DNA of 63,909 nt, the filler included, from an uncultured bacterium (GTDB taxonomy: Bacteria; B130-G9), in NCBI GenBank assembly GCA_965372715.1. It is 3 parts of 3 records of this genome, joined end to end, with 100 filler letters (N's around TTAATTAATTAA, not from the genome) between each part and the next. Parts side by side here need not be neighbours in the genome. Positions count along the whole stretch, not along the records: positions 1 to 23,247 come from CBDVDH010000058.1; 2 more parts are not named here. One strand, given 5' to 3'. Within the stretch, counting starts at the first letter, position 1. Every line of letters starts with the position of its first letter. The translations under genes were made by a program, and so were the position numbers. The notes under the pieces were generated by a model. It was not told the DNA's origin, made no database searches, and saw nothing but the letters and a program-made list of their open reading frames with translations. Positions 1-63,909 of this stretch are shown here, piece by piece.

Positions 1-19
1 GCGGCGGACGCACTCCAAA
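1..19. repeat. Right end of a TGGAGTGCG-type REP-like palindrome (truncated by window start)
   Basis: CGCACTCCAA is the reverse complement of TTGGAGTGCG, the head of the palindrome at 20261-20290. Confidence 0.4.
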
Positions 20-164
20 TGGCCCTGCCCGCAAGGCTCAATCTGATTTTTCGGGCAAGTCCCCTCCACTTGACTTTTTGCCCGCCGAATATCAGCTTCT
101 CCGCTATCAGTCGTCGCAGAGAATGGGACAGTCTGGCGAATGAACCTTCAACGCGTGAGGCGCG

Positions 165-827
165 ATGGGCGAGAGCATCAAGAGCAAGGCCGAGCGGCTT
201 AGTCGAATCTATTCGATTCTGGCGAGAGAATATCCCAATGCCGGGTTGAGGCTTAACTTCAGGACGCCGCTCGACCTGCTAGTTGCATCGATACTGGCGG
301 CGCAGTGCAGGGATGAACGCGTTAACGAGGTAACCTCTTTCCTTTTCGGCAAATACAAGACGGCCGCGGACTACGCGAATGCGGATGTTGCGACATTCGA
401 GCGTGAGATTGGAAGCGTCCCGATGTTTAGGCGCAAAACCCGGAGCATCAAGGCAGCGTGCGAGGCGCTGGTAGCCGGGCACGGTGGCGAGGCGCCGGCC
501 GATATCGATGCGCTGATAGCTTTGAAAGGAGTTGGCCGAAAGACGGCGAACCTTGTGCTTTCAAGCGCATTCGGGAAACCAGCGATCGTTGTCGATACAC
601 ACGTCATGCGGATCGCTGGGCGGCTTGGTCTCTCCGAAGAGATGGACCGCGACAAGATCGAACTGGACCTGATGAGGCTGCTTCCGGAAGATCGATGGTC
701 GCAACTTGCGCACCTTTTCTCCGCTCTTGGGCGCGATGTGTGCAAGGCGAGGGCGCCGAAATGCGAAGCCTGTCCGGTCGGCCAGCTGTGCCCATCGGTT
801 CAACGAAGCACGGGGCGACCTGATTGA
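165..827 (+). CDS. nth: Endonuclease III (HhH-GPD DNA glycosylase/AP lyase with 4Fe-4S cluster)
   Basis: LLVASILAAQCRDERVN, HhH LKGVGRKTANLVL, VDTHV, C-terminal Cx6Cx2Cx5C (CKARAPKCEACPVGQLC). Confidence 0.95.
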   Translation: MGESIKSKAERLSRIYSILAREYPNAGLRLNFRTPLDLLVASILAAQCRDERVNEVTSFLFGKYKTAADYANADVATFEREIGSVPMFRRKTRSIKAACEALVAGHGGEAPADIDALIALKGVGRKTANLVLSSAFGKPAIVVDTHVMRIAGRLGLSEEMDRDKIELDLMRLLPEDRWSQLAHLFSALGRDVCKARAPKCEACPVGQLCPSVQRSTGRPD

Positions 828-1843
828 GCTCTGCCCCGAAGACAATCATCCTCAGGGACATGCCGATGGTGCCGGTGGACCGGGGCCGGTGCGCGTTGGT
901 TTTGGCGCTTCAGACAGCGATGAAGTATCTCGGCCAGACCGTTGACTACGACTATCTGATGGGCGTGTCCGGAGCCGCTTTTCTGTTTTACGTGAACCGT
1001 GATCAACCAGTGGTTGCTGAGTGGTGCGAGGCGATGCGCGAGCGTTGGCTTCACATCATTTCGGACGCCCTTGGCCTGGAACTGCGGCTGGTCGATATGG
1101 ACAAGACTGCGTTCGACAGCGATCCCGAAGAGCATTTCCATACTCAATTCGGCAACGAGGTCATCGGCTCTCTCGAGGCGCGTCGTCCGTGCCTTGCCTA
1201 CAGCTGCTTTGAGGGGGGCAAGTGGGACATCATCACCGGCTTTTCTGATGGCCGACTGCTTTGCCGCAGTATCCACAATCCGGTGTCCACAAGCGGTCTG
1301 ATCGACCATATTCAGCCTTACGAATACAACACACTGTGGCCATCGAAGATAATCCTGATCGGTGAGAAGAAGAGGATCACTCCGCGAGTTGACCTGATCA
1401 GAAGGTCGCTCGAGGTTGGCCTCAAGATAGGACGTGGGCTGACGAATGGCCAGGGGCAAAAAACCCTGACCGGTCCTTGCGCGCTGAGCAGGTGGGCCGA
1501 TCTGCTCTGTGAGGAGCCTAATCGGGGCGCCGCGGAGGGACATCAACGGCTCAAGAGGACATTCATCGACTCGCGGCTATCACTGGAGCGGTTTCTCAGA
1601 TGGGTCCAATCTGAGCTCGGCCCGGAGCTCGGCCCAGAGGTGGGCTTCGCGAGGGAGCATTTTGCGAGGTCCTTCGAGATTTTGATGTCAATCGACATGA
1701 CAGATGAGGCGATGTCCGAAGAGGGTTCCAGACTGAGAATCGCCGACGACGTCAGGTCGCTCGAGGGGATCGAACGCCAGGCGTTCAGGCATCTTGAAAG
1801 GGTGCACGAGGGAATGAAGAGGAACTGGCAGGCGCTCGAATGA
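824..1843 (+). CDS. Hypothetical protein, possibly BtrH-N/papain-like N-terminal domain plus helical C-terminal domain
   Basis: 339-aa ORF whose TTG start overlaps the nth stop (TTGA); motif LGQTVDYDYLMGVSGAAF. Confidence 0.65.
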   Translation: MSSAPKTIILRDMPMVPVDRGRCALVLALQTAMKYLGQTVDYDYLMGVSGAAFLFYVNRDQPVVAEWCEAMRERWLHIISDALGLELRLVDMDKTAFDSDPEEHFHTQFGNEVIGSLEARRPCLAYSCFEGGKWDIITGFSDGRLLCRSIHNPVSTSGLIDHIQPYEYNTLWPSKIILIGEKKRITPRVDLIRRSLEVGLKIGRGLTNGQGQKTLTGPCALSRWADLLCEEPNRGAAEGHQRLKRTFIDSRLSLERFLRWVQSELGPELGPEVGFAREHFARSFEILMSIDMTDEAMSEEGSRLRIADDVRSLEGIERQAFRHLERVHEGMKRNWQALE

Positions 1844-2016
1844 ACGATCTCGGATTGAGCCCGCCGGGCAGACAAGCGTCTCACAACGATGGTCCCACAA
1901 GTCGTTTGGTGAGCATTCCGCTGTCCATTCGCAAGACAATGATATATCAGATTCGGTTGATTCTCAAGATCAACGAGCATCGTCTTCATTCGCGACATAA
2001 TCGTCGGAATTGGTCT

Positions 2017-2125
2017 GTAGGGGCGGTGTCTCAGACCCGCCCGCTTTATGGATTAAGAAGAATCCGACGTCGAGAGCTCAGCGATCAATTAGATAGAACG
2101 GGCGGGTCTGAGACCACGCCCCTAC
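2017..2125. repeat. GTAG-type REP doublet (REPIN-like), within a degenerate copy of the MITE at 61233-61496
   Basis: GTAGGGGCGGTGTCTCAGACCCGCCCG ... CGGGCGGGTCTGAGACCACGCCCCTAC; flank ~1890-2016 resembles the reverse complement of 61367-61490. Confidence 0.85.
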
Positions 2126-2128
2126 GAT

Positions 2129-2199
2129 GGCAGGCTGGAAAGCCCGCCACACACCGGCAGGCTGGAAAGCCCGCCCAACACCGGCGGACTGGAATAGCC
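2129..2199. repeat. Tandem 27-bp REP-like units (GGCAGGCTGGAAAGCCCGCC...)
   Basis: Two near-identical copies plus a degenerate third; same unit at 23676-23702. Confidence 0.8.
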
Positions 2200-2201
2200 T
2201 G

Positions 2202-3077
2202 ATGGCAGAAGAGAAAACCCCTGTAATATCGGTTGTCATCCCAGTGAAGGACGAGGCCGATTCGATCGCCTCGGTCATTGGATCAGTCAAAACCGCTCTT
2301 CAGGGTTACGACGGAGCCTACGAGATCGTGGCAGTCGATGACGGCTCCACCGACGGCAGCCGGGAGATAGCGCGGCAGGCCGGCGCCAGAGTGATCTCGC
2401 ACGCGACGGGACGAGGCTACGGCGCCGCTCTGAAGACAGGTATCAGAAACGCACGCGGCGATTCGATTGTGATAATCGACGGAGACGGGACGTATCCGGC
2501 GGAGGCGATTTGTGAGATGCTTGACGGGCTCGACTCGGCTGACATGGTTGTCGGCGCACGGGTCCGCAAGGGCGCAAAGGTCCCCCTTATCAGAAGACCC
2601 GCTAAATGGTTCCTTCAGCGGCTGGCCGGCTTCCTCTCTGGGGTGAAGATCCCGGACCTCAACTCCGGCCTTCGAGCCTTCAGGAGGCGGACTGCGGAGG
2701 ATTACCTTCGTGTGCTGCCGGATAGGTTTTCGTTCACCTCCACAATAACCCTCCTGATGATCGGCGACGGGAAATCGATAAAGTATGTGCCAATCGACTA
2801 CCACAAGCGCTCTGGGAGGTCTAAGATCGTGCCCAGCGACGCCTTCTCATTCCTTCTTCTGATCATAAGAACCATTATGTTCTTCAATCCGCTCAAGTTC
2901 TTCTTCCCTGTCGGACTCGTCGTATTCCTGGTGGGCGCGGTGAAGCTGTCCACCGACTACCTGATCTATGACAGACTTTCATCAACCTCCGTATTGCTGA
3001 TTCTGTCCGCCATCCAGCTCTGGGGCCTGGGCTTTCTGGCAGAACTGGTCTTGTTCCTCGAACAGCGAAGGAAATGA
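2202..3077 (+). CDS. Glycosyltransferase family 2 (DPM1-like) with C-terminal TM helices
   Basis: ISVVIPVKDE, VDDGSTD, GYGAALKTG, DxD (IDGDG), PDLNSGLRAFR; start moved to ATG 2202 because the upstream frame is repeat-derived. Confidence 0.92.
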   Translation: MAEEKTPVISVVIPVKDEADSIASVIGSVKTALQGYDGAYEIVAVDDGSTDGSREIARQAGARVISHATGRGYGAALKTGIRNARGDSIVIIDGDGTYPAEAICEMLDGLDSADMVVGARVRKGAKVPLIRRPAKWFLQRLAGFLSGVKIPDLNSGLRAFRRRTAEDYLRVLPDRFSFTSTITLLMIGDGKSIKYVPIDYHKRSGRSKIVPSDAFSFLLLIIRTIMFFNPLKFFFPVGLVVFLVGAVKLSTDYLIYDRLSSTSVLLILSAIQLWGLGFLAELVLFLEQRRK

Positions 3078-3087
3078 ATCTCTCTCC

Positions 3088-4977
3088 ATGTGCGGTATCT
3101 GCGGCATAATCACGGCGTCCGGATGCAAGGTTGACCCGGCTCTTCTGGACCGGATGACCGATCTGATGCGCCACCGGGGTCCGGATGAGCGCGGCGTCTG
3201 GCTCAATTCGGCGGGTAGTGTCGGGCTTGGCGCCAGAAGGCTCAGCATAATTGGCCTCGCAAACGGGCGCCAGCCGATAGCCAACGAGGACAGAAGCTGC
3301 ATTCTTGTCGCCAACGGAGAGATCTACAACTACGAGGTCCTCAAGAATGACCTGATGAGCCGAGGTCACGTTTTCTCGACCGATACGGACATCGAGGTCA
3401 TCCTGCATCTTTACGAAGAAATGGGACCAGACCTCGCGAATCTCCTCAACGGGATGTTCGCCTTTGCCATCTGGGACGAGAAACGGCGCCGACTTGTCTT
3501 GACCCGCGATCGGCTCGGCATCAAGCCGCTCTTCTACACCCGCCTGGCGGACCGCACCATTTTTGCATCTGAGATGAAATCGATTATCTGCGACCGAGGC
3601 GTGCCCCGTGAGATCGACTTGCAGGCGATGCACGATTACTTCAGCTTCGACTACGTGCCCGGCCAGCAGACTATTTTCAAGGGGATTCAAAAGGTCCCAC
3701 CGGGCAGCACAGTTGTGTTTGAGGATGAGAACATCCTGACGAAACGCTACTGGGACATGTCATTTCAGCCCAACGAGACATTGGAGCCGATAGAATACTA
3801 CGAAGAGCGGGTCAGGGAACTACTCGCCGAATCGGTTCGCAGGCGACTCATGAGCGAGGTGCCGGTCGGTGTTCTACTCTCTGGTGGAATGGATTCAAGC
3901 GCGATCGCGGCCTACATGGCACAGCAGGCCTCCGAGCGGATAAGGACGTTCTCGATCGGGTTCGAGGACGCCTCATTCAACGAGCTTCCCTACGCCAGAA
4001 TGGTCGCCAAGGAGTTAGACACCGAGCACTACGAGATGGTGGTTGGCGCAAAGGACGTGCTTGATGTGCTCGCCTCGCATATCCAGTTCATAGACGAACC
4101 CTACGCGGATGGCGCCGCGATTCCCACCTACTACGTCTGCAAGATAGCCAGTGAAAAGGTAACCGTAGTTCTCTCGGGCGAGGGAGGCGACGAGATTTTC
4201 GCCGGATACGACACACACGCCGCCTATCGCCTCGCATCGTCGTTTCGCAAGGTTCCGAGGGGCGTCAGAGACCACGTCCTGCGACCGTTGATCGGCCTTT
4301 TGCCGGTATCCGAAAAGAAGATCAGCTTCGAGTTTAGGGCTAAGAGATTCATAAGCGGCGTCTCGCTGCCGATCCCGCAGGCGCATCTTTTTTGGCGCAT
4401 TGTTCTATCGGAGGTCGAGAAGATGAGCCTCTACTCGCCCGAGTTGAGGGAAAGGGCTATGCCTGAGGCCTCCGAACGGATTTTCACTCGGCTATTCGAC
4501 TCATGTCCCGCAAAGGACCCTCTCAACCGGCTCTTATACATCGACAGCAAGGTCTTCTTGCCGGACGACCTCTTTGTCAAGAACGACAGGATGAGCATGG
4601 CTCATAGTATTGAGGCGCGTGTCCCAATGACCGATCCTGACCTCGTCGCGTTCATGGGCGCCGTGCCCGTAGGCGTCAAGATGAGAGGCCTGCAAAAAAA
4701 GGCGCTCCTGCGAAAGGCGATGCGGGGGATACTTCCCGCCCCAATCGTCCGCAAGAAAAAGGTAGGCTTCGACATGCCATTCGGCAAGTGGCTCAAGAAC
4801 GAGTTCTACGACTTCATGATGGACGCTTTTGGGAGCCGGAAACTCAGAGAAGCTGACCTCTTCGAGTGGGGCTTTGTGGATAGGTTGATCGAGGATCACA
4901 AGGCCAATCGCCGCGACAACGCCCGGCCGCTCTGGGGCATCCTCAATTTCGCTCTCTGGTACGACGCCTATATGTAG
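3088..4977 (+). CDS. asnB: Asparagine synthase (glutamine-hydrolysing), LtsA/WbpS-like amidotransferase
   Basis: N-terminal MCGICG, HRGPDE, NGEIYN, LSGGMDSS, LSGEGGDEIFAGY, DRMSMAHSIEARVP. Confidence 0.95.
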   Translation: MCGICGIITASGCKVDPALLDRMTDLMRHRGPDERGVWLNSAGSVGLGARRLSIIGLANGRQPIANEDRSCILVANGEIYNYEVLKNDLMSRGHVFSTDTDIEVILHLYEEMGPDLANLLNGMFAFAIWDEKRRRLVLTRDRLGIKPLFYTRLADRTIFASEMKSIICDRGVPREIDLQAMHDYFSFDYVPGQQTIFKGIQKVPPGSTVVFEDENILTKRYWDMSFQPNETLEPIEYYEERVRELLAESVRRRLMSEVPVGVLLSGGMDSSAIAAYMAQQASERIRTFSIGFEDASFNELPYARMVAKELDTEHYEMVVGAKDVLDVLASHIQFIDEPYADGAAIPTYYVCKIASEKVTVVLSGEGGDEIFAGYDTHAAYRLASSFRKVPRGVRDHVLRPLIGLLPVSEKKISFEFRAKRFISGVSLPIPQAHLFWRIVLSEVEKMSLYSPELRERAMPEASERIFTRLFDSCPAKDPLNRLLYIDSKVFLPDDLFVKNDRMSMAHSIEARVPMTDPDLVAFMGAVPVGVKMRGLQKKALLRKAMRGILPAPIVRKKKVGFDMPFGKWLKNEFYDFMMDAFGSRKLREADLFEWGFVDRLIEDHKANRRDNARPLWGILNFALWYDAYM

Positions 4978-4999
4978 ATATGTTTCGACGCTTAAGTTC

Positions 5000-5116
5000 T
5001 CACCACAGAGACACAGAGAAAGCAGGAAGCTAGACTCTTGTCAGAGTTGCAGGAATCTGCGTAAGGCTTAACTATCCCAATACCTTTTCTACCTTTTCTC
5101 TGTGTCTCTGTGGTGA
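5000..5116. repeat. 22-bp perfect inverted repeat (CACCACAGAGACACAGAG family) with 73-bp spacer
   Basis: TCACCACAGAGACACAGAGAAA (5000-5021) / TTTCTCTGTGTCTCTGTGGTGA (5095-5116). Confidence 0.85.
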
Positions 5117-5258
5117 AAAAAGCGACCGGAAAGCTTTCAGGTTGCCCGTGTCGTCGTGGAAACCATTTGCAATCAACGACCAATCTAACTACCTTACATC
5201 AAAGTCACATTTTGGCGTAGAAAGTACTTCAGTAACCGCAGTTGTGGAGGCAAGCCTC

Positions 5259-6161
5259 GTGAACAGAAGAACATTTCTTAAGCTGGGCGGCATCTCTGCG
5301 CTATGTTCCCTATTTGCGCCTCGTCTAGTGAGGCGAGCCGCGGCGCAGGATGATGAGCCCAATTATTGGATTGGAAGCAGGTATTTCATTCAGGACACCG
5401 TGGAGACGGGCGATTTGCCCGAGCGGATATGGGCCAGGATCGATGGCGCCTGGCACGTCTATCCGTCGCGAGAGCTGCCACAGGAGTTTGTGGACTGGAA
5501 CCTCAGCTCGAGGATTGAGATGCTGGAGGACATGCTGAGTGGCCAGATGGATATAAGCTTCGACGGCCCTCATAACGCGGCGGTTGCGACGGTCTCACGG
5601 TTCGGCCGAGGGGACAGCGACTTTCTGATCAATAATGCGTATAAGGGCATGGGCATGGTCCCCAAGCCGGACCGCATCGAGGAGATCATCGACCGCCTGA
5701 ACATGACTCAGGACCACTCCATGAGCGCGAAGCTTCAGATACTCATCGGCAACTACTCCGATGAGACGATCTGGGACAGGACCAAGCAAGGCTCCTTGGA
5801 GCTTTACAGCTCGTCCGCGTTTGAGACCCACAGCTTCAGGAATCAGATGCGCAATCCCATCTCGACGGTCGTGTTCTTGGATTCCACGTCGTATGAGCTC
5901 AGGACAATCGCGCGGCTCATGCACGCTAACGACCCCACGCTGAACGAAGATGAACGCAAGATGGTCGAATACGTCAATACCGTCCACGCCTACTTCCACG
6001 GCGGGCCGACGGACATCACTACGGCCATTTACTACGTGATCGAGGTCTTCGACAATTCCCCGGGCCAATACAGGGCAGGAAGCAGAGTTGTGCCGCCCCT
6101 GGATAGGGCAAAAGGCCTCAAGCGGCCCGAAAAGCAGAAGCTACAAGCGATCGGATACTAA
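5259..6161 (+). CDS. Tat-exported protein, probable FMN-binding split-barrel (PNPOx-like) domain
   Basis: GGAGG RBS then GTG; twin-arginine signal NRRTFLK...AAA; C-terminal SLELY...THSFRN...NP..TVVF...SYELR...VIEVFDNSP pattern. Confidence 0.7.
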   Translation: MNRRTFLKLGGISALCSLFAPRLVRRAAAQDDEPNYWIGSRYFIQDTVETGDLPERIWARIDGAWHVYPSRELPQEFVDWNLSSRIEMLEDMLSGQMDISFDGPHNAAVATVSRFGRGDSDFLINNAYKGMGMVPKPDRIEEIIDRLNMTQDHSMSAKLQILIGNYSDETIWDRTKQGSLELYSSSAFETHSFRNQMRNPISTVVFLDSTSYELRTIARLMHANDPTLNEDERKMVEYVNTVHAYFHGGPTDITTAIYYVIEVFDNSPGQYRAGSRVVPPLDRAKGLKRPEKQKLQAIGY

Positions 6162-6192
6162 CCCCAGACACGACACTCAGGAGCGAATAACA

Positions 6193-7251
6193 ATGAATAA
6201 GATACGTATTGGATGTTGCACAGTCCTTACTCTAATCGCGTTGCATACAGCTGTTCTGGCGCAGACCCCGCGCGTCGAGGTTACAACCGATAGCGGCGCC
6301 TATTACTTCGGCGACAGCGGTGACGTTATTCTATCGGTGACCAACGGCCCGGAAGAGCATTCCGTGGACTTCTATCTCGCGCTGCTGGGGCCGGATGGGA
6401 TGCCGTATTTCTATCCTGACTGGGCCAACGTGATGCTGCCGGCCTTGAGCGGCGTCGTGCTTCCGCCGAACTTCTCGATGGCGCCGTTCGTCTATTTCAC
6501 GTTCCCCATTCCAGGCAGCGACCCACCCATCCTCTCTGACGGAGCGTTTGCGTTTGCGACGGCGTTCACAGAGGCCGGCTCGACCGACATCATTCAGGAT
6601 ATAAGCTTCGCCTACTTCGATGTCTCATCGGAGTCGCAGGGCTGTCTGCCTGGCATGGTTCGCATCCCGGCCGGAAACTTCACTATGGGCGACGAATCAG
6701 GCGTGGGCTATATAGATGAATACCCTCTGCACGACGTCTATCTCGACTCGTTCTGCATAGACGTCTATGAGTATCCCAACACGGCTGGTTCAGTCCCCGA
6801 CGCGGGCCTGAGCTGGATTGAGGCGGACTCACTTTGCACCCAGCAGGGCAAGTGGCTCTGTTCCGAGGCGCAGTGGGAGAAGGCGTGCCAGGGGCCTTTG
6901 GGCTCAATCTACCCATACGGCGATTGGTATGACAACGTCAGGTGTTGGACTGAGGCGGGCTACAACGACGGTGAGCCAGGCGAATCGGGCCGCAGAAGCC
7001 GATGCGTGAACGTCTATGGCTTGTTCGACATGAGCGGCAACGCATGGGAGTGGGTCGGCGATTACTACGACGCTGAGTATTACTCCTCGTCGCCATACGA
7101 GAACCCAACCGGTCCGTTCGTCGGCAGCGGCAAGGTCATGAGAGGCGGCGCCTGGTTCCATGGAGGCCTCGCCAGTCGATGCTCCTTCCGCGCCGCGTAT
7201 GACCCCGAGCGGGGCCGATTCGGCGCCGGCGTCCGCTGCTGCGCTGATTGA
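6193..7251 (+). CDS. Secreted FGE-sulfatase (SUMF1/EgtB/PvdO family) protein with N-terminal Ig-like repeat domain
   Basis: Signal peptide; MVRIPAGNFTMG, EAQWEKAC, NVYGLFDMSGNAWEWV, RGGAW, RCSFR, GVRCC. Confidence 0.88.
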   Translation: MNKIRIGCCTVLTLIALHTAVLAQTPRVEVTTDSGAYYFGDSGDVILSVTNGPEEHSVDFYLALLGPDGMPYFYPDWANVMLPALSGVVLPPNFSMAPFVYFTFPIPGSDPPILSDGAFAFATAFTEAGSTDIIQDISFAYFDVSSESQGCLPGMVRIPAGNFTMGDESGVGYIDEYPLHDVYLDSFCIDVYEYPNTAGSVPDAGLSWIEADSLCTQQGKWLCSEAQWEKACQGPLGSIYPYGDWYDNVRCWTEAGYNDGEPGESGRRSRCVNVYGLFDMSGNAWEWVGDYYDAEYYSSSPYENPTGPFVGSGKVMRGGAWFHGGLASRCSFRAAYDPERGRFGAGVRCCAD

Positions 7252-7266
7252 CCGAATGCGTCTGGT

Positions 7267-7378
7267 GTAGGGGCGGCTCACGAGCCGCCCTACATCTGAA
7301 TCGGCCTGTAGGGGTGCCGCTTGCTGCACCCGCCTTCAATTTGTGGAACGCACAGGGCGGGGCAAGCGCCGCCCCTAC
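7267..7378. repeat. Cluster of GTAG-type REPs
   Basis: GTAGGGGCGGCTCACGAGCCGCCCTAC (7267-7293) and doublet GTAGGGGTGCCGCTTGCTGCACCC...GGGCGGGGCAAGCGCCGCCCCTAC (7308-7378). Confidence 0.85.
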
Positions 7379-7447
7379 GGCGGGTTTGACCCTGGATTGT
7401 AGGCAACATGACTGCGCTATTGCCCATCCCGCCCAGGTGCGGCCAGG

Positions 7448-7661
7448 TCGCCCGGCTTCAGCCGAGGCGACAGGTTGGCTATCATTGTATTAACTCCCGA
7501 TTTCAATCGGGAGACTCCAGAACTCGACACCCTCCTCTCCATCCTACTCAGATCAAGATTTCAGAGAAGAGGAGGGATGCGACTCGCCTTCCAGACCACC
7601 CGACTCGAAGTCGGGTGTTAATACAATGATAGCCATCCACAAAACCGCGTTGAAACGCGGT
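7448..7661. repeat. Nested inverted-repeat (MITE/REP-like) element between convergent genes
   Basis: 18-bp perfect IR GGCTATCATTGTATTAAC (7477-7494) / GTTAATACAATGATAGCC (7617-7634) with internal and flanking hairpins. Confidence 0.7.
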
Positions 7662-7789
7662 CGAGATGACAGCGAGTCACCTACCTACGATCCAAGGTCA
7701 CACCGCCCCTACAACACCCGACGCCCACCTATGGAACAACCCTATTGGGCTGCTTCACCATTTCGACAGCAAAGCAATCCCCTATGAAC

Positions 7790-10039
7790 TCATTTGCTCG
7801 CAGTTACCCGGAACTGGCAAGTCGCCAAGTTCGAGAGATACGTCATCGTGCCCTGCTCAAAAAGCGCGGAATAGGCGCAATACATGCCCGAAGGCAGGCC
7901 CGCCGTGACTGGCGCCTCGAGCAGCGTGTAATCGCTCAGCGAGAACTGGCCCGGTATCCAGCCGGAATAGAACCAGGAATATGCTATCCAGAGACTTGGC
8001 AAGTAGATCAGCGTCCCGTCCGGCAGCATTATCGCAACCGCTAGATCGGCGAACATACCGTCGCCGGGGTTGGCAAGGTCGAGCGTGAGGCGCAGAGTCT
8101 CACCGACGCTATACTTCGAGTCCGAGGTGCAGAGGGTGATCATCGGTGTATGCGGCTCGAAGTACGAGAACACCGCAGCCCCCGCCGCGTGGATCGTGTT
8201 GCCCGCCTCGCCAAAATCCACGACAATCGCGGTCGTCGATGGGCACTGAAGGCCCTCTGTGGAGAGCGACACCCACGTCTCGCCGCCATCTCTAGTATGA
8301 TGAACGCCCTTGTAGCCCGAGATGTAGAAGTCATTGCTGTCGTCCGGGTTGATCAGAATATCATTAACTAGCTCTACCGGGGTCTCGAGCTTCTCCCAGC
8401 TTTGTCCAGAATCAATGGAACGGTAGAGGCCATAATCATACCAAGTATCGCTAGCATAGATGATAGATGAGTCGCTGGGATCAAACTCGATGAGCATCGG
8501 CACAATAGGAATACTCTCAATCAAGAGGAAACTGTCGCCGTAGTCGGTCGAGAGATACAGGCCCTCCGAGGCGCAAACGAAGATGCGATAGGCATCTCCC
8601 GGGTCAATCGCAACGAGGCGGGTAATGAGACTACTGCTGCCGCCGACGAAATTGCCGAGTCTTTGCCAGTTTGAGCCCAGGTTCTCCGTCCTGTAAATCG
8701 CATCAGTCAGCAAAGCGACGTATATCCTGCGAGAGTCGTTGGGGTCAACCACGATATCCTCGCACCAATCCCATTGACCGCCCGGCCAATAAGAGAAGAA
8801 CTCCCAATCCTGTCCTGAATTGTGGGACACCTGGATGATGTCCTCAAAGGGACTGCTCTCATACAGGACGGTTTTATCCCCGGGGTCTTGGGCGAGGCAA
8901 ATTGAAAATATGTCCCTGAAGTAATCGTTGATCTCCCAGTTCAGGCCTGCATCAGTGCTTCTGGCCAGAAGGTCTGAACCGGCGACGACAAGTGTCTCCA
9001 TTCCGGGATCACAGGCAAACAGATATTGCGCGTCCTGCCCGATCATTCCGTTCGACGAGAACTCAGCGTTGGCACAGCCGTCCGTTGAGCGGCAGATCCC
9101 TGAATCCGCGGCGGTTAGGACCTCGTTGCCATCAAACGGCGAGACATCAATGAAAGTGCCGCCATATTCATTGCACCTCAAGGTCCAACTATCGCCGCCA
9201 TCCTCAGAGCAATGCAGCCCGGGCGGATAACAAGCATACATCAACGACGGATCGTCCCGGAAGAAGCAGATGTCATACACCCTAACTCCGACATCAGTCC
9301 AGGTAAATCGCTGCTGATCCCAGCGGTAGAGGCCCCACCCGCTGAGGAAGACATCAGAGGAGTCATTCGGCGAGACATATATCCCCTGTGGCCAGAAATG
9401 CGAGAGGTCTAACCCGTATGGCAGGTCTTCCCAAATGATCCCACCATCCACGGTTCGCTTCGGCGAGCTATACACGCAACCTATCCAAATCGTCTGTGGG
9501 TCATCAGGATCGATGCAGATGGCGGAGGGTCTCGTCCCTTCATATACCATCTCCCACGTCACTCCTCCGTCCAAAGACTGGTATAGCTGACCCAGATCAA
9601 AGGTCGTATAAGTCGCGACAAGAATGTGGTCTGCATCGTTGGGATTACAGGCAATCGCCGACAGCAATTGACCGCCCCAGGGCCCGCTGATGCCCTCCCA
9701 CGTCAGGCCGCCGTCCACGGATTTGAAGAGCGAGTAGTCATCGAAATAGCCGATGTGGGCATAGACCAGCCCTGAAACGGACCTGCTTGCGCAGAAGCAG
9801 AAGCAATAGATGCTATCGGCGGGGAGATCAGGGACGCTTCTTTGCCAGGTCAGGCCACCGTCCTCGGATCTGAAGAAACCGTTCTCTCCGCCTGCATAAC
9901 ACAGCCCCGGGGTGCCGCAGTCGTATTCAACTCGATTGATATAGCCCCCGTACGGGCCGTGGGTCTCCCAGAAGCCCTCGCCAGCGAACGCACAGGCGCA
10001 CATAAGAACCACTGCAAAAGTCAGAATCAAACGAACCAT
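7790..10039 (-). CDS. Secreted BNR/Asp-box (VPS10-like) beta-propeller protein with C-terminal Ig-like repeat domain
   Basis: GGAGG RBS, signal peptide, many SxDGGxTW repeats, C-terminal ~120-aa shared domain. Confidence 0.9.
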   Translation of the reverse strand: MVRLILTFAVVLMCACAFAGEGFWETHGPYGGYINRVEYDCGTPGLCYAGGENGFFRSEDGGLTWQRSVPDLPADSIYCFCFCASRSVSGLVYAHIGYFDDYSLFKSVDGGLTWEGISGPWGGQLLSAIACNPNDADHILVATYTTFDLGQLYQSLDGGVTWEMVYEGTRPSAICIDPDDPQTIWIGCVYSSPKRTVDGGIIWEDLPYGLDLSHFWPQGIYVSPNDSSDVFLSGWGLYRWDQQRFTWTDVGVRVYDICFFRDDPSLMYACYPPGLHCSEDGGDSWTLRCNEYGGTFIDVSPFDGNEVLTAADSGICRSTDGCANAEFSSNGMIGQDAQYLFACDPGMETLVVAGSDLLARSTDAGLNWEINDYFRDIFSICLAQDPGDKTVLYESSPFEDIIQVSHNSGQDWEFFSYWPGGQWDWCEDIVVDPNDSRRIYVALLTDAIYRTENLGSNWQRLGNFVGGSSSLITRLVAIDPGDAYRIFVCASEGLYLSTDYGDSFLLIESIPIVPMLIEFDPSDSSIIYASDTWYDYGLYRSIDSGQSWEKLETPVELVNDILINPDDSNDFYISGYKGVHHTRDGGETWVSLSTEGLQCPSTTAIVVDFGEAGNTIHAAGAAVFSYFEPHTPMITLCTSDSKYSVGETLRLTLDLANPGDGMFADLAVAIMLPDGTLIYLPSLWIAYSWFYSGWIPGQFSLSDYTLLEAPVTAGLPSGMYCAYSALFEQGTMTYLSNLATCQFRVTASK

Positions 10040-10066
10040 AGTGTGAACCTCCTATCTACTCCTCAG

Positions 10067-12376
10067 TTATTCGATTCCGGATACCATCGTGAAAGTCTCG
10101 GCCGCGATGTTCGAGAGCTGCTCGTCGGCGCCCTGCTCATAAAGCGCCGCAAAGACGGTGTAATCGCCCGATGGCAGCCCCGCATCCACCGGCGCCTCGA
10201 GCAGCGTGTAATCCTTCAACGAAAGACGTCGCGGCAGCCAGCCCGAATAGAACGGCGCGCGACTCAGGCCCAATCCCGGCAGATAAACTACAGTGCCGCC
10301 TGGCAGTTCGATCCACACGATGAGATCGACGTTGGACGAGGCGCCGGGATTTGTGATGTTGCAGGACAGGTGGAACATATCGCCGGCCGCATAGACTGGC
10401 TGGGACACCGAAAGCGAGATGAACGGCGTGCCGACGTCGAAGAACGAGAAGACGCCGTAGCCGGTCGCGTAGATAGTGTTGCCCGCGTGGTCGAAATCGA
10501 CGAGAATTGCAGTCGAAACGGGGCAATCGAAGCCGTCCATTGCAAGCGGCAGCCAGACCTCGCCAGCGTCGATCGTGTGGTGCAGGTTCCTCTGCCCTGC
10601 GATGTAGAACTCGTCGCCATCGTCAGGATTGATCGCCATCGCGCAGACCCCGGTAACAGGTGTATCGATTGGCGCCCAGGTCCCTCCGCCGTCGGACGAG
10701 AGACATAGCGCCGGGCTGTTTGCCTCGTCGGTCGTATTTCGTCCGCAGTAGATCGTCTGCGAATCCAAAAGGTCGAACTCGAGGAAGTCAGGCACGAAAC
10801 CGCCAAGATTATTCACCCTGCTGAAGCTCTCACCGTCATTCTCAGAGAGATAAAGCCCCTCGGATGTCCCGACAAAGATGCGGGTCGAATCGCGGGGGTC
10901 GATACGAATGAAGAACGCTTCCGCATAATCCCAAGAGCCTCCGGGATACAGGTTCAGCGCTTCCCAGGATGCGCCGCCATCCGAGCTTCTATAGGTGACC
11001 TCACTGTAGTAGCTGAATCCAGCCAAATAGACCTTTCTAGGCTCTCTCGGATCCACAGCAACGTCATTGGCCCAATACAGATCATAGGGCATCTCGGAGA
11101 CGAGGAACCACGTGGCTCCCATGTCCTCGGACTTGCTGAATGTCCAATAGGACGAGTCAGAAGCATACATGACCCTGGGGTCTGAAGGGCTCTTTGCGAT
11201 GTGCAACCGATACTCGTAGTAGGCGTCAGTAGTCATCGTGGTTGTCCAAGAATTGCCACCATCAACGCTTCTGGCGACAGAATCGTCTCCAAAGCACACT
11301 AGCGCCTGCTTCTCGCTATCACACGCAAGTAAGCCATCTATGTACGTCCCGGAGATGCCATCGGAGGAGAATGTAAGCGTTTCACAACCGTTATCGGAGC
11401 GCCAGACACCGGAATACGGGTCGGCAATTATCACATCGTATGGGTCATAATGGGACACGGCGATAGACCTGCCGGACTGCTCCGCCGAATATATCTGCCA
11501 GCTATCACCTGCATCACCGCTGAAATAGACGTAGTTGTAGTCGCAAACGTAAATCCGGGATGGGTCCGTTGGCACAAAGGCTACATCGAAAGCGTCAAAG
11601 CCAAATAGCTCCCAGCGCGCCTCCAACGCATTCCACTTGAACAACTGGTCGGCGCACAGCAGCACCTCGTCCGAATCGGACGGCGATACGGAGATGTTGC
11701 CCGCATAGCTGACCTTCGAGCCAAGACCGTCCGTCAGGAGCTCCCAAGTTATTCCACCGTCTGTGCTGCGCATTGGGCCCTCTGGATAGCAGCTCATCCA
11801 GACCGTCTCGGAATCGTTCGGATCGACGCAGATGCGGTCAGCGGCGACCGCATACATTATTTGCCAGCTTAAGCCACCATCTAACGAGCGAAAGACCTCG
11901 CCCGCACAGTCGGGGCCTCACCCGCCGCCCTCGGAATATGCCACCCAGACCCGCTCCGGGTCGTTCGGGTCGCAGGCAACAGCGGAAATCACGTCGGTCT
12001 CCGCGGGGACCTGGAGCATCTCCCAAGTAGCGCCCGCATCCTCTGACTTGAAGAGCTCCCACTGGTAGTAGTCGCTAAACGCCGCATAGACGAGGCCCGG
12101 CTGCGCCTGGCACGCGCTAAAAACGTCGCAATAGATACCGTAGTCGCCTATTGGGACGAGTTCGGGAGTGCGATTCTCCCAGGTGACACCGTCGTCGAAT
12201 GACGTATAGAAGCCGCCTTCTCCGCCCACATAGCAGAGTCCGCGCGTGCCGCCGAATTCCACTTCGCGCATGTCCCCGCCATACGGGCCGTGCGTCTCCC
12301 AGAAGCCCTCGCCAGCAAAGCTGAGCTGGAAGAGGCAGAAGATGATTGTTGTCAGGATCAAGACATGCCGATTCAT
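10067..12376 (-). CDS. Paralogous secreted BNR/Asp-box propeller protein with one in-frame TGA at 11918-11920 (selenocysteine/readthrough or nonsense pseudogene)
   Basis: ORFs 11918-12376 and 10067-11857 are in the same frame; joined reading YSEGGG*GPDCAGEVFRSLDGGLSWQIMY; full length matches the 749-aa paralog. Confidence 0.8.
11884..11905 (-). promoter_or_regulatory. Candidate bacterial SECIS hairpin
   Basis: Minus strand GCGGGCGAG-GUCU-UUCGCUCGU, 9-bp stem (3 G-U pairs) starting after a 12-nt spacer following UGA; apex AGGUCU. Confidence 0.4.
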
Positions 12377-12607
12377 TGTGCAATCCTCCTGTTGACAAGG
12401 TTCATATACAAATACACCGAATCTCTAATGCCGAACGAATGTTCCGACATCATAGCATAGCCGAGGCGCCTGATGCAACAGTCGGATGGAGGCCGGGCTC
12501 CGGAGACTCCTCTTACGACAACTCTTGACTTATTCTGACCCGGTTATCGCACGCAAGCTCCTCTGCTTCATCCTCAATCTGTGTAATCTGCGGACAGTCG
12601 CGCTACA

Positions 12608-14899
12608 TCAGTCATTCACCCACGTGGCGAATGAATACTTGTCATCCCGGGCGCCGATCATGAGGTGCGAGCCACCTCGGAGGCTGATGCCGCCGATGAA
12701 CGTGTACGTGCCCGACGGGAGCGCCTCGGCATCGAACGTGAATAGCTGCCACATCTCGAAAGAATGCGCCGGAAGGACGATATCGACCGACTGCATGGTC
12801 GTGCCCCAGTCCGGATAAAAGTAGAACGTCCCGTCATATTCGCACGCCAGCCAAAAGCTGACCGGCATCGTCGTGTACGTGTTGATGAACTCGCCCGAAA
12901 CAAGCAAGGTCTCCCCCTCTCCGCCCTGGGAATGCCCGACAATCGCCTCCAACGTCAGCTTCTGCGCCGCCGGGCCACCATCGCGGAGGCAGCTCAATCC
13001 AGTTTCGGTTCCAATCCACTTGTCCCCGTTGTGGTCGATTAGGACTTTCAGTGGCGAGTTAATCGGGTAGCTGGACGAATAGGCAGGCGCATCCCAGCCA
13101 GGGCATAAACCGTCCTTCTGAGTGATCTTCTCCCAATTGTCCTTCTCCCCGAAATACAGACCATCCGTCGCGGCGCAGTAGAGGCGCCCGTCCGTATCAG
13201 ATTGAGAATGATACACGAAGGCATCTAAAATGCGGGTCCAATGTCCGCCTGGGTAGCATCTGTAAAGACTGCTATTACCAGACAGCAAGGCATATCCATT
13301 GATGTCAAAATCGACTGTATAGCTATACACTGGAACGTCGTCCCGGTCAAGTTGCTCCCAAGTCTCACCTTGACAGGTGGTGAAGCCCTCGAGAGTATGG
13401 GCTTCGATGTCATATTTGGTGAACCAGATCTTATTCTCCGGCCCCATTGCAGCGCAGATCGGTCTTTGAGAGAGAAAGTAATCCTCTGATGGATACCGCT
13501 GCCAATTGGCGCCGTCAAAGCTAAGAACCGCCCCGGTTGCGGTCTCGCCGGGTTCTCGTTTGGCAGTTGAATTCACGAACCACTTCTTGCCGAGGCTGTC
13601 AATCGCCAGCGCATGGGAGGCATCGAGCGGAGAGTTGGACATGTCGAACGTCTCGAAGTCCGAGCCGTCCCACCGCGCAGCGCCCGAATCCGACGTCATC
13701 CAGATATCACCATTGATATCCGAGGTCATATAGGGCCCATGATCATAGATCCCGAACCAAGGCGCCGCAATATGGCCCCAGTTACCCGCTCTTATGACAT
13801 TGACCATCCGGGTGGTGAAATTCAGCGTCCAGACGCCTCCGGATTTATCCTCGAGAATGCCGCTGATTCTAGAGCCCTGAAGGGCGTCCTCTAAGTAGAT
13901 TCGATCAAAGCCATCTCCATCGTAGGATAGAAGACCTGCACCAGGTGTCCCCAAAAGAGATGTACCGTCTGGCATCGCCTCGTATGAAGTGAAGAAGGGA
14001 TTCGGGAAAGCCTGCTTGAAAACGAGGCCGTCCGCCTCCTCAAAGACGGTGATTTCACCATCCTCATAGAGCGCCAGCCAGCCCCACTCGAGGATCCAAA
14101 GCCGATCCGCCCGGTCGAATAACATACCACCCTGGAAATAAACGCTTGCTTCTGACCATATAGGGTCATCGGATACGAGCTGCCAGGCGGCGCCATCGTA
14201 TATGAAGAGCCCCTTGGTGGTTTCATTCTGGCCGATGGCCCAGAGCACATCATGCGCGTCAAGCGCGATCCCACCGCAGTAGAACGAGACCGGCAACTGC
14301 TCGATGTTCTCACCAGAGATTCTGAAGATCCCGCCGCCATGAACCTTGAAATATGCCGTGCCATCCTGAGCGAAGAATGCCGAACCGAAGCCGATATGCC
14401 CATAATTCTCATGGCTATACACGCGCCACTCAGCCCCATCGTATCGGTGTATGCCATACCTGTCCGCTAGCCAGAGGCTCCCGTCCGGGCCGGTGTCAAA
14501 AACCTGATAGCAGTTCCTTATCTCATGCTCGCCGGTGATGTCCCGTACTAATAGCTCCTGCCCCTGGAGTTTAACCTCATAGACGGTTTGAGGATTGCTG
14601 GGATAGGGATAGATGTCGGGATAATAAGGGCCCACATAGAATGTGTCGGGGGCGGCGATCGCCACCCGATGAATGTAGCTGCGAGGCAGGCCGTCATCTG
14701 CCGTGAGCAGCCGCATCTGGCCGTCCTCTACGAGGACCAGACCGCGCGCGGTACCCACGGCGAGCACGCCATCCCGATAGTCAATGGATGTTATGAAGTT
14801 CTGATCCAGGTAGTTCTCTATGGTGTAGTCCTGCGCTGAGGAACACGTCGCAACCGCCAGAACGATCACAAAAACGCATAATGCCAATTGAGCCTTCAT
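12608..14899 (-). CDS. Secreted beta-propeller protein (two-component regulator propeller-type repeats) with C-terminal Ig-like repeat domain
   Basis: GGAGG RBS before MKAQLAL signal peptide; repeats such as TADDGLP, DxxGxxWIGT, NSPL; C-terminal FYFYPDW...LPSGTYTF. Confidence 0.88.
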   Translation of the reverse strand: MKAQLALCVFVIVLAVATCSSAQDYTIENYLDQNFITSIDYRDGVLAVGTARGLVLVEDGQMRLLTADDGLPRSYIHRVAIAAPDTFYVGPYYPDIYPYPSNPQTVYEVKLQGQELLVRDITGEHEIRNCYQVFDTGPDGSLWLADRYGIHRYDGAEWRVYSHENYGHIGFGSAFFAQDGTAYFKVHGGGIFRISGENIEQLPVSFYCGGIALDAHDVLWAIGQNETTKGLFIYDGAAWQLVSDDPIWSEASVYFQGGMLFDRADRLWILEWGWLALYEDGEITVFEEADGLVFKQAFPNPFFTSYEAMPDGTSLLGTPGAGLLSYDGDGFDRIYLEDALQGSRISGILEDKSGGVWTLNFTTRMVNVIRAGNWGHIAAPWFGIYDHGPYMTSDINGDIWMTSDSGAARWDGSDFETFDMSNSPLDASHALAIDSLGKKWFVNSTAKREPGETATGAVLSFDGANWQRYPSEDYFLSQRPICAAMGPENKIWFTKYDIEAHTLEGFTTCQGETWEQLDRDDVPVYSYTVDFDINGYALLSGNSSLYRCYPGGHWTRILDAFVYHSQSDTDGRLYCAATDGLYFGEKDNWEKITQKDGLCPGWDAPAYSSSYPINSPLKVLIDHNGDKWIGTETGLSCLRDGGPAAQKLTLEAIVGHSQGGEGETLLVSGEFINTYTTMPVSFWLACEYDGTFYFYPDWGTTMQSVDIVLPAHSFEMWQLFTFDAEALPSGTYTFIGGISLRGGSHLMIGARDDKYSFATWVND

Positions 14900-15030
14900 C
14901 CCGCACCTCCCTGTAGTTGTGTGAACGAATAACCTGATTTTCTGGTGTTTCTGCCAAATATATCGCACGTTAATATGCAAGTCAACCACCCACACCTCCT
15001 TTTCCCCCTCTCGTCCGCAACAGCGGTCCA

Positions 15031-15193
15031 TTGACAGCCGATCGCATCATCCTCTATATTGACGGCTGGAAAGCACCTTTGCCTTGGAGAGTTAGCGAGT
15101 GACGACGCGGGTTGTTGACGGACACCGGCAGGAGGAAGAGCAGCTACTCGAGCTGAGCATTCGGCCGGGGAGCTTTGCTACCTTCGTCGGCCA
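15031..15193 (+). repeat. 163-bp direct repeat: copy of the ruvB promoter, RBS and first ~31 codons (second copy 16012-16174)
   Basis: TTGACA-N18-TATATT...GGAGAG...CGGGTTGTTGACGGACACCGGCAGGAG...GGCCA present twice. Confidence 0.95.
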
Positions 15194-15221
15194 ACACAAT
15201 TTCAACAGCCCAATGCCGTGA
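15099..15221 (+). pseudogene. ruvB 5' fragment / 40-aa leader ORF whose TGA overlaps the RAYT start (GTGA)
   Basis: [42 protein letters not shown]-stop; identical to the RuvB N-terminus over 30 residues. Confidence 0.75.
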
Positions 15222-15928
15222 AACTGAAATCCCCATCTCCCAATCGTCGGTCCATCCGTTTGAGCGGATATGATTATTCGCAGGCGGGGGCGTATTTCGT
15301 CACAATATGCGCGCATCAAACGGCCATGATGGGCGCGTATCGCCATGCGCCCCATCAACCCAGCGGCGCCGCCCAACATAAACAGACCCATGCCAACATG
15401 GTAGGGGCGTATCGCCATACGCCCCCACGACGCCAGGATACGCGCCCTCGATACGGCGGGACGCCCATATGGTTTGGTGAGGTTATGTGCGGGCAGCTGA
15501 GCTTGAACCAATTCGGAGAGGTTGTGAGGCGTGAGTGGCTGCGCACGCCCGATCTGCGACCGAGTGTTGTGTTGGGTGAATTCGTCGTGATGCCGGACCA
15601 TTTCCATGCGATTGTGATCATCCGGACGGGCGGATTCAACAGCATGGGGGTAGCGCAATACCGGAAGGGGCGTATGCAATACCGGAAAGGGCGTATGCAA
15701 TACGCCCCTACAGTGGGATTTCGGTCGCCATCACGAACGGTCGGGGCCATCGTACGTGGTTTCAAATCCGCCACCACAAAAGAGATTAACAGGATGCGGA
15801 GAACGCCCGGAGGACCAGTGTGGCAGCGCAGTTATTACGAACACATCATCCGAGACGAGGATGACCACGATCGCGTCCGCAGTTACATAATCCACAATCC
15901 CGTCACATGGACACCGGATCGACCGTAG
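15218..15928 (+). mobile_element. REP-associated tyrosine transposase (RAYT, IS200-like Y1 HUH)
   Basis: RRSIRLSGYDYSQAGAYFVTIC, HUH motif MPDHFHAI, VRGFKS, WQRSYYEHIIR, YIIHNP; REPs inside and downstream. Confidence 0.93.
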
Positions 15929-16006
15929 GGACGTATCGCCATACGCCGCCAGGACGTCACGGCACCGCCCGACAGAAACAGTAGGGGCGTATTGCCATAC
16001 GCCCCC
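15925..16006. repeat. Cognate REPs downstream of RAYT
   Basis: GTAGGGACGTATCGCCATACG (its TAG is the RAYT stop) and GTAGGGGCGTATTGCCATACGCCCCC (15981-16006). Confidence 0.85.
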
Positions 16007-16011
16007 GCGAG

Positions 16012-16041
16012 TTGACAGCCCGCCGCCTCATCCTCTATATT
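16012..16041 (+). promoter_or_regulatory. Sigma70-type promoter of ruvB
   Basis: TTGACA-N18-TATATT, conserved in both repeat copies. Confidence 0.65.
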
Positions 16042-16082
16042 GACGGCTGGAAAGCACGTTTGTGAAGGAGAGTTAGCAGGTT

Positions 16083-17111
16083 ATGACACGGGTTGTTGAC
16101 GGACACCGGCAGGAGGAGGAGCAGCTACTCGAGCTGAGCATTCGGCCCGGGAGCTTTGCTACGTTCGTTGGCCAGGAGAACGTCAAAAAGCGGCTGTTGA
16201 TGAGCGTCGAGGCGGCAAGGATGCGAGACGAGGCGCTCGACCACGTTCTTCTTGCTGGGCCGCCCGGCCTGGGCAAGACGACGCTGGCGCATATTCTGGC
16301 CAAGGAGATGGGCGTGTCGGTCATCACGTCAACCGGGCCGGCGCTCGAAAGGAGCGGCGATATCGCCTCGATCCTGACGAACCTGTCGGACAAGGACATC
16401 TTCTTCATCGACGAGATTCATCGGCTGAATCGGGTGGTTGAGGAGTTCTTCTACCCGGCGCTGGAGGACTTCCATTTAGACATAATCATCGGCCAGGGGC
16501 CAAGCGCAAGGACGATCCGCCTCGACCTGCCCAAGTTCACGCTGGTCGGGGCGACGACGCGCTCGGGCCTCATCTCGGCGCCTCTTCGGGACCGGTTCGG
16601 GATACGTGAGCGGCTCGATTTCTACACCGAGGCGGACCTGCTAAAGATCGTCGAACGCTCTGCCGTGATCCTTGGCGTAGATGTTGACGGCGGAGGCAGG
16701 GCGGAGATTGCCAAGCGGTGCCGGGGAACGCCTCGGATAGCGAATCGCCTGCTGAAGCGGGTTCGGGATTTCGCCCAAGTGGGGAAGCAGGAGACCGTGA
16801 CGAAAAGCGTCGCCGACAGTGCCCTGGAGTTGCTCGAGGTGGATGAGATGGGCCTGGACAAGATGGACAGGAGCTTCGTCAGGACCATTATCGAGAAGTT
16901 CAACGGGGGGCCGGTCGGTGTCGAGACGCTCGCGGCGTCGCTGAGCGAGGAGAGGGACACCATTGAGGACGTCTATGAGCCGTTTCTGATGCAGATAGGC
17001 TTCATCAAGCGGACGCCTCGCGGGCGGGTTGCGACGAAGCTTGCCTTCAAGTACTTCCACACCGAAGAGGCCCCGTCGCGGACGAAGCCTGGACAGCAAG
17101 CTATCTTCTGA
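16083..17111 (+). CDS. ruvB: Holliday junction branch migration helicase RuvB
   Basis: [54 protein letters not shown]. Confidence 0.98.
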
Positions 17112-17117
17112 ACGGAA

Positions 17118-17693
17118 ATGGTCGCGCCAAAGCCTATCCTGCTGCATTCCTGCTGCGCCCCGTGCACGATATACCCTCTCAGGAGTCTGTCAGAAGAGGG
17201 ATATTCACCGAAATGCTTCTTCTATAATCCCAACGTACATCCCTACACTGAATTCAAGCGGCGGCTTGACGCGATGAAGGTCTTTGTGCTCGATACGGGG
17301 GTCGGGGCGCTGATTGATGATGACTATGGCCTAGATGTGTTCTTGAAGGCGGTGTATGGCAGCGACGACAGGTGTGTTCTGTGCTACGAGATGCGGCTTT
17401 TTGAGACAGCGAGACAGTGTCAAGAAAGACAGCTCGAGCGATTCACCACGACGTTGCTTTACAGCAAGCATCAGAAACATGATGTCATAGCTGACGTTTG
17501 CCGGCAGGCTGCAAGCAAACACGGGGTCGAGTTTGTCTATATGGACTTTCGCGAGGGCTGGAAGGAGGGGATTGCAGAATCTAAACGGATGGGCCTTTAC
17601 AGACAACAGTATTGCGGGTGCATATTCAGCGAACAGGAGCGGTATGTGACAGGGGAGAAAAGGACAAGGGGAGAAAGGGAAAAAGGGAAGTAG
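17118..17693 (+). CDS. queH: Epoxyqueuosine reductase QueH
   Basis: LLHSCCAPC, FFYNPNVHP, RCVLCYEMRL, FTTTLLYS, LYRQQYCGCIFS. Confidence 0.93.
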   Translation: MVAPKPILLHSCCAPCTIYPLRSLSEEGYSPKCFFYNPNVHPYTEFKRRLDAMKVFVLDTGVGALIDDDYGLDVFLKAVYGSDDRCVLCYEMRLFETARQCQERQLERFTTTLLYSKHQKHDVIADVCRQAASKHGVEFVYMDFREGWKEGIAESKRMGLYRQQYCGCIFSEQERYVTGEKRTRGEREKGK

Positions 17694-17829
17694 TAGATAG
17701 CGCCGCGCGCTGATTGGCACGAGAATCGGCACGAGTATAAGCATCCCAAGCGTCGAGGTCAAGCAGCCTGTGCTCGCCGTGTGCACGTCAGTCGGAGCTG
17801 TTGTGCAAGAGGCGCCGGGCATGGTTCGT

Positions 17830-17916
17830 GTAGGGGCAGGGCTTCTCTCCGCCCGAATGAATGTTGGACGCGATATGACAAAACGGGCAGACATTCGCCG
17901 CGCGGCGAACCCCTAC
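17830..17916. repeat. GTAG-type REP doublet carrying a TTCGCCGCGCGGCGAA palindrome
   Basis: GTAGGGGCAGGGCTTCTCTCCGCCC ... GGGCAGACA[TTCGCCGCGCGGCGAA]CCCCTAC. Confidence 0.75.
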
Positions 17917-17969
17917 ATTGTCTTGACAAGGACTATGAGCTGCATACTCGTACTCGAGGAGCACAATGG

Positions 17970-19328
17970 ATGAAGTGTCATTGGCCGTTCACCACGATGG
18001 TTGTCCTATCAGACCAGACCGTCGTGTGCGGCTGCACGGACCCCGACAAGAGAAGACCGGTCGGCAATCTGAGCGACCACTCGGTTCCTGAAGTCTGGAA
18101 CGGACAGACCCTAACAAGGCTCAGAAAAGACGTCGCAAGAGGCGCGCTGCCCCGCTTCTGCGATGGTTGCTTTCTTGGGAGGGCTCCCACACAATCTGGC
18201 TGTCGAAGTATCGTGACCGACCGCTCGGCCGGGCCGCAGATCCTTCAGGTCGAGCCGTGCATCCGCTGCAACCTTCGCTGCCCAACGCCTCACTGCGAGC
18301 TGAACAACACAGCCCAGACGCGGGACGAGGCGCTGCTTGGCTATCAGGATTTCTGCCGCATCTTCGATGACGTTGGCCCCAATCTCGAGATACTGCGACT
18401 CTACAATTACGGGGAGAGCTTCCTGAACCCAAGGGCGACGGACATGGTCAGCTACGCGCGCAAGAAGCGAGCGGAGATCTACATCGACTCGCACACCAAT
18501 GGGATGGTCTTCACGACCGAAAAACGGCGCCGACAGCTCGTCGAATGTGGGCTTGATTACATCATATTCAGCATAGACGGCGCGTGCCAGGAATCGTATG
18601 AGAGGTATCGCCGGGGCGGCAATCTGAGCGTGGTGCTTGAGAACCTGGCCACGATTGTCCGGCTCCGCGACGAGCAGGAGTACCCTCGCCTGAGGATATG
18701 CTGGCGATATATCCTCTTCAACTGGAATGACAGCGACGAAGAGATGACGCGTGCTCTTCAACTCGCCAGGGAGATCGGAGTCGATCAGTTCACATGGCTT
18801 CTCAACAGCGCCGACGACAGACTTAGCAGCAGCCGTTTTAGGCCCGGCACGCGCGATTTCGAGCGGATACGGCATGGCGTATGCGGCTTTGCGGGCGGCT
18901 GGGCGAATGCCCTAACCGAGAAAACAGACTCCCGGTATCCGTCAAAACTACTGGCTGAGATCGTGTCCAGCACGGACCAAATCGAAAAGACCCCAGGCGA
19001 GCACATCACTCTGAAAGCGACAATCAAGAATGTCGGGAACACCCGGTGGCTCACTGGGGACACAGATGCACGCGGGACGGTCCGAGCGGGGTACTGTCTG
19101 TTCAAGGGCAGCAGCGCTGACGACCCACCCATAGAGGAGGGACGGGCTCAACTTGGGGCACAAGATGTGCGCCCGGGCGATTCGACCGAAGCCACGCTCG
19201 AACTTAATGCGCCTCGAGACCCAGGCGACTACCTGCTCTGGCTCGACCTGGTCGCGGAACAGATCGACTGGTTTGCCTCGTTCGGCAGCAACGTGGTGCG
19301 TGTTCCGCTGCTCGTCAAGAACTGCTGA
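17970..19328 (+). CDS. Radical SAM protein with N-terminal SPASM/twitch-like domain and C-terminal Ig-like domain
   Basis: GAGGAG RBS; C.WPF...VVCGC.D...GNL...EVWNG...FCDGC; CNLRCPTPHC; NYGESFL; HTNG; FSIDG. Confidence 0.88.
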   Translation: MKCHWPFTTMVVLSDQTVVCGCTDPDKRRPVGNLSDHSVPEVWNGQTLTRLRKDVARGALPRFCDGCFLGRAPTQSGCRSIVTDRSAGPQILQVEPCIRCNLRCPTPHCELNNTAQTRDEALLGYQDFCRIFDDVGPNLEILRLYNYGESFLNPRATDMVSYARKKRAEIYIDSHTNGMVFTTEKRRRQLVECGLDYIIFSIDGACQESYERYRRGGNLSVVLENLATIVRLRDEQEYPRLRICWRYILFNWNDSDEEMTRALQLAREIGVDQFTWLLNSADDRLSSSRFRPGTRDFERIRHGVCGFAGGWANALTEKTDSRYPSKLLAEIVSSTDQIEKTPGEHITLKATIKNVGNTRWLTGDTDARGTVRAGYCLFKGSSADDPPIEEGRAQLGAQDVRPGDSTEATLELNAPRDPGDYLLWLDLVAEQIDWFASFGSNVVRVPLLVKNC

Positions 19329-19387
19329 AGGCGTTCAGCGACGTCTGCGCGAGCAAAGTCCCCAGGAGACGGCCAAAGATCGCGCGG

Positions 19388-20137
19388 CTATCGCTCCGGC
19401 GCGGCTACCCAGCCGTGGGGCCCGAGAAGAGGCACGAACACGCAGCCGGTGATGTCCTTCCTATGAAGTATTCCACCTTTCTTCTCGAACAGCGTCAACG
19501 TCTGATATGAGAGGCTCCTGCCGACCGGTATCACCATCCGACCGCCCTCGGCGAGCTGCGCAACAAGCGGTTTGGGGGCCTCACGACATGCGCACGTCAC
19601 AATAACGCCGTCGAACGGGGCGTGCTCAGGCCACCCAGCGTATCCGTCCCCGACACGCACGTGAACATTCTCGTAACCCAGCTCCTTCAGCCTCGCCTCC
19701 GCAGACCTGCCGAGCGCCTCGATTATCTCGATCGTATAGACCTCTTTCGCAATCTCGGCAAGCACCGCCGCCTGATAGCCCGAGCCAGTCCCGACCTCGA
19801 GCACCTTTGAATCCTTGTTCGCGGCCAGAATCTGCGTCATCAAGGCCACAATATAGGGCTGCGAGATGGTCTGGCCCTCGCCAATCGGCAACGGATAATC
19901 GTTGTAAGCCGCGCGACGCTGCGCCTCGGGCACGAAACGGTGCCGCTCGACCGTACGCATCGCCCGCAGCACGTCAGCGTCCTTGATGCCCCGAGGAACA
20001 AGCTGCGTCTTGACCATCTTCTCACGCTGCTTGGCCAAATCGACGCCGTCCTTGCCTTGATTACCGCCCGCACACCCCGAAAATAGACCGCTCATGACCA
20101 AAAGCCCCAATGTAATAAGTATGAATCCCCGCCTCAT
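19388..20137 (-). CDS. pcm: Protein-L-isoaspartate O-methyltransferase with N-terminal lipoprotein-type signal
   Basis: PLPIGEGQTISQPYIVALM, VLEVGTGSGYQAAVL, GDGYAGW...APFD, QLAEGG; N-terminus MRR-hydrophobic-LFSG/C; GGAGG RBS. Confidence 0.93.
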   Translation of the reverse strand: MRRGFILITLGLLVMSGLFSGCAGGNQGKDGVDLAKQREKMVKTQLVPRGIKDADVLRAMRTVERHRFVPEAQRRAAYNDYPLPIGEGQTISQPYIVALMTQILAANKDSKVLEVGTGSGYQAAVLAEIAKEVYTIEIIEALGRSAEARLKELGYENVHVRVGDGYAGWPEHAPFDGVIVTCACREAPKPLVAQLAEGGRMVIPVGRSLSYQTLTLFEKKGGILHRKDITGCVFVPLLGPHGWVAAPER

Positions 20138-20260
20138 AATACGTCCTCCAGAATCATTGAGACAGCTAAAATTACCATACCATTCTAACCACTGTCCGGC
20201 GACAAACTCAACGGCACTTCCTTCCCGAAGAATCGGATTGATGAGGGCTGGTTCTGGCTT

Positions 20261-20290
20261 CTTGGAGTGCGGCGGCCTGACGCCGCTTTC
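20261..20290. repeat. TGGAGTGCG-type REP-like palindrome
   Basis: TTGGAGTGCGGCGGCCTGACGCCGCTTT. Confidence 0.55.
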
Positions 20291-20643
20291 ATTGGCGGTG
20301 GCACGACACCACCACTGATGGACGGCTCGTAAGCTGCAAAGGCGCCGATCCGCACTTCCCGGAGCTCTCAACTAAAAAAAGGCACCACGTCAAGCGCGGC
20401 CAACCAAACCAGCATCTTGCCACGGCTCTCCCACTCGGCCTCTCTCGAGCCAAAACACCCGATGCGACTCTCCGGGGATTCTCTCATTAAGGAGGAGCTT
20501 GACCCAAAGACTCAGCTCTGATAACAGTTCAATCGTCAACATTCGTCCGGGTACAAACCGATCGCTCTGCCGCCTGCCCAGTCGGGCGCCGGTAACTGAG
20601 GTTACCTCTGGCGACGGGTCGAGCAAAGAGGGTCTGCCGGGAA

Positions 20644-21165
20644 GTGGAATACGTAAGAAGAATGTCCAAGGGCTTCTTCATAGCCGCTTACTTAGGTGGT
20701 CTTGCCCTGAGTGTTCTCGTTCCCGCCCTGGCCATCACTGTCGGTTTCGAGTGGCTTTTTCTAGCCCTGATTCTTGGCCTGTTTTTTCGCCTCTTCTCCT
20801 TCTTCGCGATGATAATCTTCATCTACGACATGTGGCGAGTGATACAGGACGGCCATGCCCGCACTACACCCGGGATGGCCGTCGGGCTGCTCTTCGTGCC
20901 GGTCTTCAACCTCTACTGGGTTTTCCAGGCGGTGTGGGGACTCGCGAAGGACTTCAACGCATATTTAGCCCGCTATCACGTCAACGCGAAGCCGCTTTCG
21001 GAGAAACTATTCCTGGCTTACCCGGCATCTGTGATTCTCTCCCTATACTACGGGCCGCACCCGATTCTCGGTGTTCTGGCAGGGCTGACCGTCCTGGTTC
21101 ACGGCACCATCATCATCTACAAGGGTTGTGACGCGGCGAACGTCGCACGGAATATCGCCACATGA
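20644..21165 (+). CDS. Membrane protein (DUF4328-like)
   Basis: Hydrophobic helices; IYDMWRVIQDGHARTTPGMAVGLLFVPVFNLYW; alternative start ATG 20662. Confidence 0.8.
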   Translation: MEYVRRMSKGFFIAAYLGGLALSVLVPALAITVGFEWLFLALILGLFFRLFSFFAMIIFIYDMWRVIQDGHARTTPGMAVGLLFVPVFNLYWVFQAVWGLAKDFNAYLARYHVNAKPLSEKLFLAYPASVILSLYYGPHPILGVLAGLTVLVHGTIIIYKGCDAANVARNIAT

Positions 21166-21773
21166 TGGGAAGAGTATCAAAGCGCTTCTTCGTCTGGTCA
21201 ATCGCAGGCGGCTACGGCTTGGCCATTCTCCTCCTGATCGTCGCCACGTTTTCTCTCCTTGAACATAAGCCAAAAGCAGCGATCCAATGGGTGTTTGTGG
21301 CGCTGGTACCGTTGGCCTACAGCTGCATCGTCTGGCTCTGCCTCATATATTCGATGTGGCAAGGGATACAGGACGGACACGCCAGAGTAGCTCCCGGAAA
21401 GGCTGTCGGATTCCTATTCATCCCCTTTTTCAGCCTATACTGGGTGTTCCGAGCCGTAGCCTGTTTCCCGAAAGATTACAGCAACTTCATAGGACGCCAC
21501 GAGCTGCACGCCGACAGGCTAGAGCCTCACATTTTTGTCGCCTACTCCGTCCTTGCTTGCACTCAGTTTCCCACCGCAGTTCCCCTGTTGGTTATCAGGT
21601 GCATACTGGCATCGCGAATATGCGACGCGATCAACGCCATTCCCGAGTTGGGGACTATTCTGAATGGCGAGCCCGACGGCCAGCGCCCGATATTCAAAGC
21701 AAAAGCCTACAAGCCTAGACGAATCGAGCCCGGTCCGTTCGATTTTGGCGCTCACCTGAGGGACGACGGATAG
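21162..21773 (+). CDS. Membrane protein (DUF4328-like), tandem paralog
   Basis: IYSMWQGIQDGHARVAPGKAVGFLFIPFFSLYW; ATGA overlap with the previous gene. Confidence 0.8.
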   Translation: MMGRVSKRFFVWSIAGGYGLAILLLIVATFSLLEHKPKAAIQWVFVALVPLAYSCIVWLCLIYSMWQGIQDGHARVAPGKAVGFLFIPFFSLYWVFRAVACFPKDYSNFIGRHELHADRLEPHIFVAYSVLACTQFPTAVPLLVIRCILASRICDAINAIPELGTILNGEPDGQRPIFKAKAYKPRRIEPGPFDFGAHLRDDG

Positions 21774-21896
21774 TTCCTTTAGACCCGCAAGCCCCGTTTT
21801 ATTGACTACGTAGGGGATACGGGTATTCTTGCCGCTGCGTTCGCAAAACGGAATCGAAACGCTCGATGATTCACGACCATTTCTGAAGGAGCCGAC

Positions 21897-22823
21897 ATGA
21901 AAGTATTAGTAACTGGCGGGGCGGGGTTCATCGCGTCGCATTTAGTGGACAGGTTGATTGCGGATGGGCACTCGGTGACGATTGTGGATGATCTCTCGAC
22001 GGGGTTCAGGGAGAACATCAACCCCCAGGCGACCTTTTACGAGATGGATATTCGGGACGAGGCGCTGGCCGAGGTGTTTGAGAAGGAGCGGCCAGACATC
22101 GTGGATCATCACGCTGCGCAGATGGCCGTCATAAAGTCCGTCTCAGAGCCACAGTTCGACGCCGACGTCAACATTGGCGGCTCGATCAATATCATCCTCA
22201 ACTGCCTCAAATACGACGTCAAGAAACTCGTCTATATCTCGACCGGCGGGGCCGTCTATGGCGAGCCGCAGTATCTCCCGACGGACGAGGCGCACCCGAT
22301 CAATCCCATATCGCAGTATGGCATCTCGAAGCACACCGTCGAGCACTACCTGTTTCTCTACAACCTGACGGACGGCCTCAAATACACGGCCCTGCGCTAC
22401 CCGAACGTCTATGGCCCCAGGCAGTATCCCTACGGTGAGGCGGGGGTTACCGCGATCTTCTCGGCCAAGATGCTCAAGGCCGAGACAGTAACCATCTTTG
22501 GCGACGGCGAGCAGCTCCGCGACTACGTCTATGTCGATGACATTGTCGAGGCGAACGTCCTTGCGATGACGGACCCTGCGTCCGACAACGAGATACTCAA
22601 CATCGGCTCTGGCAGGGGCGCCTCGGTCAACGAGATATTCCGGATAATCAAGCAGGCCACCGGCTTCGACAGCGAGCCAATCTACGCCCCCACCCGCAAG
22701 GGCGAGGTCTATAAGATATACATCTCCGCGGCCAAAGCGAAAAGGATCATGGGCTGGCAGCCCAAAGTCTCCTTCGAGCAAGGCCTCATGCGCCTCGTGG
22801 AATACCAGCGCAGCCGGGCCTGA
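21897..22823 (+). CDS. NAD-dependent epimerase/dehydratase (UDP-glucose 4-epimerase-like)
   Basis: VTGGAGFIASH, STGGAVYGE, YGISK, LRYPNVYGPRQ; AGGAG RBS. Confidence 0.95.
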   Translation: MKVLVTGGAGFIASHLVDRLIADGHSVTIVDDLSTGFRENINPQATFYEMDIRDEALAEVFEKERPDIVDHHAAQMAVIKSVSEPQFDADVNIGGSINIILNCLKYDVKKLVYISTGGAVYGEPQYLPTDEAHPINPISQYGISKHTVEHYLFLYNLTDGLKYTALRYPNVYGPRQYPYGEAGVTAIFSAKMLKAETVTIFGDGEQLRDYVYVDDIVEANVLAMTDPASDNEILNIGSGRGASVNEIFRIIKQATGFDSEPIYAPTRKGEVYKIYISAAKAKRIMGWQPKVSFEQGLMRLVEYQRSRA

Positions 22824-23171
22824 TTCACGGCCGAACTCCGAGACTGGAGCTCCACCCTGCTCATCATCATAGAGTGTGGAGGTTATCCAAAGGACAAACT
22901 CCCGCCTGACTTCTCCGGCAGATTCGCGAGGATAAACTCCCCACTCGAGGAGGTTCGAAAGACAAAGATCAAGCCCTTCGTAGATCAACTTCATGATGCA
23001 GAAGACATCTGACCTCGCAATACCTGTTTCGTTGCTGCTCGGGCGTGGCGAATCGAAATACACGAGCCTTTTCACACGTTCCCTGCACCAGCCTACGGCG
23101 GCTCAGTTGAATGCTGATACATTGCTGATTGCGACCGTGCAGGCGCACGGCATTACGAGCGACGCCTTAAT

Positions 23172-23247
23172 GCCCCAAAGGGGCATGATATGACTAGCCG
23201 TAGGTTTCAACCTACGGATCAGAGACAGGCAGAAACCTCATAAAGCC
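23172..23247. repeat. Left part of a GCCC-AAAGGG / TAGCC-hairpin MITE-like repeat at a contig end
   Basis: GCCCCAAAGGGGC...TAGCCGTAGGTTTCAACCTACGG; same architecture as 52317-52506. Confidence 0.65.
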
Positions 23248-23347
23248 NNNNNNNNNNNNNNNNNNNNNNNNNNNNNNNNNNNNNNNNNNNNTTAATTAAT
23301 TAANNNNNNNNNNNNNNNNNNNNNNNNNNNNNNNNNNNNNNNNNNNN
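23248..23347. other. Assembly gap / artificial contig linker
   Basis: 100 positions of N with central TTAATTAATTAA. Confidence 0.98.
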
Positions 23348-23399
23348 CACCACCCCCACGCCGCGTGGGGCGCCCGCGGGGGCTCCCCGCCCCCCCCCG

Positions 23400-23478
23400 C
23401 CTCAGGGTGAGGATTGGATGGCCCCGGATACCCCGCGTTGAAACGCGGGGCTACTCACGTTGCTCCCCTTCAGGGAGC
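23400..23478. repeat. Right part of the same MITE-like repeat family
   Basis: ATACCCCGCGTTGAAACGCGGGGCTAC.CACGT...CCCCTTCAGGG, closely matching 52459-52506. Confidence 0.7.
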
Positions 23479-23727
23479 GCTTCATCCGCGTGAAATGGTT
23501 GTGTCGTCAAGGATTTGAGCACGATACTGTGGCCGGGCCACAATGACGAAGTCATTGGCGGCCGCCATCAGATTGCTCTGCGATACGATGGCACATTGCT
23601 CAAAAGCGGCGCAGGGGTGTCAGCGCCACATGCAGACCTGATTGAATACAGCCTCGTTCTTAACCTGTTGTCTTAGGCAGGCTGGAAAGCCCGCCCCACA
23701 CCCACGCGACCCGCAGCAGACCCCGCG

Positions 23728-24888
23728 CTACTTCAGGGCGTCTTTGGCGGCGTAGAAGTCGCGGGAGAAGGAGAGCGAGTTGAAGATTGCGGGGTCGATG
23801 AGGGGTTTGCCGTGGACGATGAGGTTGGCCAGGTTGGCGCCGATGCCGGGGCCGAGCATGAAACCGTGGCCGCACATCCCGACCGCCAGATAGAGGCCTG
23901 GGACCTGATCGACAGCACCGACAATTGGGAAGCCGTCGGGTGTCATTGGGTAGAGGCCTCGCCAGAGGCGCCGGACGAGGAGGTTCTTGAGGCGGGGGAT
24001 GAGGTCGATGAGGCGCTGGGCGATGCTTGGCGCGAACTCCGACGTGCAGCGGTGGTCCGTGCCGACGAAGAGCTCGGCGGGCGTGTAGCAGAATATGAGC
24101 GCGCCGTGCTCGTTCTGGCCGAAGTAGAAGTTTGAGCTCCGGCCGTCCGGGCCCGGTCTGAGGTCAACCACCAACGGCTTCAGAAACTGCTCAACGGGCG
24201 CCGTGATGCCCGCCTCGTGACTGTCGGGGACGACGGGAATCTCGAGGCCGATGGACTTGCCAAGCTCGTTGGCGTAAGCGCCTGCCGCGTTGACGACGAC
24301 CGGCGCCGAATAGTGCTCCTTGTCGGTTGTAACACCTAAAACTCCTTGTTTATCGGAGGTTATGGCCTGAACCTTCTGGTTGAACTTGAAGTCGCAGCCG
24401 AGGGATTCCGCGACCCTGTGCATCTCGTAAGCGGCCATGAGCGGCGACACCTGACCGTCCTCCGGCGAATATGTCCCGCCGCGAAGCCCTTCCTGGTTGA
24501 CGCCGGGGATGATCTCCTTTATCGCCTCAGCGTCAACCCAGTCGATGTTGAGGCCAAACTCCTTCTGGATGGGCAGAATGCCCTTCAGAAATTCCTCTTC
24601 GGCCTCGCGAAATACTGGGAAGCAATAGCCGCCCATTTTCCAGCCGACGGTTCGGCCGTAGGTGTCCGCCCATGTGGCGTAGATACGGAGGCTCTCGAGG
24701 CAGAGCTTTATCTTGGCGGGGTATGAGTGTGTCGCCCTGACGCCGCCGATTGCCGCTTTATTCTCACCCTGTCCGCAGGAGGCATTTGACTCAACGACGA
24801 GCACCTTCAGCTTCTCTTTGGCGAGAAACATGGCCGTCGGAAGGCCAACACTGCCTGCGCCGATGACTATCGCGTCGTAGAACCTCAA
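23728..24888 (-). CDS. FAD-dependent oxidoreductase, sarcosine oxidase beta / dye-linked proline dehydrogenase beta family
   Basis: VIGAGSVG, VVNAAG, RLWRGLYPMTPDGFPIVG, GMCGHGFMLGPG. Confidence 0.92.
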   Translation of the reverse strand: MRFYDAIVIGAGSVGLPTAMFLAKEKLKVLVVESNASCGQGENKAAIGGVRATHSYPAKIKLCLESLRIYATWADTYGRTVGWKMGGYCFPVFREAEEEFLKGILPIQKEFGLNIDWVDAEAIKEIIPGVNQEGLRGGTYSPEDGQVSPLMAAYEMHRVAESLGCDFKFNQKVQAITSDKQGVLGVTTDKEHYSAPVVVNAAGAYANELGKSIGLEIPVVPDSHEAGITAPVEQFLKPLVVDLRPGPDGRSSNFYFGQNEHGALIFCYTPAELFVGTDHRCTSEFAPSIAQRLIDLIPRLKNLLVRRLWRGLYPMTPDGFPIVGAVDQVPGLYLAVGMCGHGFMLGPGIGANLANLIVHGKPLIDPAIFNSLSFSRDFYAAKDALK

Positions 24889-26957
24889 CTTCCTTCCTCC
24901 CTGGCGTAGGCGAGCGCAGAGAGCGGGACCTCAGCGACGAACGGCCGCTCTGTTGGCGGGGTTACGTCATCGAGCGGCACGCCCTCCTCGCGGAAGACAC
25001 GCTGGATGAGCTCCGTGCAGGTCTTGCCGCCGCAGGCGCCCATCCCGGTCCGCAGCGAGGCCTTTAGCTGGTTCATGTCCCGCACGCCGCGCCGTATTTC
25101 AGCAACGATCTCGCGCCTCGTCACCCGCTCGCATCGGCACACGATTACGTCGTCATCGAATTGCGCGCCGGTCTCGTCCCACTGCTCAATCGGCCGCTGA
25201 ATCTTGTATCCAGCAACGTCGAGCCGCTGCTCGTAAGGGACCTCGACCATGACCAGGTCTCTTTTATCGAGAAGCGGCGACCTTTTGACCGCAATAACTC
25301 TTCCCTCGCCGAGGGTTTGCCCCTCGAGGTCGGTCGTCTGAACGAGACGCTGCCTGAGCAGAGCCTTGCCGTCAGTCTCGGATGGCATAATGACGAGCGC
25401 GAGCCTTTTCTCTGGGTCGTAGTCTTCCGCGACGAGTGTGATCGCAAGTCCCGGGCAGATCGAGACACATCGTCCACAGCCCGTGCAGTGGCCGCTGAAT
25501 TCCGGCAGCGTCGTAATCGACTCACCCGCGAGTCTGATCGAGCGCATTGGGCAAACCTGAGCGCACGGATCGCATGGAATCTCTTCGTGGCAGTGGATTG
25601 CAGGATAGATGCTGAGGTTCTGCGCCTGGGGCCCCGCGACTGTCGTCCCGCCGGGCTTGCTGCGCAGCGTCTCCATGAGCGGGCCCCAGGCGCGGGGCAC
25701 GTATATCGGTTCGCCGAGCATTTTCGCTATCTTGCGGCCTACAAGACGCCCGGAGAACATGGCGGCGCTAGCCTCGGCTATCTCCTGTGCGTCGCCGGCG
25801 GACACGGCAGGGACGTCAGCCCGCTTCGCCATATTGAAGAGCTCATCTAGCGGCGAGAGGCCAACGGCGACGAGTATCGTATCGACCTCGAAGCGCCTCG
25901 ACGTGCCGCCAAGGACCCTGAAGGAAGAATCGACCTGCGCGATTTCGATGCCCGTAACTTCCGTTCTCCCGAACGCCCTTACGACGGTGTGGGAAGTATA
26001 GACGGGCACGCCGAGCCTCAATATCTTATCAAGATGAACCTTGTAGCCGCCGCATTTGGGAAGCGCCTCGACCAGGCCGACGACCTCTATGCCCGCCTGA
26101 ATCGCATGATATGCGGCGATCAGGCCGACGTTTCCGCCACCGACGATGAAGAGTCGGTCCGTTGGGCGAACGAGGTCGCGATTGACAAGCGTCTGAAATG
26201 CGCCGGCGCCATAGACGCCCGGGAGGTCGCATCCTGGGAACGCCAGGTTCTTCTCCCTCGCGCCGGTGGAGATAAGGATGACGTTCGGGTGGACGAGGAC
26301 GTAGCGCGAGCCTCGCTGCACGCCGACCCTCTTGTCCGCAAATACGCCAACGGCTGTTGACGCCGTCCAAGTCTCAACGGACTCGAGCTCAGCAACCTGC
26401 CTGGCGAGAATACGGCCAATCTCATTGCCTCTCGTCCCGGCGAAGCAATCGTCAATCGAGCCGAAAAAGGCGTGTGTCTGAAGGCCGAGCTTGCCGCCCA
26501 GCTCCTCCTTGTCATCGACGACGAGGGTCTCGATGCCGAGTCGTCCCAACTCGATTGCGGCGCAAAGGCCCGACGGGCCCCCGCCGATTATCAGCACATC
26601 CGTCTCGAAAGTCTGAACCTCGTCAAAGGCAACTGGCTTGTCCAGTGGCGGAAGAGCGGGCATCCCGTCGCAACTCGTAACGACCGTTCCCTCCTGAGCA
26701 AGCGTCATGCACGCTTTGACGGGGACGCCGTCGGCGACGACCATGCACTGGGAGCATTGCCCGTTCGCGCAGAATATGCCCATTGGCGCGTTATCCTTCG
26801 GATGATGCCCGAACACCTTGATCCCGCTGGCAAAGAGCGCCGATGAGATAACCTCGCCCCGTCTAGCGCGTACGGGCTGGCCGTTGAAGGTGAATAAGAA
26901 TTCTGGAACATCGAGGATGTCGAGAATGGGATGAGCTTTCAGCCTGAGGTCTCTCAC
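24885..26957 (-). CDS. Sarcosine oxidase alpha-like / HcnAB-like fusion: 2Fe-2S + FAD/NAD oxidoreductase + 4Fe-4S + BFD-like 2Fe-2S
   Basis: GIFCANGQCSQC, IIGGGPSG, TGARE...FPG, CHEEIPCDPCAQVCP, CTGCGRCVSICPG, VCRCE...GMGACGGKTC; GTG start overlaps the upstream TGA. Confidence 0.9.
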   Translation of the reverse strand: MRDLRLKAHPILDILDVPEFLFTFNGQPVRARRGEVISSALFASGIKVFGHHPKDNAPMGIFCANGQCSQCMVVADGVPVKACMTLAQEGTVVTSCDGMPALPPLDKPVAFDEVQTFETDVLIIGGGPSGLCAAIELGRLGIETLVVDDKEELGGKLGLQTHAFFGSIDDCFAGTRGNEIGRILARQVAELESVETWTASTAVGVFADKRVGVQRGSRYVLVHPNVILISTGAREKNLAFPGCDLPGVYGAGAFQTLVNRDLVRPTDRLFIVGGGNVGLIAAYHAIQAGIEVVGLVEALPKCGGYKVHLDKILRLGVPVYTSHTVVRAFGRTEVTGIEIAQVDSSFRVLGGTSRRFEVDTILVAVGLSPLDELFNMAKRADVPAVSAGDAQEIAEASAAMFSGRLVGRKIAKMLGEPIYVPRAWGPLMETLRSKPGGTTVAGPQAQNLSIYPAIHCHEEIPCDPCAQVCPMRSIRLAGESITTLPEFSGHCTGCGRCVSICPGLAITLVAEDYDPEKRLALVIMPSETDGKALLRQRLVQTTDLEGQTLGEGRVIAVKRSPLLDKRDLVMVEVPYEQRLDVAGYKIQRPIEQWDETGAQFDDDVIVCRCERVTRREIVAEIRRGVRDMNQLKASLRTGMGACGGKTCTELIQRVFREEGVPLDDVTPPTERPFVAEVPLSALAYAREEGS

Positions 26958-27826
26958 TGGCTGTTCCCTTCTAGAAGGGACGAGAGAAAAACCACGAGGT
27001 CTTGCACGTCGATCTGGCTCTTGACCCACGCGCCCGGCCGCAGTGTGAACTTCAGGCCGACGAGGCATCTCGGACATAACGTCAAAATGCGCTCGCAGCC
27101 GGCGTCAATTGCCGCATCGATCAGCCGGTCAACTCTCTCCTTCGCCTTCGCATCCTTGGGCAGCCATCCGTTCCCGCGGCAGTCAGCAAGCTCCGGATTC
27201 CTCTTGGAAAGGTCAACAACGCCGGGCCCTATGAGAGCGGCGAGCTTTGAGACATCAAATCGAGCCGTCACTCCATCCGAACTGCGAAAACAAGATGGCC
27301 AAATAGCTGTTTGGGGAGGCAGCACGACGCCGGCCAACCTTCCCGAGATGAACTCCGCCAAATGCAGCACCTCGCACCCTTGATCGAGGCCCAAGGCGGG
27401 GTATTGGCTCAACATCCAGGCCCCGTCGCTGCACGTCGTCAGGATCGTCTTCGCACAGACTGCCTCGAACATCTCAGCGTTTTGCTCCGCGAGAGACCTC
27501 ACAGTGTCCTTTTCGCCGTTCAAATGGGCGTCAAGCCCGCAACAGACCTCATTTGGCAGGATGACTGGTTGGATGCCAAGAGTATTGAGCAATCGAATCG
27601 CCGCCCTCGGAATTGAAAGAAGGCTGGTCTCGACCTGATCGCCAAATAGGATGTCAGCATAAGGCAAGCAGCCTACGAAATAGACTATCGGCCCCGTCTC
27701 TGCAACGTTGAGGGACTCGTCGAGCCACGAATGCCGATTCTGTTTCAGGCCTCCTTTCGCCTGAAGTCGGGCAATTGTCCTCAACATCTCTCGGTTCGTG
27801 AAGCCGCAAGTGGTATCAGTCGTCAT
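26954..27826 (-). CDS. HdrD-like CCG-domain (Fe-S)-binding protein, lacking the N-terminal ferredoxin domain
   Basis: YFVGCLPY, NEVCCG, LTTCSDG, degenerate second CCG (DCRG...TLCPRC). Confidence 0.8.
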   Translation of the reverse strand: MTTDTTCGFTNREMLRTIARLQAKGGLKQNRHSWLDESLNVAETGPIVYFVGCLPYADILFGDQVETSLLSIPRAAIRLLNTLGIQPVILPNEVCCGLDAHLNGEKDTVRSLAEQNAEMFEAVCAKTILTTCSDGAWMLSQYPALGLDQGCEVLHLAEFISGRLAGVVLPPQTAIWPSCFRSSDGVTARFDVSKLAALIGPGVVDLSKRNPELADCRGNGWLPKDAKAKERVDRLIDAAIDAGCERILTLCPRCLVGLKFTLRPGAWVKSQIDVQDLVVFLSSLLEGNSQ

Positions 27827-30089
27827 GTTCAAGCTCTATTAACATTATTTTGTCGGTGGTTATGCCCAACATCTCAAGTAACGCTCTAAGTGTTGAAATC
27901 GTATCCCGGACGTCCAGGCCCGAGCCATACCGACAATCATCCGCACCACAGCCCACAATAACTACACTGCCAACGCCCGTCTCCAGCGCCTTCATGAGCA
28001 GCCAAGCCGGGAGCCTGCCAGTGCAGAGAAGATCGACAAACGTCGCATCATTGCCGAGGCGCTTTTCTAGGGCTCGGAACGCCTGCGGATACTTGGCCTT
28101 GGCCCAGATGCACGTCAGGACGACGGTTCCGGTTGCATCAAGCACTGCTTTGGCCAGACGTTCGTTCGAGAAGTGCATCTGATCGAGGGCGCCGGTCGGG
28201 CAATTGGCAATACACGAGCCACAGCCCCTGCACAGGGCGCTGTCAAGAATCGGCACGATCCTTCCGTCCATGCGGCACGCAATCCTTATCGCCGTGTATG
28301 AGCAGACATCGCTGCAAATGCCACAGCCTATGCAGAGGTCTTCGTTCGCGATGGCCACGATCGGCGTCACGGTCATCTCAGGCGGCACGTGTTCGTCATC
28401 GGTCTGCAAGATCGCCTTGATGGGGGCCTCCTCCTTGGCGAGGATGTTCTCAAGATCGGTCTTGCGTATCTTGAGCAGCTCAGCCTCGCCCCAAGAGCCT
28501 TGCTCCTGAGCGCTCGCTATCAGCGCGACATAGCGGCCATCACATTCATTGATGCAAAGCTCACATTCTGAGCAGGCGCCGCACATCAGACATCTTGACG
28601 CCTCGTCCCTTGCCTGCCCGCCAGTGTATGCCATTTCGACCTCATCAAAGCTCCGCACGCTCTCGGTCGCGTCAATGGATGGCGGTTGGATTCTCTTCTC
28701 CTCGACGCTTGGAGCCCGGACCATCTCAAACCTGACCGGGAAATGACGCTCTTCTTTCTCGACTAACTTCGCCTCACCACTCTCAATGAACGATGCGATT
28801 GCCTCAGCTGCGCGGTGGGCAGCGCCGATGGCATCAACAGCAGCTGCTGGCCCAGAGACGACATCACCGGCTGCGAAAACAGCGGGCCGAGATGTGGCGC
28901 AGGTGTGCTCATCGGCCAGAATTGTGCCCCATCGTGTCACCTCAATCCCGTGCTGGCCTCCAAGAAAGCCGAGCTCAGGTCGCTGCCCAAGCGCCGCGAT
29001 CACTGAATCGCAGTCAATCAAGAACTCGCTGGCCTCGATCGGCACGGGCCGCCTGCGACCGCTTGCGTCCGGCTCGCCGAGGCGCATCTTTCTCAGCTCA
29101 AGCGAACTGACCTTCCCGCCGGCGCCCGATATCCGCGTGGGTGCGACGAGAAAATCAATCTCGATCCCTTCCTTCACGGCCTCGTCGATCTCGTAATCCC
29201 TCGCCGGCATCTCTACCCTCGAGCGTCGATATGCGACTCGAACCTCGTCGGCGCCAAGGCGCAGGGCCACTCTCGCTGAATCGATCGCGGAATCGCCGCC
29301 GCCAATAACGATGACTCTCTTGCCGATACTTCTGTTGCCGTGCAGATTGACAGACGCCAGGAATGAGATGGCGTCCAGAACGCCTTCAAGGTCTTCGCCT
29401 TCGAGGCCCAGCGCAATGCCTTTATGTGCGCCGGTAGCGATCAGGACCGCCCCGTAGCCTTGTCCAAGGAGTTCCTCGATGCCGAGGTCACGACCAACAT
29501 TGACTCCAGCCTTGAGCTCAATGCCTTCGCGGAGGATTTCCTCGGTCTCAAGAGCCAGGATGTCGCGAGGAAGCCTGAACGGCGGGATACCGGCCAGCAA
29601 CATGCCGCCGGGCTTCTCAAACCGGTCGAAGACCGTTACGCCGAATCCTTTTAGTAGCAGATCGTGCGCGGCCGTCAGACCCGCCGGGCCAGCGCCAATT
29701 ATCGCCACCTTTTCTGGCCGTGTAGGGGATAGGCGCTTCATGATCCTCCCACCCCGGCGGAGCTCGTAGTCAGCAACGAACCGCTTCAGGAAGCAGATGG
29801 CGACCGGATCATCGAACTGCCCACGAATGCAGTGGGACTCACAGGGACGGCTACAGATGCGCCCGATCACGCCCGGCAATGGGATATGTCCCCGAACGAC
29901 TCTCAGCGCCTCGTCAAATCGCCCCTCCGCTGCCAGCGCCACGTATGCCTTAGCGTTCACACCAGCGGGACAGGCGACGTTGCACGGGGGCCGGTCTACA
30001 TCAATCAGCGCCCAAGCCGCGCGTTCCTTCTCAAAGACTAGCTGGTGCGTGCCGATTTCAGTCGGCTTATCAAGTTCGTTTCGACTCAA
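27816..30089 (-). CDS. GltD/NfnB-like FAD-NAD(P) oxidoreductase fused to HdrA-type ferredoxin motifs and an MvhD domain (HdrL-like)
   Basis: PPCNVACP...GRICSRPCESHC, IGAGPAG, IGGGDSAID, RCLMCGACSECELC, CIGCGIC/CRGCGSC..CP, C-terminal CTGR...VGC...DCRY. Confidence 0.88.
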   Translation of the reverse strand: MSRNELDKPTEIGTHQLVFEKERAAWALIDVDRPPCNVACPAGVNAKAYVALAAEGRFDEALRVVRGHIPLPGVIGRICSRPCESHCIRGQFDDPVAICFLKRFVADYELRRGGRIMKRLSPTRPEKVAIIGAGPAGLTAAHDLLLKGFGVTVFDRFEKPGGMLLAGIPPFRLPRDILALETEEILREGIELKAGVNVGRDLGIEELLGQGYGAVLIATGAHKGIALGLEGEDLEGVLDAISFLASVNLHGNRSIGKRVIVIGGGDSAIDSARVALRLGADEVRVAYRRSRVEMPARDYEIDEAVKEGIEIDFLVAPTRISGAGGKVSSLELRKMRLGEPDASGRRRPVPIEASEFLIDCDSVIAALGQRPELGFLGGQHGIEVTRWGTILADEHTCATSRPAVFAAGDVVSGPAAAVDAIGAAHRAAEAIASFIESGEAKLVEKEERHFPVRFEMVRAPSVEEKRIQPPSIDATESVRSFDEVEMAYTGGQARDEASRCLMCGACSECELCINECDGRYVALIASAQEQGSWGEAELLKIRKTDLENILAKEEAPIKAILQTDDEHVPPEMTVTPIVAIANEDLCIGCGICSDVCSYTAIRIACRMDGRIVPILDSALCRGCGSCIANCPTGALDQMHFSNERLAKAVLDATGTVVLTCIWAKAKYPQAFRALEKRLGNDATFVDLLCTGRLPAWLLMKALETGVGSVVIVGCGADDCRYGSGLDVRDTISTLRALLEMLGITTDKIMLIELEHDD

Positions 30090-30141
30090 ACCCGAACGAT
30101 CTTCTTGGACAAGTGAGATTCACGAGATTAACGCGGCGGCC

Positions 30142-30170
30142 AGAATGCAACCTTTGGGCCAGTCTGTCAA
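30142..30170 (-). promoter_or_regulatory. Putative sigma70 promoter of the Hdr/dehydrogenase operon
   Basis: Minus strand TTGACA-N17-CATTCT. Confidence 0.5.
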
Positions 30171-30226
30171 CGACCAACGGTGAGGAGTTTCCCCATTGGG
30201 GAAACGGGGAAAAAGGGGAAAAGGGC

Positions 30227-30255
30227 AAAGAAAGGCCCGGACGAATGCCCGGGCC
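30227..30255 (-). terminator. Rho-independent terminator after hsp20
   Basis: GGCCCGG-loop-CCGGGCC followed by TTTCTTT on the minus strand. Confidence 0.65.
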
Positions 30256-30287
30256 CGAACCAAATCCAATCTATTTAGCCTTGCAGC

Positions 30288-30740
30288 TTATTTGCCTTCG
30301 ACCTCGATCTTGATCTGCTTAGGCTTCGCCTCCTCGGCCTTCGGAAGCGTTACATGCAGGACCCCATCCTTGAACGTGGCCTTGATCTTGTCCTTGTGCA
30401 CGCGCCTCGGCAGAGCAAACGAGCGAGTGAAGCAACCGTAGCTTCTCTCAACGCGGTGGTAGTTCTCGTCCTTGACCTCCTTCGACATCGTGCGCTCACC
30501 AGAAAGCGTCAGGACGTCATTCTCGAGAGAAATGTCCACATCGGACGCGCTCAAGCCCGGCAATTCAGCCCTCAGCTCGATGGCTTCCTTCGTCTCGAAG
30601 ACATCAACCGCCGGTGACCAATCGCCCTTAACCATTGGCGAAAGCTCGCCCTTTCTTTGGAACGCGTCGTCAAAGAGGCGGTTCATCCTCTCCTGAAATG
30701 AGATCAGGTCTCTCAACGGCTCCCATCTCACTAGTGCCAT
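30288..30740 (-). CDS. Small heat shock protein (Hsp20/alpha-crystallin)
   Basis: WSPAVDVFE, AELPG, ERSYGCFTRSFALP, ATFKDGVL, C-terminal IKI; AGGAGG RBS before MALVRW. Confidence 0.95.
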   Translation of the reverse strand: MALVRWEPLRDLISFQERMNRLFDDAFQRKGELSPMVKGDWSPAVDVFETKEAIELRAELPGLSASDVDISLENDVLTLSGERTMSKEVKDENYHRVERSYGCFTRSFALPRRVHKDKIKATFKDGVLHVTLPKAEEAKPKQIKIEVEGK

Positions 30741-30794
30741 TTTCAAATCCTCCTGTAGTTGAAGTTTGAGTTTGACATTCATATCTTCCACTAG

Positions 30795-30825
30795 CGACTA
30801 TAAATCCTTAGTCGGTATTTGTCAA
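30795..30825 (-). promoter_or_regulatory. hsp20 promoter with overlapping palindromic operator
   Basis: TTGACA-N17-TATAGT on the minus strand; CGACTA-N8-TAGTCG at 30795-30814. Confidence 0.6.
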
Positions 30826-31008
30826 GTAGTTTTATATGCCTCTTTACATATTTAACCAGAACCCCACTCCGAAGCCATACTCACAACTGACAAATGAGCA
30901 AACGCTCAAACCAACAAGTGACGCCCAACACACAAGAACTTGACGCGACCGCCTATAACACTCTATAAGAGATCAATCGAGCCAACACGCATCATCAAGG
31001 GAAATGAC

Positions 31009-31827
31009 TTGAGAATCCCTCTATTTCGCGGTCTGAAGGAGCTCTACACGAGGCGCGAGGTCCTGCTGAACCTCGTGATGCGCGACCTTGAGGTCAAATA
31101 CAAAGGCTCTGTGATCGGGATATTCTGGTCGCTTCTGAACCCGGTCATGATGCTGCTCATCTATACAGTCGTTTTTCGGTATGTTATCGGGATGAACGTC
31201 AAGAACTTCCCGGTTTTCTTCATGTGCGGCTTTCTGCCCTGGGTATTTCTCTCCAATTCGGTGACAATGGCCGCGCCGTCCGTGGTCAACAACCCCAACC
31301 TCGTCCGCAAGGTCTATATGCCCAGGGCCATAATCCCGCTGTCCGCGATGGCCGCCTGCCTGGTGGAGTTCGTGATGACGCTCGTCATTTTGCTTCTCGC
31401 GCTGCCGCTGTTCGGGCACGCCCCGGGCCTTAAAGCCTTCCTCCTTCCGCTGATAGTCGTTCTACAAGCAGTTTTCGTTGGTGGGCTGGCGCTGCTCTTT
31501 TCGGCGAGCACGGTGCACTTCAGGGACATCAAGCACCTGCTGGACGTTCTTCTAATCGTCTGGTTCTGGCTCACGCCGATCATCTATCCGTTGAGCAAGG
31601 TGCAGTCCCTCGATCTGCCCTGGCCTCCTCTGAACAGCGTCGTTGCGGGCCTGATAAACTACAACCCAATGTCCGTCTTCGTCTCGGTCTATAGGGCAGT
31701 TCTGCTTCAAAACGCGCTCCCGCCGGCAACGACAATAGCGATGCTGCTTATCTACGCGTTCGGCGCCGCGGCAATTGGATGGATTCTGTTCTCACGGTCG
31801 AGCGCTCGATTTGCCGAGGTAGTATGA
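31009..31827 (+). CDS. wzm: Polysaccharide/O-antigen ABC-2 permease (Wzm/RfbA)
   Basis: RDLEVKYKGSVIGIFWSLLNP, LVRKVYMPR, FRDIKHL, WFWLTPIIYP, NPM; start uncertain. Confidence 0.9.
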   Translation: MRIPLFRGLKELYTRREVLLNLVMRDLEVKYKGSVIGIFWSLLNPVMMLLIYTVVFRYVIGMNVKNFPVFFMCGFLPWVFLSNSVTMAAPSVVNNPNLVRKVYMPRAIIPLSAMAACLVEFVMTLVILLLALPLFGHAPGLKAFLLPLIVVLQAVFVGGLALLFSASTVHFRDIKHLLDVLLIVWFWLTPIIYPLSKVQSLDLPWPPLNSVVAGLINYNPMSVFVSVYRAVLLQNALPPATTIAMLLIYAFGAAAIGWILFSRSSARFAEVV

Positions 31828-31867
31828 AATTGGGTCAAGGGGTCAATAGGGCTAATGGGTCAATTGG

Positions 31868-32677
31868 GTGATCGAAGCAGCTAGCGGCAATTCTGCACAG
31901 TTCAGGCCGAGTGATTCGGAGGTTATCTCTGTCCGAGGCGCCTCAAAGAAGTATCGGGTGTATTACGAGAAGAGCGAGAACATCAAGTATCTCATCATCA
32001 ACCTTCTGAAGGGCAAACGGGACAGGTATCGCGACTTGTGGGCGCTCAGCGACATCACGCTCTCCGTTGCCCAAGGCGAGACGGTAGGGATAATCGGCGA
32101 GAACGGCTCAGGCAAGAGCACGCTCCTGAAGCTATTGTCGCGAATCCTGCTCCCAGACGCGGGATCGGTCGAGGTCAACGGCAAGGTGGCGACGCTACTG
32201 GAGCTCGGCTCGGGCTTTTCTATGGAGCTCTCGGGCCGAAAGAACATCTTCATGAACGCCTCGATACTGGGCCTGTCGAGGAAAGAGGCGCGGGCACGGC
32301 TTGATGAGATGATCACGTTCTCGGAGCTCGACGAGTTCATAAACGCCCCGATCAAGAGCTACTCCAGCGGGATGCTCGTTCGACTCGGCTTTGCGGTCGC
32401 CATAAACGTCGAGGCGGACATCTTTCTCATCGACGAAATTCTTGCAGTCGGCGACGAGCGCTTCCAGAAGAAATGCCTCGAGCGCATCAGGGACATGCAG
32501 CGCATGGGCAAGACGATAGCCCTGGTCTCGCACAACGTGGACACCATCGCCGAGTTCTGTAACCGCGCAATCCTGCTCTCGAAAGGAAGAATCGTGGCTG
32601 ATGGCAAGCCGGACGAGGTGATTGACGCGTATAGGGGAGTTCCAAGTTCCAAGTTTCAAGTTTCAAGGCCAACATGA
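31868..32677 (+). CDS. wzt: Polysaccharide ABC transporter ATP-binding protein (Wzt/RfbB), no C-terminal carbohydrate-binding domain
   Basis: GENGSGKST, YSSGMLVRLGF, IDEILAVGD, LVSH. Confidence 0.92.
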   Translation: MIEAASGNSAQFRPSDSEVISVRGASKKYRVYYEKSENIKYLIINLLKGKRDRYRDLWALSDITLSVAQGETVGIIGENGSGKSTLLKLLSRILLPDAGSVEVNGKVATLLELGSGFSMELSGRKNIFMNASILGLSRKEARARLDEMITFSELDEFINAPIKSYSSGMLVRLGFAVAINVEADIFLIDEILAVGDERFQKKCLERIRDMQRMGKTIALVSHNVDTIAEFCNRAILLSKGRIVADGKPDEVIDAYRGVPSSKFQVSRPT

Positions 32678-32840
32678 GAGGGCTGGTTCTGCGTTGTCTA
32701 AGCTTGCTTCGTGGCTCTTCGTGTTCTTCGTGGCTGGAGGCTACATTCAATCAGGGATCCACTAAGGACACTAAGACACACGAAGAGATGGACGAGCTTT
32801 TCTTCTCATGTCTATTCGTGTTCATTCGTGGTTCCCTCCC

Positions 32841-33314
32841 ATGAGACGTTATGAGATCATCGGGACGACGGCGGACGCGGGCGTTGTCGCCTACGGCAAG
32901 TCACTCGAGGCGCTCTTTGCGAACGCCGCGGCGGGGATGTTCGCGCTGATATTCGGCGCCGAGCCTCGCAGCCTCCTGTCGGACAGGACGGAGACCTTTA
33001 GGATATCCGCGATCGACCCCGAGGCGCTCCTCGTCGCGTTTCTCTCGGAGCTCCTCTGGCGCTTCGATACACACCTCCTCGTCCCGACAGGATACGATTT
33101 GAGTATCCAAGCGGGAGCGGCTACAGGGCGCCCGAAACCAGACGCCAGCGATGAGCAGCTTGACCAAGTAACGCTTGAGGCCAAGATAGGCTTCGTGGCC
33201 CTCTCAGGCATGGACCTCTCCCCCACCACCGACGTTAAGGCCGTAACAATGCACAACCTCGCCATCAAGACAGACAGGGGCGTCCTGAGCGCTAAGGTCA
33301 TCTTTGATATCTGA
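32841..33314 (+). CDS. Archease (SHS2 domain; RtcB cofactor)
   Basis: YEIIGTTADAG..AYG..LE.LF.NAA, LL..FLSELL, VKAVTMH, VIFDI. Confidence 0.88.
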   Translation: MRRYEIIGTTADAGVVAYGKSLEALFANAAAGMFALIFGAEPRSLLSDRTETFRISAIDPEALLVAFLSELLWRFDTHLLVPTGYDLSIQAGAATGRPKPDASDEQLDQVTLEAKIGFVALSGMDLSPTTDVKAVTMHNLAIKTDRGVLSAKVIFDI

Positions 33315-33456
33315 GCGCCTATGTATGCTTGACACGAGAACTGATCTCCTTCACTATTTGGACGCGAATGCATTGTCGAGACTGTTGAGTTTGGGGAGAT
33401 GCGGGTATCCTGAAACTGGTGCATTGGAGAACTACGACGCGTGAAGGGGACGGTTT

Positions 33457-34887
33457 ATGGTTAATGTGATTCTGATTGCGCTAATGCTTGCCTTCTTGGT
33501 CGCCGGCCTCGTCTTCTCTCGACGTATTCGTCTGACTGAATATACATCATATCGTTCGCGAGGCTCCTTCAGTCAGATACTCTTTTCCCTTCTCGCAACT
33601 CTCCTGGGGGCGTGGATGTTCTTCGGCCTGAGCGCGGTGGGATACGAGGCGGGGATCCTAGGATATGTGATAGGGGCAGGATTCTCCTTCGGCTTGGTTA
33701 TCCTTGCGCTTCTGGTTCCTCGTATCAAGAGGGCAATGATCCTCGAGAATGCGGACACGATGGACGATTTTTTCGGAGCTAGATATGGTAAGGTGGCCCA
33801 AACGGCTGTCTCCCTCATAAACCTGTCGTTTTTTCTCGCTGTGCTTGCGGCGCAGTTCATAGCCATGACGTTGTTTTTGGGCCTGTTCAGCAACTTAGAG
33901 GATAACCTGCTGTTTTGTGTCGCGGTCGCCACCGTCCTTCTCTACACATCCGCCGCGGGGTTCAAGGGCGTTCTTTTTACCGACATTTGGCAGTTCTGGA
34001 TCATCACGGCGACCATCCTTATTGTCTTCTTCGTTCTAAGCTCCAATGTCGATTTGGCAAATGTGGCCTCCCTTAATTCGAAGTACTTCAACGCGACGGG
34101 CTACGGCTCCGGCTTTCTGCTCGGAGTTCTTGTGCTCTTCCCGTTCTCATTTCTGGTTCGAACTGATTTCTGGCAACGGGTTGCCTGCGCAAAGGACATA
34201 AGGTCCGTGCAAAGGGGCCTTTACGCTTGCGCCCCAATCATACTGCTCTTCTACATCGTCATGACCACTATTGGGATTTACGCTCGTGCGGACCTCGGTG
34301 ATAAAGCAAAACCAGACACAAGCGGGCTTGTGCTTTTTCTCCAAACCATAGGCTATTCAGAAGCTGAGCCGACGACTGCAGCGACTCTCTTCGTCGCGGT
34401 TTTCTCGATTGGCTTGCTCATGGCGCTTTTTTCAACTATTGATACGAACCTAAACGTCGTTTCGGTTGCGATTTCGAAACTGCTTAGGAGATCAGACTGG
34501 TCGCGCTTCGAACAGGAAACGCCTGACAAGGTGTCCGGGCCGAGGACTGCTGTGGAGAGCAGCCTACTGTTGACTGCAAGAGTCGTAACCGTAGTTCTGG
34601 GACTTCTCGGTGTGGTCGTCGCCTGGGCGATTCCCGATATCGTCAATTTGATGGTGGGGGCAGCCTCCATGCTGCTGGTCTTCATACCCTCCGTTTATGC
34701 CACGGTCAAGTGGGGGGCTCGAAATGTTCTTCCAGCAACAGTGAGCATCATCGCTGGCTACGCAGCCTTCCTAGCAGCTTTCGTATTAGTGAACCCCAAG
34801 ATAGCCTTTCTGCCCGGAGTATGCGTTTCCTTTATGGCTTACTTTCTATTGCGGTTGCTCTGCAGGAGAAACGGAAGAAATGCCTGA
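33457..34887 (+). CDS. Sodium:solute symporter (SSS) family transporter
   Basis: About 13 TM helices; SLLATLLGA, FFGARYG, YTSAAGFKGVLFTDIWQ, WQRV.CAKD, ALFSTID. Confidence 0.88.
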   Translation: MVNVILIALMLAFLVAGLVFSRRIRLTEYTSYRSRGSFSQILFSLLATLLGAWMFFGLSAVGYEAGILGYVIGAGFSFGLVILALLVPRIKRAMILENADTMDDFFGARYGKVAQTAVSLINLSFFLAVLAAQFIAMTLFLGLFSNLEDNLLFCVAVATVLLYTSAAGFKGVLFTDIWQFWIITATILIVFFVLSSNVDLANVASLNSKYFNATGYGSGFLLGVLVLFPFSFLVRTDFWQRVACAKDIRSVQRGLYACAPIILLFYIVMTTIGIYARADLGDKAKPDTSGLVLFLQTIGYSEAEPTTAATLFVAVFSIGLLMALFSTIDTNLNVVSVAISKLLRRSDWSRFEQETPDKVSGPRTAVESSLLLTARVVTVVLGLLGVVVAWAIPDIVNLMVGAASMLLVFIPSVYATVKWGARNVLPATVSIIAGYAAFLAAFVLVNPKIAFLPGVCVSFMAYFLLRLLCRRNGRNA

Positions 34888-36808
34888 TCGAGGACGCCAG
34901 GGGGAACTTCCGACATGCCCCGGGGGAGAGCGAGCCCAGCCCACAAACCCAAACAGGTTCTTCACATTCGCTGTCGAATACAGCGAAGAAGGATGGGTCG
35001 GCTCCATGGAAGAGAAGAGCATTAAGGACCTCATCGAGCTGGCGGAGAGTAATTTGAATCCCGGCAAGAACAAAGCGCATTTTAATGAGGCTCTCGATGC
35101 GTGTTGTGATTGGTTCTATCCCGGCACTCCTGACAACAAGCGCCCGTGGCGCGGACACCTGGGAACTAAAGGGGATGTCTGGCTGAGGAGGAAGCTGGAG
35201 AGTACCTGGCAGATCGAGTGGTATTGGAAAGTCTTGCTCACATCGCTCCCGCAGTTGCTCACATCGCACCCGCAGTTGAGGACTGTAACGAAGGGGCTGA
35301 ATATCGTCATCCAGTTGTCCATTGTCAGACAATGGGTCATGTTGACAATCTGCAGGATTGATGGTCAGAGACAGGTTCTTCTGAGGCAACCCTTGTTTGG
35401 CAGAAGCCATCGTCTAATTGCCGTGGACCAGTATTGGGTTTACCTTGTCGAGGCAGAGAGGATTCTGAAAGCATGGCAACACGTGAGAACGGCTAGTCCC
35501 ATTGAGAAAGCATATTTTCTTGGACGGCACGATGTGCTGTATAAGCTGAAGATAACCCAGTCCGGTCGAAGTGGGCGCAAATTCAAGATCGGCCTATCGG
35601 CGCGTCTCGACCCGACTCCCTATCAGTCAGATAAGGACTGTCAGAATCCCGATGACCAGTGTTGCGAGCCTATTGACCTCATCACAATCCCCAAATTCGA
35701 GAACAAGGGGGAGCTTGTCGAGAACATCTGTCCCCAATGGGAAGATCGACAGTCTGATGCAACCACGGGATTCTTGCTGGCAAGCGACCACGTCTGTGAG
35801 TCGCTTGAGCTGCTGTCGGACGCCTGGAACGATCCCACAATAAGGGTCGTCCATCTGAACGCGCCGCCCGGGTCAGGTAAGGAGGAACTGAGCAAGATGT
35901 TATACGACTGTCAGGAGTTCAAGGGGAAATTGGCAAAGGTCTCGCTTTCACCAACAGATTTCCAGCGTAACGAGGAGACCATGTTTGGGAAAGGGACAAC
36001 CGTGACGGGCCGTTTTCTCCGAAGATGGCGGGTTACGAGTCGTTTCCAGCCCGGGCTTGTCGAGAAAGCACGAGACGGGATGCTGATTGTTGACGAAATA
36101 GATAAGGCCGGGCAGCCAACCAGGGCATCACTGTTGAGATTGCTGGAGAGCGACGAGTTCTTGCGGCCGGGGTCCAGCACAATCATAAGGATGAAGGATT
36201 GTGCGCCGCAATATGTGTTTTTGACGAGCCAGGAAATGAATCACATCTTTGATGAATGCCCTCCACGCGACTTCTGGACAAGACTCGCGTTTACCATCGT
36301 AATGAAGAACCCATTCGATATTAGCTCCAAAGAAGAGCGGCGGAGGGTCATCGAACAGTACTTCTGGCTGTTCTGGCAGAGGCATATCAAGAAGTTCTTT
36401 GATAGTATGACCGAAGCGCAGAACTTAGGCTATCTTCAGAAGCAGGAGGGGCAGGTCCAGAAAGCTCTGGAGGCCGCAAGGCAATTCACGAAAGACGTTC
36501 GGCACTTCTTCGAGAGCAAGTGGTTCACCCAGTTTGTAAGTAGCGTGGTAAGTGAGGAACTTGATGCCCGGTATGAGAGTATCAGCGTCCGTAACATCCG
36601 CGGCATCGCCGAACGGTGTGTGTACAAGTTTGCCCAGTGGATACTTTACTCTCGACGTTTTGATGAGGAAGAGCATACATCGACCCTGAACAAGTGCATC
36701 AGCGACGGATACAACTACGTGAATATCGGCGCGGATGACCATTTGAGGCGTGTGATCGAGAGGATAGCGAGGAGCTCCTTGGAACGACGAGTGGATTACC
36801 CCGGATAG
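34880..36808 (+). CDS. Sigma54-interaction-like AAA+ ATPase with unknown N-terminal region; no GAFTGA motif or recognisable HTH
   Basis: Walker A APPGSGKE, GLVEKARDGMLIVDEID, SLLRLLE..EF.RPG, DFWTRL, SVRNI; start may be 35006. Confidence 0.75.
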   Translation: MPDRGRQGELPTCPGGERAQPTNPNRFFTFAVEYSEEGWVGSMEEKSIKDLIELAESNLNPGKNKAHFNEALDACCDWFYPGTPDNKRPWRGHLGTKGDVWLRRKLESTWQIEWYWKVLLTSLPQLLTSHPQLRTVTKGLNIVIQLSIVRQWVMLTICRIDGQRQVLLRQPLFGRSHRLIAVDQYWVYLVEAERILKAWQHVRTASPIEKAYFLGRHDVLYKLKITQSGRSGRKFKIGLSARLDPTPYQSDKDCQNPDDQCCEPIDLITIPKFENKGELVENICPQWEDRQSDATTGFLLASDHVCESLELLSDAWNDPTIRVVHLNAPPGSGKEELSKMLYDCQEFKGKLAKVSLSPTDFQRNEETMFGKGTTVTGRFLRRWRVTSRFQPGLVEKARDGMLIVDEIDKAGQPTRASLLRLLESDEFLRPGSSTIIRMKDCAPQYVFLTSQEMNHIFDECPPRDFWTRLAFTIVMKNPFDISSKEERRRVIEQYFWLFWQRHIKKFFDSMTEAQNLGYLQKQEGQVQKALEAARQFTKDVRHFFESKWFTQFVSSVVSEELDARYESISVRNIRGIAERCVYKFAQWILYSRRFDEEEHTSTLNKCISDGYNYVNIGADDHLRRVIERIARSSLERRVDYPG

Positions 36809-36849
36809 GTGTTTGTTGAATTCCGAGACCTTGAAACACGAGGCTTGTT

Positions 36850-38103
36850 ATGGAGTATAGGATAGGTTTGGCCGTAGATAACTTCAGAGGGCCAAGATTC
36901 TCAGGACGGTCTGCGGGTACGCTACGTGATTTGCAGCGAATACTGCGCGAAGAAGGACTTCTGGGTGGAGAGCCTTGCTATTTCGATGCTAGGTTTAGAG
37001 AGGCGACCTGCCACCCGAGGGTGAGAGAGATACTGGAGTTGGACCCGCCGGAAGTAACAGAGCTCTCGGGACTCCTCCAGCTGAACGATGCGGGGCGCGT
37101 TTGCGCCGTCAGAATGGACAGATATCCTGGCGTGGGGAATCTGAAGAAGCCAGTTGTCGCGGGATTACTGCTGAAGGGCGTACTGAAGGGCAAGATCCCC
37201 AAAAAGGGCATAGACACGCTGGCTGACGGTGGGAGCATGAATACCGCGTTAGCATTGAAGTATTATTGCGGGAAATATGGATTGCGCGGTTTATACGTCA
37301 TGTCCCGTTACTTCCCCCCGGATGTGGTTCAGCTGCTAAGCGACGATACTTTTGAGATCGTTCAGGCACCGGCTAGCGCGGAAAAGTATGTAGAAGAAGA
37401 GTTTTACAGTCATTTGTTCAGGCTAATGAAGCAACGTTCTTTCAGGAAGAACAAATACTGCCTTTGGCACGGAAAGTACGGTGGACGGGTTCTCGTGCCA
37501 CTTGCGAGTGAAACCGCAAGCGACATCAAGGACGCCCCAGATTATGTGGTGGTTAGTATCGGTGCTGGGGCTACTCTCGAGTTCTTCTGCGCAATCGTTG
37601 ACCGTTTTCTTTGCCAATCCGGTAGTCAACCCAGAATCGTTGTCCCCGAGCACATCGACTCACCCATATTCTCAAGATTCCGCCCCTCAGAGTCTCCTGC
37701 TGGTCTTCCAGCCGCCGTTGAAGACAGTGAGTTGATGGCCGATTTTGATTCGAGCGCGTTCAGGTTTCCGCCGTCCAATAGACTTCCGCATCCAGTAATA
37801 GGACCGCATTACGAAAGCGCTAATCCGCTTATGCGGCCTGATCTCATAGAAAGGATAGAATACGTCCAGCAGTATTCGAATGATGAGTGGATGCGGATGA
37901 GCCATTACCTTGAATGTGTTGGCCTGCCGGTAGGGAATTCGTCGGCCGCCAATATCAGTGTAGCGACAAATCTGGCCAACCAAGGATACGATGTTCTTAC
38001 AGTCATCTGCGAGCCTATGAGGTCTTTCTATAAGACAACTCGCTCGCGCGGCGAAAGTTCCGCAAAGCCCCGCGAGGATCGGATACCGGCATTAACCCGG
38101 TGA
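36850..38103 (+). CDS. Divergent PLP-dependent enzyme, cysteine synthase/cystathionine beta-synthase-like (fold type II)
   Basis: PGVGNLKKP (PLP lysine region), DGGSMNTALAL, VSIGAGAT, VGNSSAAN. Confidence 0.72.
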   Translation: MEYRIGLAVDNFRGPRFSGRSAGTLRDLQRILREEGLLGGEPCYFDARFREATCHPRVREILELDPPEVTELSGLLQLNDAGRVCAVRMDRYPGVGNLKKPVVAGLLLKGVLKGKIPKKGIDTLADGGSMNTALALKYYCGKYGLRGLYVMSRYFPPDVVQLLSDDTFEIVQAPASAEKYVEEEFYSHLFRLMKQRSFRKNKYCLWHGKYGGRVLVPLASETASDIKDAPDYVVVSIGAGATLEFFCAIVDRFLCQSGSQPRIVVPEHIDSPIFSRFRPSESPAGLPAAVEDSELMADFDSSAFRFPPSNRLPHPVIGPHYESANPLMRPDLIERIEYVQQYSNDEWMRMSHYLECVGLPVGNSSAANISVATNLANQGYDVLTVICEPMRSFYKTTRSRGESSAKPREDRIPALTR

Positions 38104-38203
38104 GCTGAGCTGCATTCATTCCTTTGAGGGGCGCTCAGGTCGTGTCGTGGGCCCCAATAGGGGAATCAAGATTTGGCGCTCATCCGAAAGCGCCGCCTCG
38201 GAC

Positions 38204-38232
38204 TTGACACTGGGCGCTGGCAGCCCTATATT
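38204..38232 (+). promoter_or_regulatory. Sigma70 promoter of the rplU-rpmA-obgE operon
   Basis: TTGACA-N17-TATATT. Confidence 0.7.
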
Positions 38233-38277
38233 GGTGTATGGAGTTGTGTGTTTTTGGGTCATGGAGGAGTATAAGTA

Positions 38278-38592
38278 TTGTATGCAGTGATTGAGACGGG
38301 TGGAAAACAATACATTGTTCGTGAGAACGATGTTGTGAATGTCGAGAAGCTCGGTGTGGAGCCTAGCGAAGAGGTTACGTTCGACGCTGTGCTGATGGTC
38401 AGCGACGAGAATGGCGAGGTCAAGGTCGGCACTCCCACGCTCGAAGGCGCCAAGGTCATGGCCGAGGCGCTCGTTGAGGAGAAAGGCAAGAAGGTCCTGA
38501 TCGGCAAAATCAAGAAGCGTAAAGGCTACCGCCGCAAGATCGGCCATCGTCAGATTCACACCAGCGTCAAGATAAAGTCGATTCAGGTTTAG
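38278..38592 (+). CDS. rplU: 50S ribosomal protein L21
   Basis: YAVIETGGKQY, GHRQ; GGAGG RBS with TTG start. Confidence 0.97.
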   Translation: MYAVIETGGKQYIVRENDVVNVEKLGVEPSEEVTFDAVLMVSDENGEVKVGTPTLEGAKVMAEALVEEKGKKVLIGKIKKRKGYRRKIGHRQIHTSVKIKSIQV

Positions 38593-38607
38593 TTTCGGAG
38601 ATTCTAG

Positions 38608-38865
38608 ATGGCACATAAGAAGGGCGTAGGCAGTTCACGAAATGGTCGGGATAGCAACTGCAAACGGCTTGGCGTGAAGAAGTTCGCCGGCCAGAGCGTT
38701 CGTAGCGGCAACATCATCGTCAGGCAGCGCGGGACGCACATCCTGCCCGGCAGGAACGTGAAGAGGGCTGGTGATGACTCCATTTTCGCGGTATCAGATG
38801 GCTTCGTGAAGTTTGAGACACGCAAGGGCAACCGCAAGGTCGTCTCTGTCGTGAGTGAGGTCTGA
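38608..38865 (+). CDS. rpmA: 50S ribosomal protein L27
   Basis: [23 protein letters not shown]. Confidence 0.98.
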
Positions 38866-38953
38866 AAACGAGCGATCCGAATCCTTTGGCCTCAGGCGCC
38901 CGCAATTCGGGCCGTATCCCTCCCCGTCCCACTATGAGTAGCTGAAGGGGTCT

Positions 38954-39970
38954 ATGTTTGTAGATTCCGCCACAATTCGGGTGAAGGCCGGCGACGGAGG
39001 CGCGGGGTGCGTTTCTTTTCGGCGCGAGAAGCACGTGCCGCGCGGGGGCCCAGACGGCGGCTACGGGGGCAAGGGCGGCGACGTAACCCTGGTCGCAAGG
39101 GAGGGCCTCAAGACGCTCTTCGACTGCCAAGAGCGGCACTACTACAAGGCAAAACGAGGCAGCCACGGCAGCGGCAACAACCGCCGCGGCAAGAGCGGCC
39201 CAGACCTCGTCGTGCCGGTGCCGCCGGGAACGATCGTATCCGACGCACAGACCGGCGAGCAACTTGCAGACTTGTCGGGCCCCGGCGCCGAGCTCATTGC
39301 CGCAAAGGGCGGAAGAGGCGGCAGGGGCAACACGGCTTTCAAATCATCGACCAACAAGGCGCCTCGTAAAGCGGAGCCGGGTGAGCCCGGGGAGTCAAGG
39401 ATGTTGAGGCTAACGCTCAAGATTCTGGCGGACGTGGCTCTCGTGGGCCTGCCGAACGCTGGCAAATCCAGCCTCATAGCCGCAATTTCGGCGGCGCGGC
39501 CGAAGATCGCGGACTACCCGTTTACGACGACGGAGCCGAATCTGGCCGCTATCAACACCGACAACATCTTCTCGTTCACGGTGGCAGATATCCCGGGGCT
39601 TGTTGAGGGCGCCCACTCTGGCCGCGGGCTGGGGATAAGGTTCCTCCAGCACATTCAGCGGGCGAAGGTCATCGTGCTCGTGCTGGACGCCTCCAAAAGC
39701 GCCCCAATCCGAGCTAGCGAGGCGAGCGAGATACTCATCGCCGAGATGACGCACTTCGATGCCTCGCTGCCAGGTAGGATTGCCTTCGCTGCGGCCAATA
39801 AGATCGATCTTGAGTGCTCAAAAGCCACGCTCAGCGAGTTGAGGAACTTCTGCCAGAGACGATGCATCAAGCTGTTTGAGGTCTCGGCCTTGACCGGCGA
39901 GGGCCTGGACCGCTTTGTCGATGCCCTTTCGTCCAGAGTGTCTTTGAGGGAAGCAGTTGTCGGGGTCTGA
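38954..39970 (+). CDS. obgE: GTPase ObgE/CgtA
   Basis: FVD...SFRREK.VPRGGPDGG, GLPNAGKSS, ADYPFTT, DIPG, NKID. Confidence 0.97.
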   Translation: MFVDSATIRVKAGDGGAGCVSFRREKHVPRGGPDGGYGGKGGDVTLVAREGLKTLFDCQERHYYKAKRGSHGSGNNRRGKSGPDLVVPVPPGTIVSDAQTGEQLADLSGPGAELIAAKGGRGGRGNTAFKSSTNKAPRKAEPGEPGESRMLRLTLKILADVALVGLPNAGKSSLIAAISAARPKIADYPFTTTEPNLAAINTDNIFSFTVADIPGLVEGAHSGRGLGIRFLQHIQRAKVIVLVLDASKSAPIRASEASEILIAEMTHFDASLPGRIAFAAANKIDLECSKATLSELRNFCQRRCIKLFEVSALTGEGLDRFVDALSSRVSLREAVVGV

Positions 39971-40661
39971 CCTTCACAAGTTGCGGAACGCAGGTATCCT
40001 GGGCGGCACATTCGACCCAGTGCATCACGGCCACCTGATAGCGGCGCAATGGGTGCGAGAGCGTCTTGCGCTGGACAAGGTTCTAATTGTTCCGTGTTCT
40101 TGCCCGCCTCATAAGCAGAATGGGACTATCGCATCACCTGAGGAGCGACTTGAGATGGTCAGGCTTGCGACGCGAGAGGACCCTGGACTTGAGGTCTGTG
40201 ACGTGGAGGTCTCGCGCGGTGGAACGTCTTACACAATCGACACGGTAAGGCATCTCAAGAGCCAATATCCAAGAACCGAGTTCGTTCTGATCGTGGGCAG
40301 CGACGCTTTCGCCGAGATAGTAACCTGGAGGGAGTATGAGCAGCTCCTGGACGAGGTGGCCATGGTGGTCATGGTTCGAGGAGGGGGCTTCAACCTCCAG
40401 AAGGCAATATCAAACCTGCCAGAGGGTCTGTCCCGCGAGCTCGCGAACGCCCCGCTGATTGACCAAGTTGACGCTACGTCAATGAGGCATGGCGGCGGCA
40501 AACGACAGGTGAGATTGACTGTCGCAAAAGTGCCTCAAATAGAGATATCTAGTTCGGAGGTCCGGAGAAAAGTGAATCAGCACAGGTCAATTCAATACTT
40601 GGTGCCGGAATCGGTGCTGCAATACGTTAAGGAAAGAGGTTTGTATGAGAGGTTTCCGTAA
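39957..40661 (+). CDS. nadD: Nicotinate-nucleotide adenylyltransferase
   Basis: GGTFDPVHHGH, PPHK, SYTIDT, IVGSD, ISSSEVR. Confidence 0.95.
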   Translation: MSGSDLHKLRNAGILGGTFDPVHHGHLIAAQWVRERLALDKVLIVPCSCPPHKQNGTIASPEERLEMVRLATREDPGLEVCDVEVSRGGTSYTIDTVRHLKSQYPRTEFVLIVGSDAFAEIVTWREYEQLLDEVAMVVMVRGGGFNLQKAISNLPEGLSRELANAPLIDQVDATSMRHGGGKRQVRLTVAKVPQIEISSSEVRRKVNQHRSIQYLVPESVLQYVKERGLYERFP

Positions 40662-40707
40662 AACGGAAACGGGAGAAAAGGAAAAAAGGGGAAAAGGCGA
40701 AAAGGAA

Positions 40708-41151
40708 GTGAAGAATGAGGAATTGCTAGGCTTGCCTGAGGAGGGAAACACTGGCGGCGATGCACAATCAAGTCGGGATTCAGTGAGCGAACCCGCGGAG
40801 GATGAGCAAACGCGAAGGCTGCTCGGGATAATCAGGGAGTGCATCGAGGAGCAGAAGGGGCGCGACATCGTTGTGCTGGACCTGACCGAGTTGACGCCGA
40901 TCACTGACTATTTCGTGATCTGTTCAGGCAGTTCGTCGATGCACGCTCGCGCGATCTCGGAGCACATCGAGATGTCCTGCAAGAAGGCTGGCTTCAGGCA
41001 TCTGGGCATTGAAGGCGAACAGAACGCCAAATGGATATTGATCGATTACTACGATATTGTGGTTCACATATTCATCGACGAGACCAGATGGTTCTATAAC
41101 CTCGAACGCTTGTGGGGCGACGCGAGGCGAGTTGACCAAGAGAGCGAGTAA
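40708..41151 (+). CDS. rsfS: Ribosome silencing factor (Iojap)
   Basis: DYFVICSGSS, WILIDYYDIVVHIF, RWFYNLERLW; start uncertain. Confidence 0.93.
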   Translation: MKNEELLGLPEEGNTGGDAQSSRDSVSEPAEDEQTRRLLGIIRECIEEQKGRDIVVLDLTELTPITDYFVICSGSSSMHARAISEHIEMSCKKAGFRHLGIEGEQNAKWILIDYYDIVVHIFIDETRWFYNLERLWGDARRVDQESE

Positions 41152-42324
41152 ATGAAAGGCGACATTCACACCCGGGGGTTGATGGTGTTGGTCGTCGCGT
41201 TCTGGTTAGCCTTTTCGCTGGGCTGCGGTTCGCAAGAGCATGATACATCGTCGAATTCGAATAGCTCTGAACAGCCTGCGACGAGGGCCCCGGTCAAAGT
41301 CGCGGTGGTCGGACGAGGCCCGGTTCAAAGTTGGATTTCTCTGACGGGGACGCTTCTTCCGATCCGCGAATCACGAGTTGGTGCGAAGGTCGCCGGCAGA
41401 GTGGCGGATATCTTCGTTGACGAGGGCGACCCGGTGAACCAGGGCGACGCTCTGTTCATACTCGAGCAGAGGGATTTCCTGCTAGCGAAAAACCAGGCCG
41501 AACACGGCCTCGACGCAGCAGCAGCGAATCTAGGCGCCGCCAAGATCAGTCTGGCGAACACGAGGCGGGAATTCAAGAGGCTGAAGAGCCTTCGCACAAG
41601 CAACGCCGTGTCCCAGCAAGAACTCGACGCCGCATTGGACGCGTACAAGTCGGCCGGGGCGTCGGTTAAGGTGGCCCAAGCTTCCGTTGAATTGGCCCGC
41701 GACGCCCTTGAAATGGCCGAATACAACCTCTCGGAGAGCACAGTGCGAAGCCCTATTTCCGGCCATATTGCGAGGCGGAACATCAATGTTGGCGAGGTCA
41801 TCTCCCTTGTCTCGCCGGCCCCGTGTTTCTATGTGGTTGACGATACGGTGTGTAAGGTCGAGGCGCACCTGCCGGACGTGAAGCAGTCGAGCGTGAGCAT
41901 GTCCCAGGAGGTTAAGATGACGGTTGACGGCGTGCCAAACAGGGCATTCTCGGGCGAGATAACCCACATCAGTGAGACGATCGATCCCTTGAGCCGCACG
42001 CTGACGATTCGTGCAAGGGCCGCGAATCCCGAAGGGGTCCTTAGGCCCGGGGCGCTGGCTCGGCTCAAGATCCTCTGCCAGGAGCGAAAGAAGGTTGTGA
42101 CAGCGCCGATTCGGTGTGTAGTGAAGCGAAATGGGGACCCGACGGTCTTCGTCGTTAGCTCAGGCCTCGCAGTTGCGCGGCAGGTCACACTTGGCCTGAG
42201 CGGGGATGAGGAAGTCGAGATAATCGACGGCTTGGTTCCTGGCGACCTCGTGGTCATCGACGGGACAGAGAGCCTCGAGGATGGGATGGCCGTCGAGGTC
42301 ATTAACCCGAACCAAATCAAATAG
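41152..42324 (+). CDS. RND efflux periplasmic adaptor (membrane fusion lipoprotein)
   Basis: Lipobox LGC, VAGRV..IFVDEGD.V, VRSPISG, LRPG, GL.PGD.VV. Confidence 0.93.
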   Translation: MKGDIHTRGLMVLVVAFWLAFSLGCGSQEHDTSSNSNSSEQPATRAPVKVAVVGRGPVQSWISLTGTLLPIRESRVGAKVAGRVADIFVDEGDPVNQGDALFILEQRDFLLAKNQAEHGLDAAAANLGAAKISLANTRREFKRLKSLRTSNAVSQQELDAALDAYKSAGASVKVAQASVELARDALEMAEYNLSESTVRSPISGHIARRNINVGEVISLVSPAPCFYVVDDTVCKVEAHLPDVKQSSVSMSQEVKMTVDGVPNRAFSGEITHISETIDPLSRTLTIRARAANPEGVLRPGALARLKILCQERKKVVTAPIRCVVKRNGDPTVFVVSSGLAVARQVTLGLSGDEEVEIIDGLVPGDLVVIDGTESLEDGMAVEVINPNQIK

Positions 42325-42328
42325 CGCG

Positions 42329-45300
42329 ATGAACCTGCCGGCGCTGTCTGTTAATCGCAAGATCGCTGTCTCGATGGTGATCTGCGTCATGCTCCTGTTC
42401 GGGACGATCTCGTTCTTTGAGCTCGGACTCGACCTGCTGCCTGAGCTCGAATACCCATTCATCTCGGTAATCACGACATACGAGGGTGTCGGCACGTCTG
42501 AGATGGAACTTCACATAACAAAGCCCGTCGAAGAGGCGGTCTCGATGGTCAAGAACGTGAAGACGGTCTATTCCATCTCACAAGAGGGCGCCTCCACGCT
42601 GATCATCAAGTTCGATTGGGGCACGGACCTGGGCGTCGCGGTTCAGGACATCCGCAACAAGCTCTCCTACCTTACGGATGTTCTGCCGCGGGATGCGGAC
42701 GATCCCAAGGTCTTGAAGTACAACACCGAGGACATGCCCGTCATCTTCTACGCGGTTACCGGCCTTGAGAACACCCGGGTCCTCAGAGATTACATCCGCG
42801 ACAATATCAAGACGCCTCTGAACCGGCTTGACGGGGTCGCGGCGGTTTATCCGATGGGTGGGCTAGAACGAGAGATAAACGTCTTCTTGGACCGCGATAA
42901 GCTTCATGGTTTGGGTCTCTCCTTCGAGCATATCAGGCGGGTCATCGCGTCTGAGAACCTGAACCTCTCCGGCGGTCACATCAAGGAGCACGGAGTCGAA
43001 TACATCGTCAGGACGCTTGGCGAGTTCGAGAGCGTTGAGGAAATCGGTCAGATCACGATCGCAGTTTTCAATGGCAAGCCCGTCTATTTGAGGGACGTTG
43101 CAACGGTCAGCGACACGTTCAAGGAAATCCGCTCGGTGTCCCGCGTCAACGGCAAGGACTGCGTCCTGCTTGGAATACTGAAGGAGGCGGGCGCAAACAC
43201 GGTATCTGTCGTCGATGACGTCAAATCGACCGTCGCTGATCTCACAAGCAAGGTTCCGCAAAGCATCTCATTTGAGCCGATGATGGACCAGGCCGAATTC
43301 ATCAAGTCCGCCATCGGCGCAACCGCGTTGAACGTCCTTGAGGGCGGCATTTTGGCTATCCTAATGCTGTTTGTGTTCCTGCGGTCGGTCAGACCGACGG
43401 TCATCATCAGCCTCGCCATCCCGCTCTCGATAATCGCGACGTTTATCGGCATGAACGCGGCGGATTACACGTTCAACATAATGACGCTCAGCGGACTGGC
43501 GCTCGGCATCGGGATGCTCGTTGACAACGCGATTGTCGTGATTGAGAACACATTCCGGCATCTTCAGGAAGGCAAAAGCCCGAAAGAAGCCGCCAGAATC
43601 GGCGCCTCAGAGGTAAGCAGCGCCATAACCGCATCGACCCTTACAACTATTGCTGTCTTTGTGCCGATTGCGCTGGCGAAGGGGATTGCGGGTAAGCTGG
43701 CAAAACCCCTGGGACTCACCGTCTGTATCGCGTTGCTCGCCTCGCTATTCGTCGCGCTTACGATCGTGCCCATGCTCTCCTCGCTGATCCTGAGCCGAAA
43801 GCACATCAAAGGGCAGGATCGCGATTCAGGACGTCTTTCATTTAAGCGCTTCGCGGACAAATACAAGACCGCGCTGGCCTGGGCACTCCGGCACAGAGCG
43901 CTGGTTCTCTTGTGCTCCGGGGCCGCGTTCGTGCTTTCAATCTTGGCCATCGGGCTTGTCGGCGCCGAGTTCATGCCCAAGCAGGACAACCCGATGGCCT
44001 TATTCCTCTTCAAGATGGCGCCCGGAACACCCCTCGAAAGGACCGATGCAGCGGTTAAGAAGATCGAGAACGTCATGCGGAAGCAGCCGGATGTTGTTAC
44101 GGTCGGGAGCTTTATAGGGCTCTCAGAATCGACGAAGTATGACGTTGCGGCCGGCTGGGGAGCAGCGGAGGTCAACGAGGCGGAGATCATGCTGACGCTT
44201 CTGCCCAAGGGCGAGCGAATGAGAATCGCGGATGAAATTGTGGAGGCGATCAGGGACGAGGCGCCAAAGATACCGGACGCGGATTTCGAATACATTGATA
44301 TGGCGGACCTTATGACTGGCTCACAGGGCGGCGAGAAGCCGATAGAGATTAAGGTCTTTGGCAAAGACATCGATCGGCTGAAGGAAATAGTTGCGTTCAT
44401 CGAGGCAGAATGCAGGCAGGTCGCGGGCCTGCGAGACCTCAAGAGCACTTTTATGGAGGGCAAGCCGGAGATCAGGCTCAAGATCGACAGACAGAAGGCG
44501 AGTCAGCTAGGTCTCTCGGTGTATCAAATAGCTCAGACCGTCAAGGACGCGATGCTCGGCACGGTTGCATCCAACTACAGGATTGGAGGGGACGAGTTCG
44601 ACATTAGACTGAGACTTAGGGCGCCCGATCGCGCCTCGGAGGAGGACGTTTTGCGCATTCCGCTCTCGTCGCCGCTTGGCTTCTCTGTGCCCTTGTATCA
44701 GATAGCGAAGATTGAGCGAGTAACGGGTCCGATCAAGATCGAGCGCGAGGACAAGGAGCGCAAGATCACACTTCAGGCTTCGACTTTCGGCCGGGACGTT
44801 GGCAGCATAGTCTCAGAGATCAAAGGCCGGCTGGAACGGCTTAGGCTGCCGAGCGGTTATTCGCTGGAGTTCGGAGGCGCGTATCAGGAGATGGTCGATT
44901 CGTTCAAGGTACTATTCGGAGCACTCATAATCGCGGTGTTGCTTGTCTTCATGGTGATGGCGGCGCAATTCGAGTCGCTGGTGCAGCCATTTATCGTGAT
45001 GTTTGCGATTCCGCTTGGGATAATCGGCGTGGTTGTCGGACTTCTTGTAACGAATACGACGCTCTCTGTTCCGACAATCATGGGGACGATCATTCTGCTC
45101 GGCATCGTTGTCAATGACGCTATTGTGATGATCGACTACATCAACCAGCTCAGACGAAAGGGGATCGCCGCCAGGGAAGCGGTGATCAACGGCGCTGCTG
45201 TGCGACTGCGGCCAATCCTGATAACCACGATGACGACGGTGCTCGGGATACTGCCTCTTTCCTTATCGACCACGGAGGGCGCAGAGCTTCGCGCACCGAT

Positions 45301-45430
45301 GGGCATCGCGATAGGCTTCGGCCTGACATTCGCCACGCTGCTTACGCTCTTCGTCATTCCAGTGATTTACAGCGTGATCGGCAGGGTCTCCTTCAAGCCG
45401 AAGCATCATTTAAGGGCAAATACGACCTGA
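42329..45430 (+). CDS. RND efflux permease (AcrB/AcrD/AcrF family)
   Basis: GMLVDNAIVVIEN, STLTT.AVF.P, GIVVND.I, RLRPIL.T. Confidence 0.95.
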   Translation: MNLPALSVNRKIAVSMVICVMLLFGTISFFELGLDLLPELEYPFISVITTYEGVGTSEMELHITKPVEEAVSMVKNVKTVYSISQEGASTLIIKFDWGTDLGVAVQDIRNKLSYLTDVLPRDADDPKVLKYNTEDMPVIFYAVTGLENTRVLRDYIRDNIKTPLNRLDGVAAVYPMGGLEREINVFLDRDKLHGLGLSFEHIRRVIASENLNLSGGHIKEHGVEYIVRTLGEFESVEEIGQITIAVFNGKPVYLRDVATVSDTFKEIRSVSRVNGKDCVLLGILKEAGANTVSVVDDVKSTVADLTSKVPQSISFEPMMDQAEFIKSAIGATALNVLEGGILAILMLFVFLRSVRPTVIISLAIPLSIIATFIGMNAADYTFNIMTLSGLALGIGMLVDNAIVVIENTFRHLQEGKSPKEAARIGASEVSSAITASTLTTIAVFVPIALAKGIAGKLAKPLGLTVCIALLASLFVALTIVPMLSSLILSRKHIKGQDRDSGRLSFKRFADKYKTALAWALRHRALVLLCSGAAFVLSILAIGLVGAEFMPKQDNPMALFLFKMAPGTPLERTDAAVKKIENVMRKQPDVVTVGSFIGLSESTKYDVAAGWGAAEVNEAEIMLTLLPKGERMRIADEIVEAIRDEAPKIPDADFEYIDMADLMTGSQGGEKPIEIKVFGKDIDRLKEIVAFIEAECRQVAGLRDLKSTFMEGKPEIRLKIDRQKASQLGLSVYQIAQTVKDAMLGTVASNYRIGGDEFDIRLRLRAPDRASEEDVLRIPLSSPLGFSVPLYQIAKIERVTGPIKIEREDKERKITLQASTFGRDVGSIVSEIKGRLERLRLPSGYSLEFGGAYQEMVDSFKVLFGALIIAVLLVFMVMAAQFESLVQPFIVMFAIPLGIIGVVVGLLVTNTTLSVPTIMGTIILLGIVVNDAIVMIDYINQLRRKGIAAREAVINGAAVRLRPILITTMTTVLGILPLSLSTTEGAELRAPMGIAIGFGLTFATLLTLFVIPVIYSVIGRVSFKPKHHLRANTT

Positions 45431-45456
45431 TGGCTGCAGTGTGCAAGATGCGTCTT

Positions 45457-45501
45457 GTAGGGGCGGTGCTTGCCTACAAGGTTACGGGCGGGTCTGAGAC
45501 C
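45457..45501. repeat. Degenerate GTAG REP fragments
   Basis: GTAGGGGCGGTGCTTGCCTAC and GGGCGGGTCTGAGACC. Confidence 0.6.
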
Positions 45502-45554
45502 TGACAATTATACGCATATTCGAAGTTGATGGGGCAGTTTGCTGGGCTCTATGT

Positions 45555-45654
45555 NNNNNNNNNNNNNNNNNNNNNNNNNNNNNNNNNNNNNNNNNNNNTT
45601 AATTAATTAANNNNNNNNNNNNNNNNNNNNNNNNNNNNNNNNNNNNNNNNNNNN
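45555..45654. other. Assembly gap / artificial contig linker
   Basis: 100 positions of N with central TTAATTAATTAA. Confidence 0.98.
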
Positions 45655-45763
45655 CTACGGTTCGCCGCGCGGCGAATGGTCCCCCTTCGGGGAACCGAAA
45701 CGCAGCATCACGTCAACCCTAATTCCACTTTTTTCTTGACCAAAACCAAACCCCGGAGCCAAC
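45655..45763. mobile_element. End of a non-autonomous element (shared with 52493-52574)
   Basis: CCCCCTTCGGGGA...ACGTCAA...AATTCCACTTTT...AAAACCAA.CCCCGGAGCCAAC at both sites. Confidence 0.6.
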
Positions 45764-45994
45764 CCGGTCCGCGCCATAAGGTGGATTCACATAAATCGTC
45801 CTGAAGTCCCATTTCTCCCTAAGTCCGTCCCTCTCTGGAAGATGGAATTCCGTATCTGCGTTGACAATCGACCATTCGTTAGAGCATGGGTCTAGCGCTA
45901 TGCGCCCTCCCCAAAGCCTCTTCACAGCTTCAACGTACTTCGGTGGCGTGCACCAGTTGTTGCTCAAGGAGTTGACAGTTCTTCCTGCTGTCAC
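45719..45994 (-). pseudogene. Truncated N6-adenine DNA methyltransferase (phage-Dam-like)
   Basis: W.TP, LDPCS, DGL..W, YVNPPYG; reads into the element end just after NPPYGADR. Confidence 0.8.
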
Positions 45995-46064
45995 CCCAAT
46001 ATCTCCTTCCAGTTCTTAGAGGCCAGCAACGAGAGATCACCTCTCAGTTGGGCAATGCTATGCC

Positions 46065-46346
46065 CTACAGGCGAGATAACGTTGAACCACTGCTCAACAT
46101 TCGGCGCAAGGATGCCGGGGTCTTAAGTCGGCCCGATTGACGACGCCAAGCCCCATCATGGATCGCTATCCGCCGCACCGGTTGTGGTGTGCCCTGCCAG
46201 CGAAGAGACCTCCGCCAGTTCTGCCCGAAGTGAGGGACGATCTGGGGCCAGTTCGACCGCCTTATAACACCCTCTAAACCAAGGATGAAAAACACTCCAA
46301 CGAAAACAGCCAAGAGGTTCAACCACAATCGTCGTTTGACGCCCAT
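46065..46346 (-). pseudogene. Gene remnant: N-terminal TM segment and an out-of-frame TPR-like fragment
   Basis: LLAVFVGVFFILGLEGVIR, then AVELAPDRPSLRAELAEV in another frame. Confidence 0.35.
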
Positions 46347-46489
46347 CTACAATACCCCCAAACTCGAGCAAATCAGCTCGACGGGTCAGACAGAAGTGAC
46401 CCAGCAATTCCTCAAAATATCAACATACTGCAGACCATTATGAGAGTAGTGTCGCGGTTGGCCTCCCCCTCCCTGGCCGACTAGCACGA

Positions 46490-47620
46490 TCAGCTCGTCA
46501 GTTTGCGCCTCTTGAGCTCCTCGAGCGCCCGCTCGACGCCGTCCGTCGCGGTTTGACGCGCAACCCAGTTCGTCAGCTCAGTTATGCCGTCCTCGAAAGA
46601 GACCTTTGGCTCAAATCCGAGCAGGGCTTTAATCTTTGTGATGTCCGCGAAGCAGTGGCGGATATCCCCGGCTCGGAACTTCTCTACTATCTGAGGCGCT
46701 AAGCCCTCGACCTTCCCGACCCTGTCGATCAGGATGTTGGCGATCTCAAGGACGGATACGCTCTTGCCGGAACCGACGTTGAAGACCTCGTAGTTAGCCT
46801 TGTCGCTTCTCAAAGCGAGTATATTCGCCTCGGCGATGTCCCGCACATTGATGAAGTCACGGCTTTGGAGCCCGTCCTCAAAGATTATCGGAGCGTGGTC
46901 GTTCAGGATCCTGCTCCCGAATATGGCGCACACACCAGTGTATGGATTTGACAGTGCCTGCCTCGGCCCATAGACATTGAAGTATCGAAGCGCCACGGTC
47001 GGCAATTTGTAGGCCATGCCAGTGCTTATGAACATCTCCTCGTGGTCCCGCTTGTTGATGGCGTAGATCGACGTGGGATAGAGTGGCTTGTCTTCGTCCG
47101 TCGGCAGCGGTCTCGCAACCGCCCCGCACTTGGGACAGTGCATCTCCCAGTCCCCCGTTGCCATTTGCGATTCTGGCCTAAGCTTCGGGGATATCACACC
47201 GCATTCCGGACAGTCATACTTGCCCTCGCCGTATATCGACATCGATGATGCCACAAGCACCTTCTCTACCTCATGCTTCTCGTTGGCGAGGATATCGAGC
47301 AAAATCGCGCCGCCCATCGTGTTGATCTCGGTGTATCGCGCGATCTCATACATCGACTGTCCGACGCCGACCGCAGCCGCCTCGTGAAACACGACGTGCT
47401 TGCCCTTGATCGCCTCGTAAAGAGTGTCGCGGTCCCTAACATCGCCCTGGATGAACTCCGCGTCCTTGCTCAGGTAATCCGGCACCCTCTGTTCCTCGCC
47501 GTGCACCTGCTTCTCAAGGCTGTCATAGACCGCAACCTCAAAGCCCTCCTCGAGCAGCCTGTCCACAAGATGAGAGCCGATGAACCCCGCGCCGCCTGTA
47601 ACCAAAACCTTTGTTGCCAT
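46490..47620 (-). CDS. NAD-dependent epimerase/dehydratase (WbiB-like, with CxxC...CxxC insert)
   Basis: VTGGAGFIGSH, GVGQSMY, ASSMSIYGEG, CPECG...CPKCG, YAINK, NVYGPRQALSNPYTGV. Confidence 0.93.
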   Translation of the reverse strand: MATKVLVTGGAGFIGSHLVDRLLEEGFEVAVYDSLEKQVHGEEQRVPDYLSKDAEFIQGDVRDRDTLYEAIKGKHVVFHEAAAVGVGQSMYEIARYTEINTMGGAILLDILANEKHEVEKVLVASSMSIYGEGKYDCPECGVISPKLRPESQMATGDWEMHCPKCGAVARPLPTDEDKPLYPTSIYAINKRDHEEMFISTGMAYKLPTVALRYFNVYGPRQALSNPYTGVCAIFGSRILNDHAPIIFEDGLQSRDFINVRDIAEANILALRSDKANYEVFNVGSGKSVSVLEIANILIDRVGKVEGLAPQIVEKFRAGDIRHCFADITKIKALLGFEPKVSFEDGITELTNWVARQTATDGVERALEELKRRKLTS

Positions 47621-47624
47621 TACC

Positions 47625-47987
47625 TCACTCCGACGTTTTCTGAGTCTCAAGAATCTCCAGTATTTCACGAGCTAATCGCTCGGCGCGCCGAAGTCGATTC
47701 GCACGCGGCCCGTCGGTCCCGGGACCTCTGCCCTCAGACATCCCCTCCACCTCGGCTGACGAGCGCGAGAGCATCCTCCTCGCGCCGCTCACAGTATATC
47801 CATCGTCACGTAGTAGCTTTTTTATCCTAAGAACTAGCTCAAGGTCCCGCTGGCTGTACATCCTCTGGCCCGACCGGGTTTTCTGAGGCTTCAGGAGTGC
47901 GAACTCCTTCTCCCAATATCTCAACGTGGCGGTGTCCACCCCGGTCAACTCGCTGACCTGGCCAATCTTATGGAACATCTTCGTCAA
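47625..47987 (-). CDS. MerR-family HTH transcriptional regulator
   Basis: KIGQVSELTGV...TLRYWEKEF..LKP.K...GQRMY; follows ihfA. Confidence 0.92.
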   Translation of the reverse strand: MTKMFHKIGQVSELTGVDTATLRYWEKEFALLKPQKTRSGQRMYSQRDLELVLRIKKLLRDDGYTVSGARRMLSRSSAEVEGMSEGRGPGTDGPRANRLRRAERLAREILEILETQKTSE

Positions 47988-48018
47988 GGTTCTTCACCGC
48001 GAGAAAACACAGTCTCAT

Positions 48019-48297
48019 CTAACGCGAGAAAAGACCAACGCCCCGCCGGAATCGGACGGTGAGCGATTCAGGAATCTCAACCAAGTCACCAGTTCTCGGA
48101 TGCCTCGTAATCCGACGCTTACGCCTCTTAACATCGAATGTGCCAAAGCCTCTGATTTTGACGTTGCCGTCGGTCAAGAGACCGTCCTGTATCGTATCCA
48201 AGACAGCGCCAACGAGCCCAAGCGCTTCTTTCAGCGAAAGCCCCCCATGAGCATCCCTTAAGCGCTTGGCAACCTCTTCCCTAGTCAGCGTGCTCAT
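48019..48297 (-). CDS. ihfA: Integration host factor / HU-family DNA-binding protein
   Basis: TLTR, VKIRGFGTF, RHPRTG..VEIP; ihfA-merR adjacency. Confidence 0.8.
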   Translation of the reverse strand: MSTLTREEVAKRLRDAHGGLSLKEALGLVGAVLDTIQDGLLTDGNVKIRGFGTFDVKRRKRRITRHPRTGDLVEIPESLTVRFRRGVGLFSR

Positions 48298-48557
48298 TCG
48301 CAAATCCGCCTCCCAATCACGGCAAATCCAACGGGTAGAGCTCTTGAAACGTTAAAGAGAGACTCTGCGGCCATTACAGCAAGATAATACAGGCCAAGCG
48401 CAGAATCTCAAACCCGCAACTTGCAGCTTGGAATTCGCGCCCCAATCGAGTAGTTTAATCTGTGGCGCCTAAGAGGCGCCTCCGCCCGACCCTTCGCCCC
48501 GGGGCGAATGCCCTGGGGCGTTCGGGTCAAAGCCCATGTGTGCAGAGAATTGAGATA

Positions 48558-49886
48558 ATGCTTGATTTGCGATTTGTCCGCGAGAATCTGGAGCTAGTAA
48601 GGAAGAAGACCGAGCAGCGTCAGTTCGATCTGGATTTCAGGGTGTTTGAGATGCTCGACGCCAAGAGAAGAGACATTCTGATGAACGTCGAGGAGCTGAG
48701 GCGCAAGCGCAACGAGGCGTCCCAGCGGATTTCGGGAAAGGACCTGTCGAAGGATGAACGGCAGGCGCTGATCACGAGGATGCGGGAGGTCTCGGCTGAG
48801 ACCAAGTCCCTTGAAAGGGAACTTCGAGAGATTCAAGGGCAGCTCGAGGAGTTCATGCACAGCATCCCTAACCTCGTGGACGACGAGGCGCCGGTCGGCA
48901 GGGATGAGTTCGACAACGCAGAGCTCCGAACTTGGGGCAAGAAGCCCGAATTCGACTTCGAGCCGAAAGCTCACTGGGAGATAGGGCCGGCCCTCGACAT
49001 CCTCGATTTCGAGCGCGCCTCAAAGATGTCCGGTTCAAGGTTCGTGATCAACAAGGGTCTGGGCGCTCGTCTGGAGCGCGCGCTCATCAATTTCATGCTC
49101 GACCTGCACGTCAATGAACACGGCTATACGGAGATCATCCCACCGCTTCTCGTAAGTTATGATACCTGCTTCGGCACGGGCCAGGTCCCGAAGCTCGAGG
49201 ACGACATGTATTACTGCCTGGGCACGGGCCAAATCGTAGAACACCAGAACCAGGTCTTTCAGAGCGATAAATGGCCGGGGCTGTTCCTCATCCCGACGGG
49301 TGAGGTGCCGCTGGTCAACCTCTTCCGTGAGGAAACGCTCGCAGAAGAACAGCTGCCTCTCAACGTGACGGCATATACGCCGTGCTTCCGGCGCGAGGCG
49401 GGGACCTACGGCAAGGACCAGCGCGGACTCATCCGCCTGCATCAGTTCAACAAGGTGGAGCTCGTGAAGATAACGACGCCTGAGAGCTCCTGGGATGAAC
49501 TCGATAGGCTTACGGCCCACGCGGAGGCCGTCTTGCAGAAGCTCGGGCTGGCATACCGTTTCGTCTCCCTTTGCACTGGCGACCTGACGTTTGCGTCTGC
49601 CAGGACGTATGACCTGGAAGTCTGGTTCCCGCATCAGAACAGATACCGCGAGATTTCCTCATGCAGCAACTGCACTGACTTTCAGGCCAGACGGGCAGGT
49701 ATAAGGTTCAAGCCGACCGGCGGCGGCAAGTCCCGCTTCGTCCACACGCTCAACGGCTCGGGCCTCGCAGTGGGCAGGACGCTCGCAGCTATCCTGGAGA
49801 ACTATCAGCGGCCCGACGGCACGGTCGAAGTCCCCGAGGCATTGGTCCCCTATATGGGCGGGCTAACGCTAATACTGTCCACTTAA
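48558..49886 (+). CDS. serS: Serine--tRNA ligase
   Basis: MLDLRFVREN, LIPTGEVP, CFRREAG, GLIRLHQFNKVE, EISSCSNC.DFQARR, HTLNGSGLAVGR. Confidence 0.98.
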   Translation: MLDLRFVRENLELVRKKTEQRQFDLDFRVFEMLDAKRRDILMNVEELRRKRNEASQRISGKDLSKDERQALITRMREVSAETKSLERELREIQGQLEEFMHSIPNLVDDEAPVGRDEFDNAELRTWGKKPEFDFEPKAHWEIGPALDILDFERASKMSGSRFVINKGLGARLERALINFMLDLHVNEHGYTEIIPPLLVSYDTCFGTGQVPKLEDDMYYCLGTGQIVEHQNQVFQSDKWPGLFLIPTGEVPLVNLFREETLAEEQLPLNVTAYTPCFRREAGTYGKDQRGLIRLHQFNKVELVKITTPESSWDELDRLTAHAEAVLQKLGLAYRFVSLCTGDLTFASARTYDLEVWFPHQNRYREISSCSNCTDFQARRAGIRFKPTGGGKSRFVHTLNGSGLAVGRTLAAILENYQRPDGTVEVPEALVPYMGGLTLILST

Positions 49887-49921
49887 CGTAGAAGGCTGTC
49901 CAATAGGTCGGGTTGCGGATT

Positions 49922-49995
49922 GTAGGGGCGGTGCTTGCTCCGCCCTTCATACGTTCGGTCGCATCTGGCAAGGGCGGGGCAAGCACCACCCCTAC
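49922..49995. repeat. GTAG-type REP doublet between convergent serS and lat
   Basis: GTAGGGGCGGTGCTTGCTCCGCCCTT ... AAGGGCGGGGCAAGCACCACCCCTAC. Confidence 0.88.
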
Positions 49996-50092
49996 ACGAT
50001 CTATCACGCTTCCTGCAGCCACATTCTGCACATCGCACCACATTACATCAGTTTGGGTGCAGGTCGTGAGGTTCTGCGTTGCCTGACGTGAT

Positions 50093-51427
50093 CTAGCTGA
50101 TCTGCTTCAGCGAATCCTCGATCTTCTCGAGCGCGTCGTCTATGTCCTTCGGGACAACGTTCAGCGCTGGGCGGAACCTGATGCCCCTTACGCCGGTCTT
50201 CAGCACCATCAGCCCGTTCTCGTACGCTTTGGCAAAGAGCTTGTCGCGGAGCTCTGAATTAGCCAAATCAAACGCGCACATCAGGCCCAGGCCTCGTGCG
50301 TTCAGGACTAGCCCGGAGAAGTTGCCCTGAACGCCTTTTAGGCCATCGAGCAGTCTTTGGCCCATTCTGGCTGCGTTCTCGACCAGGTTCTCCTCCTCAA
50401 TCACCTCGAGGACCCTCTGGCAGCGCACCATGTCGGTTAGGTTGCCGCCCCACGTGGAGTTGATTCGGCCTGACGCTTTGAATACGTTATCGGGCGCCTC
50501 GTCGATCCGTTTGCTGCAAGCGATGCCGCAGACCTGGCTCTTTTTGCCGAAGCAAACTATGTCAGGCTTCATGTCGAAGTGCTCAAAGCACCACATCTTG
50601 CCCGTCAGGCCGAGGCCAGTCTGGATTTCGTCGAAGATGAGCATCGCTTCGTTGTCGGTCGCCGCGGTCCTGAGGGCTTGCATGAACTCGGCCCGGAAAT
50701 GGTTGTCGCCGCCCTCGCCCTGGAGCGGCTCGATGATGATCGCCGCAATGTCGCCATCGTTCCTCACGAACGCCTCGTTCATCTGGGACAGAGCACGCTC
50801 CTCTGCGGCTTTGACTGCGGAAAGGTTCTCGCCATCAAGCGGAAACGTGATCTTGGGATTTTCGATGCGCGGCCAGTCAAACTTCGGGAAATACTTGATC
50901 TTGACAGGCTCGGTGTTGGTCAGCGACAGCGTATATCCGGTTCTCCCGTGGAATGCCTCGCGGAAGTGCATTATCTTGGTACCCAATTCCTGCTTGGCGC
51001 CGGCCCCAAAGTTCTTGCGTATCTTCCAGTCGAAAGCGGCCTTCAAGGCGTTCTCGACGGCCAGCCCGCCGCCCTCGACAAAGAACAGGTAGTCCGTATG
51101 CCTGGGCATGGCGATCACACCGAAGGTCTCAACAAACTCCGCCATCTCCACCGTGTAAACGTCGGAGTTGGACGGCTTGTGAATGGCCGCCCTCGTCAGC
51201 TTCGCAAGAAACGCCTCGTCTGTAAGCGCGGGAGGGTTCATCCCCAGCGGGTTCGAGGCGAAGAAGGAGAACATGTCCAAAAACTCGCGGTTGTAGCGCG
51301 AATCGTGGAGCCTGCTGCCCTTGCTTTTCTCGAGATCGATTACGAGGTCGAATCCATCCACAAGCATGTATTTGCCGAGCGTCTCGTGAACGGCACCCGG
51401 TGAGATATTCTTGCTTGTGATCGCCAT
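50093..51427 (-). CDS. lat: L-lysine 6-transaminase (class III aminotransferase)
   Basis: MLVDGFDLV.D, KPSNSDVY, FFVEGG.LAVENALKAAFDWK, AFHGRTGYTLSLT, QGEGGDNH, FGKKSQVCG, RINSTWGG. Confidence 0.95.
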   Translation of the reverse strand: MAITSKNISPGAVHETLGKYMLVDGFDLVIDLEKSKGSRLHDSRYNREFLDMFSFFASNPLGMNPPALTDEAFLAKLTRAAIHKPSNSDVYTVEMAEFVETFGVIAMPRHTDYLFFVEGGGLAVENALKAAFDWKIRKNFGAGAKQELGTKIMHFREAFHGRTGYTLSLTNTEPVKIKYFPKFDWPRIENPKITFPLDGENLSAVKAAEERALSQMNEAFVRNDGDIAAIIIEPLQGEGGDNHFRAEFMQALRTAATDNEAMLIFDEIQTGLGLTGKMWCFEHFDMKPDIVCFGKKSQVCGIACSKRIDEAPDNVFKASGRINSTWGGNLTDMVRCQRVLEVIEEENLVENAARMGQRLLDGLKGVQGNFSGLVLNARGLGLMCAFDLANSELRDKLFAKAYENGLMVLKTGVRGIRFRPALNVVPKDIDDALEKIEDSLKQIS

Positions 51428-51431
51428 CTTT

Positions 51432-51923
51432 CTAGACTCCTTGTTCATTCCCATCGTTAGGCTGCTCAGAAGGTATCTGAAGAGGAAACTGCGTCGTCTC
51501 CTTCGGCGAGGACAGCACAATCGTCGTCTTCGTCTGCCTCACCCCGGGTATGCTGTTGATGCTGTGGAACAAGAGATGCTCGAATGTCTCAATGTTCTTG
51601 GTTCGAACTTTCAATAGCAGGCTGAAATCCCCTGTTACATGATGGCACTCCTGAACCTCCGAGACCGCGTCCAGTTTCTCGAGAAGCTCCGCCTCGAACC
51701 TCGGATGTTCGATGAAGACGAACACGTATGCCGTGATCCCAACACCCAGGGCGCGTGCGTCAAGGACAGCGGTGTAAGACTTCACAACTCCGCTCTTTTC
51801 GAGTCGCTTGAGCCTCTCCGAGATCGATGCAGGCGAAAGACCCACGCGACGCGCAAGCTCCACCTGTGCGATTTTGCAGTCCTTTTGAAGCATCGAGAGA
51901 ATCTGAATGTCTATGCTGTCCAA
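51432..51923 (-). CDS. Lrp/AsnC family transcriptional regulator
   Basis: ELARRVGLSPASISERLKRLE..GVV, ECHHVTGDF, PGV..TKT.IVLS. Confidence 0.95.
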   Translation of the reverse strand: MDSIDIQILSMLQKDCKIAQVELARRVGLSPASISERLKRLEKSGVVKSYTAVLDARALGVGITAYVFVFIEHPRFEAELLEKLDAVSEVQECHHVTGDFSLLLKVRTKNIETFEHLLFHSINSIPGVRQTKTTIVLSSPKETTQFPLQIPSEQPNDGNEQGV

Positions 51924-52316
51924 AGGAACACCTCAATTGAATGATATTAGGCCAAAAGGCCCTCTCACAGAATAATATAAGATAAATCCGCCACAAGTCA
52001 AGATAATTCTCGACAAAAGCCTTCGTCATTGGAACGAAACCAAACCGGCAGCTGGCGATAAGCCGGGCCGACAACGGATAAACCACTCCCTCAAATGGTG
52101 CAGCTAGCGTCACCAATTGCCCGGAGCCGAGAGCCTCTCGAGAGTTTAAGGGACTTGTCTAATTCAGGCCAAGGCTTTCCCTGGGAGGAGTTTTCGTAAT
52201 AGTATGCGTTGGGGCGCTTGCACACATGGTGGGCGGCTGACTTTGAGGGATTCTGGCCCCAGAAGCTCATGCAATCTGGGCGGGAGGCGGGGACTGTTGG
52301 AGAGTGATGCTTCAAT

Positions 52317-52574
52317 GCCCTGAAAGGGCATCACGTGCGTAGCCGTGGGTGCAACCCACGGATCATGGCCAACAGAAAGCTAATGGACCCCTAAGGCGTC
52401 GGACAGTCTCTCCGAGATTGTCCGACGCCTTAGGGCTGAGGGTCGTGTTCCTGCCCGAATACCCCGCGTTTCACACGGGGCTACCCACGTGGCCCCCTTT
52501 CAGGGGACTTTTGCCCCTCCAACCTGACGTCAATTCCACTTTTCCCTCCCCGAAAACCAAGCCCCGGAGCCAAC
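52317..52574. mobile_element. Multi-hairpin MITE-like element plus shared terminal segment
   Basis: Outer IR GCCCTGAAAGGG..CACGTG.GTAGCC / GGCTAC.CACGTG..CCCTTTCAGGG; central hairpin CCCTAAGGCGTCGGACA/TGTCCGACGCCTTAGGG; 52527-52574 matches 45710-45763. Confidence 0.72.
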
Positions 52575-52721
52575 AAGCCAACACCCATCAGTCAAAAACT
52601 GCGAAAACTCGTGTTTCCCTGGGACGTTGATTCTCGCCTTTATGCGTTGGATTTCTTCGCTGGTGCTGCACGGCCGAAGATGTGCGGGGAAGGCCGACAG
52701 TTAGATAATCCGGTTTTTCAG

Positions 52722-52752
52722 CTTGACAAGGCCTTAGCTTGTCAAGTATGAT
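52722..52752 (+). promoter_or_regulatory. Promoter with perfect operator palindrome
   Basis: CTTGACAAG-N7-CTTGTCAAG overlapping TTGACA-N18-TATGAT. Confidence 0.65.
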
Positions 52753-53156
52753 GTGCTACAGAGTGAATGCCTGAAAGGCAATGTTGCTGCGCTAATAGCG
52801 CGCGGCTGACCCCGGAGGGGATAAGATGGGTATAGTCACTTCACACGGCAGTCGTCAGTGTTCTGACGAGAGCCCGTTCCGCGCCGCCTGGCCCAATCTG
52901 TATAAAGTGCGGGGGGCGGGCAGCCTAATCCGAGAGTCGACGAACAAGTTACCACGGCGGTTCGCTATCTTTTTTGTGTTTCCGCCCCTGCTCTTCCTGC
53001 TGTGTACGCAGGAAGAGGGCTCGCGGCAGAATTAGACCACGAGGCCCTCCTATGCGTCCCGCGTGCCATCCGAAGATGGCATCAACCACAGGAGAAGTGT
53101 CGCATTTAGATGAAAAAACACAACACATTTCGTCTTGAAGACAAAAAGGAGTAACG

Positions 53157-53531
53157 ATGAGACGACGTATGATAGTGCTTTTGGTCACAGGTGTGATCGC
53201 AGCGTTGGCGATTCTAGCTTTTGCGGGGTACTTCACGTCTGATGGCGGGGTGTGGCCGCGATGCGGCCTTGCAAAGATGCAGCTGTTCGAATACGGGGTC
53301 AACTACAACCTAGACGAGGAACAAGGGACGCCCGACGCATACGTCTGGATATGGGATGGTGAGGACCTCATCCACGGCGAGCTGATGGCTGTCACCAGTC
53401 TTGATGGTGTTGCGTATTACAGGTACTACACAACTCTCCATGAGCCAGGGGACGATTATTCGTACCAGTTCACCACAATTGATGACTCGACCGAAAAACA
53501 AGATGGCCCGACTGTCTATGCCTCGCCATAA
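53157..53531 (+). CDS. Small secreted beta-rich (Ig-like) protein
   Basis: AGGAG RBS, signal peptide ending AFA, pattern G.V.P..G...FEY.V.Y...Y.Y...L.....Y.F...GP.V. Confidence 0.75.
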   Translation: MRRRMIVLLVTGVIAALAILAFAGYFTSDGGVWPRCGLAKMQLFEYGVNYNLDEEQGTPDAYVWIWDGEDLIHGELMAVTSLDGVAYYRYYTTLHEPGDDYSYQFTTIDDSTEKQDGPTVYASP

Positions 53532-53630
53532 GTCCGGGATTGGCTTGGCGGGGGACTTTGTTCCCCCGCCACCCCCAATCATGTGATTATTGCTTGAAAG
53601 GAATGAATTCGGAGAATAAGGAGAAGCGAA

Positions 53631-55640
53631 ATGCGGTATGGAAGTATGTTTCTGTCGTTTGTATTGATGTTTGGCGCGGCTGTTTGGGCCGACGCGGACT
53701 CGTTTTGGCCGATGTTTCAACGCGATCCGGGGCACACGGGTCTTGCGCCTGTCTCAACGGCCGAGAATCTTCAATTGCTTTGGGAGCTCGATGTAACGAC
53801 TGTGAACCCGATGGGGGCTTCACATCTGCTGATGGGTAATGACGGGTGTCTCTGGGTGGTTGGGACGAAGATACTGGCGGTCTCTCCTGACGGTCAGGTG
53901 GACGTCGAGTTTCCCTTTCCGGCTGACTTAGCGGGGTCCTTCAGGGGCTGGCCTGCGCCTGTTGTTCTCGGCGACGGCGCGCTGGTTGTTCTGGCGCACG
54001 TCCGCGTCGAGGGCCAATTCAGGCCCCATCTGTTTGCCATCGAGCCCTGGGGCGCGCTTCGCTGGACGCTGCCCCTGGAGGGTCGCGCCGGGGATTCCCT
54101 GCTCACGCTTGGGCCGCAGGGCGCCATTTACGCAGCTTCCGAAAACTACCTCTACAAGATATCACAAGAGCCGCAAATCCAGTGGTCTTACCAATGTGAG
54201 GCCGAGGTAGCGACCATCCCCGCCGTCGCGCAAGACCGGTCCATACACTTCGGCGCGAAAGACAACGCTCTTTACTGCCTCTCATCTCAGGGGTCCCTGA
54301 ACTGGACTTTCCAACACCGTAACACGTTGCTGGCTGCGCCGACTGTCGATGCGGACGGAAGGGTTTATCTCCCGGTCTCAGGCGAAGCGTTATACTGCCT
54401 AAACAGCGATGGCTCCATTGTGTTTTCCTATCCGAACCTAGGCATGTCTTATGCCAGCCCTGTCTTGCTGGCCGATGGCTCCGTGGTTTTCATGGGCTCC
54501 ACGACGGGACCTGGAGTTGAGGAAGTAATATGCCTCGACGGCAGCGGCGCAGAGATCTGGAAGGTGGGTCTGGAGACGAACCAGAAGCCGCAGACAAGCC
54601 CGGTTGCGGACGCGGACGCCAACGTCTATATAGGATACTTCTTGTACGAAGGCGAGCCACCCAACTACGTCTATCATCGCCGCCTGGCTCGGATCACCCC
54701 GACAGGCTCGTACGAGGAGTTCCACGTCGATTCGGGCGGAACCAAAACGACCGCCGGCGGGTTTTGCATAGGACAAAACGGGACAGTATATGGCTACAAC
54801 GGCAACTTGCTCTGCGCCTTCGGGGGCGCCGTTCAATTGCTCAATGTGGGCGTCTCGACGGGCCTCGTGGCCTATGACCTGGACATCGGTTGGATACGCG
54901 CAGCATCAGTCCAGATCGCCAACCCACTTTCGGACATGAACCTAGACTGCTACGTGGCATATCGAAGGGCGGGAAGCGACGAGCTGTTCTTCTACCCGTT
55001 TTGGTCCACGGACCCGGGCAACTCTGCGCTTCAGTTCAGGCCCCTGCCCGCGGGCGCGCAATTCCCCAAGATCGAGCTGATACATCTTCAGGAGCGCACT
55101 TTGGAGCCGGGGCAATACGAATGGCTCGCCGGGTTCTTTGAGCCTGGGACGTTTGAGCCCGCGTGCGAGATAGCCTCGTGCGCGTTCACCGTGTTGGCCC
55201 AACCCATTCGAGGCTCCGACTTCGGGCGTACGAAGGAGGCCGAGACTGGCAACGGCATAGCTGTTCAAGAGACGCCGCTGACGGTACAACTCTGGACGGA
55301 CAAGCTCGATTACACCGCAGGCGAGACGCTTCACCTCTCGCTGAGCATTGATAACCAGGGCTTCGGTATGCCCTTTGACCTCTACATCGCGGCCACGATG
55401 GAGACCGACCCGAGCGGGACGCTCTACTTCTTCCCGACCTGGGCGACAAACCCGAGCTTTACGAACATCTCATTCTTCCCGCTGGCGCAGGGCGCCTCGC
55501 TTCCGGACTTAACGATCATGCACCTTCCGCTTTGGGAAGGTCTGCCGTCGGGCGACTACACATTCCTGGCGGCCTTTTTCCTCACGGGCAGATTTGAGCT
55601 GGCCAGCGAGATCGCCGAGGCGAGGTGGACGCTGATGTAG
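53631..55640 (+). CDS. Secreted PQQ-like (BamB-type) beta-propeller with two C-terminal Ig-like repeat domains
   Basis: Signal peptide, WPMFQRD..HTG, repeats LY.L...G.L.W and P.V..DG; two copies of the shared domain. Confidence 0.9.
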   Translation: MRYGSMFLSFVLMFGAAVWADADSFWPMFQRDPGHTGLAPVSTAENLQLLWELDVTTVNPMGASHLLMGNDGCLWVVGTKILAVSPDGQVDVEFPFPADLAGSFRGWPAPVVLGDGALVVLAHVRVEGQFRPHLFAIEPWGALRWTLPLEGRAGDSLLTLGPQGAIYAASENYLYKISQEPQIQWSYQCEAEVATIPAVAQDRSIHFGAKDNALYCLSSQGSLNWTFQHRNTLLAAPTVDADGRVYLPVSGEALYCLNSDGSIVFSYPNLGMSYASPVLLADGSVVFMGSTTGPGVEEVICLDGSGAEIWKVGLETNQKPQTSPVADADANVYIGYFLYEGEPPNYVYHRRLARITPTGSYEEFHVDSGGTKTTAGGFCIGQNGTVYGYNGNLLCAFGGAVQLLNVGVSTGLVAYDLDIGWIRAASVQIANPLSDMNLDCYVAYRRAGSDELFFYPFWSTDPGNSALQFRPLPAGAQFPKIELIHLQERTLEPGQYEWLAGFFEPGTFEPACEIASCAFTVLAQPIRGSDFGRTKEAETGNGIAVQETPLTVQLWTDKLDYTAGETLHLSLSIDNQGFGMPFDLYIAATMETDPSGTLYFFPTWATNPSFTNISFFPLAQGASLPDLTIMHLPLWEGLPSGDYTFLAAFFLTGRFELASEIAEARWTLM

Positions 55641-55675
55641 AGGCAGCGCTTGCTGTGCCCTCGATGATTGCACAC

Positions 55676-55748
55676 AGGGCGGGGCAAGCACCGCCCCTAC
55701 ATAATCCCAGATTCGAATTATGACCCAGCCTCCAAGCACCGCCCCTAC
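55676..55748. repeat. GTAG-type REP halves between convergent genes
   Basis: AGGGCGGGGCAAGCACCGCCCCTAC and CAAGCACCGCCCCTAC. Confidence 0.8.
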
Positions 55749-55777
55749 GGGAGGTTGCACCGTCTGGTGGTGCGCTC

Positions 55778-57217
55778 TTACGCGCGGCATTCTCGCCAAC
55801 GCTTGATTCGGCGATGGGCCCTTATGACAAAGGACGCCGGGTGGGTGATGTGGCGCCTGAGGCGATTGCCGAGGCTGACGTAGCGTGCGTTTGCCTTCTT
55901 TAGTCCTGCCTCGAGGTCCTCCTTGGTTAGCGACTCCGTCCTGACGACGGCGACCTTGCAGCCATCGTATTCCGAGAAGTCCTTGGAGACTAAAAAGCCC
56001 CTTCTTTCAACCTCCTTATAGAACTCCGTGCCCGGCCAGGGGGTCGCAATCGAGAATTGCAGCGAATCGGGATCGAGCGATAGAGCGAGATCGATCGTCT
56101 TGTCCATCGTCTCTTTTGTCTCGCCGGGAAGCCCGAACATGAACGTGAGGTGAACCCAGATACCCAGCTTCTTGGTGAGGCGCACCATCTCTTTGACCTT
56201 CTCGAGGTCGAGCGCCTTGCCGCAGCGGTTGAGTATCTCTTGCGAGGCGGACTCGACGCCGTATTTGAGGCCTCGCAGCCCGGCGCCTTTGAGGGCGGTG
56301 AGCAGCTCAGCGTCCATGGTGTCGGCCCTGGCCATGACCGCCCAAGGGACCTTGAGGCCGCGCCGGTCGATCTCGGCGCACATTTTGAGGATTCGCTCTT
56401 TGCCGATGTTGAACGTGTCGTCGTCGAAGAAGACGGACTTGAAGCCCTGCTGCCGGACGAGATACTCCATCTCATCGACCACTGCGACCGGGTCCCTGCT
56501 CCGATACATCTTGTTCCCATACATTATCTGCGGCCATGCGCAATAGACGCACCCATACGGGCAGCCGCGCGAGGCCCACATCTGGACACTCGGCATGGGT
56601 ATCTCGCCCGGGGTGTCGCAATAGACCCCCATCGGCAAGAAGTGCCTCGCCGGCCAGGGCAGCTCGTCTATGTTCTCGATGACCGGCCTGTCCCCCGTGA
56701 AGACCACGCCTTTGTCTGACCGATAGAGAACCCCTGCGATTTCGTCCAATGGCTGCCCAGACTGAAGCGCGTCAACGAGGTCCCGCAGCGTGTATTCATA
56801 TTCGCCCTTCATGACGAAATCCACGCAGTCGTGCTGCTCGAGAAAGCTGGGCTCGAACATGTAAGTGTGGGGACCACAGAACACGACCTTGGCGTCGGGG
56901 CAGACCTCGCGCACGTTCCTGGCGCTGGCGAGATCGACGTCTATCGATATCGTGGAGACCTCGAGGACCACTACATCGGGAGCGAATTCGTGCATCCGGC
57001 CGAAGAACTGCTCGTCGGTCATCTTCTCGGCGATGCCATCGACCAGGAGGACCTCGACGTCATCTTGGCGCTTTAGCACCGCGGCCGCATAAGCCAGGAA
57101 GAACGGGAAGGGCATATACTTGCTGCTGCATGGCTGGAAATGCGGCCACCTTGAGCCGGCTCGAACGCCGTAGAAGCCCTTCTTATACCAGGGCGAGTTG
57201 CCGAGAAAAACCCTCAA
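55778..57217 (-). CDS. B12-binding radical SAM protein (HpnJ/BchE-like)
   Basis: VRAGSRWPH, LAYAAAVL, GEYE, ASRGCPYGCVYC, FDDDTF, GVES, FMFGLPGET. Confidence 0.93.
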   Translation of the reverse strand: MRVFLGNSPWYKKGFYGVRAGSRWPHFQPCSSKYMPFPFFLAYAAAVLKRQDDVEVLLVDGIAEKMTDEQFFGRMHEFAPDVVVLEVSTISIDVDLASARNVREVCPDAKVVFCGPHTYMFEPSFLEQHDCVDFVMKGEYEYTLRDLVDALQSGQPLDEIAGVLYRSDKGVVFTGDRPVIENIDELPWPARHFLPMGVYCDTPGEIPMPSVQMWASRGCPYGCVYCAWPQIMYGNKMYRSRDPVAVVDEMEYLVRQQGFKSVFFDDDTFNIGKERILKMCAEIDRRGLKVPWAVMARADTMDAELLTALKGAGLRGLKYGVESASQEILNRCGKALDLEKVKEMVRLTKKLGIWVHLTFMFGLPGETKETMDKTIDLALSLDPDSLQFSIATPWPGTEFYKEVERRGFLVSKDFSEYDGCKVAVVRTESLTKEDLEAGLKKANARYVSLGNRLRRHITHPASFVIRAHRRIKRWRECRA

Positions 57218-57232
57218 CTAGCGCCTCCTATT

Positions 57233-57307
57233 CGGAAGGATGAAGGCGGAAGGATGAAAGGCGCTCTAATGAATGACTCATCCTTCATAATTCATAATTC
57301 AGCCTTC
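57233..57307. repeat. Short tandem/inverted heptamer repeats
   Basis: GGAAGGATGAAGGCGGAAGGATGAA ... TCATCCTTCATAATTCATAATTCAGCCTTC. Confidence 0.75.
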
Positions 57308-58793
57308 CAGAGCGGCACTCGCACGCGGCCTTTGCCTCTTTGGCTCTTCTGATTCTGCGGCGGAGCTTTTTGTAAGCGAGACGCGGATTTGCTACGTGCC
57401 TCTTGAGGCGATTGCCGAACTTGACGGACTGCTCCCTTCGCTCACGGACGTGCTTATCCCAGAGCCGGTTGGCCTTTCTCAATGCCGCCTCGAGGTCCTC
57501 CTTCTCGAGCGTGTCGGTTTTTATGACGGCGACGTTGTATCCATCATACTCAGCGAAGTTGCGGGACAGGAGATGTCCATCCTTTTCGACCTGCTTGAAG
57601 AACTTACTGCCCGGCCACGGCGTCACGATAGAGAACTGTAACGAGTCGGGGCTGAGCGAGAGCGCCAGATCGATCGTCTTGTTCATCGTCTCCTTCGTCT
57701 CGCCGTGCAGGCCGAACATGAAGGTCAGGTGCACCCAGATACCCATTCTCTTAGTCAGATGCACCATGTCCTTGACCTTCTCAAGATCGAGCGCCTTGCC
57801 GGAGCGGTCAACTATCTCCTGGGTCGCATTCTCGACGCCGAACTTGAGCGCCTCGAGCCCGGCCTTTTCGAGGGCCTTGAGCGTCTCCTCGTCCATCGTG
57901 TCGGCCCTGGCCATGATCGCCCACGGAACCTTGAGGCGCCTTGTGGCGATCTCGGAGCAAATCTTGAGTATCCGTTCTTTCCCGATGTTGAACGTATCAT
58001 CGTCGAAATAGACGGATTTGAAGCCCTGCTCCCTGACGAGGCTCTCCATCTCATCGACGACATGGACGGGATTTCGGGTGCGGTATTTCCTGCTGCCATA
58101 CATTATCTGCGGCCATGCGCAATAGACGCAGCCATAAGGGCAGCCGCGTGAGGCCCACATCTGGACGCTCGGTCTGGGTATCTCGCCCGGTGTGTCGCAG
58201 TATTTGTCCATCGGCAAGAAATGCCTCGCTGGCCAGGGAAGCTCGTCGATGTTCTCGATGAGTGGCCTGTCGCCCGTGAAGACCACCCTGCCGTTCGAGC
58301 GGAATAGGATGCCAGCTACTCCTTCTAGCAACGCTCCGCTGCTCAGCGCAGAGACGAGGTCGCGCAGCGTGTATTCGTACTCGCCCTTCACGACGAAATC
58401 CACGTCATTGCACCGCTTTAGGAACGCGGGGTCAAACATCTCGGTATGGACGCCGCAGAAGACGATCTTTGCTTGGGGACAGGCATTGCGGACACTCTTG
58501 GCGCAGAAAAGATCAACGTCTATCGATATGGTCGAGACCTCTAGCACGATAACGTCAGGCTCAAATTCGCTCGCCCGCCTCAGGAACTCGTCATCGTCAA
58601 TGCCCTCGGCTATCCCGTCAACGAGCAGAACGTCGTGCTTCTGTCGCTCGAGCACGGCCGCCGCATAGGCCAGGAAAAACGGGAACGGCATGTAGTCGGT
58701 ATCGCACCTCTCGAAATGCGGCCACCTCGAGCCAGCCCGGACGCCATAAAAACCCTCCTTTCGCCACGGCGAGTTGCCCAGGAAAACCCTCAA
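57285..58793 (-). CDS. B12-binding radical SAM protein, tandem paralog
   Basis: Same motifs; long near-identical stretches with 55778-57217. Confidence 0.93.
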   Translation of the reverse strand: MRVFLGNSPWRKEGFYGVRAGSRWPHFERCDTDYMPFPFFLAYAAAVLERQKHDVLLVDGIAEGIDDDEFLRRASEFEPDVIVLEVSTISIDVDLFCAKSVRNACPQAKIVFCGVHTEMFDPAFLKRCNDVDFVVKGEYEYTLRDLVSALSSGALLEGVAGILFRSNGRVVFTGDRPLIENIDELPWPARHFLPMDKYCDTPGEIPRPSVQMWASRGCPYGCVYCAWPQIMYGSRKYRTRNPVHVVDEMESLVREQGFKSVYFDDDTFNIGKERILKICSEIATRRLKVPWAIMARADTMDEETLKALEKAGLEALKFGVENATQEIVDRSGKALDLEKVKDMVHLTKRMGIWVHLTFMFGLHGETKETMNKTIDLALSLSPDSLQFSIVTPWPGSKFFKQVEKDGHLLSRNFAEYDGYNVAVIKTDTLEKEDLEAALRKANRLWDKHVRERREQSVKFGNRLKRHVANPRLAYKKLRRRIRRAKEAKAACECRSGRLNYEL

Positions 58794-58805
58794 TTCAAAC
58801 TCCTC

Positions 58806-59624
58806 TCATTGCATCTCAAGATGGTGCTGCTTTATGTCTTCAGACTCGCCACAGACAAACTCTTGTAGGTCGCTCGCCGCAACCGTTGGGCCCCCGAACT
58901 CACGCGAGGCCTGGGCCACGCAGTCGCTGGCGTCCGGGCTCGCGTCGGCGAAGTGCGCAAGGATCAATCTCTTGACGCCAGCCCGCCGGGCCACGATACC
59001 CGCTTCGCTGGCGGTTGAATGCCCGAATAACAAGCGGTCGTCGGCGCTCTGGGTGCAGAATGTGCTGTCGTGCAGCAAGTCATCCGCGCCCAAAGCCAAA
59101 CGGACCACGCTATCGCACGGCACCGTATCTGAAGAATACACAAGTGTCGCACCGGTCTTCTGTTCTACGAACTTCACGGCTAAAGTCTCCGGTCCGTGTT
59201 CTACGGGACTCGTCAAAATCTGCACACTGCGGCTGCTGAAAAGCAAGCGGTTTTCCTCAAGGGGGACCGGGGCCAGCGCCGCCAACGTTGACAACAGTGG
59301 CTTGGCCCAGAAGGCCGAGAGTAGGCTCAAGGCCACCTCGGCGGCTTGGGGTGGCGCGAAGATTGGCAGCGGCAGGCGCTTGCTGGCCCTGATCTTCAGG
59401 GCGTGGAGCAGAGATGGGAGCCCGTAGATGTGGTCAGGATGCTGGTGGGTAATGATGACCCCAGAAAGGTCGCTGAAGTCACAGCCCACTTTGAGCAGCT
59501 TATGAACGGGGCTCCCGCTGCAATCCACCAGGTATTGCTCGTGCCCGGCCTTGACCAGCAGCGACAGGTTGTCTCTATCTCGTGTGGCCACGGCGGCGGA
59601 GGTCCCCAGTGTCCAAAATCTCAT
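58806..59624 (-). CDS. rnz: Ribonuclease Z-like metallo-beta-lactamase
   Basis: LGTSAA, LVDC, THQHPDHIYG, YSSDT, LHDST, GHST, LILAH. Confidence 0.82.
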   Translation of the reverse strand: MRFWTLGTSAAVATRDRDNLSLLVKAGHEQYLVDCSGSPVHKLLKVGCDFSDLSGVIITHQHPDHIYGLPSLLHALKIRASKRLPLPIFAPPQAAEVALSLLSAFWAKPLLSTLAALAPVPLEENRLLFSSRSVQILTSPVEHGPETLAVKFVEQKTGATLVYSSDTVPCDSVVRLALGADDLLHDSTFCTQSADDRLLFGHSTASEAGIVARRAGVKRLILAHFADASPDASDCVAQASREFGGPTVAASDLQEFVCGESEDIKQHHLEMQ

Positions 59625-59811
59625 AGCACTCCCTTATAGAATAATGCTTGCCCGTTTTAAGACTCGCCTTCTGCATGTTCGACGTAAGAATGCGGCACAA
59701 AGGGATCGGCCAGTGTGCGCAGGCCTCCCAGCACGCCTAGTTCACTCTTCGATGCCGCGTCCAGTCAGACTGTGCTGGCATCCATCTGAGTATTGCGCGC
59801 CGGTCCCCAAG

Positions 59812-59839
59812 ACAAAGAGGCGCCCCGGGCGGGCGCCTC
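59812..59839 (-). terminator. Probable terminator after the winged-helix/TM gene
   Basis: GAGGCGCCC-loop-GGGCGCCTC followed by TTTGTCTT on the minus strand. Confidence 0.55.
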
Positions 59840-59877
59840 ACGGCTTTACGTTGTAATTGATGACGGTCAGGAGGTTG

Positions 59878-61074
59878 TTATTTCGGCACGGTCCTCACGT
59901 ATTCGGCCTTCAGCTGCTGTATCAGGGCACTGATTGCGGTCTTGGTCTCCGCTAGCTGCGTGAGCGTTGTCTCGTCGTTCGTCATTCTAGCCAGACCGTC
60001 CAGATTGACCAGCGTCGCCTCCAGACTGGTTATCTGCTGGTTGAAGAACGTGTTAAGCACCTTCATATCGGCCGTCTTGATCTTCGTGTTCACATCGATG
60101 TACATCGCGCTGATCGATTTGTCGATCGCCTTGGTCTTCTGCTCGAAGTTCTGCTTCAACGTCGCAAGCTTGTTCCGCGTTGCGGAATCGTCTCCCCAGA
60201 CGCTCAACCACAAGATGATCGAGACGATTGCGAGAATAAAGGCAAGCCAGGCGATTCCTTTACCAGTCCTGACCTTCTCGGGACGACGGTAAGCGGGTCT
60301 GACGGCCGGCTTTGGCGGAACCTCCGGCGGTTCTTTCTTCCCCGGTTCCTTCTTTGCCTGCGGCCTCGCAGTAGGCGTTTCGGGCGCCGCTGCCTTCTTG
60401 GCCGGCTCGGCAGCCGGCTTTCCGGTCAGAAGATAGACGTCGTTGACCTTCTTGATCACACCTGAATCCACATGAGGCTTGAGCGCTGCCGCGAGTTTCT
60501 GGCGTGAGTGTTTGGTCTTGGCCGCAATATCCGTGATCTTCATCCCCTTCGGTGCGGCCTTCAGAAGCGCCTGCGCATCCTTGAATATCTTGTCGCGCTC
60601 CATCGCGGGCGTCGCAACCTTCGCATCCTTGCTGCAATACACAACCCTGTCCTCGACCTCAACCTTCTTGATCTCGCCGGCTTTGAGAAGGTCCGAAGCG
60701 ACGAAAGTCAGCTTTGAGGTCGAGATATCGAGTGCTTTTGCCAGGTCCACAGTCCGCAGCCCCTGGGGCACCTTGCTGAGCTTGTCAACAACCGCTGCCC
60801 TGATCTTGCTGGCCTCGGCAGGGGTTACTCGCGACTTTTTCTTGCTGACAGGCTTCGCCATGGTTTTCTTGGCTACCACTGGTGACATCTTGGCTGCGAC
60901 CGGCGGTTGCTTGCTGGCCCCGAGTGGCGTGGGTCTAGCCGCCGGCGCCGTAGGCTTCGTGGCGCCCGCAGCATCGCCCTTGAGTGCGCCACCAAACGGA
61001 CCCGGGGACACTGCCGGTTTCTCGGCCGGCTTGACCGGCGCCGGGCCCTTCTGGTTCAACGGTTTGCTCTCCAT
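59878..61074 (-). CDS. Membrane-anchored protein: Ala/Pro/Lys-rich linkers, two winged-helix-like domains, one TM helix, C-terminal coiled coil
   Basis: GGAGGAG RBS; GLRTVDLAKALDIS...LLKAGEIKK and GMKITDIAAKT...VDSGVIKK; TM GIAWLAFILAIVSIILWLSVWG. Confidence 0.8.
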   Translation of the reverse strand: MESKPLNQKGPAPVKPAEKPAVSPGPFGGALKGDAAGATKPTAPAARPTPLGASKQPPVAAKMSPVVAKKTMAKPVSKKKSRVTPAEASKIRAAVVDKLSKVPQGLRTVDLAKALDISTSKLTFVASDLLKAGEIKKVEVEDRVVYCSKDAKVATPAMERDKIFKDAQALLKAAPKGMKITDIAAKTKHSRQKLAAALKPHVDSGVIKKVNDVYLLTGKPAAEPAKKAAAPETPTARPQAKKEPGKKEPPEVPPKPAVRPAYRRPEKVRTGKGIAWLAFILAIVSIILWLSVWGDDSATRNKLATLKQNFEQKTKAIDKSISAMYIDVNTKIKTADMKVLNTFFNQQITSLEATLVNLDGLARMTNDETTLTQLAETKTAISALIQQLKAEYVRTVPK

Positions 61075-61232
61075 GAGTTCTCCTCCATATTAGGTTATGA
61101 TCTCTTGCGACCCCATACTTCTCGGTTGGGATTTGTGGAATCTTAGTCAGTGGGTCGCGGGGGGTCAAGTAGAATCTTTCCGCCGCGTTCGACTCGCAGA
61201 TTCTATGCCCATTTGCTTGCAGTATCCCGGCC

Positions 61233-61496
61233 GAGGCTGTGCCGTAAGCGTGTGCGGGGCAATGTAGGGGCGGCGTCTCAGACCCGCCCGCTCTGATTGA
61301 TTGTCATATTAAATGCGCCATATTCGATAGATCCATAAACGGGCGGGTCTGAGACACCGCCCCTACAAGCCGATTCCTACGATCATCTCGCAAATGAACG
61401 CCACATCGTTAATGTTGAAAACCAGCCCAATCTGATGCATCATCGCTCTGCAAATGAACAACGAAATCGTCACCCCTGGACTTATGGCACAGCCTC
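61233..61496. mobile_element. MITE with 16-bp TIRs and possible GGCC target duplication, carrying a REP doublet (61264-61366)
   Basis: GAGGCTGTGCCGTAAG / CTTATGGCACAGCCTC (one mismatch); GGCC on both flanks. Confidence 0.72.
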
Positions 61497-61532
61497 GGCC
61501 GGATTGTCCCTCAAGAACGGCAGAGAAGCCAT

Positions 61533-61555
61533 GTAGAGGCGGCTCACGAGCCGCC
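61533..61555. repeat. GTAG-type REP
   Basis: GTAGAGGCGGCTCACGAGCCGCC, same type as 7267. Confidence 0.75.
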
Positions 61556-61634
61556 TGGGCGGCATCCTACGCGAAATCACGACCCGGGCTCCACAGACCG
61601 TGCCGCTGCGCACCATAGAACAGCATGAATCCGG

Positions 61635-62831
61635 TCAATCGGAACCGGGCGCGGCGTGCACCGAGTCAAGGAACCGGCTGACAGCCGCGGCAGCCCTCTT
61701 AGATGCCCCCTTTTGGCCCAATAGGTCAGTTATCTTTAGGAGCTCGGCCTTCTGCTTCATCTGCGACTCGGTGTCTTGCAGGAGGGACACCAACTCCCGC
61801 GCCATTCTGTCTGGCCTCAGGTCGTTTTGTATGAGTTCAGGCACGACCTCCTTGCCCGCGATAATGTTAGGGAGCGCAACGCGATCGACCCTGATAAGCA
61901 ACTTCCCTAGCAGGTATGTCGCCAAAGATACTCTGTATCCCACTATCATTGGCACGCCGAGAATGGCAGTCTCGAGCGTGGCGGTCCCCGAAGCCACAAG
62001 GGCCACATCGGAGGCGTTGAGAGCGTTGTAGGTTTGGCCCTGCACCACCATGACGCCCGGGTATTGAGCGAGCATCCCGGCCACAGAATCACGATCGATC
62101 GTTTCGGCCAGCGCAAGCACCGTCTGGGGCGCTTCCGAGTGGACCATGGCCGAGGCCTGCCTACTAGCTTCGAGAAAGGTCGGCAGGAGGTTCTCGATCT
62201 CGCTCGTTCGGCTTCCGGGCAACAGAACAACTACCTGTTTTCCGGGGTCAAGCCCCAGCCCACGGATGAAGGCATCCCTATCCAAATCGGGCTTTACCGT
62301 GTCCAGAAGCGGATGCCCAACGAACTCGACATTCAGCCCGACCTCCTCGTAAAGCTGCTTCTCGAAACGGAAAAGAACAAGCATCTTGTTGACGAGGCGC
62401 GCGATTTTCTTGATGCGTCCCGGGCGCCATGCCCATACCTGGGGGCTGATGTAGTAGAGAACTGGGATGCCGCATCTGCGAGCCCGTGCGGCGAGTCTTA
62501 GATTGAATTCAGGATAGTCAACGAAAATCGACGCCGCGATCTTGCCGGACCCCATCAGACGGCTTGCTTCTCTGTAAGCCGTGAGTATGCGAGCTGACTT
62601 CCTGAAGACCTCGGATACCCCCACGACGCCGAGCTCCCTCGCGTGGGCGATCAGGTCAACGCCCTGAGCCCGCATGCTCTCCCCACCGATTCCGACAAAG
62701 GACAGCTCCGGGCGAAGGATTCTCAATTCCCCAAGCAGTGAGGCGCAATGAAGGTCGCTTGACGCCTCGCCCGCAACCACTAGGATCCGGGCGGGATGTG
62801 TTTCGTGGGAGTGCGGCCCAGGACTAGCCAT
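61635..62831 (-). CDS. lpxB: Lipid-A-disaccharide synthase
   Basis: VAGEASSDLH, VDYPEFNL, YYISPQVWAWR, FVGHPL, LLPGSR.SEI, ASGTATLE, LPNII...VVPELIQ. Confidence 0.96.
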   Translation of the reverse strand: MASPGPHSHETHPARILVVAGEASSDLHCASLLGELRILRPELSFVGIGGESMRAQGVDLIAHARELGVVGVSEVFRKSARILTAYREASRLMGSGKIAASIFVDYPEFNLRLAARARRCGIPVLYYISPQVWAWRPGRIKKIARLVNKMLVLFRFEKQLYEEVGLNVEFVGHPLLDTVKPDLDRDAFIRGLGLDPGKQVVVLLPGSRTSEIENLLPTFLEASRQASAMVHSEAPQTVLALAETIDRDSVAGMLAQYPGVMVVQGQTYNALNASDVALVASGTATLETAILGVPMIVGYRVSLATYLLGKLLIRVDRVALPNIIAGKEVVPELIQNDLRPDRMARELVSLLQDTESQMKQKAELLKITDLLGQKGASKRAAAAVSRFLDSVHAAPGSD

Positions 62832-63813
62832 CGGTGTTTTTCGCGTAGAGTTTGAAGTGGCTGTCGATGGACTCCTTGATCTGGAACGCCCACGTGAGCG
62901 CCCTGAGCCCGTCGGCGCCCGAAACGACGACGGGCGTGTCGTCTGCGACCGAGCTTGTGAAGGCCTCGAGCTCAGCCCTGAGCGGTTCAAACTCGACCAC
63001 TCGGACGGGCAGTCTCTTGATATAGCGTGCGATGCGCAGCGCGGTCAGCGGCTTTCTGGGGTCGGGTTCTCCGGCCTTTCGATACATCTTGACCTTATGC
63101 GTGAGCAGGTTCACCGAGATGTAAGTGTCCGGCTGAAAGAGCCTTATCTTCCGCATCTTCGAGACGCTTATCCTGCTAGCCACGAGGTTCGCAACGGAGC
63201 CGTTCGGAAACTCAAGTCGAGCGTTTGCTATATCGACGGTATTTGACAAAACGGAAACGCCGACTGCAGAAATCGATGATGGCTCGGCGTTGAAGCAGCT
63301 GGCCACGAGATCGATGTCATGGATCATGAGGTCCAGAACCACATCAACGTCGAGGCCCCGACCGGCGGACCGCGTGAGCCTATGCGTCTCGATGAACTTA
63401 GGCCCCTCGATGAACTTGGTAACAGCCGCAAACGCTGGGTTGAATCGTTCCGAGTGCCCGACCTGCAACTTGGCGCCGGAGGCCTCCGCGAGAGCCACCA
63501 TCGCCCGGGCGCCTTCGAGCGTGTCCGCAATCGGCTTTTCGACGAGCACGGCCTTGCCGGAGCGCAGATACTCGCCTGCGACCTCGAGGTGTGTCTGGGT
63601 GGGGGTTGCCACGACGACTGCATCAACCGCCTCAGCCAGGTCCTCGTTCCGGCCAAACACGCGGCAGTGGTTATTCCTGGCCGCCTTCTCTGCCGCTGCC
63701 TCGTCAATATCGTGAACGCCCACTAGCTCGGCCCCTCGGAGGTCGCTCAGTATCCTCGCGTGGTGGGAACCCAGATACCCGACGCCAACAACACCGATTT
63801 TTATGTCAGACAC
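62824..63813 (-). CDS. Gfo/Idh/MocA oxidoreductase (GnnA-like UDP-GlcNAc 3-dehydrogenase)
   Basis: GVVGVGYLG.HHAR, VEKP, VGH.ERFNP, DVVLDLMIHDID, DIANARL.F.NG..ANL.ASR.S; overlaps the lpxB start. Confidence 0.88.
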   Translation of the reverse strand: MSDIKIGVVGVGYLGSHHARILSDLRGAELVGVHDIDEAAAEKAARNNHCRVFGRNEDLAEAVDAVVVATPTQTHLEVAGEYLRSGKAVLVEKPIADTLEGARAMVALAEASGAKLQVGHSERFNPAFAAVTKFIEGPKFIETHRLTRSAGRGLDVDVVLDLMIHDIDLVASCFNAEPSSISAVGVSVLSNTVDIANARLEFPNGSVANLVASRISVSKMRKIRLFQPDTYISVNLLTHKVKMYRKAGEPDPRKPLTALRIARYIKRLPVRVVEFEPLRAELEAFTSSVADDTPVVVSGADGLRALTWAFQIKESIDSHFKLYAKNTDG

Positions 63814-63827
63814 GTTAGCTGCCTTGT

Positions 63828-63886
63828 GTAGGGGCGGTGCTTGCCCCGCCCATCTCTGATGTGACCCAACGGATCAAGGGCGGAGC
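63828..63886. repeat. GTAG-type REP (degenerate doublet)
   Basis: GTAGGGGCGGTGCTTGCCCCGCC ... AGGGCGGAGC. Confidence 0.75.
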
Positions 63887-63909
63887 CCGCGCCGCCCCGA
63901 CAGCCCCGC

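Follow-up and report, generated by a model that had tools for sequence, protein, structure and literature searches.

Is the in-frame TGA that interrupts a gene for a secreted beta-propeller a stop signal, or does it encode selenocysteine (Sec)? The question arises on the minus strand of the window (the whole stretch of DNA analysed, 63,909 nucleotides in length), which comes from an uncultured Coatesbacteria-like bacterium. An earlier note had proposed the gene as a candidate new selenoprotein, with a SECIS-like hairpin following the TGA. Our analysis favours Sec: the gene probably represents a new selenoprotein family that has a GH74-like double-propeller fold and uses the known mechanism of Sec incorporation.

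The interrupted gene and its relatives

With the TGA taken as a sense codon, the frame at 12376..10067 (-) comprises 769 codons, and translation table 11 splits it into an ORF of 152 aa (11918..12376) and one of 596 aa (10067..11857). In agreement with the earlier description of these ORFs as one frame broken by a single TGA in a U-x-x-x-C setting, translation of 12451..10067 gave a single frame, MNRHVLILTTIIFCLFQLSFA...GIE, with this TGA as its one internal stop; Cys157 stands four residues past it. The TGA-bearing loop had also been described as longer than in the paralogue, and it exceeds that of the adjacent gene at 7790..10039 by five residues (Table 1). The tandem gene pair recurs in L002, a locus from the Coatesbacteria MAG JAFGIT01, where a gene at 11585..13954 comes after the TGA gene.

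Table 1. Coordinates of the interrupted gene, its parts and its neighbour, counted along the window
Feature	Position	Strand	Remarks
Whole gene	10067..12376	(-)	Secreted Asp-box (BNR / Sortilin-Vps10-like) tandem beta-propeller plus C-terminal domain of ~130 aa
Predicted Sec-type signal peptide	12314..12376	(-)	MNRHVLILTTIIFCLFQLSFA, then GEGFWETHGPYGG; inferred from reading the sequence
Codons S-E-G-G-G, directly 5' of the stop	11921..11935	(-)	Terminal SEGGG in 7/7 N-terminal pieces
In-frame TGA, codon 153, proposed Sec codon	11918..11920	(-)	Context AYSEGGG, the TGA, then GPDCAGEVFRSLDGG; TGA also in L002 at 9817..9819
Codons G-P-D-C	11906..11917	(-)	Double as the spacer of 12 nt; contribute to the lower stem
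Upper stem-loop, SECIS-like core	11884..11905	(-)	GCGGGCGAG / GUCU / UUCGCUCGU; overlaps codons A-G-E-V-F-R-S
Extended hairpin, A of UGA to D-G-G-L codons	11871..11918	(-)	MFE prediction
Adjacent paralogue, 749 aa	7790..10039	(-)	42% identical; without TGA; without the 5-residue loop

The product matches the Pfam families Sortilin-Vps10 (PF15902, 84.9 bits against a cut-off of 33) and BNR (PF02012, 46.6 bits against 27). Its AlphaFold model has a mean pLDDT of 84.2; the signal peptide region, kept in orthologues and paralogues alike, is modelled at low pLDDT as an N-terminal helix (residues 2-20). The best solved structures found by Foldseek were GH74 xyloglucanases (e.g., 2cn2, 6p2o and 5fkq; E 4e-29, TM 0.59-0.65, ~770 columns), and the family profile matched GH74 chains at E 1e-31, repeat to repeat and out of register. 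As a criterion for GH74 we took two seven-bladed propellers in tandem whose intervening cleft carries a pair of catalytic Asp residues. Like GH74 and other Asp-box propellers (Sortilin/Vps10, Ycf48), the protein has tandem beta-propellers with Asp-box (SxDxGxxW) repeats; unlike GH74, it carries an extra C-terminal domain that belongs to no Pfam family. Identity to the GH74 chains is only 14-18%; the model suggests that the protein probably adopts a GH74-like double-propeller fold.

A search with the N-terminal part returned seven proteins of 152-155 aa among 14 candidates, the window's own piece counted, at 57-86% identity to the query. The first frame ends at exactly ...SEGGG, in the same alignment column, in seven of eight orthologues, whose N-terminal parts are 57-87% identical; the orthologous ORFs that stop at this place are P0122-P0127. 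The TGA itself was seen in the two of the seven that were read as DNA (the window and L002), while the other five, P0122-P0126, are known by the end of the ORF only. Two of the seven N-terminal pieces come from contigs of sizes 10206 and 4345, matching the C-terminal pieces P0003 and P0004. In all seven assemblies with the stop, the gene is annotated as two truncated ‘hypothetical proteins’.

Conservation extends beyond the stop. L002 continues with G-P-T-C, its GGC, CCC and TGT codons being identical to those of the window, and the stretch GPxCxGEVFRSxDGGxSW, including the Asp-box, is kept in frame 3' of the TGA. The eighth orthologue, L001 from the MAG CAYZPW01, reads through without a TGA: it has Met at the site, SERQG in place of SEGGG and G-R-S-S in place of G-P-x-C. 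L001 has thus lost the TGA, the partner Cys and the GGG motif together, which fits a functional Sec/Cys unit that was lost whole. Cys occupied the Sec column in none of 11 aligned relatives without the TGA (10 full-length and one N-terminally short, from a search that gave the best 150 of 22690), and in TGA-free relatives the loop is absent or variable at this column. Besides the TGA-type window gene and L002, no Sec or Cys loop occurred in 13 subfamily sequences. Four further loci (L003-L006) were considered as TGA-loop genes and set aside as paralogue-type genes or fragments without the loop, L004 and L005 being judged from the search table. The orthologue alignment, to which the earlier note had looked for TGA or Cys at this site, therefore gave a divided answer, with TGA present in the window and L002, Met in the only non-TGA orthologue and Cys in none.

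The hairpin downstream of the TGA

Folding reproduced the stem-loop that had been drawn in the earlier note. A 12-nt spacer, GGCCCCGACUGU, separates the TGA from an upper stem of 9 bp, three of them G-U pairs, with a GUCU loop that starts 21 nt past the TGA; the hexamer AGGUCU starts at 20 nt. As a 29-nt piece, this upper hairpin folds at -12.2 kcal/mol (z -2.9; 5 of 200 shuffles equally good), and the extended hairpin reaches -24.3 kcal/mol over 51 nt (z -3.06; 2 of 200). A similar extended hairpin is predicted in L002 (-19.9 kcal/mol), and a 17-nt core, GGCGAGGTCTTTCGCTC, is identical in the window, L002 and L001. With up to three mismatches, the core matched nothing in the window other than the element itself, against a chance expectation of 0.5.

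How much of this structure is selected as RNA? Read by hand between the window and L002, the extended stem shows two one-sided changes that keep pairing (G10A and U38C) and four broken pairs at its edge; no compensatory double change was found between these two TGA-bearing DNA sequences, and the core is invariant. Equally stable 51-nt folds follow 8 of the 2138 TGA triplets on both strands of the window, and 26 of the 2138 pass a simple bSECIS-like test. When synonymous codons were redrawn with the amino acids fixed, equal folding arose in 86 of 2000 redraws for the window and 164 of 2000 for L002. Because of these TGA-scan and redraw counts, the hairpin by itself is only weakly beyond chance. 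The GC-rich codons that specify G-E-V-F-R-S account for part of it. Caution on this overlap with the constrained GEVFRS motif, voiced from the start, was justified: L001, with Met and without the TGA, still has the core hairpin. Since L001 and the window are closely related (of 535 same-residue codons, 376 are identical), the time available for the hairpin to decay has been limited. It is orthologue conservation, not the hairpin alone, that carries the case for a selenoprotein.

Comparison with the SECIS element of Escherichia coli fdhF, the gene for formate dehydrogenase H, shows both shared and differing features. The fdhF sequence has the UGA, 11 nt, and then GGUUGCA-GGUC-UGCACC, in line with the earlier note (an upper stem about 11 nt past the UGA and an AGGUCU apex). 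In both genes a hairpin of some 40-48 nt comes directly after the UGA, the A of which opens the lower stem; the upper stem starts after 11 nt in fdhF and 12 nt in the window, the apical AGGUCU hexamer is common to the two, and each has GGCC soon after the UGA. The differences are that the apical loop begins at 21 nt past the UGA in the window and at 18 nt in fdhF, and that the predicted loop is GUCU closed by a G-U pair rather than GGUC. The upper stem of the window, at 9 bp, is also longer and richer in G+C. An fdhF-type SECIS is characterised by an apical GGUC/AGGUCU at a fixed distance from the UGA and an important bulged U in the upper stem; no bulged U is predicted in the window stem. The proteins themselves are unrelated, a secreted propeller as against a cytoplasmic molybdoenzyme. 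Thermodynamic z-scores were discarded as a discriminator, being uninformative either way: tested likewise, the authentic SECIS of fdhF gives z +0.10.

The bSECIS model, as given in excerpts of PMC13188914, allows a loop of 3-9 nt, a stem of 4-16 bp and a spacing of 16-37 nt, with a G in the first two loop positions and an MFE of -7.5 kcal/mol or lower. Set against these excerpted rules (PMC13188914), the window hairpin agrees throughout (4-nt loop, 9 bp, G then U, 21 nt, -12.2 kcal/mol), and so does that of L002, with a 7-bp stem. Given that 26 of 2138 TGAs pass a comparable test, the model is permissive, and a fit to it is necessary and far from sufficient.

The gene also resembles predicted selenoprotein families (GOS, Olavius symbiont, deep-Sep, BSepDB) as these are described in parts of PMC12013277 and PMC13188914, namely in its conserved in-frame TGA, in TGA-bearing homologues elsewhere and in a downstream bSECIS. 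Predicted bacterial families are reported, in the consulted part of PMC12013277, with Cys-containing homologues; unlike them, the propeller had no Cys homologue in the searches made (best 150 of 22690). The terms BNR, sortilin, propeller, Ycf48 and sialidase are absent from the main text, supplements excluded, of PMC13188914, PMC13326102 and PMC12013277, recent reviews and a database paper in which no secreted propeller of the Asp-box or GH74-like type is named. Literature searches found nothing that links Coatesbacteria to selenocysteine and nothing on bacterial BNR selenoproteins with a SECIS, and for prokaryotic beta-propeller selenoproteins they gave only items that their titles and the starts of their abstracts marked as unrelated.

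Selenocysteine and its alternatives

Purifying selection acts on both sides of the TGA. Between the window and L001, dN/dS is 0.22 before and 0.26 after it; between the window and L002 the values are 0.16 and 0.14, and over the first 20 codons past the TGA dN/dS is 0.27-0.29. The next in-frame ATG, GTG or TTG lies 21 codons past the TGA in the window and 41 in L002, with no start codon between the TGA and the conserved Asp-box in either. Judged from these sequences, translation must run past the TGA, because there is no nearby start, the Asp-box stretch is conserved and dN/dS is low. Conservation at synonymous sites peaks just 3' of the TGA: at codons +1 to +16, 10 of 12 same-residue codons are identical between the window and L002, as against 175 of 394 in the whole gene, a level matched in 3 of 383 sliding windows. 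Upstream of the TGA the count is 2 of 9.

Translation past the TGA would be explained equally well by programmed or leaky UGA read-through without Sec, in which a standard residue is supplied by a near-cognate or suppressor tRNA while the hairpin slows termination, giving both a 152-aa and a full-length product. This reading also has on its side that none of selA, selB, selC and selD was seen in the 64-kb window or in the relatives' loci, and no sel family was found among the 39 window ORFs with NCBIfam, a result that speaks for the window and is silent on the rest of the genome. ARAGORN found no tRNA genes in the window or in L001-L006, and Rfam gave no matches at gathering thresholds in the window, L001, L002, L004 or L005. 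L002 is flanked by RHS-repeat, glycosyltransferase, polysaccharide-export, O-antigen-ligase/TPR and HD-domain genes, and by no sel genes. The lack of a Cys homologue among the aligned relatives points the same way, as do the Met and unrelated loop of L001, which show that the fold does not depend on the residue at this site. Against this stand the fit of the hairpin to the bSECIS rules, including the G-U at the loop start and the spacing, and the Cys four residues on, which is kept with the TGA and lost with it. Moreover, conserved hairpin-dependent UGA read-through other than for Sec is not known as an established mechanism in bacteria. We therefore regard read-through without Sec as unlikely.

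Could the TGA instead be a true stop in a conserved split gene, yielding an exported N-terminal fragment of 152 aa and a C-terminal protein with its own translation start? Gene callers made the same split in seven assemblies, and the arrangement is conserved. However, the start-less stretch of 21 (window) or 41 (L002) codons is conserved as protein (dN/dS 0.27) and includes the blade's Asp-box; a separate C-terminal piece would have no signal peptide, and in the model the break interrupts a beta-hairpin within one of the propeller blades. L001, the intact orthologue, consists of one chain, as does every paralogue. We give this explanation a low probability, lower than that of read-through.

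It is hardly credible that the TGA reflects an artefact or decay, be it an error in sequencing or assembly, a TGG>TGA nonsense mutation of recent date or genome-wide reassignment of TGA: the single in-frame stop itself and the draft state of the assembly, with its N runs, are what would suggest it, and error, pseudogene and altered code are ruled out by a stop conserved at the same position in seven independent assemblies at 57-87% identity, by purifying selection 3' of the stop and by the ordinary use of TGA. TGA ends 21 of the 37 family-annotated ORFs in the window and is an ordinary stop in this genome, where table-11 ORFs match full-length family profiles. The nonsense change or base-call error that the earlier note had held open is excluded, since the first ORF ends at ...SEGGG in seven independently assembled orthologues, with the TGA found in two different genomes, those of the window and L002. 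With TGA read as U, the only other join of two sizeable ORFs, at 20499..21773, was uninformative as a sign of Sec use, having no Pfam family either joined or split, and the gaps at 45300-48500 and 51900-53700 held no convincing TGA-interrupted genes.

Sec incorporation, as proposed in the earlier note, thus draws on the conserved G-P-x-C and Asp-box, purifying selection, synonymous conservation and a bSECIS-fitting hairpin, while the Met of L001 and the lack of Cys at the site in the aligned TGA-free relatives count against it. We infer that Sec is the inserted residue and that this hairpin is the element used. In the Sec reading, the UGA at codon 153 would be decoded by the ordinary bacterial route, with the stem-loop that starts right after it recruiting SelB carrying Sec-tRNA(Sec), and the signal peptide would export the product. 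The model suggests that this product would fold into a GH74-like pair of Asp-box beta-propellers and a C-terminal beta-sandwich, with Sec in a short insertion loop rich in glycine (SEGGG-U-G-P-x-C), placed between two strands of a blade in the N-terminal part. In this position Sec153 could join Cys157 in a selenenylsulfide, or the two could serve to bind a metal or a chalcogen.

Implications for Coatesbacteria and for selenoprotein searches

A bolder and rather doubtful extension is that this is an extracytoplasmic selenoprotein family that nowhere has a counterpart with cysteine and occurs only in Coatesbacteria-like bacteria from anoxic sediments, and that its Sec-x3-Cys loop, a new insertion in a GH74-like propeller blade, does what sulfur cannot. 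Under such a cysteine-free family, the pair might act as a selenenylsulfide staple or redox switch that holds extracellularly under strongly reducing conditions; alternatively, it might offer a metal or chalcogen substrate a selenolate ligand at the face of the propeller. Sec decoding would then be evidenced in this candidate phylum for the first time.

If confirmed, the gene would bring a family with a new structural class, the secreted Asp-box/GH74-like propeller, into the selenoproteins, and the pairs of truncated proteins in the seven assemblies would each be one gene. It would also be an unusual case without Cys homologues, of a kind that search strategies based on Cys/Sec pairs miss, which suggests that selenoproteins are under-counted by those screens. 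It would, finally, place Sec decoding in the Coatesbacteria, a candidate phylum known only from metagenomes.

A reading frame interrupted by one TGA

Minus-strand translation of 12451..10067 gave a single frame of 769 codons, beginning MNRHVLILTTIIFCLFQLSFA and then GEGFWETHGPYGG and ending in ...MVSGIE, with one internal stop in the context AYSEGGG-TGA-GPDCAGEVFRSLDGGLSW. The two ORFs described in the earlier note are thus one interrupted frame, as it had proposed. Its U-x-x-x-C motif was also recovered, with a Cys at the fourth residue past the TGA followed by an Asp-box (SxDxGxxW), and the loop is indeed longer than that of the neighboring paralogue, which is five residues shorter exactly there.

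Features of the window and of the compared loci
Feature	Coordinates	Strand	Remarks
N-terminal ORF of TGA gene	11918..12376	-	152 aa, table 11
TGA	11920..11918	-	sole internal stop
C-terminal ORF of TGA gene	10067..11857	-	596 aa, table 11; begins at first ATG past TGA
Paralogue without stop	7790..10039	-	directly downstream of TGA gene; 42% identical
Third, distant propeller protein	12608..15031		upstream of TGA gene; weak Reg_prop match
Propeller locus, window	7790-15031	-
Propeller locus, L002	9358-13954
TGA, L002	9817..9819		FSEGGG-TGA-GPTCEGEVFRSTDGG
Orthologue locus, L001	4918-12310		contig stops 91 nt past gene
~120-aa C-terminal domain	10070-10480	-	at end of both propeller paralogues
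~120-aa domain, PQQ-like propeller protein	53631..55640	+	C-terminal; BLASTP E 2e-13; weaker second copy
~120-aa domain, FGE-sulfatase-domain protein	6088..7251	+	N-terminal; E 3e-4
~120-aa domain, L003 (paralogue-type locus)	1170-2345	-	among loci listed for the domain
ORF pair separated by TGA	20499-21131, 21162-21773	+	same frame; one TGA and 30 nt between; no known family
Oxidoreductase gene cluster	23728-30089	-	flavin/Fe-S
Paired 44-base N runs	23248-23347, 45555-45654

As a query, the read-through protein retrieved only a small subfamily, after which identity dropped sharply to generic Asp-box propellers (~25%). The sole full-length orthologue (P0002, 769 aa) is 73% identical, two matches are C-terminal pieces (P0003 and P0004), and paralogue-type proteins are about 42% identical. 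An exhaustive HMMER search agreed: among the best 150 of 22690 matches, P0003 had an E-value of 2e-244 and four cluster representatives 1e-183 to 4e-138, followed by a next match at 7e-75. With the 152-aa N-terminal piece as query, 14 candidates included 7 proteins of 152-155 aa (57-86% identical, own piece included), all of which terminate in ...SEGGG at the same column. The stop is confirmed as TGA at the DNA level in the window and in L002, a locus from a Candidatus Coatesbacteria MAG; for the other five orthologues it is known as an ORF end. Since P0125 and P0003 share a contig size of 10206, and P0126 and P0004 one of 4345, both halves occur together there too.

The earlier note had proposed comparing orthologues for TGA or Cys versus Trp at this site. 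L002 carries TGA, but the orthologue locus L001, whose loop is identical to that of P0002 (SERQG-ATG-GRSSEGEVFRS), has Met, and no Cys was found at the Sec column among the aligned relatives. Such an absence of Cys homologues is atypical for selenoproteins, according to PMC13188914. In L001 the loss of the stop coincides with that of both the partner Cys and the GGG motif. Around the former TGA (L001 10457-10474 vs window 11906-11935), ten codons reading SERQGMGRSSE versus SEGGG-stop-GPDCA have diverged far more than the remainder of the gene (73% identical), which suggests relaxed constraint, or local loop replacement, following a putative loss of Sec.

Translation across the TGA

Past the TGA, no in-frame ATG, GTG or TTG occurs for 21 codons in the window or 41 codons in L002, and this start-less stretch is conserved as protein and holds the blade's Asp-box. 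Between the window and L001, dN/dS was 0.22 before and 0.26 after the TGA; between the window and L002, it was 0.16 and 0.14. Over the first 20 codons past the TGA it was 0.27-0.29. Together, these results rule out a split gene with independent initiation, a pseudogene and a sequencing error, and with them the alternatives raised by the earlier note (a TGG>TGA nonsense change or a base-call error). TGA terminates 21 of the 37 family-annotated ORFs of the window, and full-length family profiles are matched by ORFs called under table 11; both observations exclude a reassigned genetic code. To the extent that sequence comparison can show it, recoding of the conserved UGA is established.

The hairpin after the TGA

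Identical codons for the same residues in the window and L002 number 175 of 394 over the whole gene, 10 of 12 in +1..+16 past the TGA and 2 of 9 in the 16 codons before it; just 3 of 383 sliding windows attained 10/12. Synonymous divergence (pS) was 0.48 in the first 20 codons versus 0.72 in the remaining C-terminal part.

Folding reproduced the proposed 12-nt spacer and 9-bp stem, GCGGGCGAG/GUCU/UUCGCUCGU (6 Watson-Crick and 3 G-U pairs, 4-nt loop; -12.2 kcal/mol as a 29-nt piece). The same region as a 51-nt piece forms a longer hairpin rooted at the A of UGA; its energy of -24.3 kcal/mol corresponds to z -3.06, and 2 of 200 shuffles fold equally well. The bSECIS model, as given in PMC13188914, has an apical loop of 3-9 nt, an upper stem of 4-16 bp, a G within the first two loop positions (usually then G or U), a UGA-to-loop distance of 16-37 nt and an MFE <= -7.5 kcal/mol. 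Both the window hairpin (GUCU loop, 9 bp, 21 nt, -12.2 kcal/mol) and that of L002 (GUCU loop, 7 bp, 21 nt) conform to all four of these rules. The E. coli fdhF element (NC_000913.3) reads UGA-CACGGCCCAUC-GGUUGCA-GGUC-UGCACC, in keeping with the layout given in the earlier note (stem about 11 nt past UGA, AGGUCU apex). This apex is common to fdhF and the window; the upper stem starts 11 nt past UGA in fdhF and 12 nt in the window, and the loop at 18 and 21 nt, whereas the window hairpin is without a predicted bulged U.

The chance level of the hairpin varies with the control. Equally stable 51-nt stretches follow 8 of the 2138 TGA triplets of the window, and 26 of these triplets pass a simple bSECIS-like test; synonymous redraws with amino acids fixed fold as well in 86 of 2000 cases for the window and 164 of 2000 for L002. 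Given these controls, the earlier caveat on overlap with the GEVFRS motif was right, much of the stem coming free with the G-E-V-F-R-S codons. The genuine fdhF SECIS gave z +0.10 by the same shuffle test, so stability discriminates poorly in either direction. A 17-nt core, present in just one copy in the window, is the same in L001 and L002. Its retention in the TGA-less L001 weakens the putative link between hairpin and Sec; L001 is close to the window, with identical codons at 376 of 535 same-residue positions and a dS of about 0.7, and has lost the lower stem (GGCCCC with GGYGGC). The extended stem showed no compensatory double substitution between the window and L002; read by hand, pairing is kept at two one-sided changes and four peripheral pairs are broken.

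Protein, host and recoding mechanism

With 84.9 bits for Sortilin-Vps10 and 46.6 bits for BNR, the read-through protein passes both Pfam cut-offs. Its AlphaFold model (15-sequence alignment; mean pLDDT 84.2, pTM 0.72) places residue 153 between predicted strands 143-148 and 159-164 of an N-terminal blade, within a short loop whose pLDDT is about 67. GH74 xyloglucanases are the top solved-structure matches (E 4e-29, TM 0.59-0.65, 14-18% identity). At the sequence level the family profile also matches GH74 chains (E 1e-31), Sortilin and Ycf48, but these alignments pair repeat with repeat and are out of register. We do not class the protein as a GH74 enzyme, a classification that would turn on the catalytic Asp pair. 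The last ~130 residues are modeled as a beta-sandwich without a Pfam family. The ~120-aa domain (consensus ...Y..GD...L...I.N.G....DL.....P.G...Y.P......F.....), also without a Pfam family, appears to be a secreted-protein module specific to this lineage.

In both the window and L002, the TGA-type gene is directly followed by a TGA-less paralogue; L001 keeps the upstream neighbors. The first piece of the window (1-23247) equals in length the longest contig (23247) given for the window's own proteins. Because the window joins three contigs, genes beyond 23247 need not be physical neighbors of the TGA gene. The oxidoreductase cluster encodes a glutamate-synthase-small-subunit-like protein with an HdrA2-like tail, an HdrA/sarcosine-oxidase-alpha-like protein and a ThiO-like oxidase, with sub-threshold matches to 'diclust_near_Sec' and YgfK. 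Such families include selenoproteins in other anaerobes; no in-frame TGA was seen in this cluster. Joined, the ORF pair at 20499-21773 gives 424 aa with no Pfam match and no evidence of recoding; its first ORF, rich in Arg, Ser and Pro, is perhaps not a real gene.

For the RuvB encoded beside the locus, identity is 89% and 85% to proteins named Candidatus Coatesbacteria in NCBI records, and at most 67% to matches named for other phyla. In the literature searched we found no paper pairing Coatesbacteria with selenocysteine, and we saw no sel gene or tRNA-Sec in the window or fetched loci. The Sec incorporation proposed in the earlier note is favored by the conserved UGA, coding past it and a bSECIS-fitting hairpin, but has no Cys homologue on its side. 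Selenocysteine is the best-supported mechanism for this UGA, and probably the correct one. The gene would then represent a new selenoprotein family using a known bacterial mechanism, its novelty judged against the main text of selenoproteome papers. If true, this selenoprotein is unusual in being secreted, in having a propeller fold and no Cys homologues, and in belonging to a candidate-phylum host.
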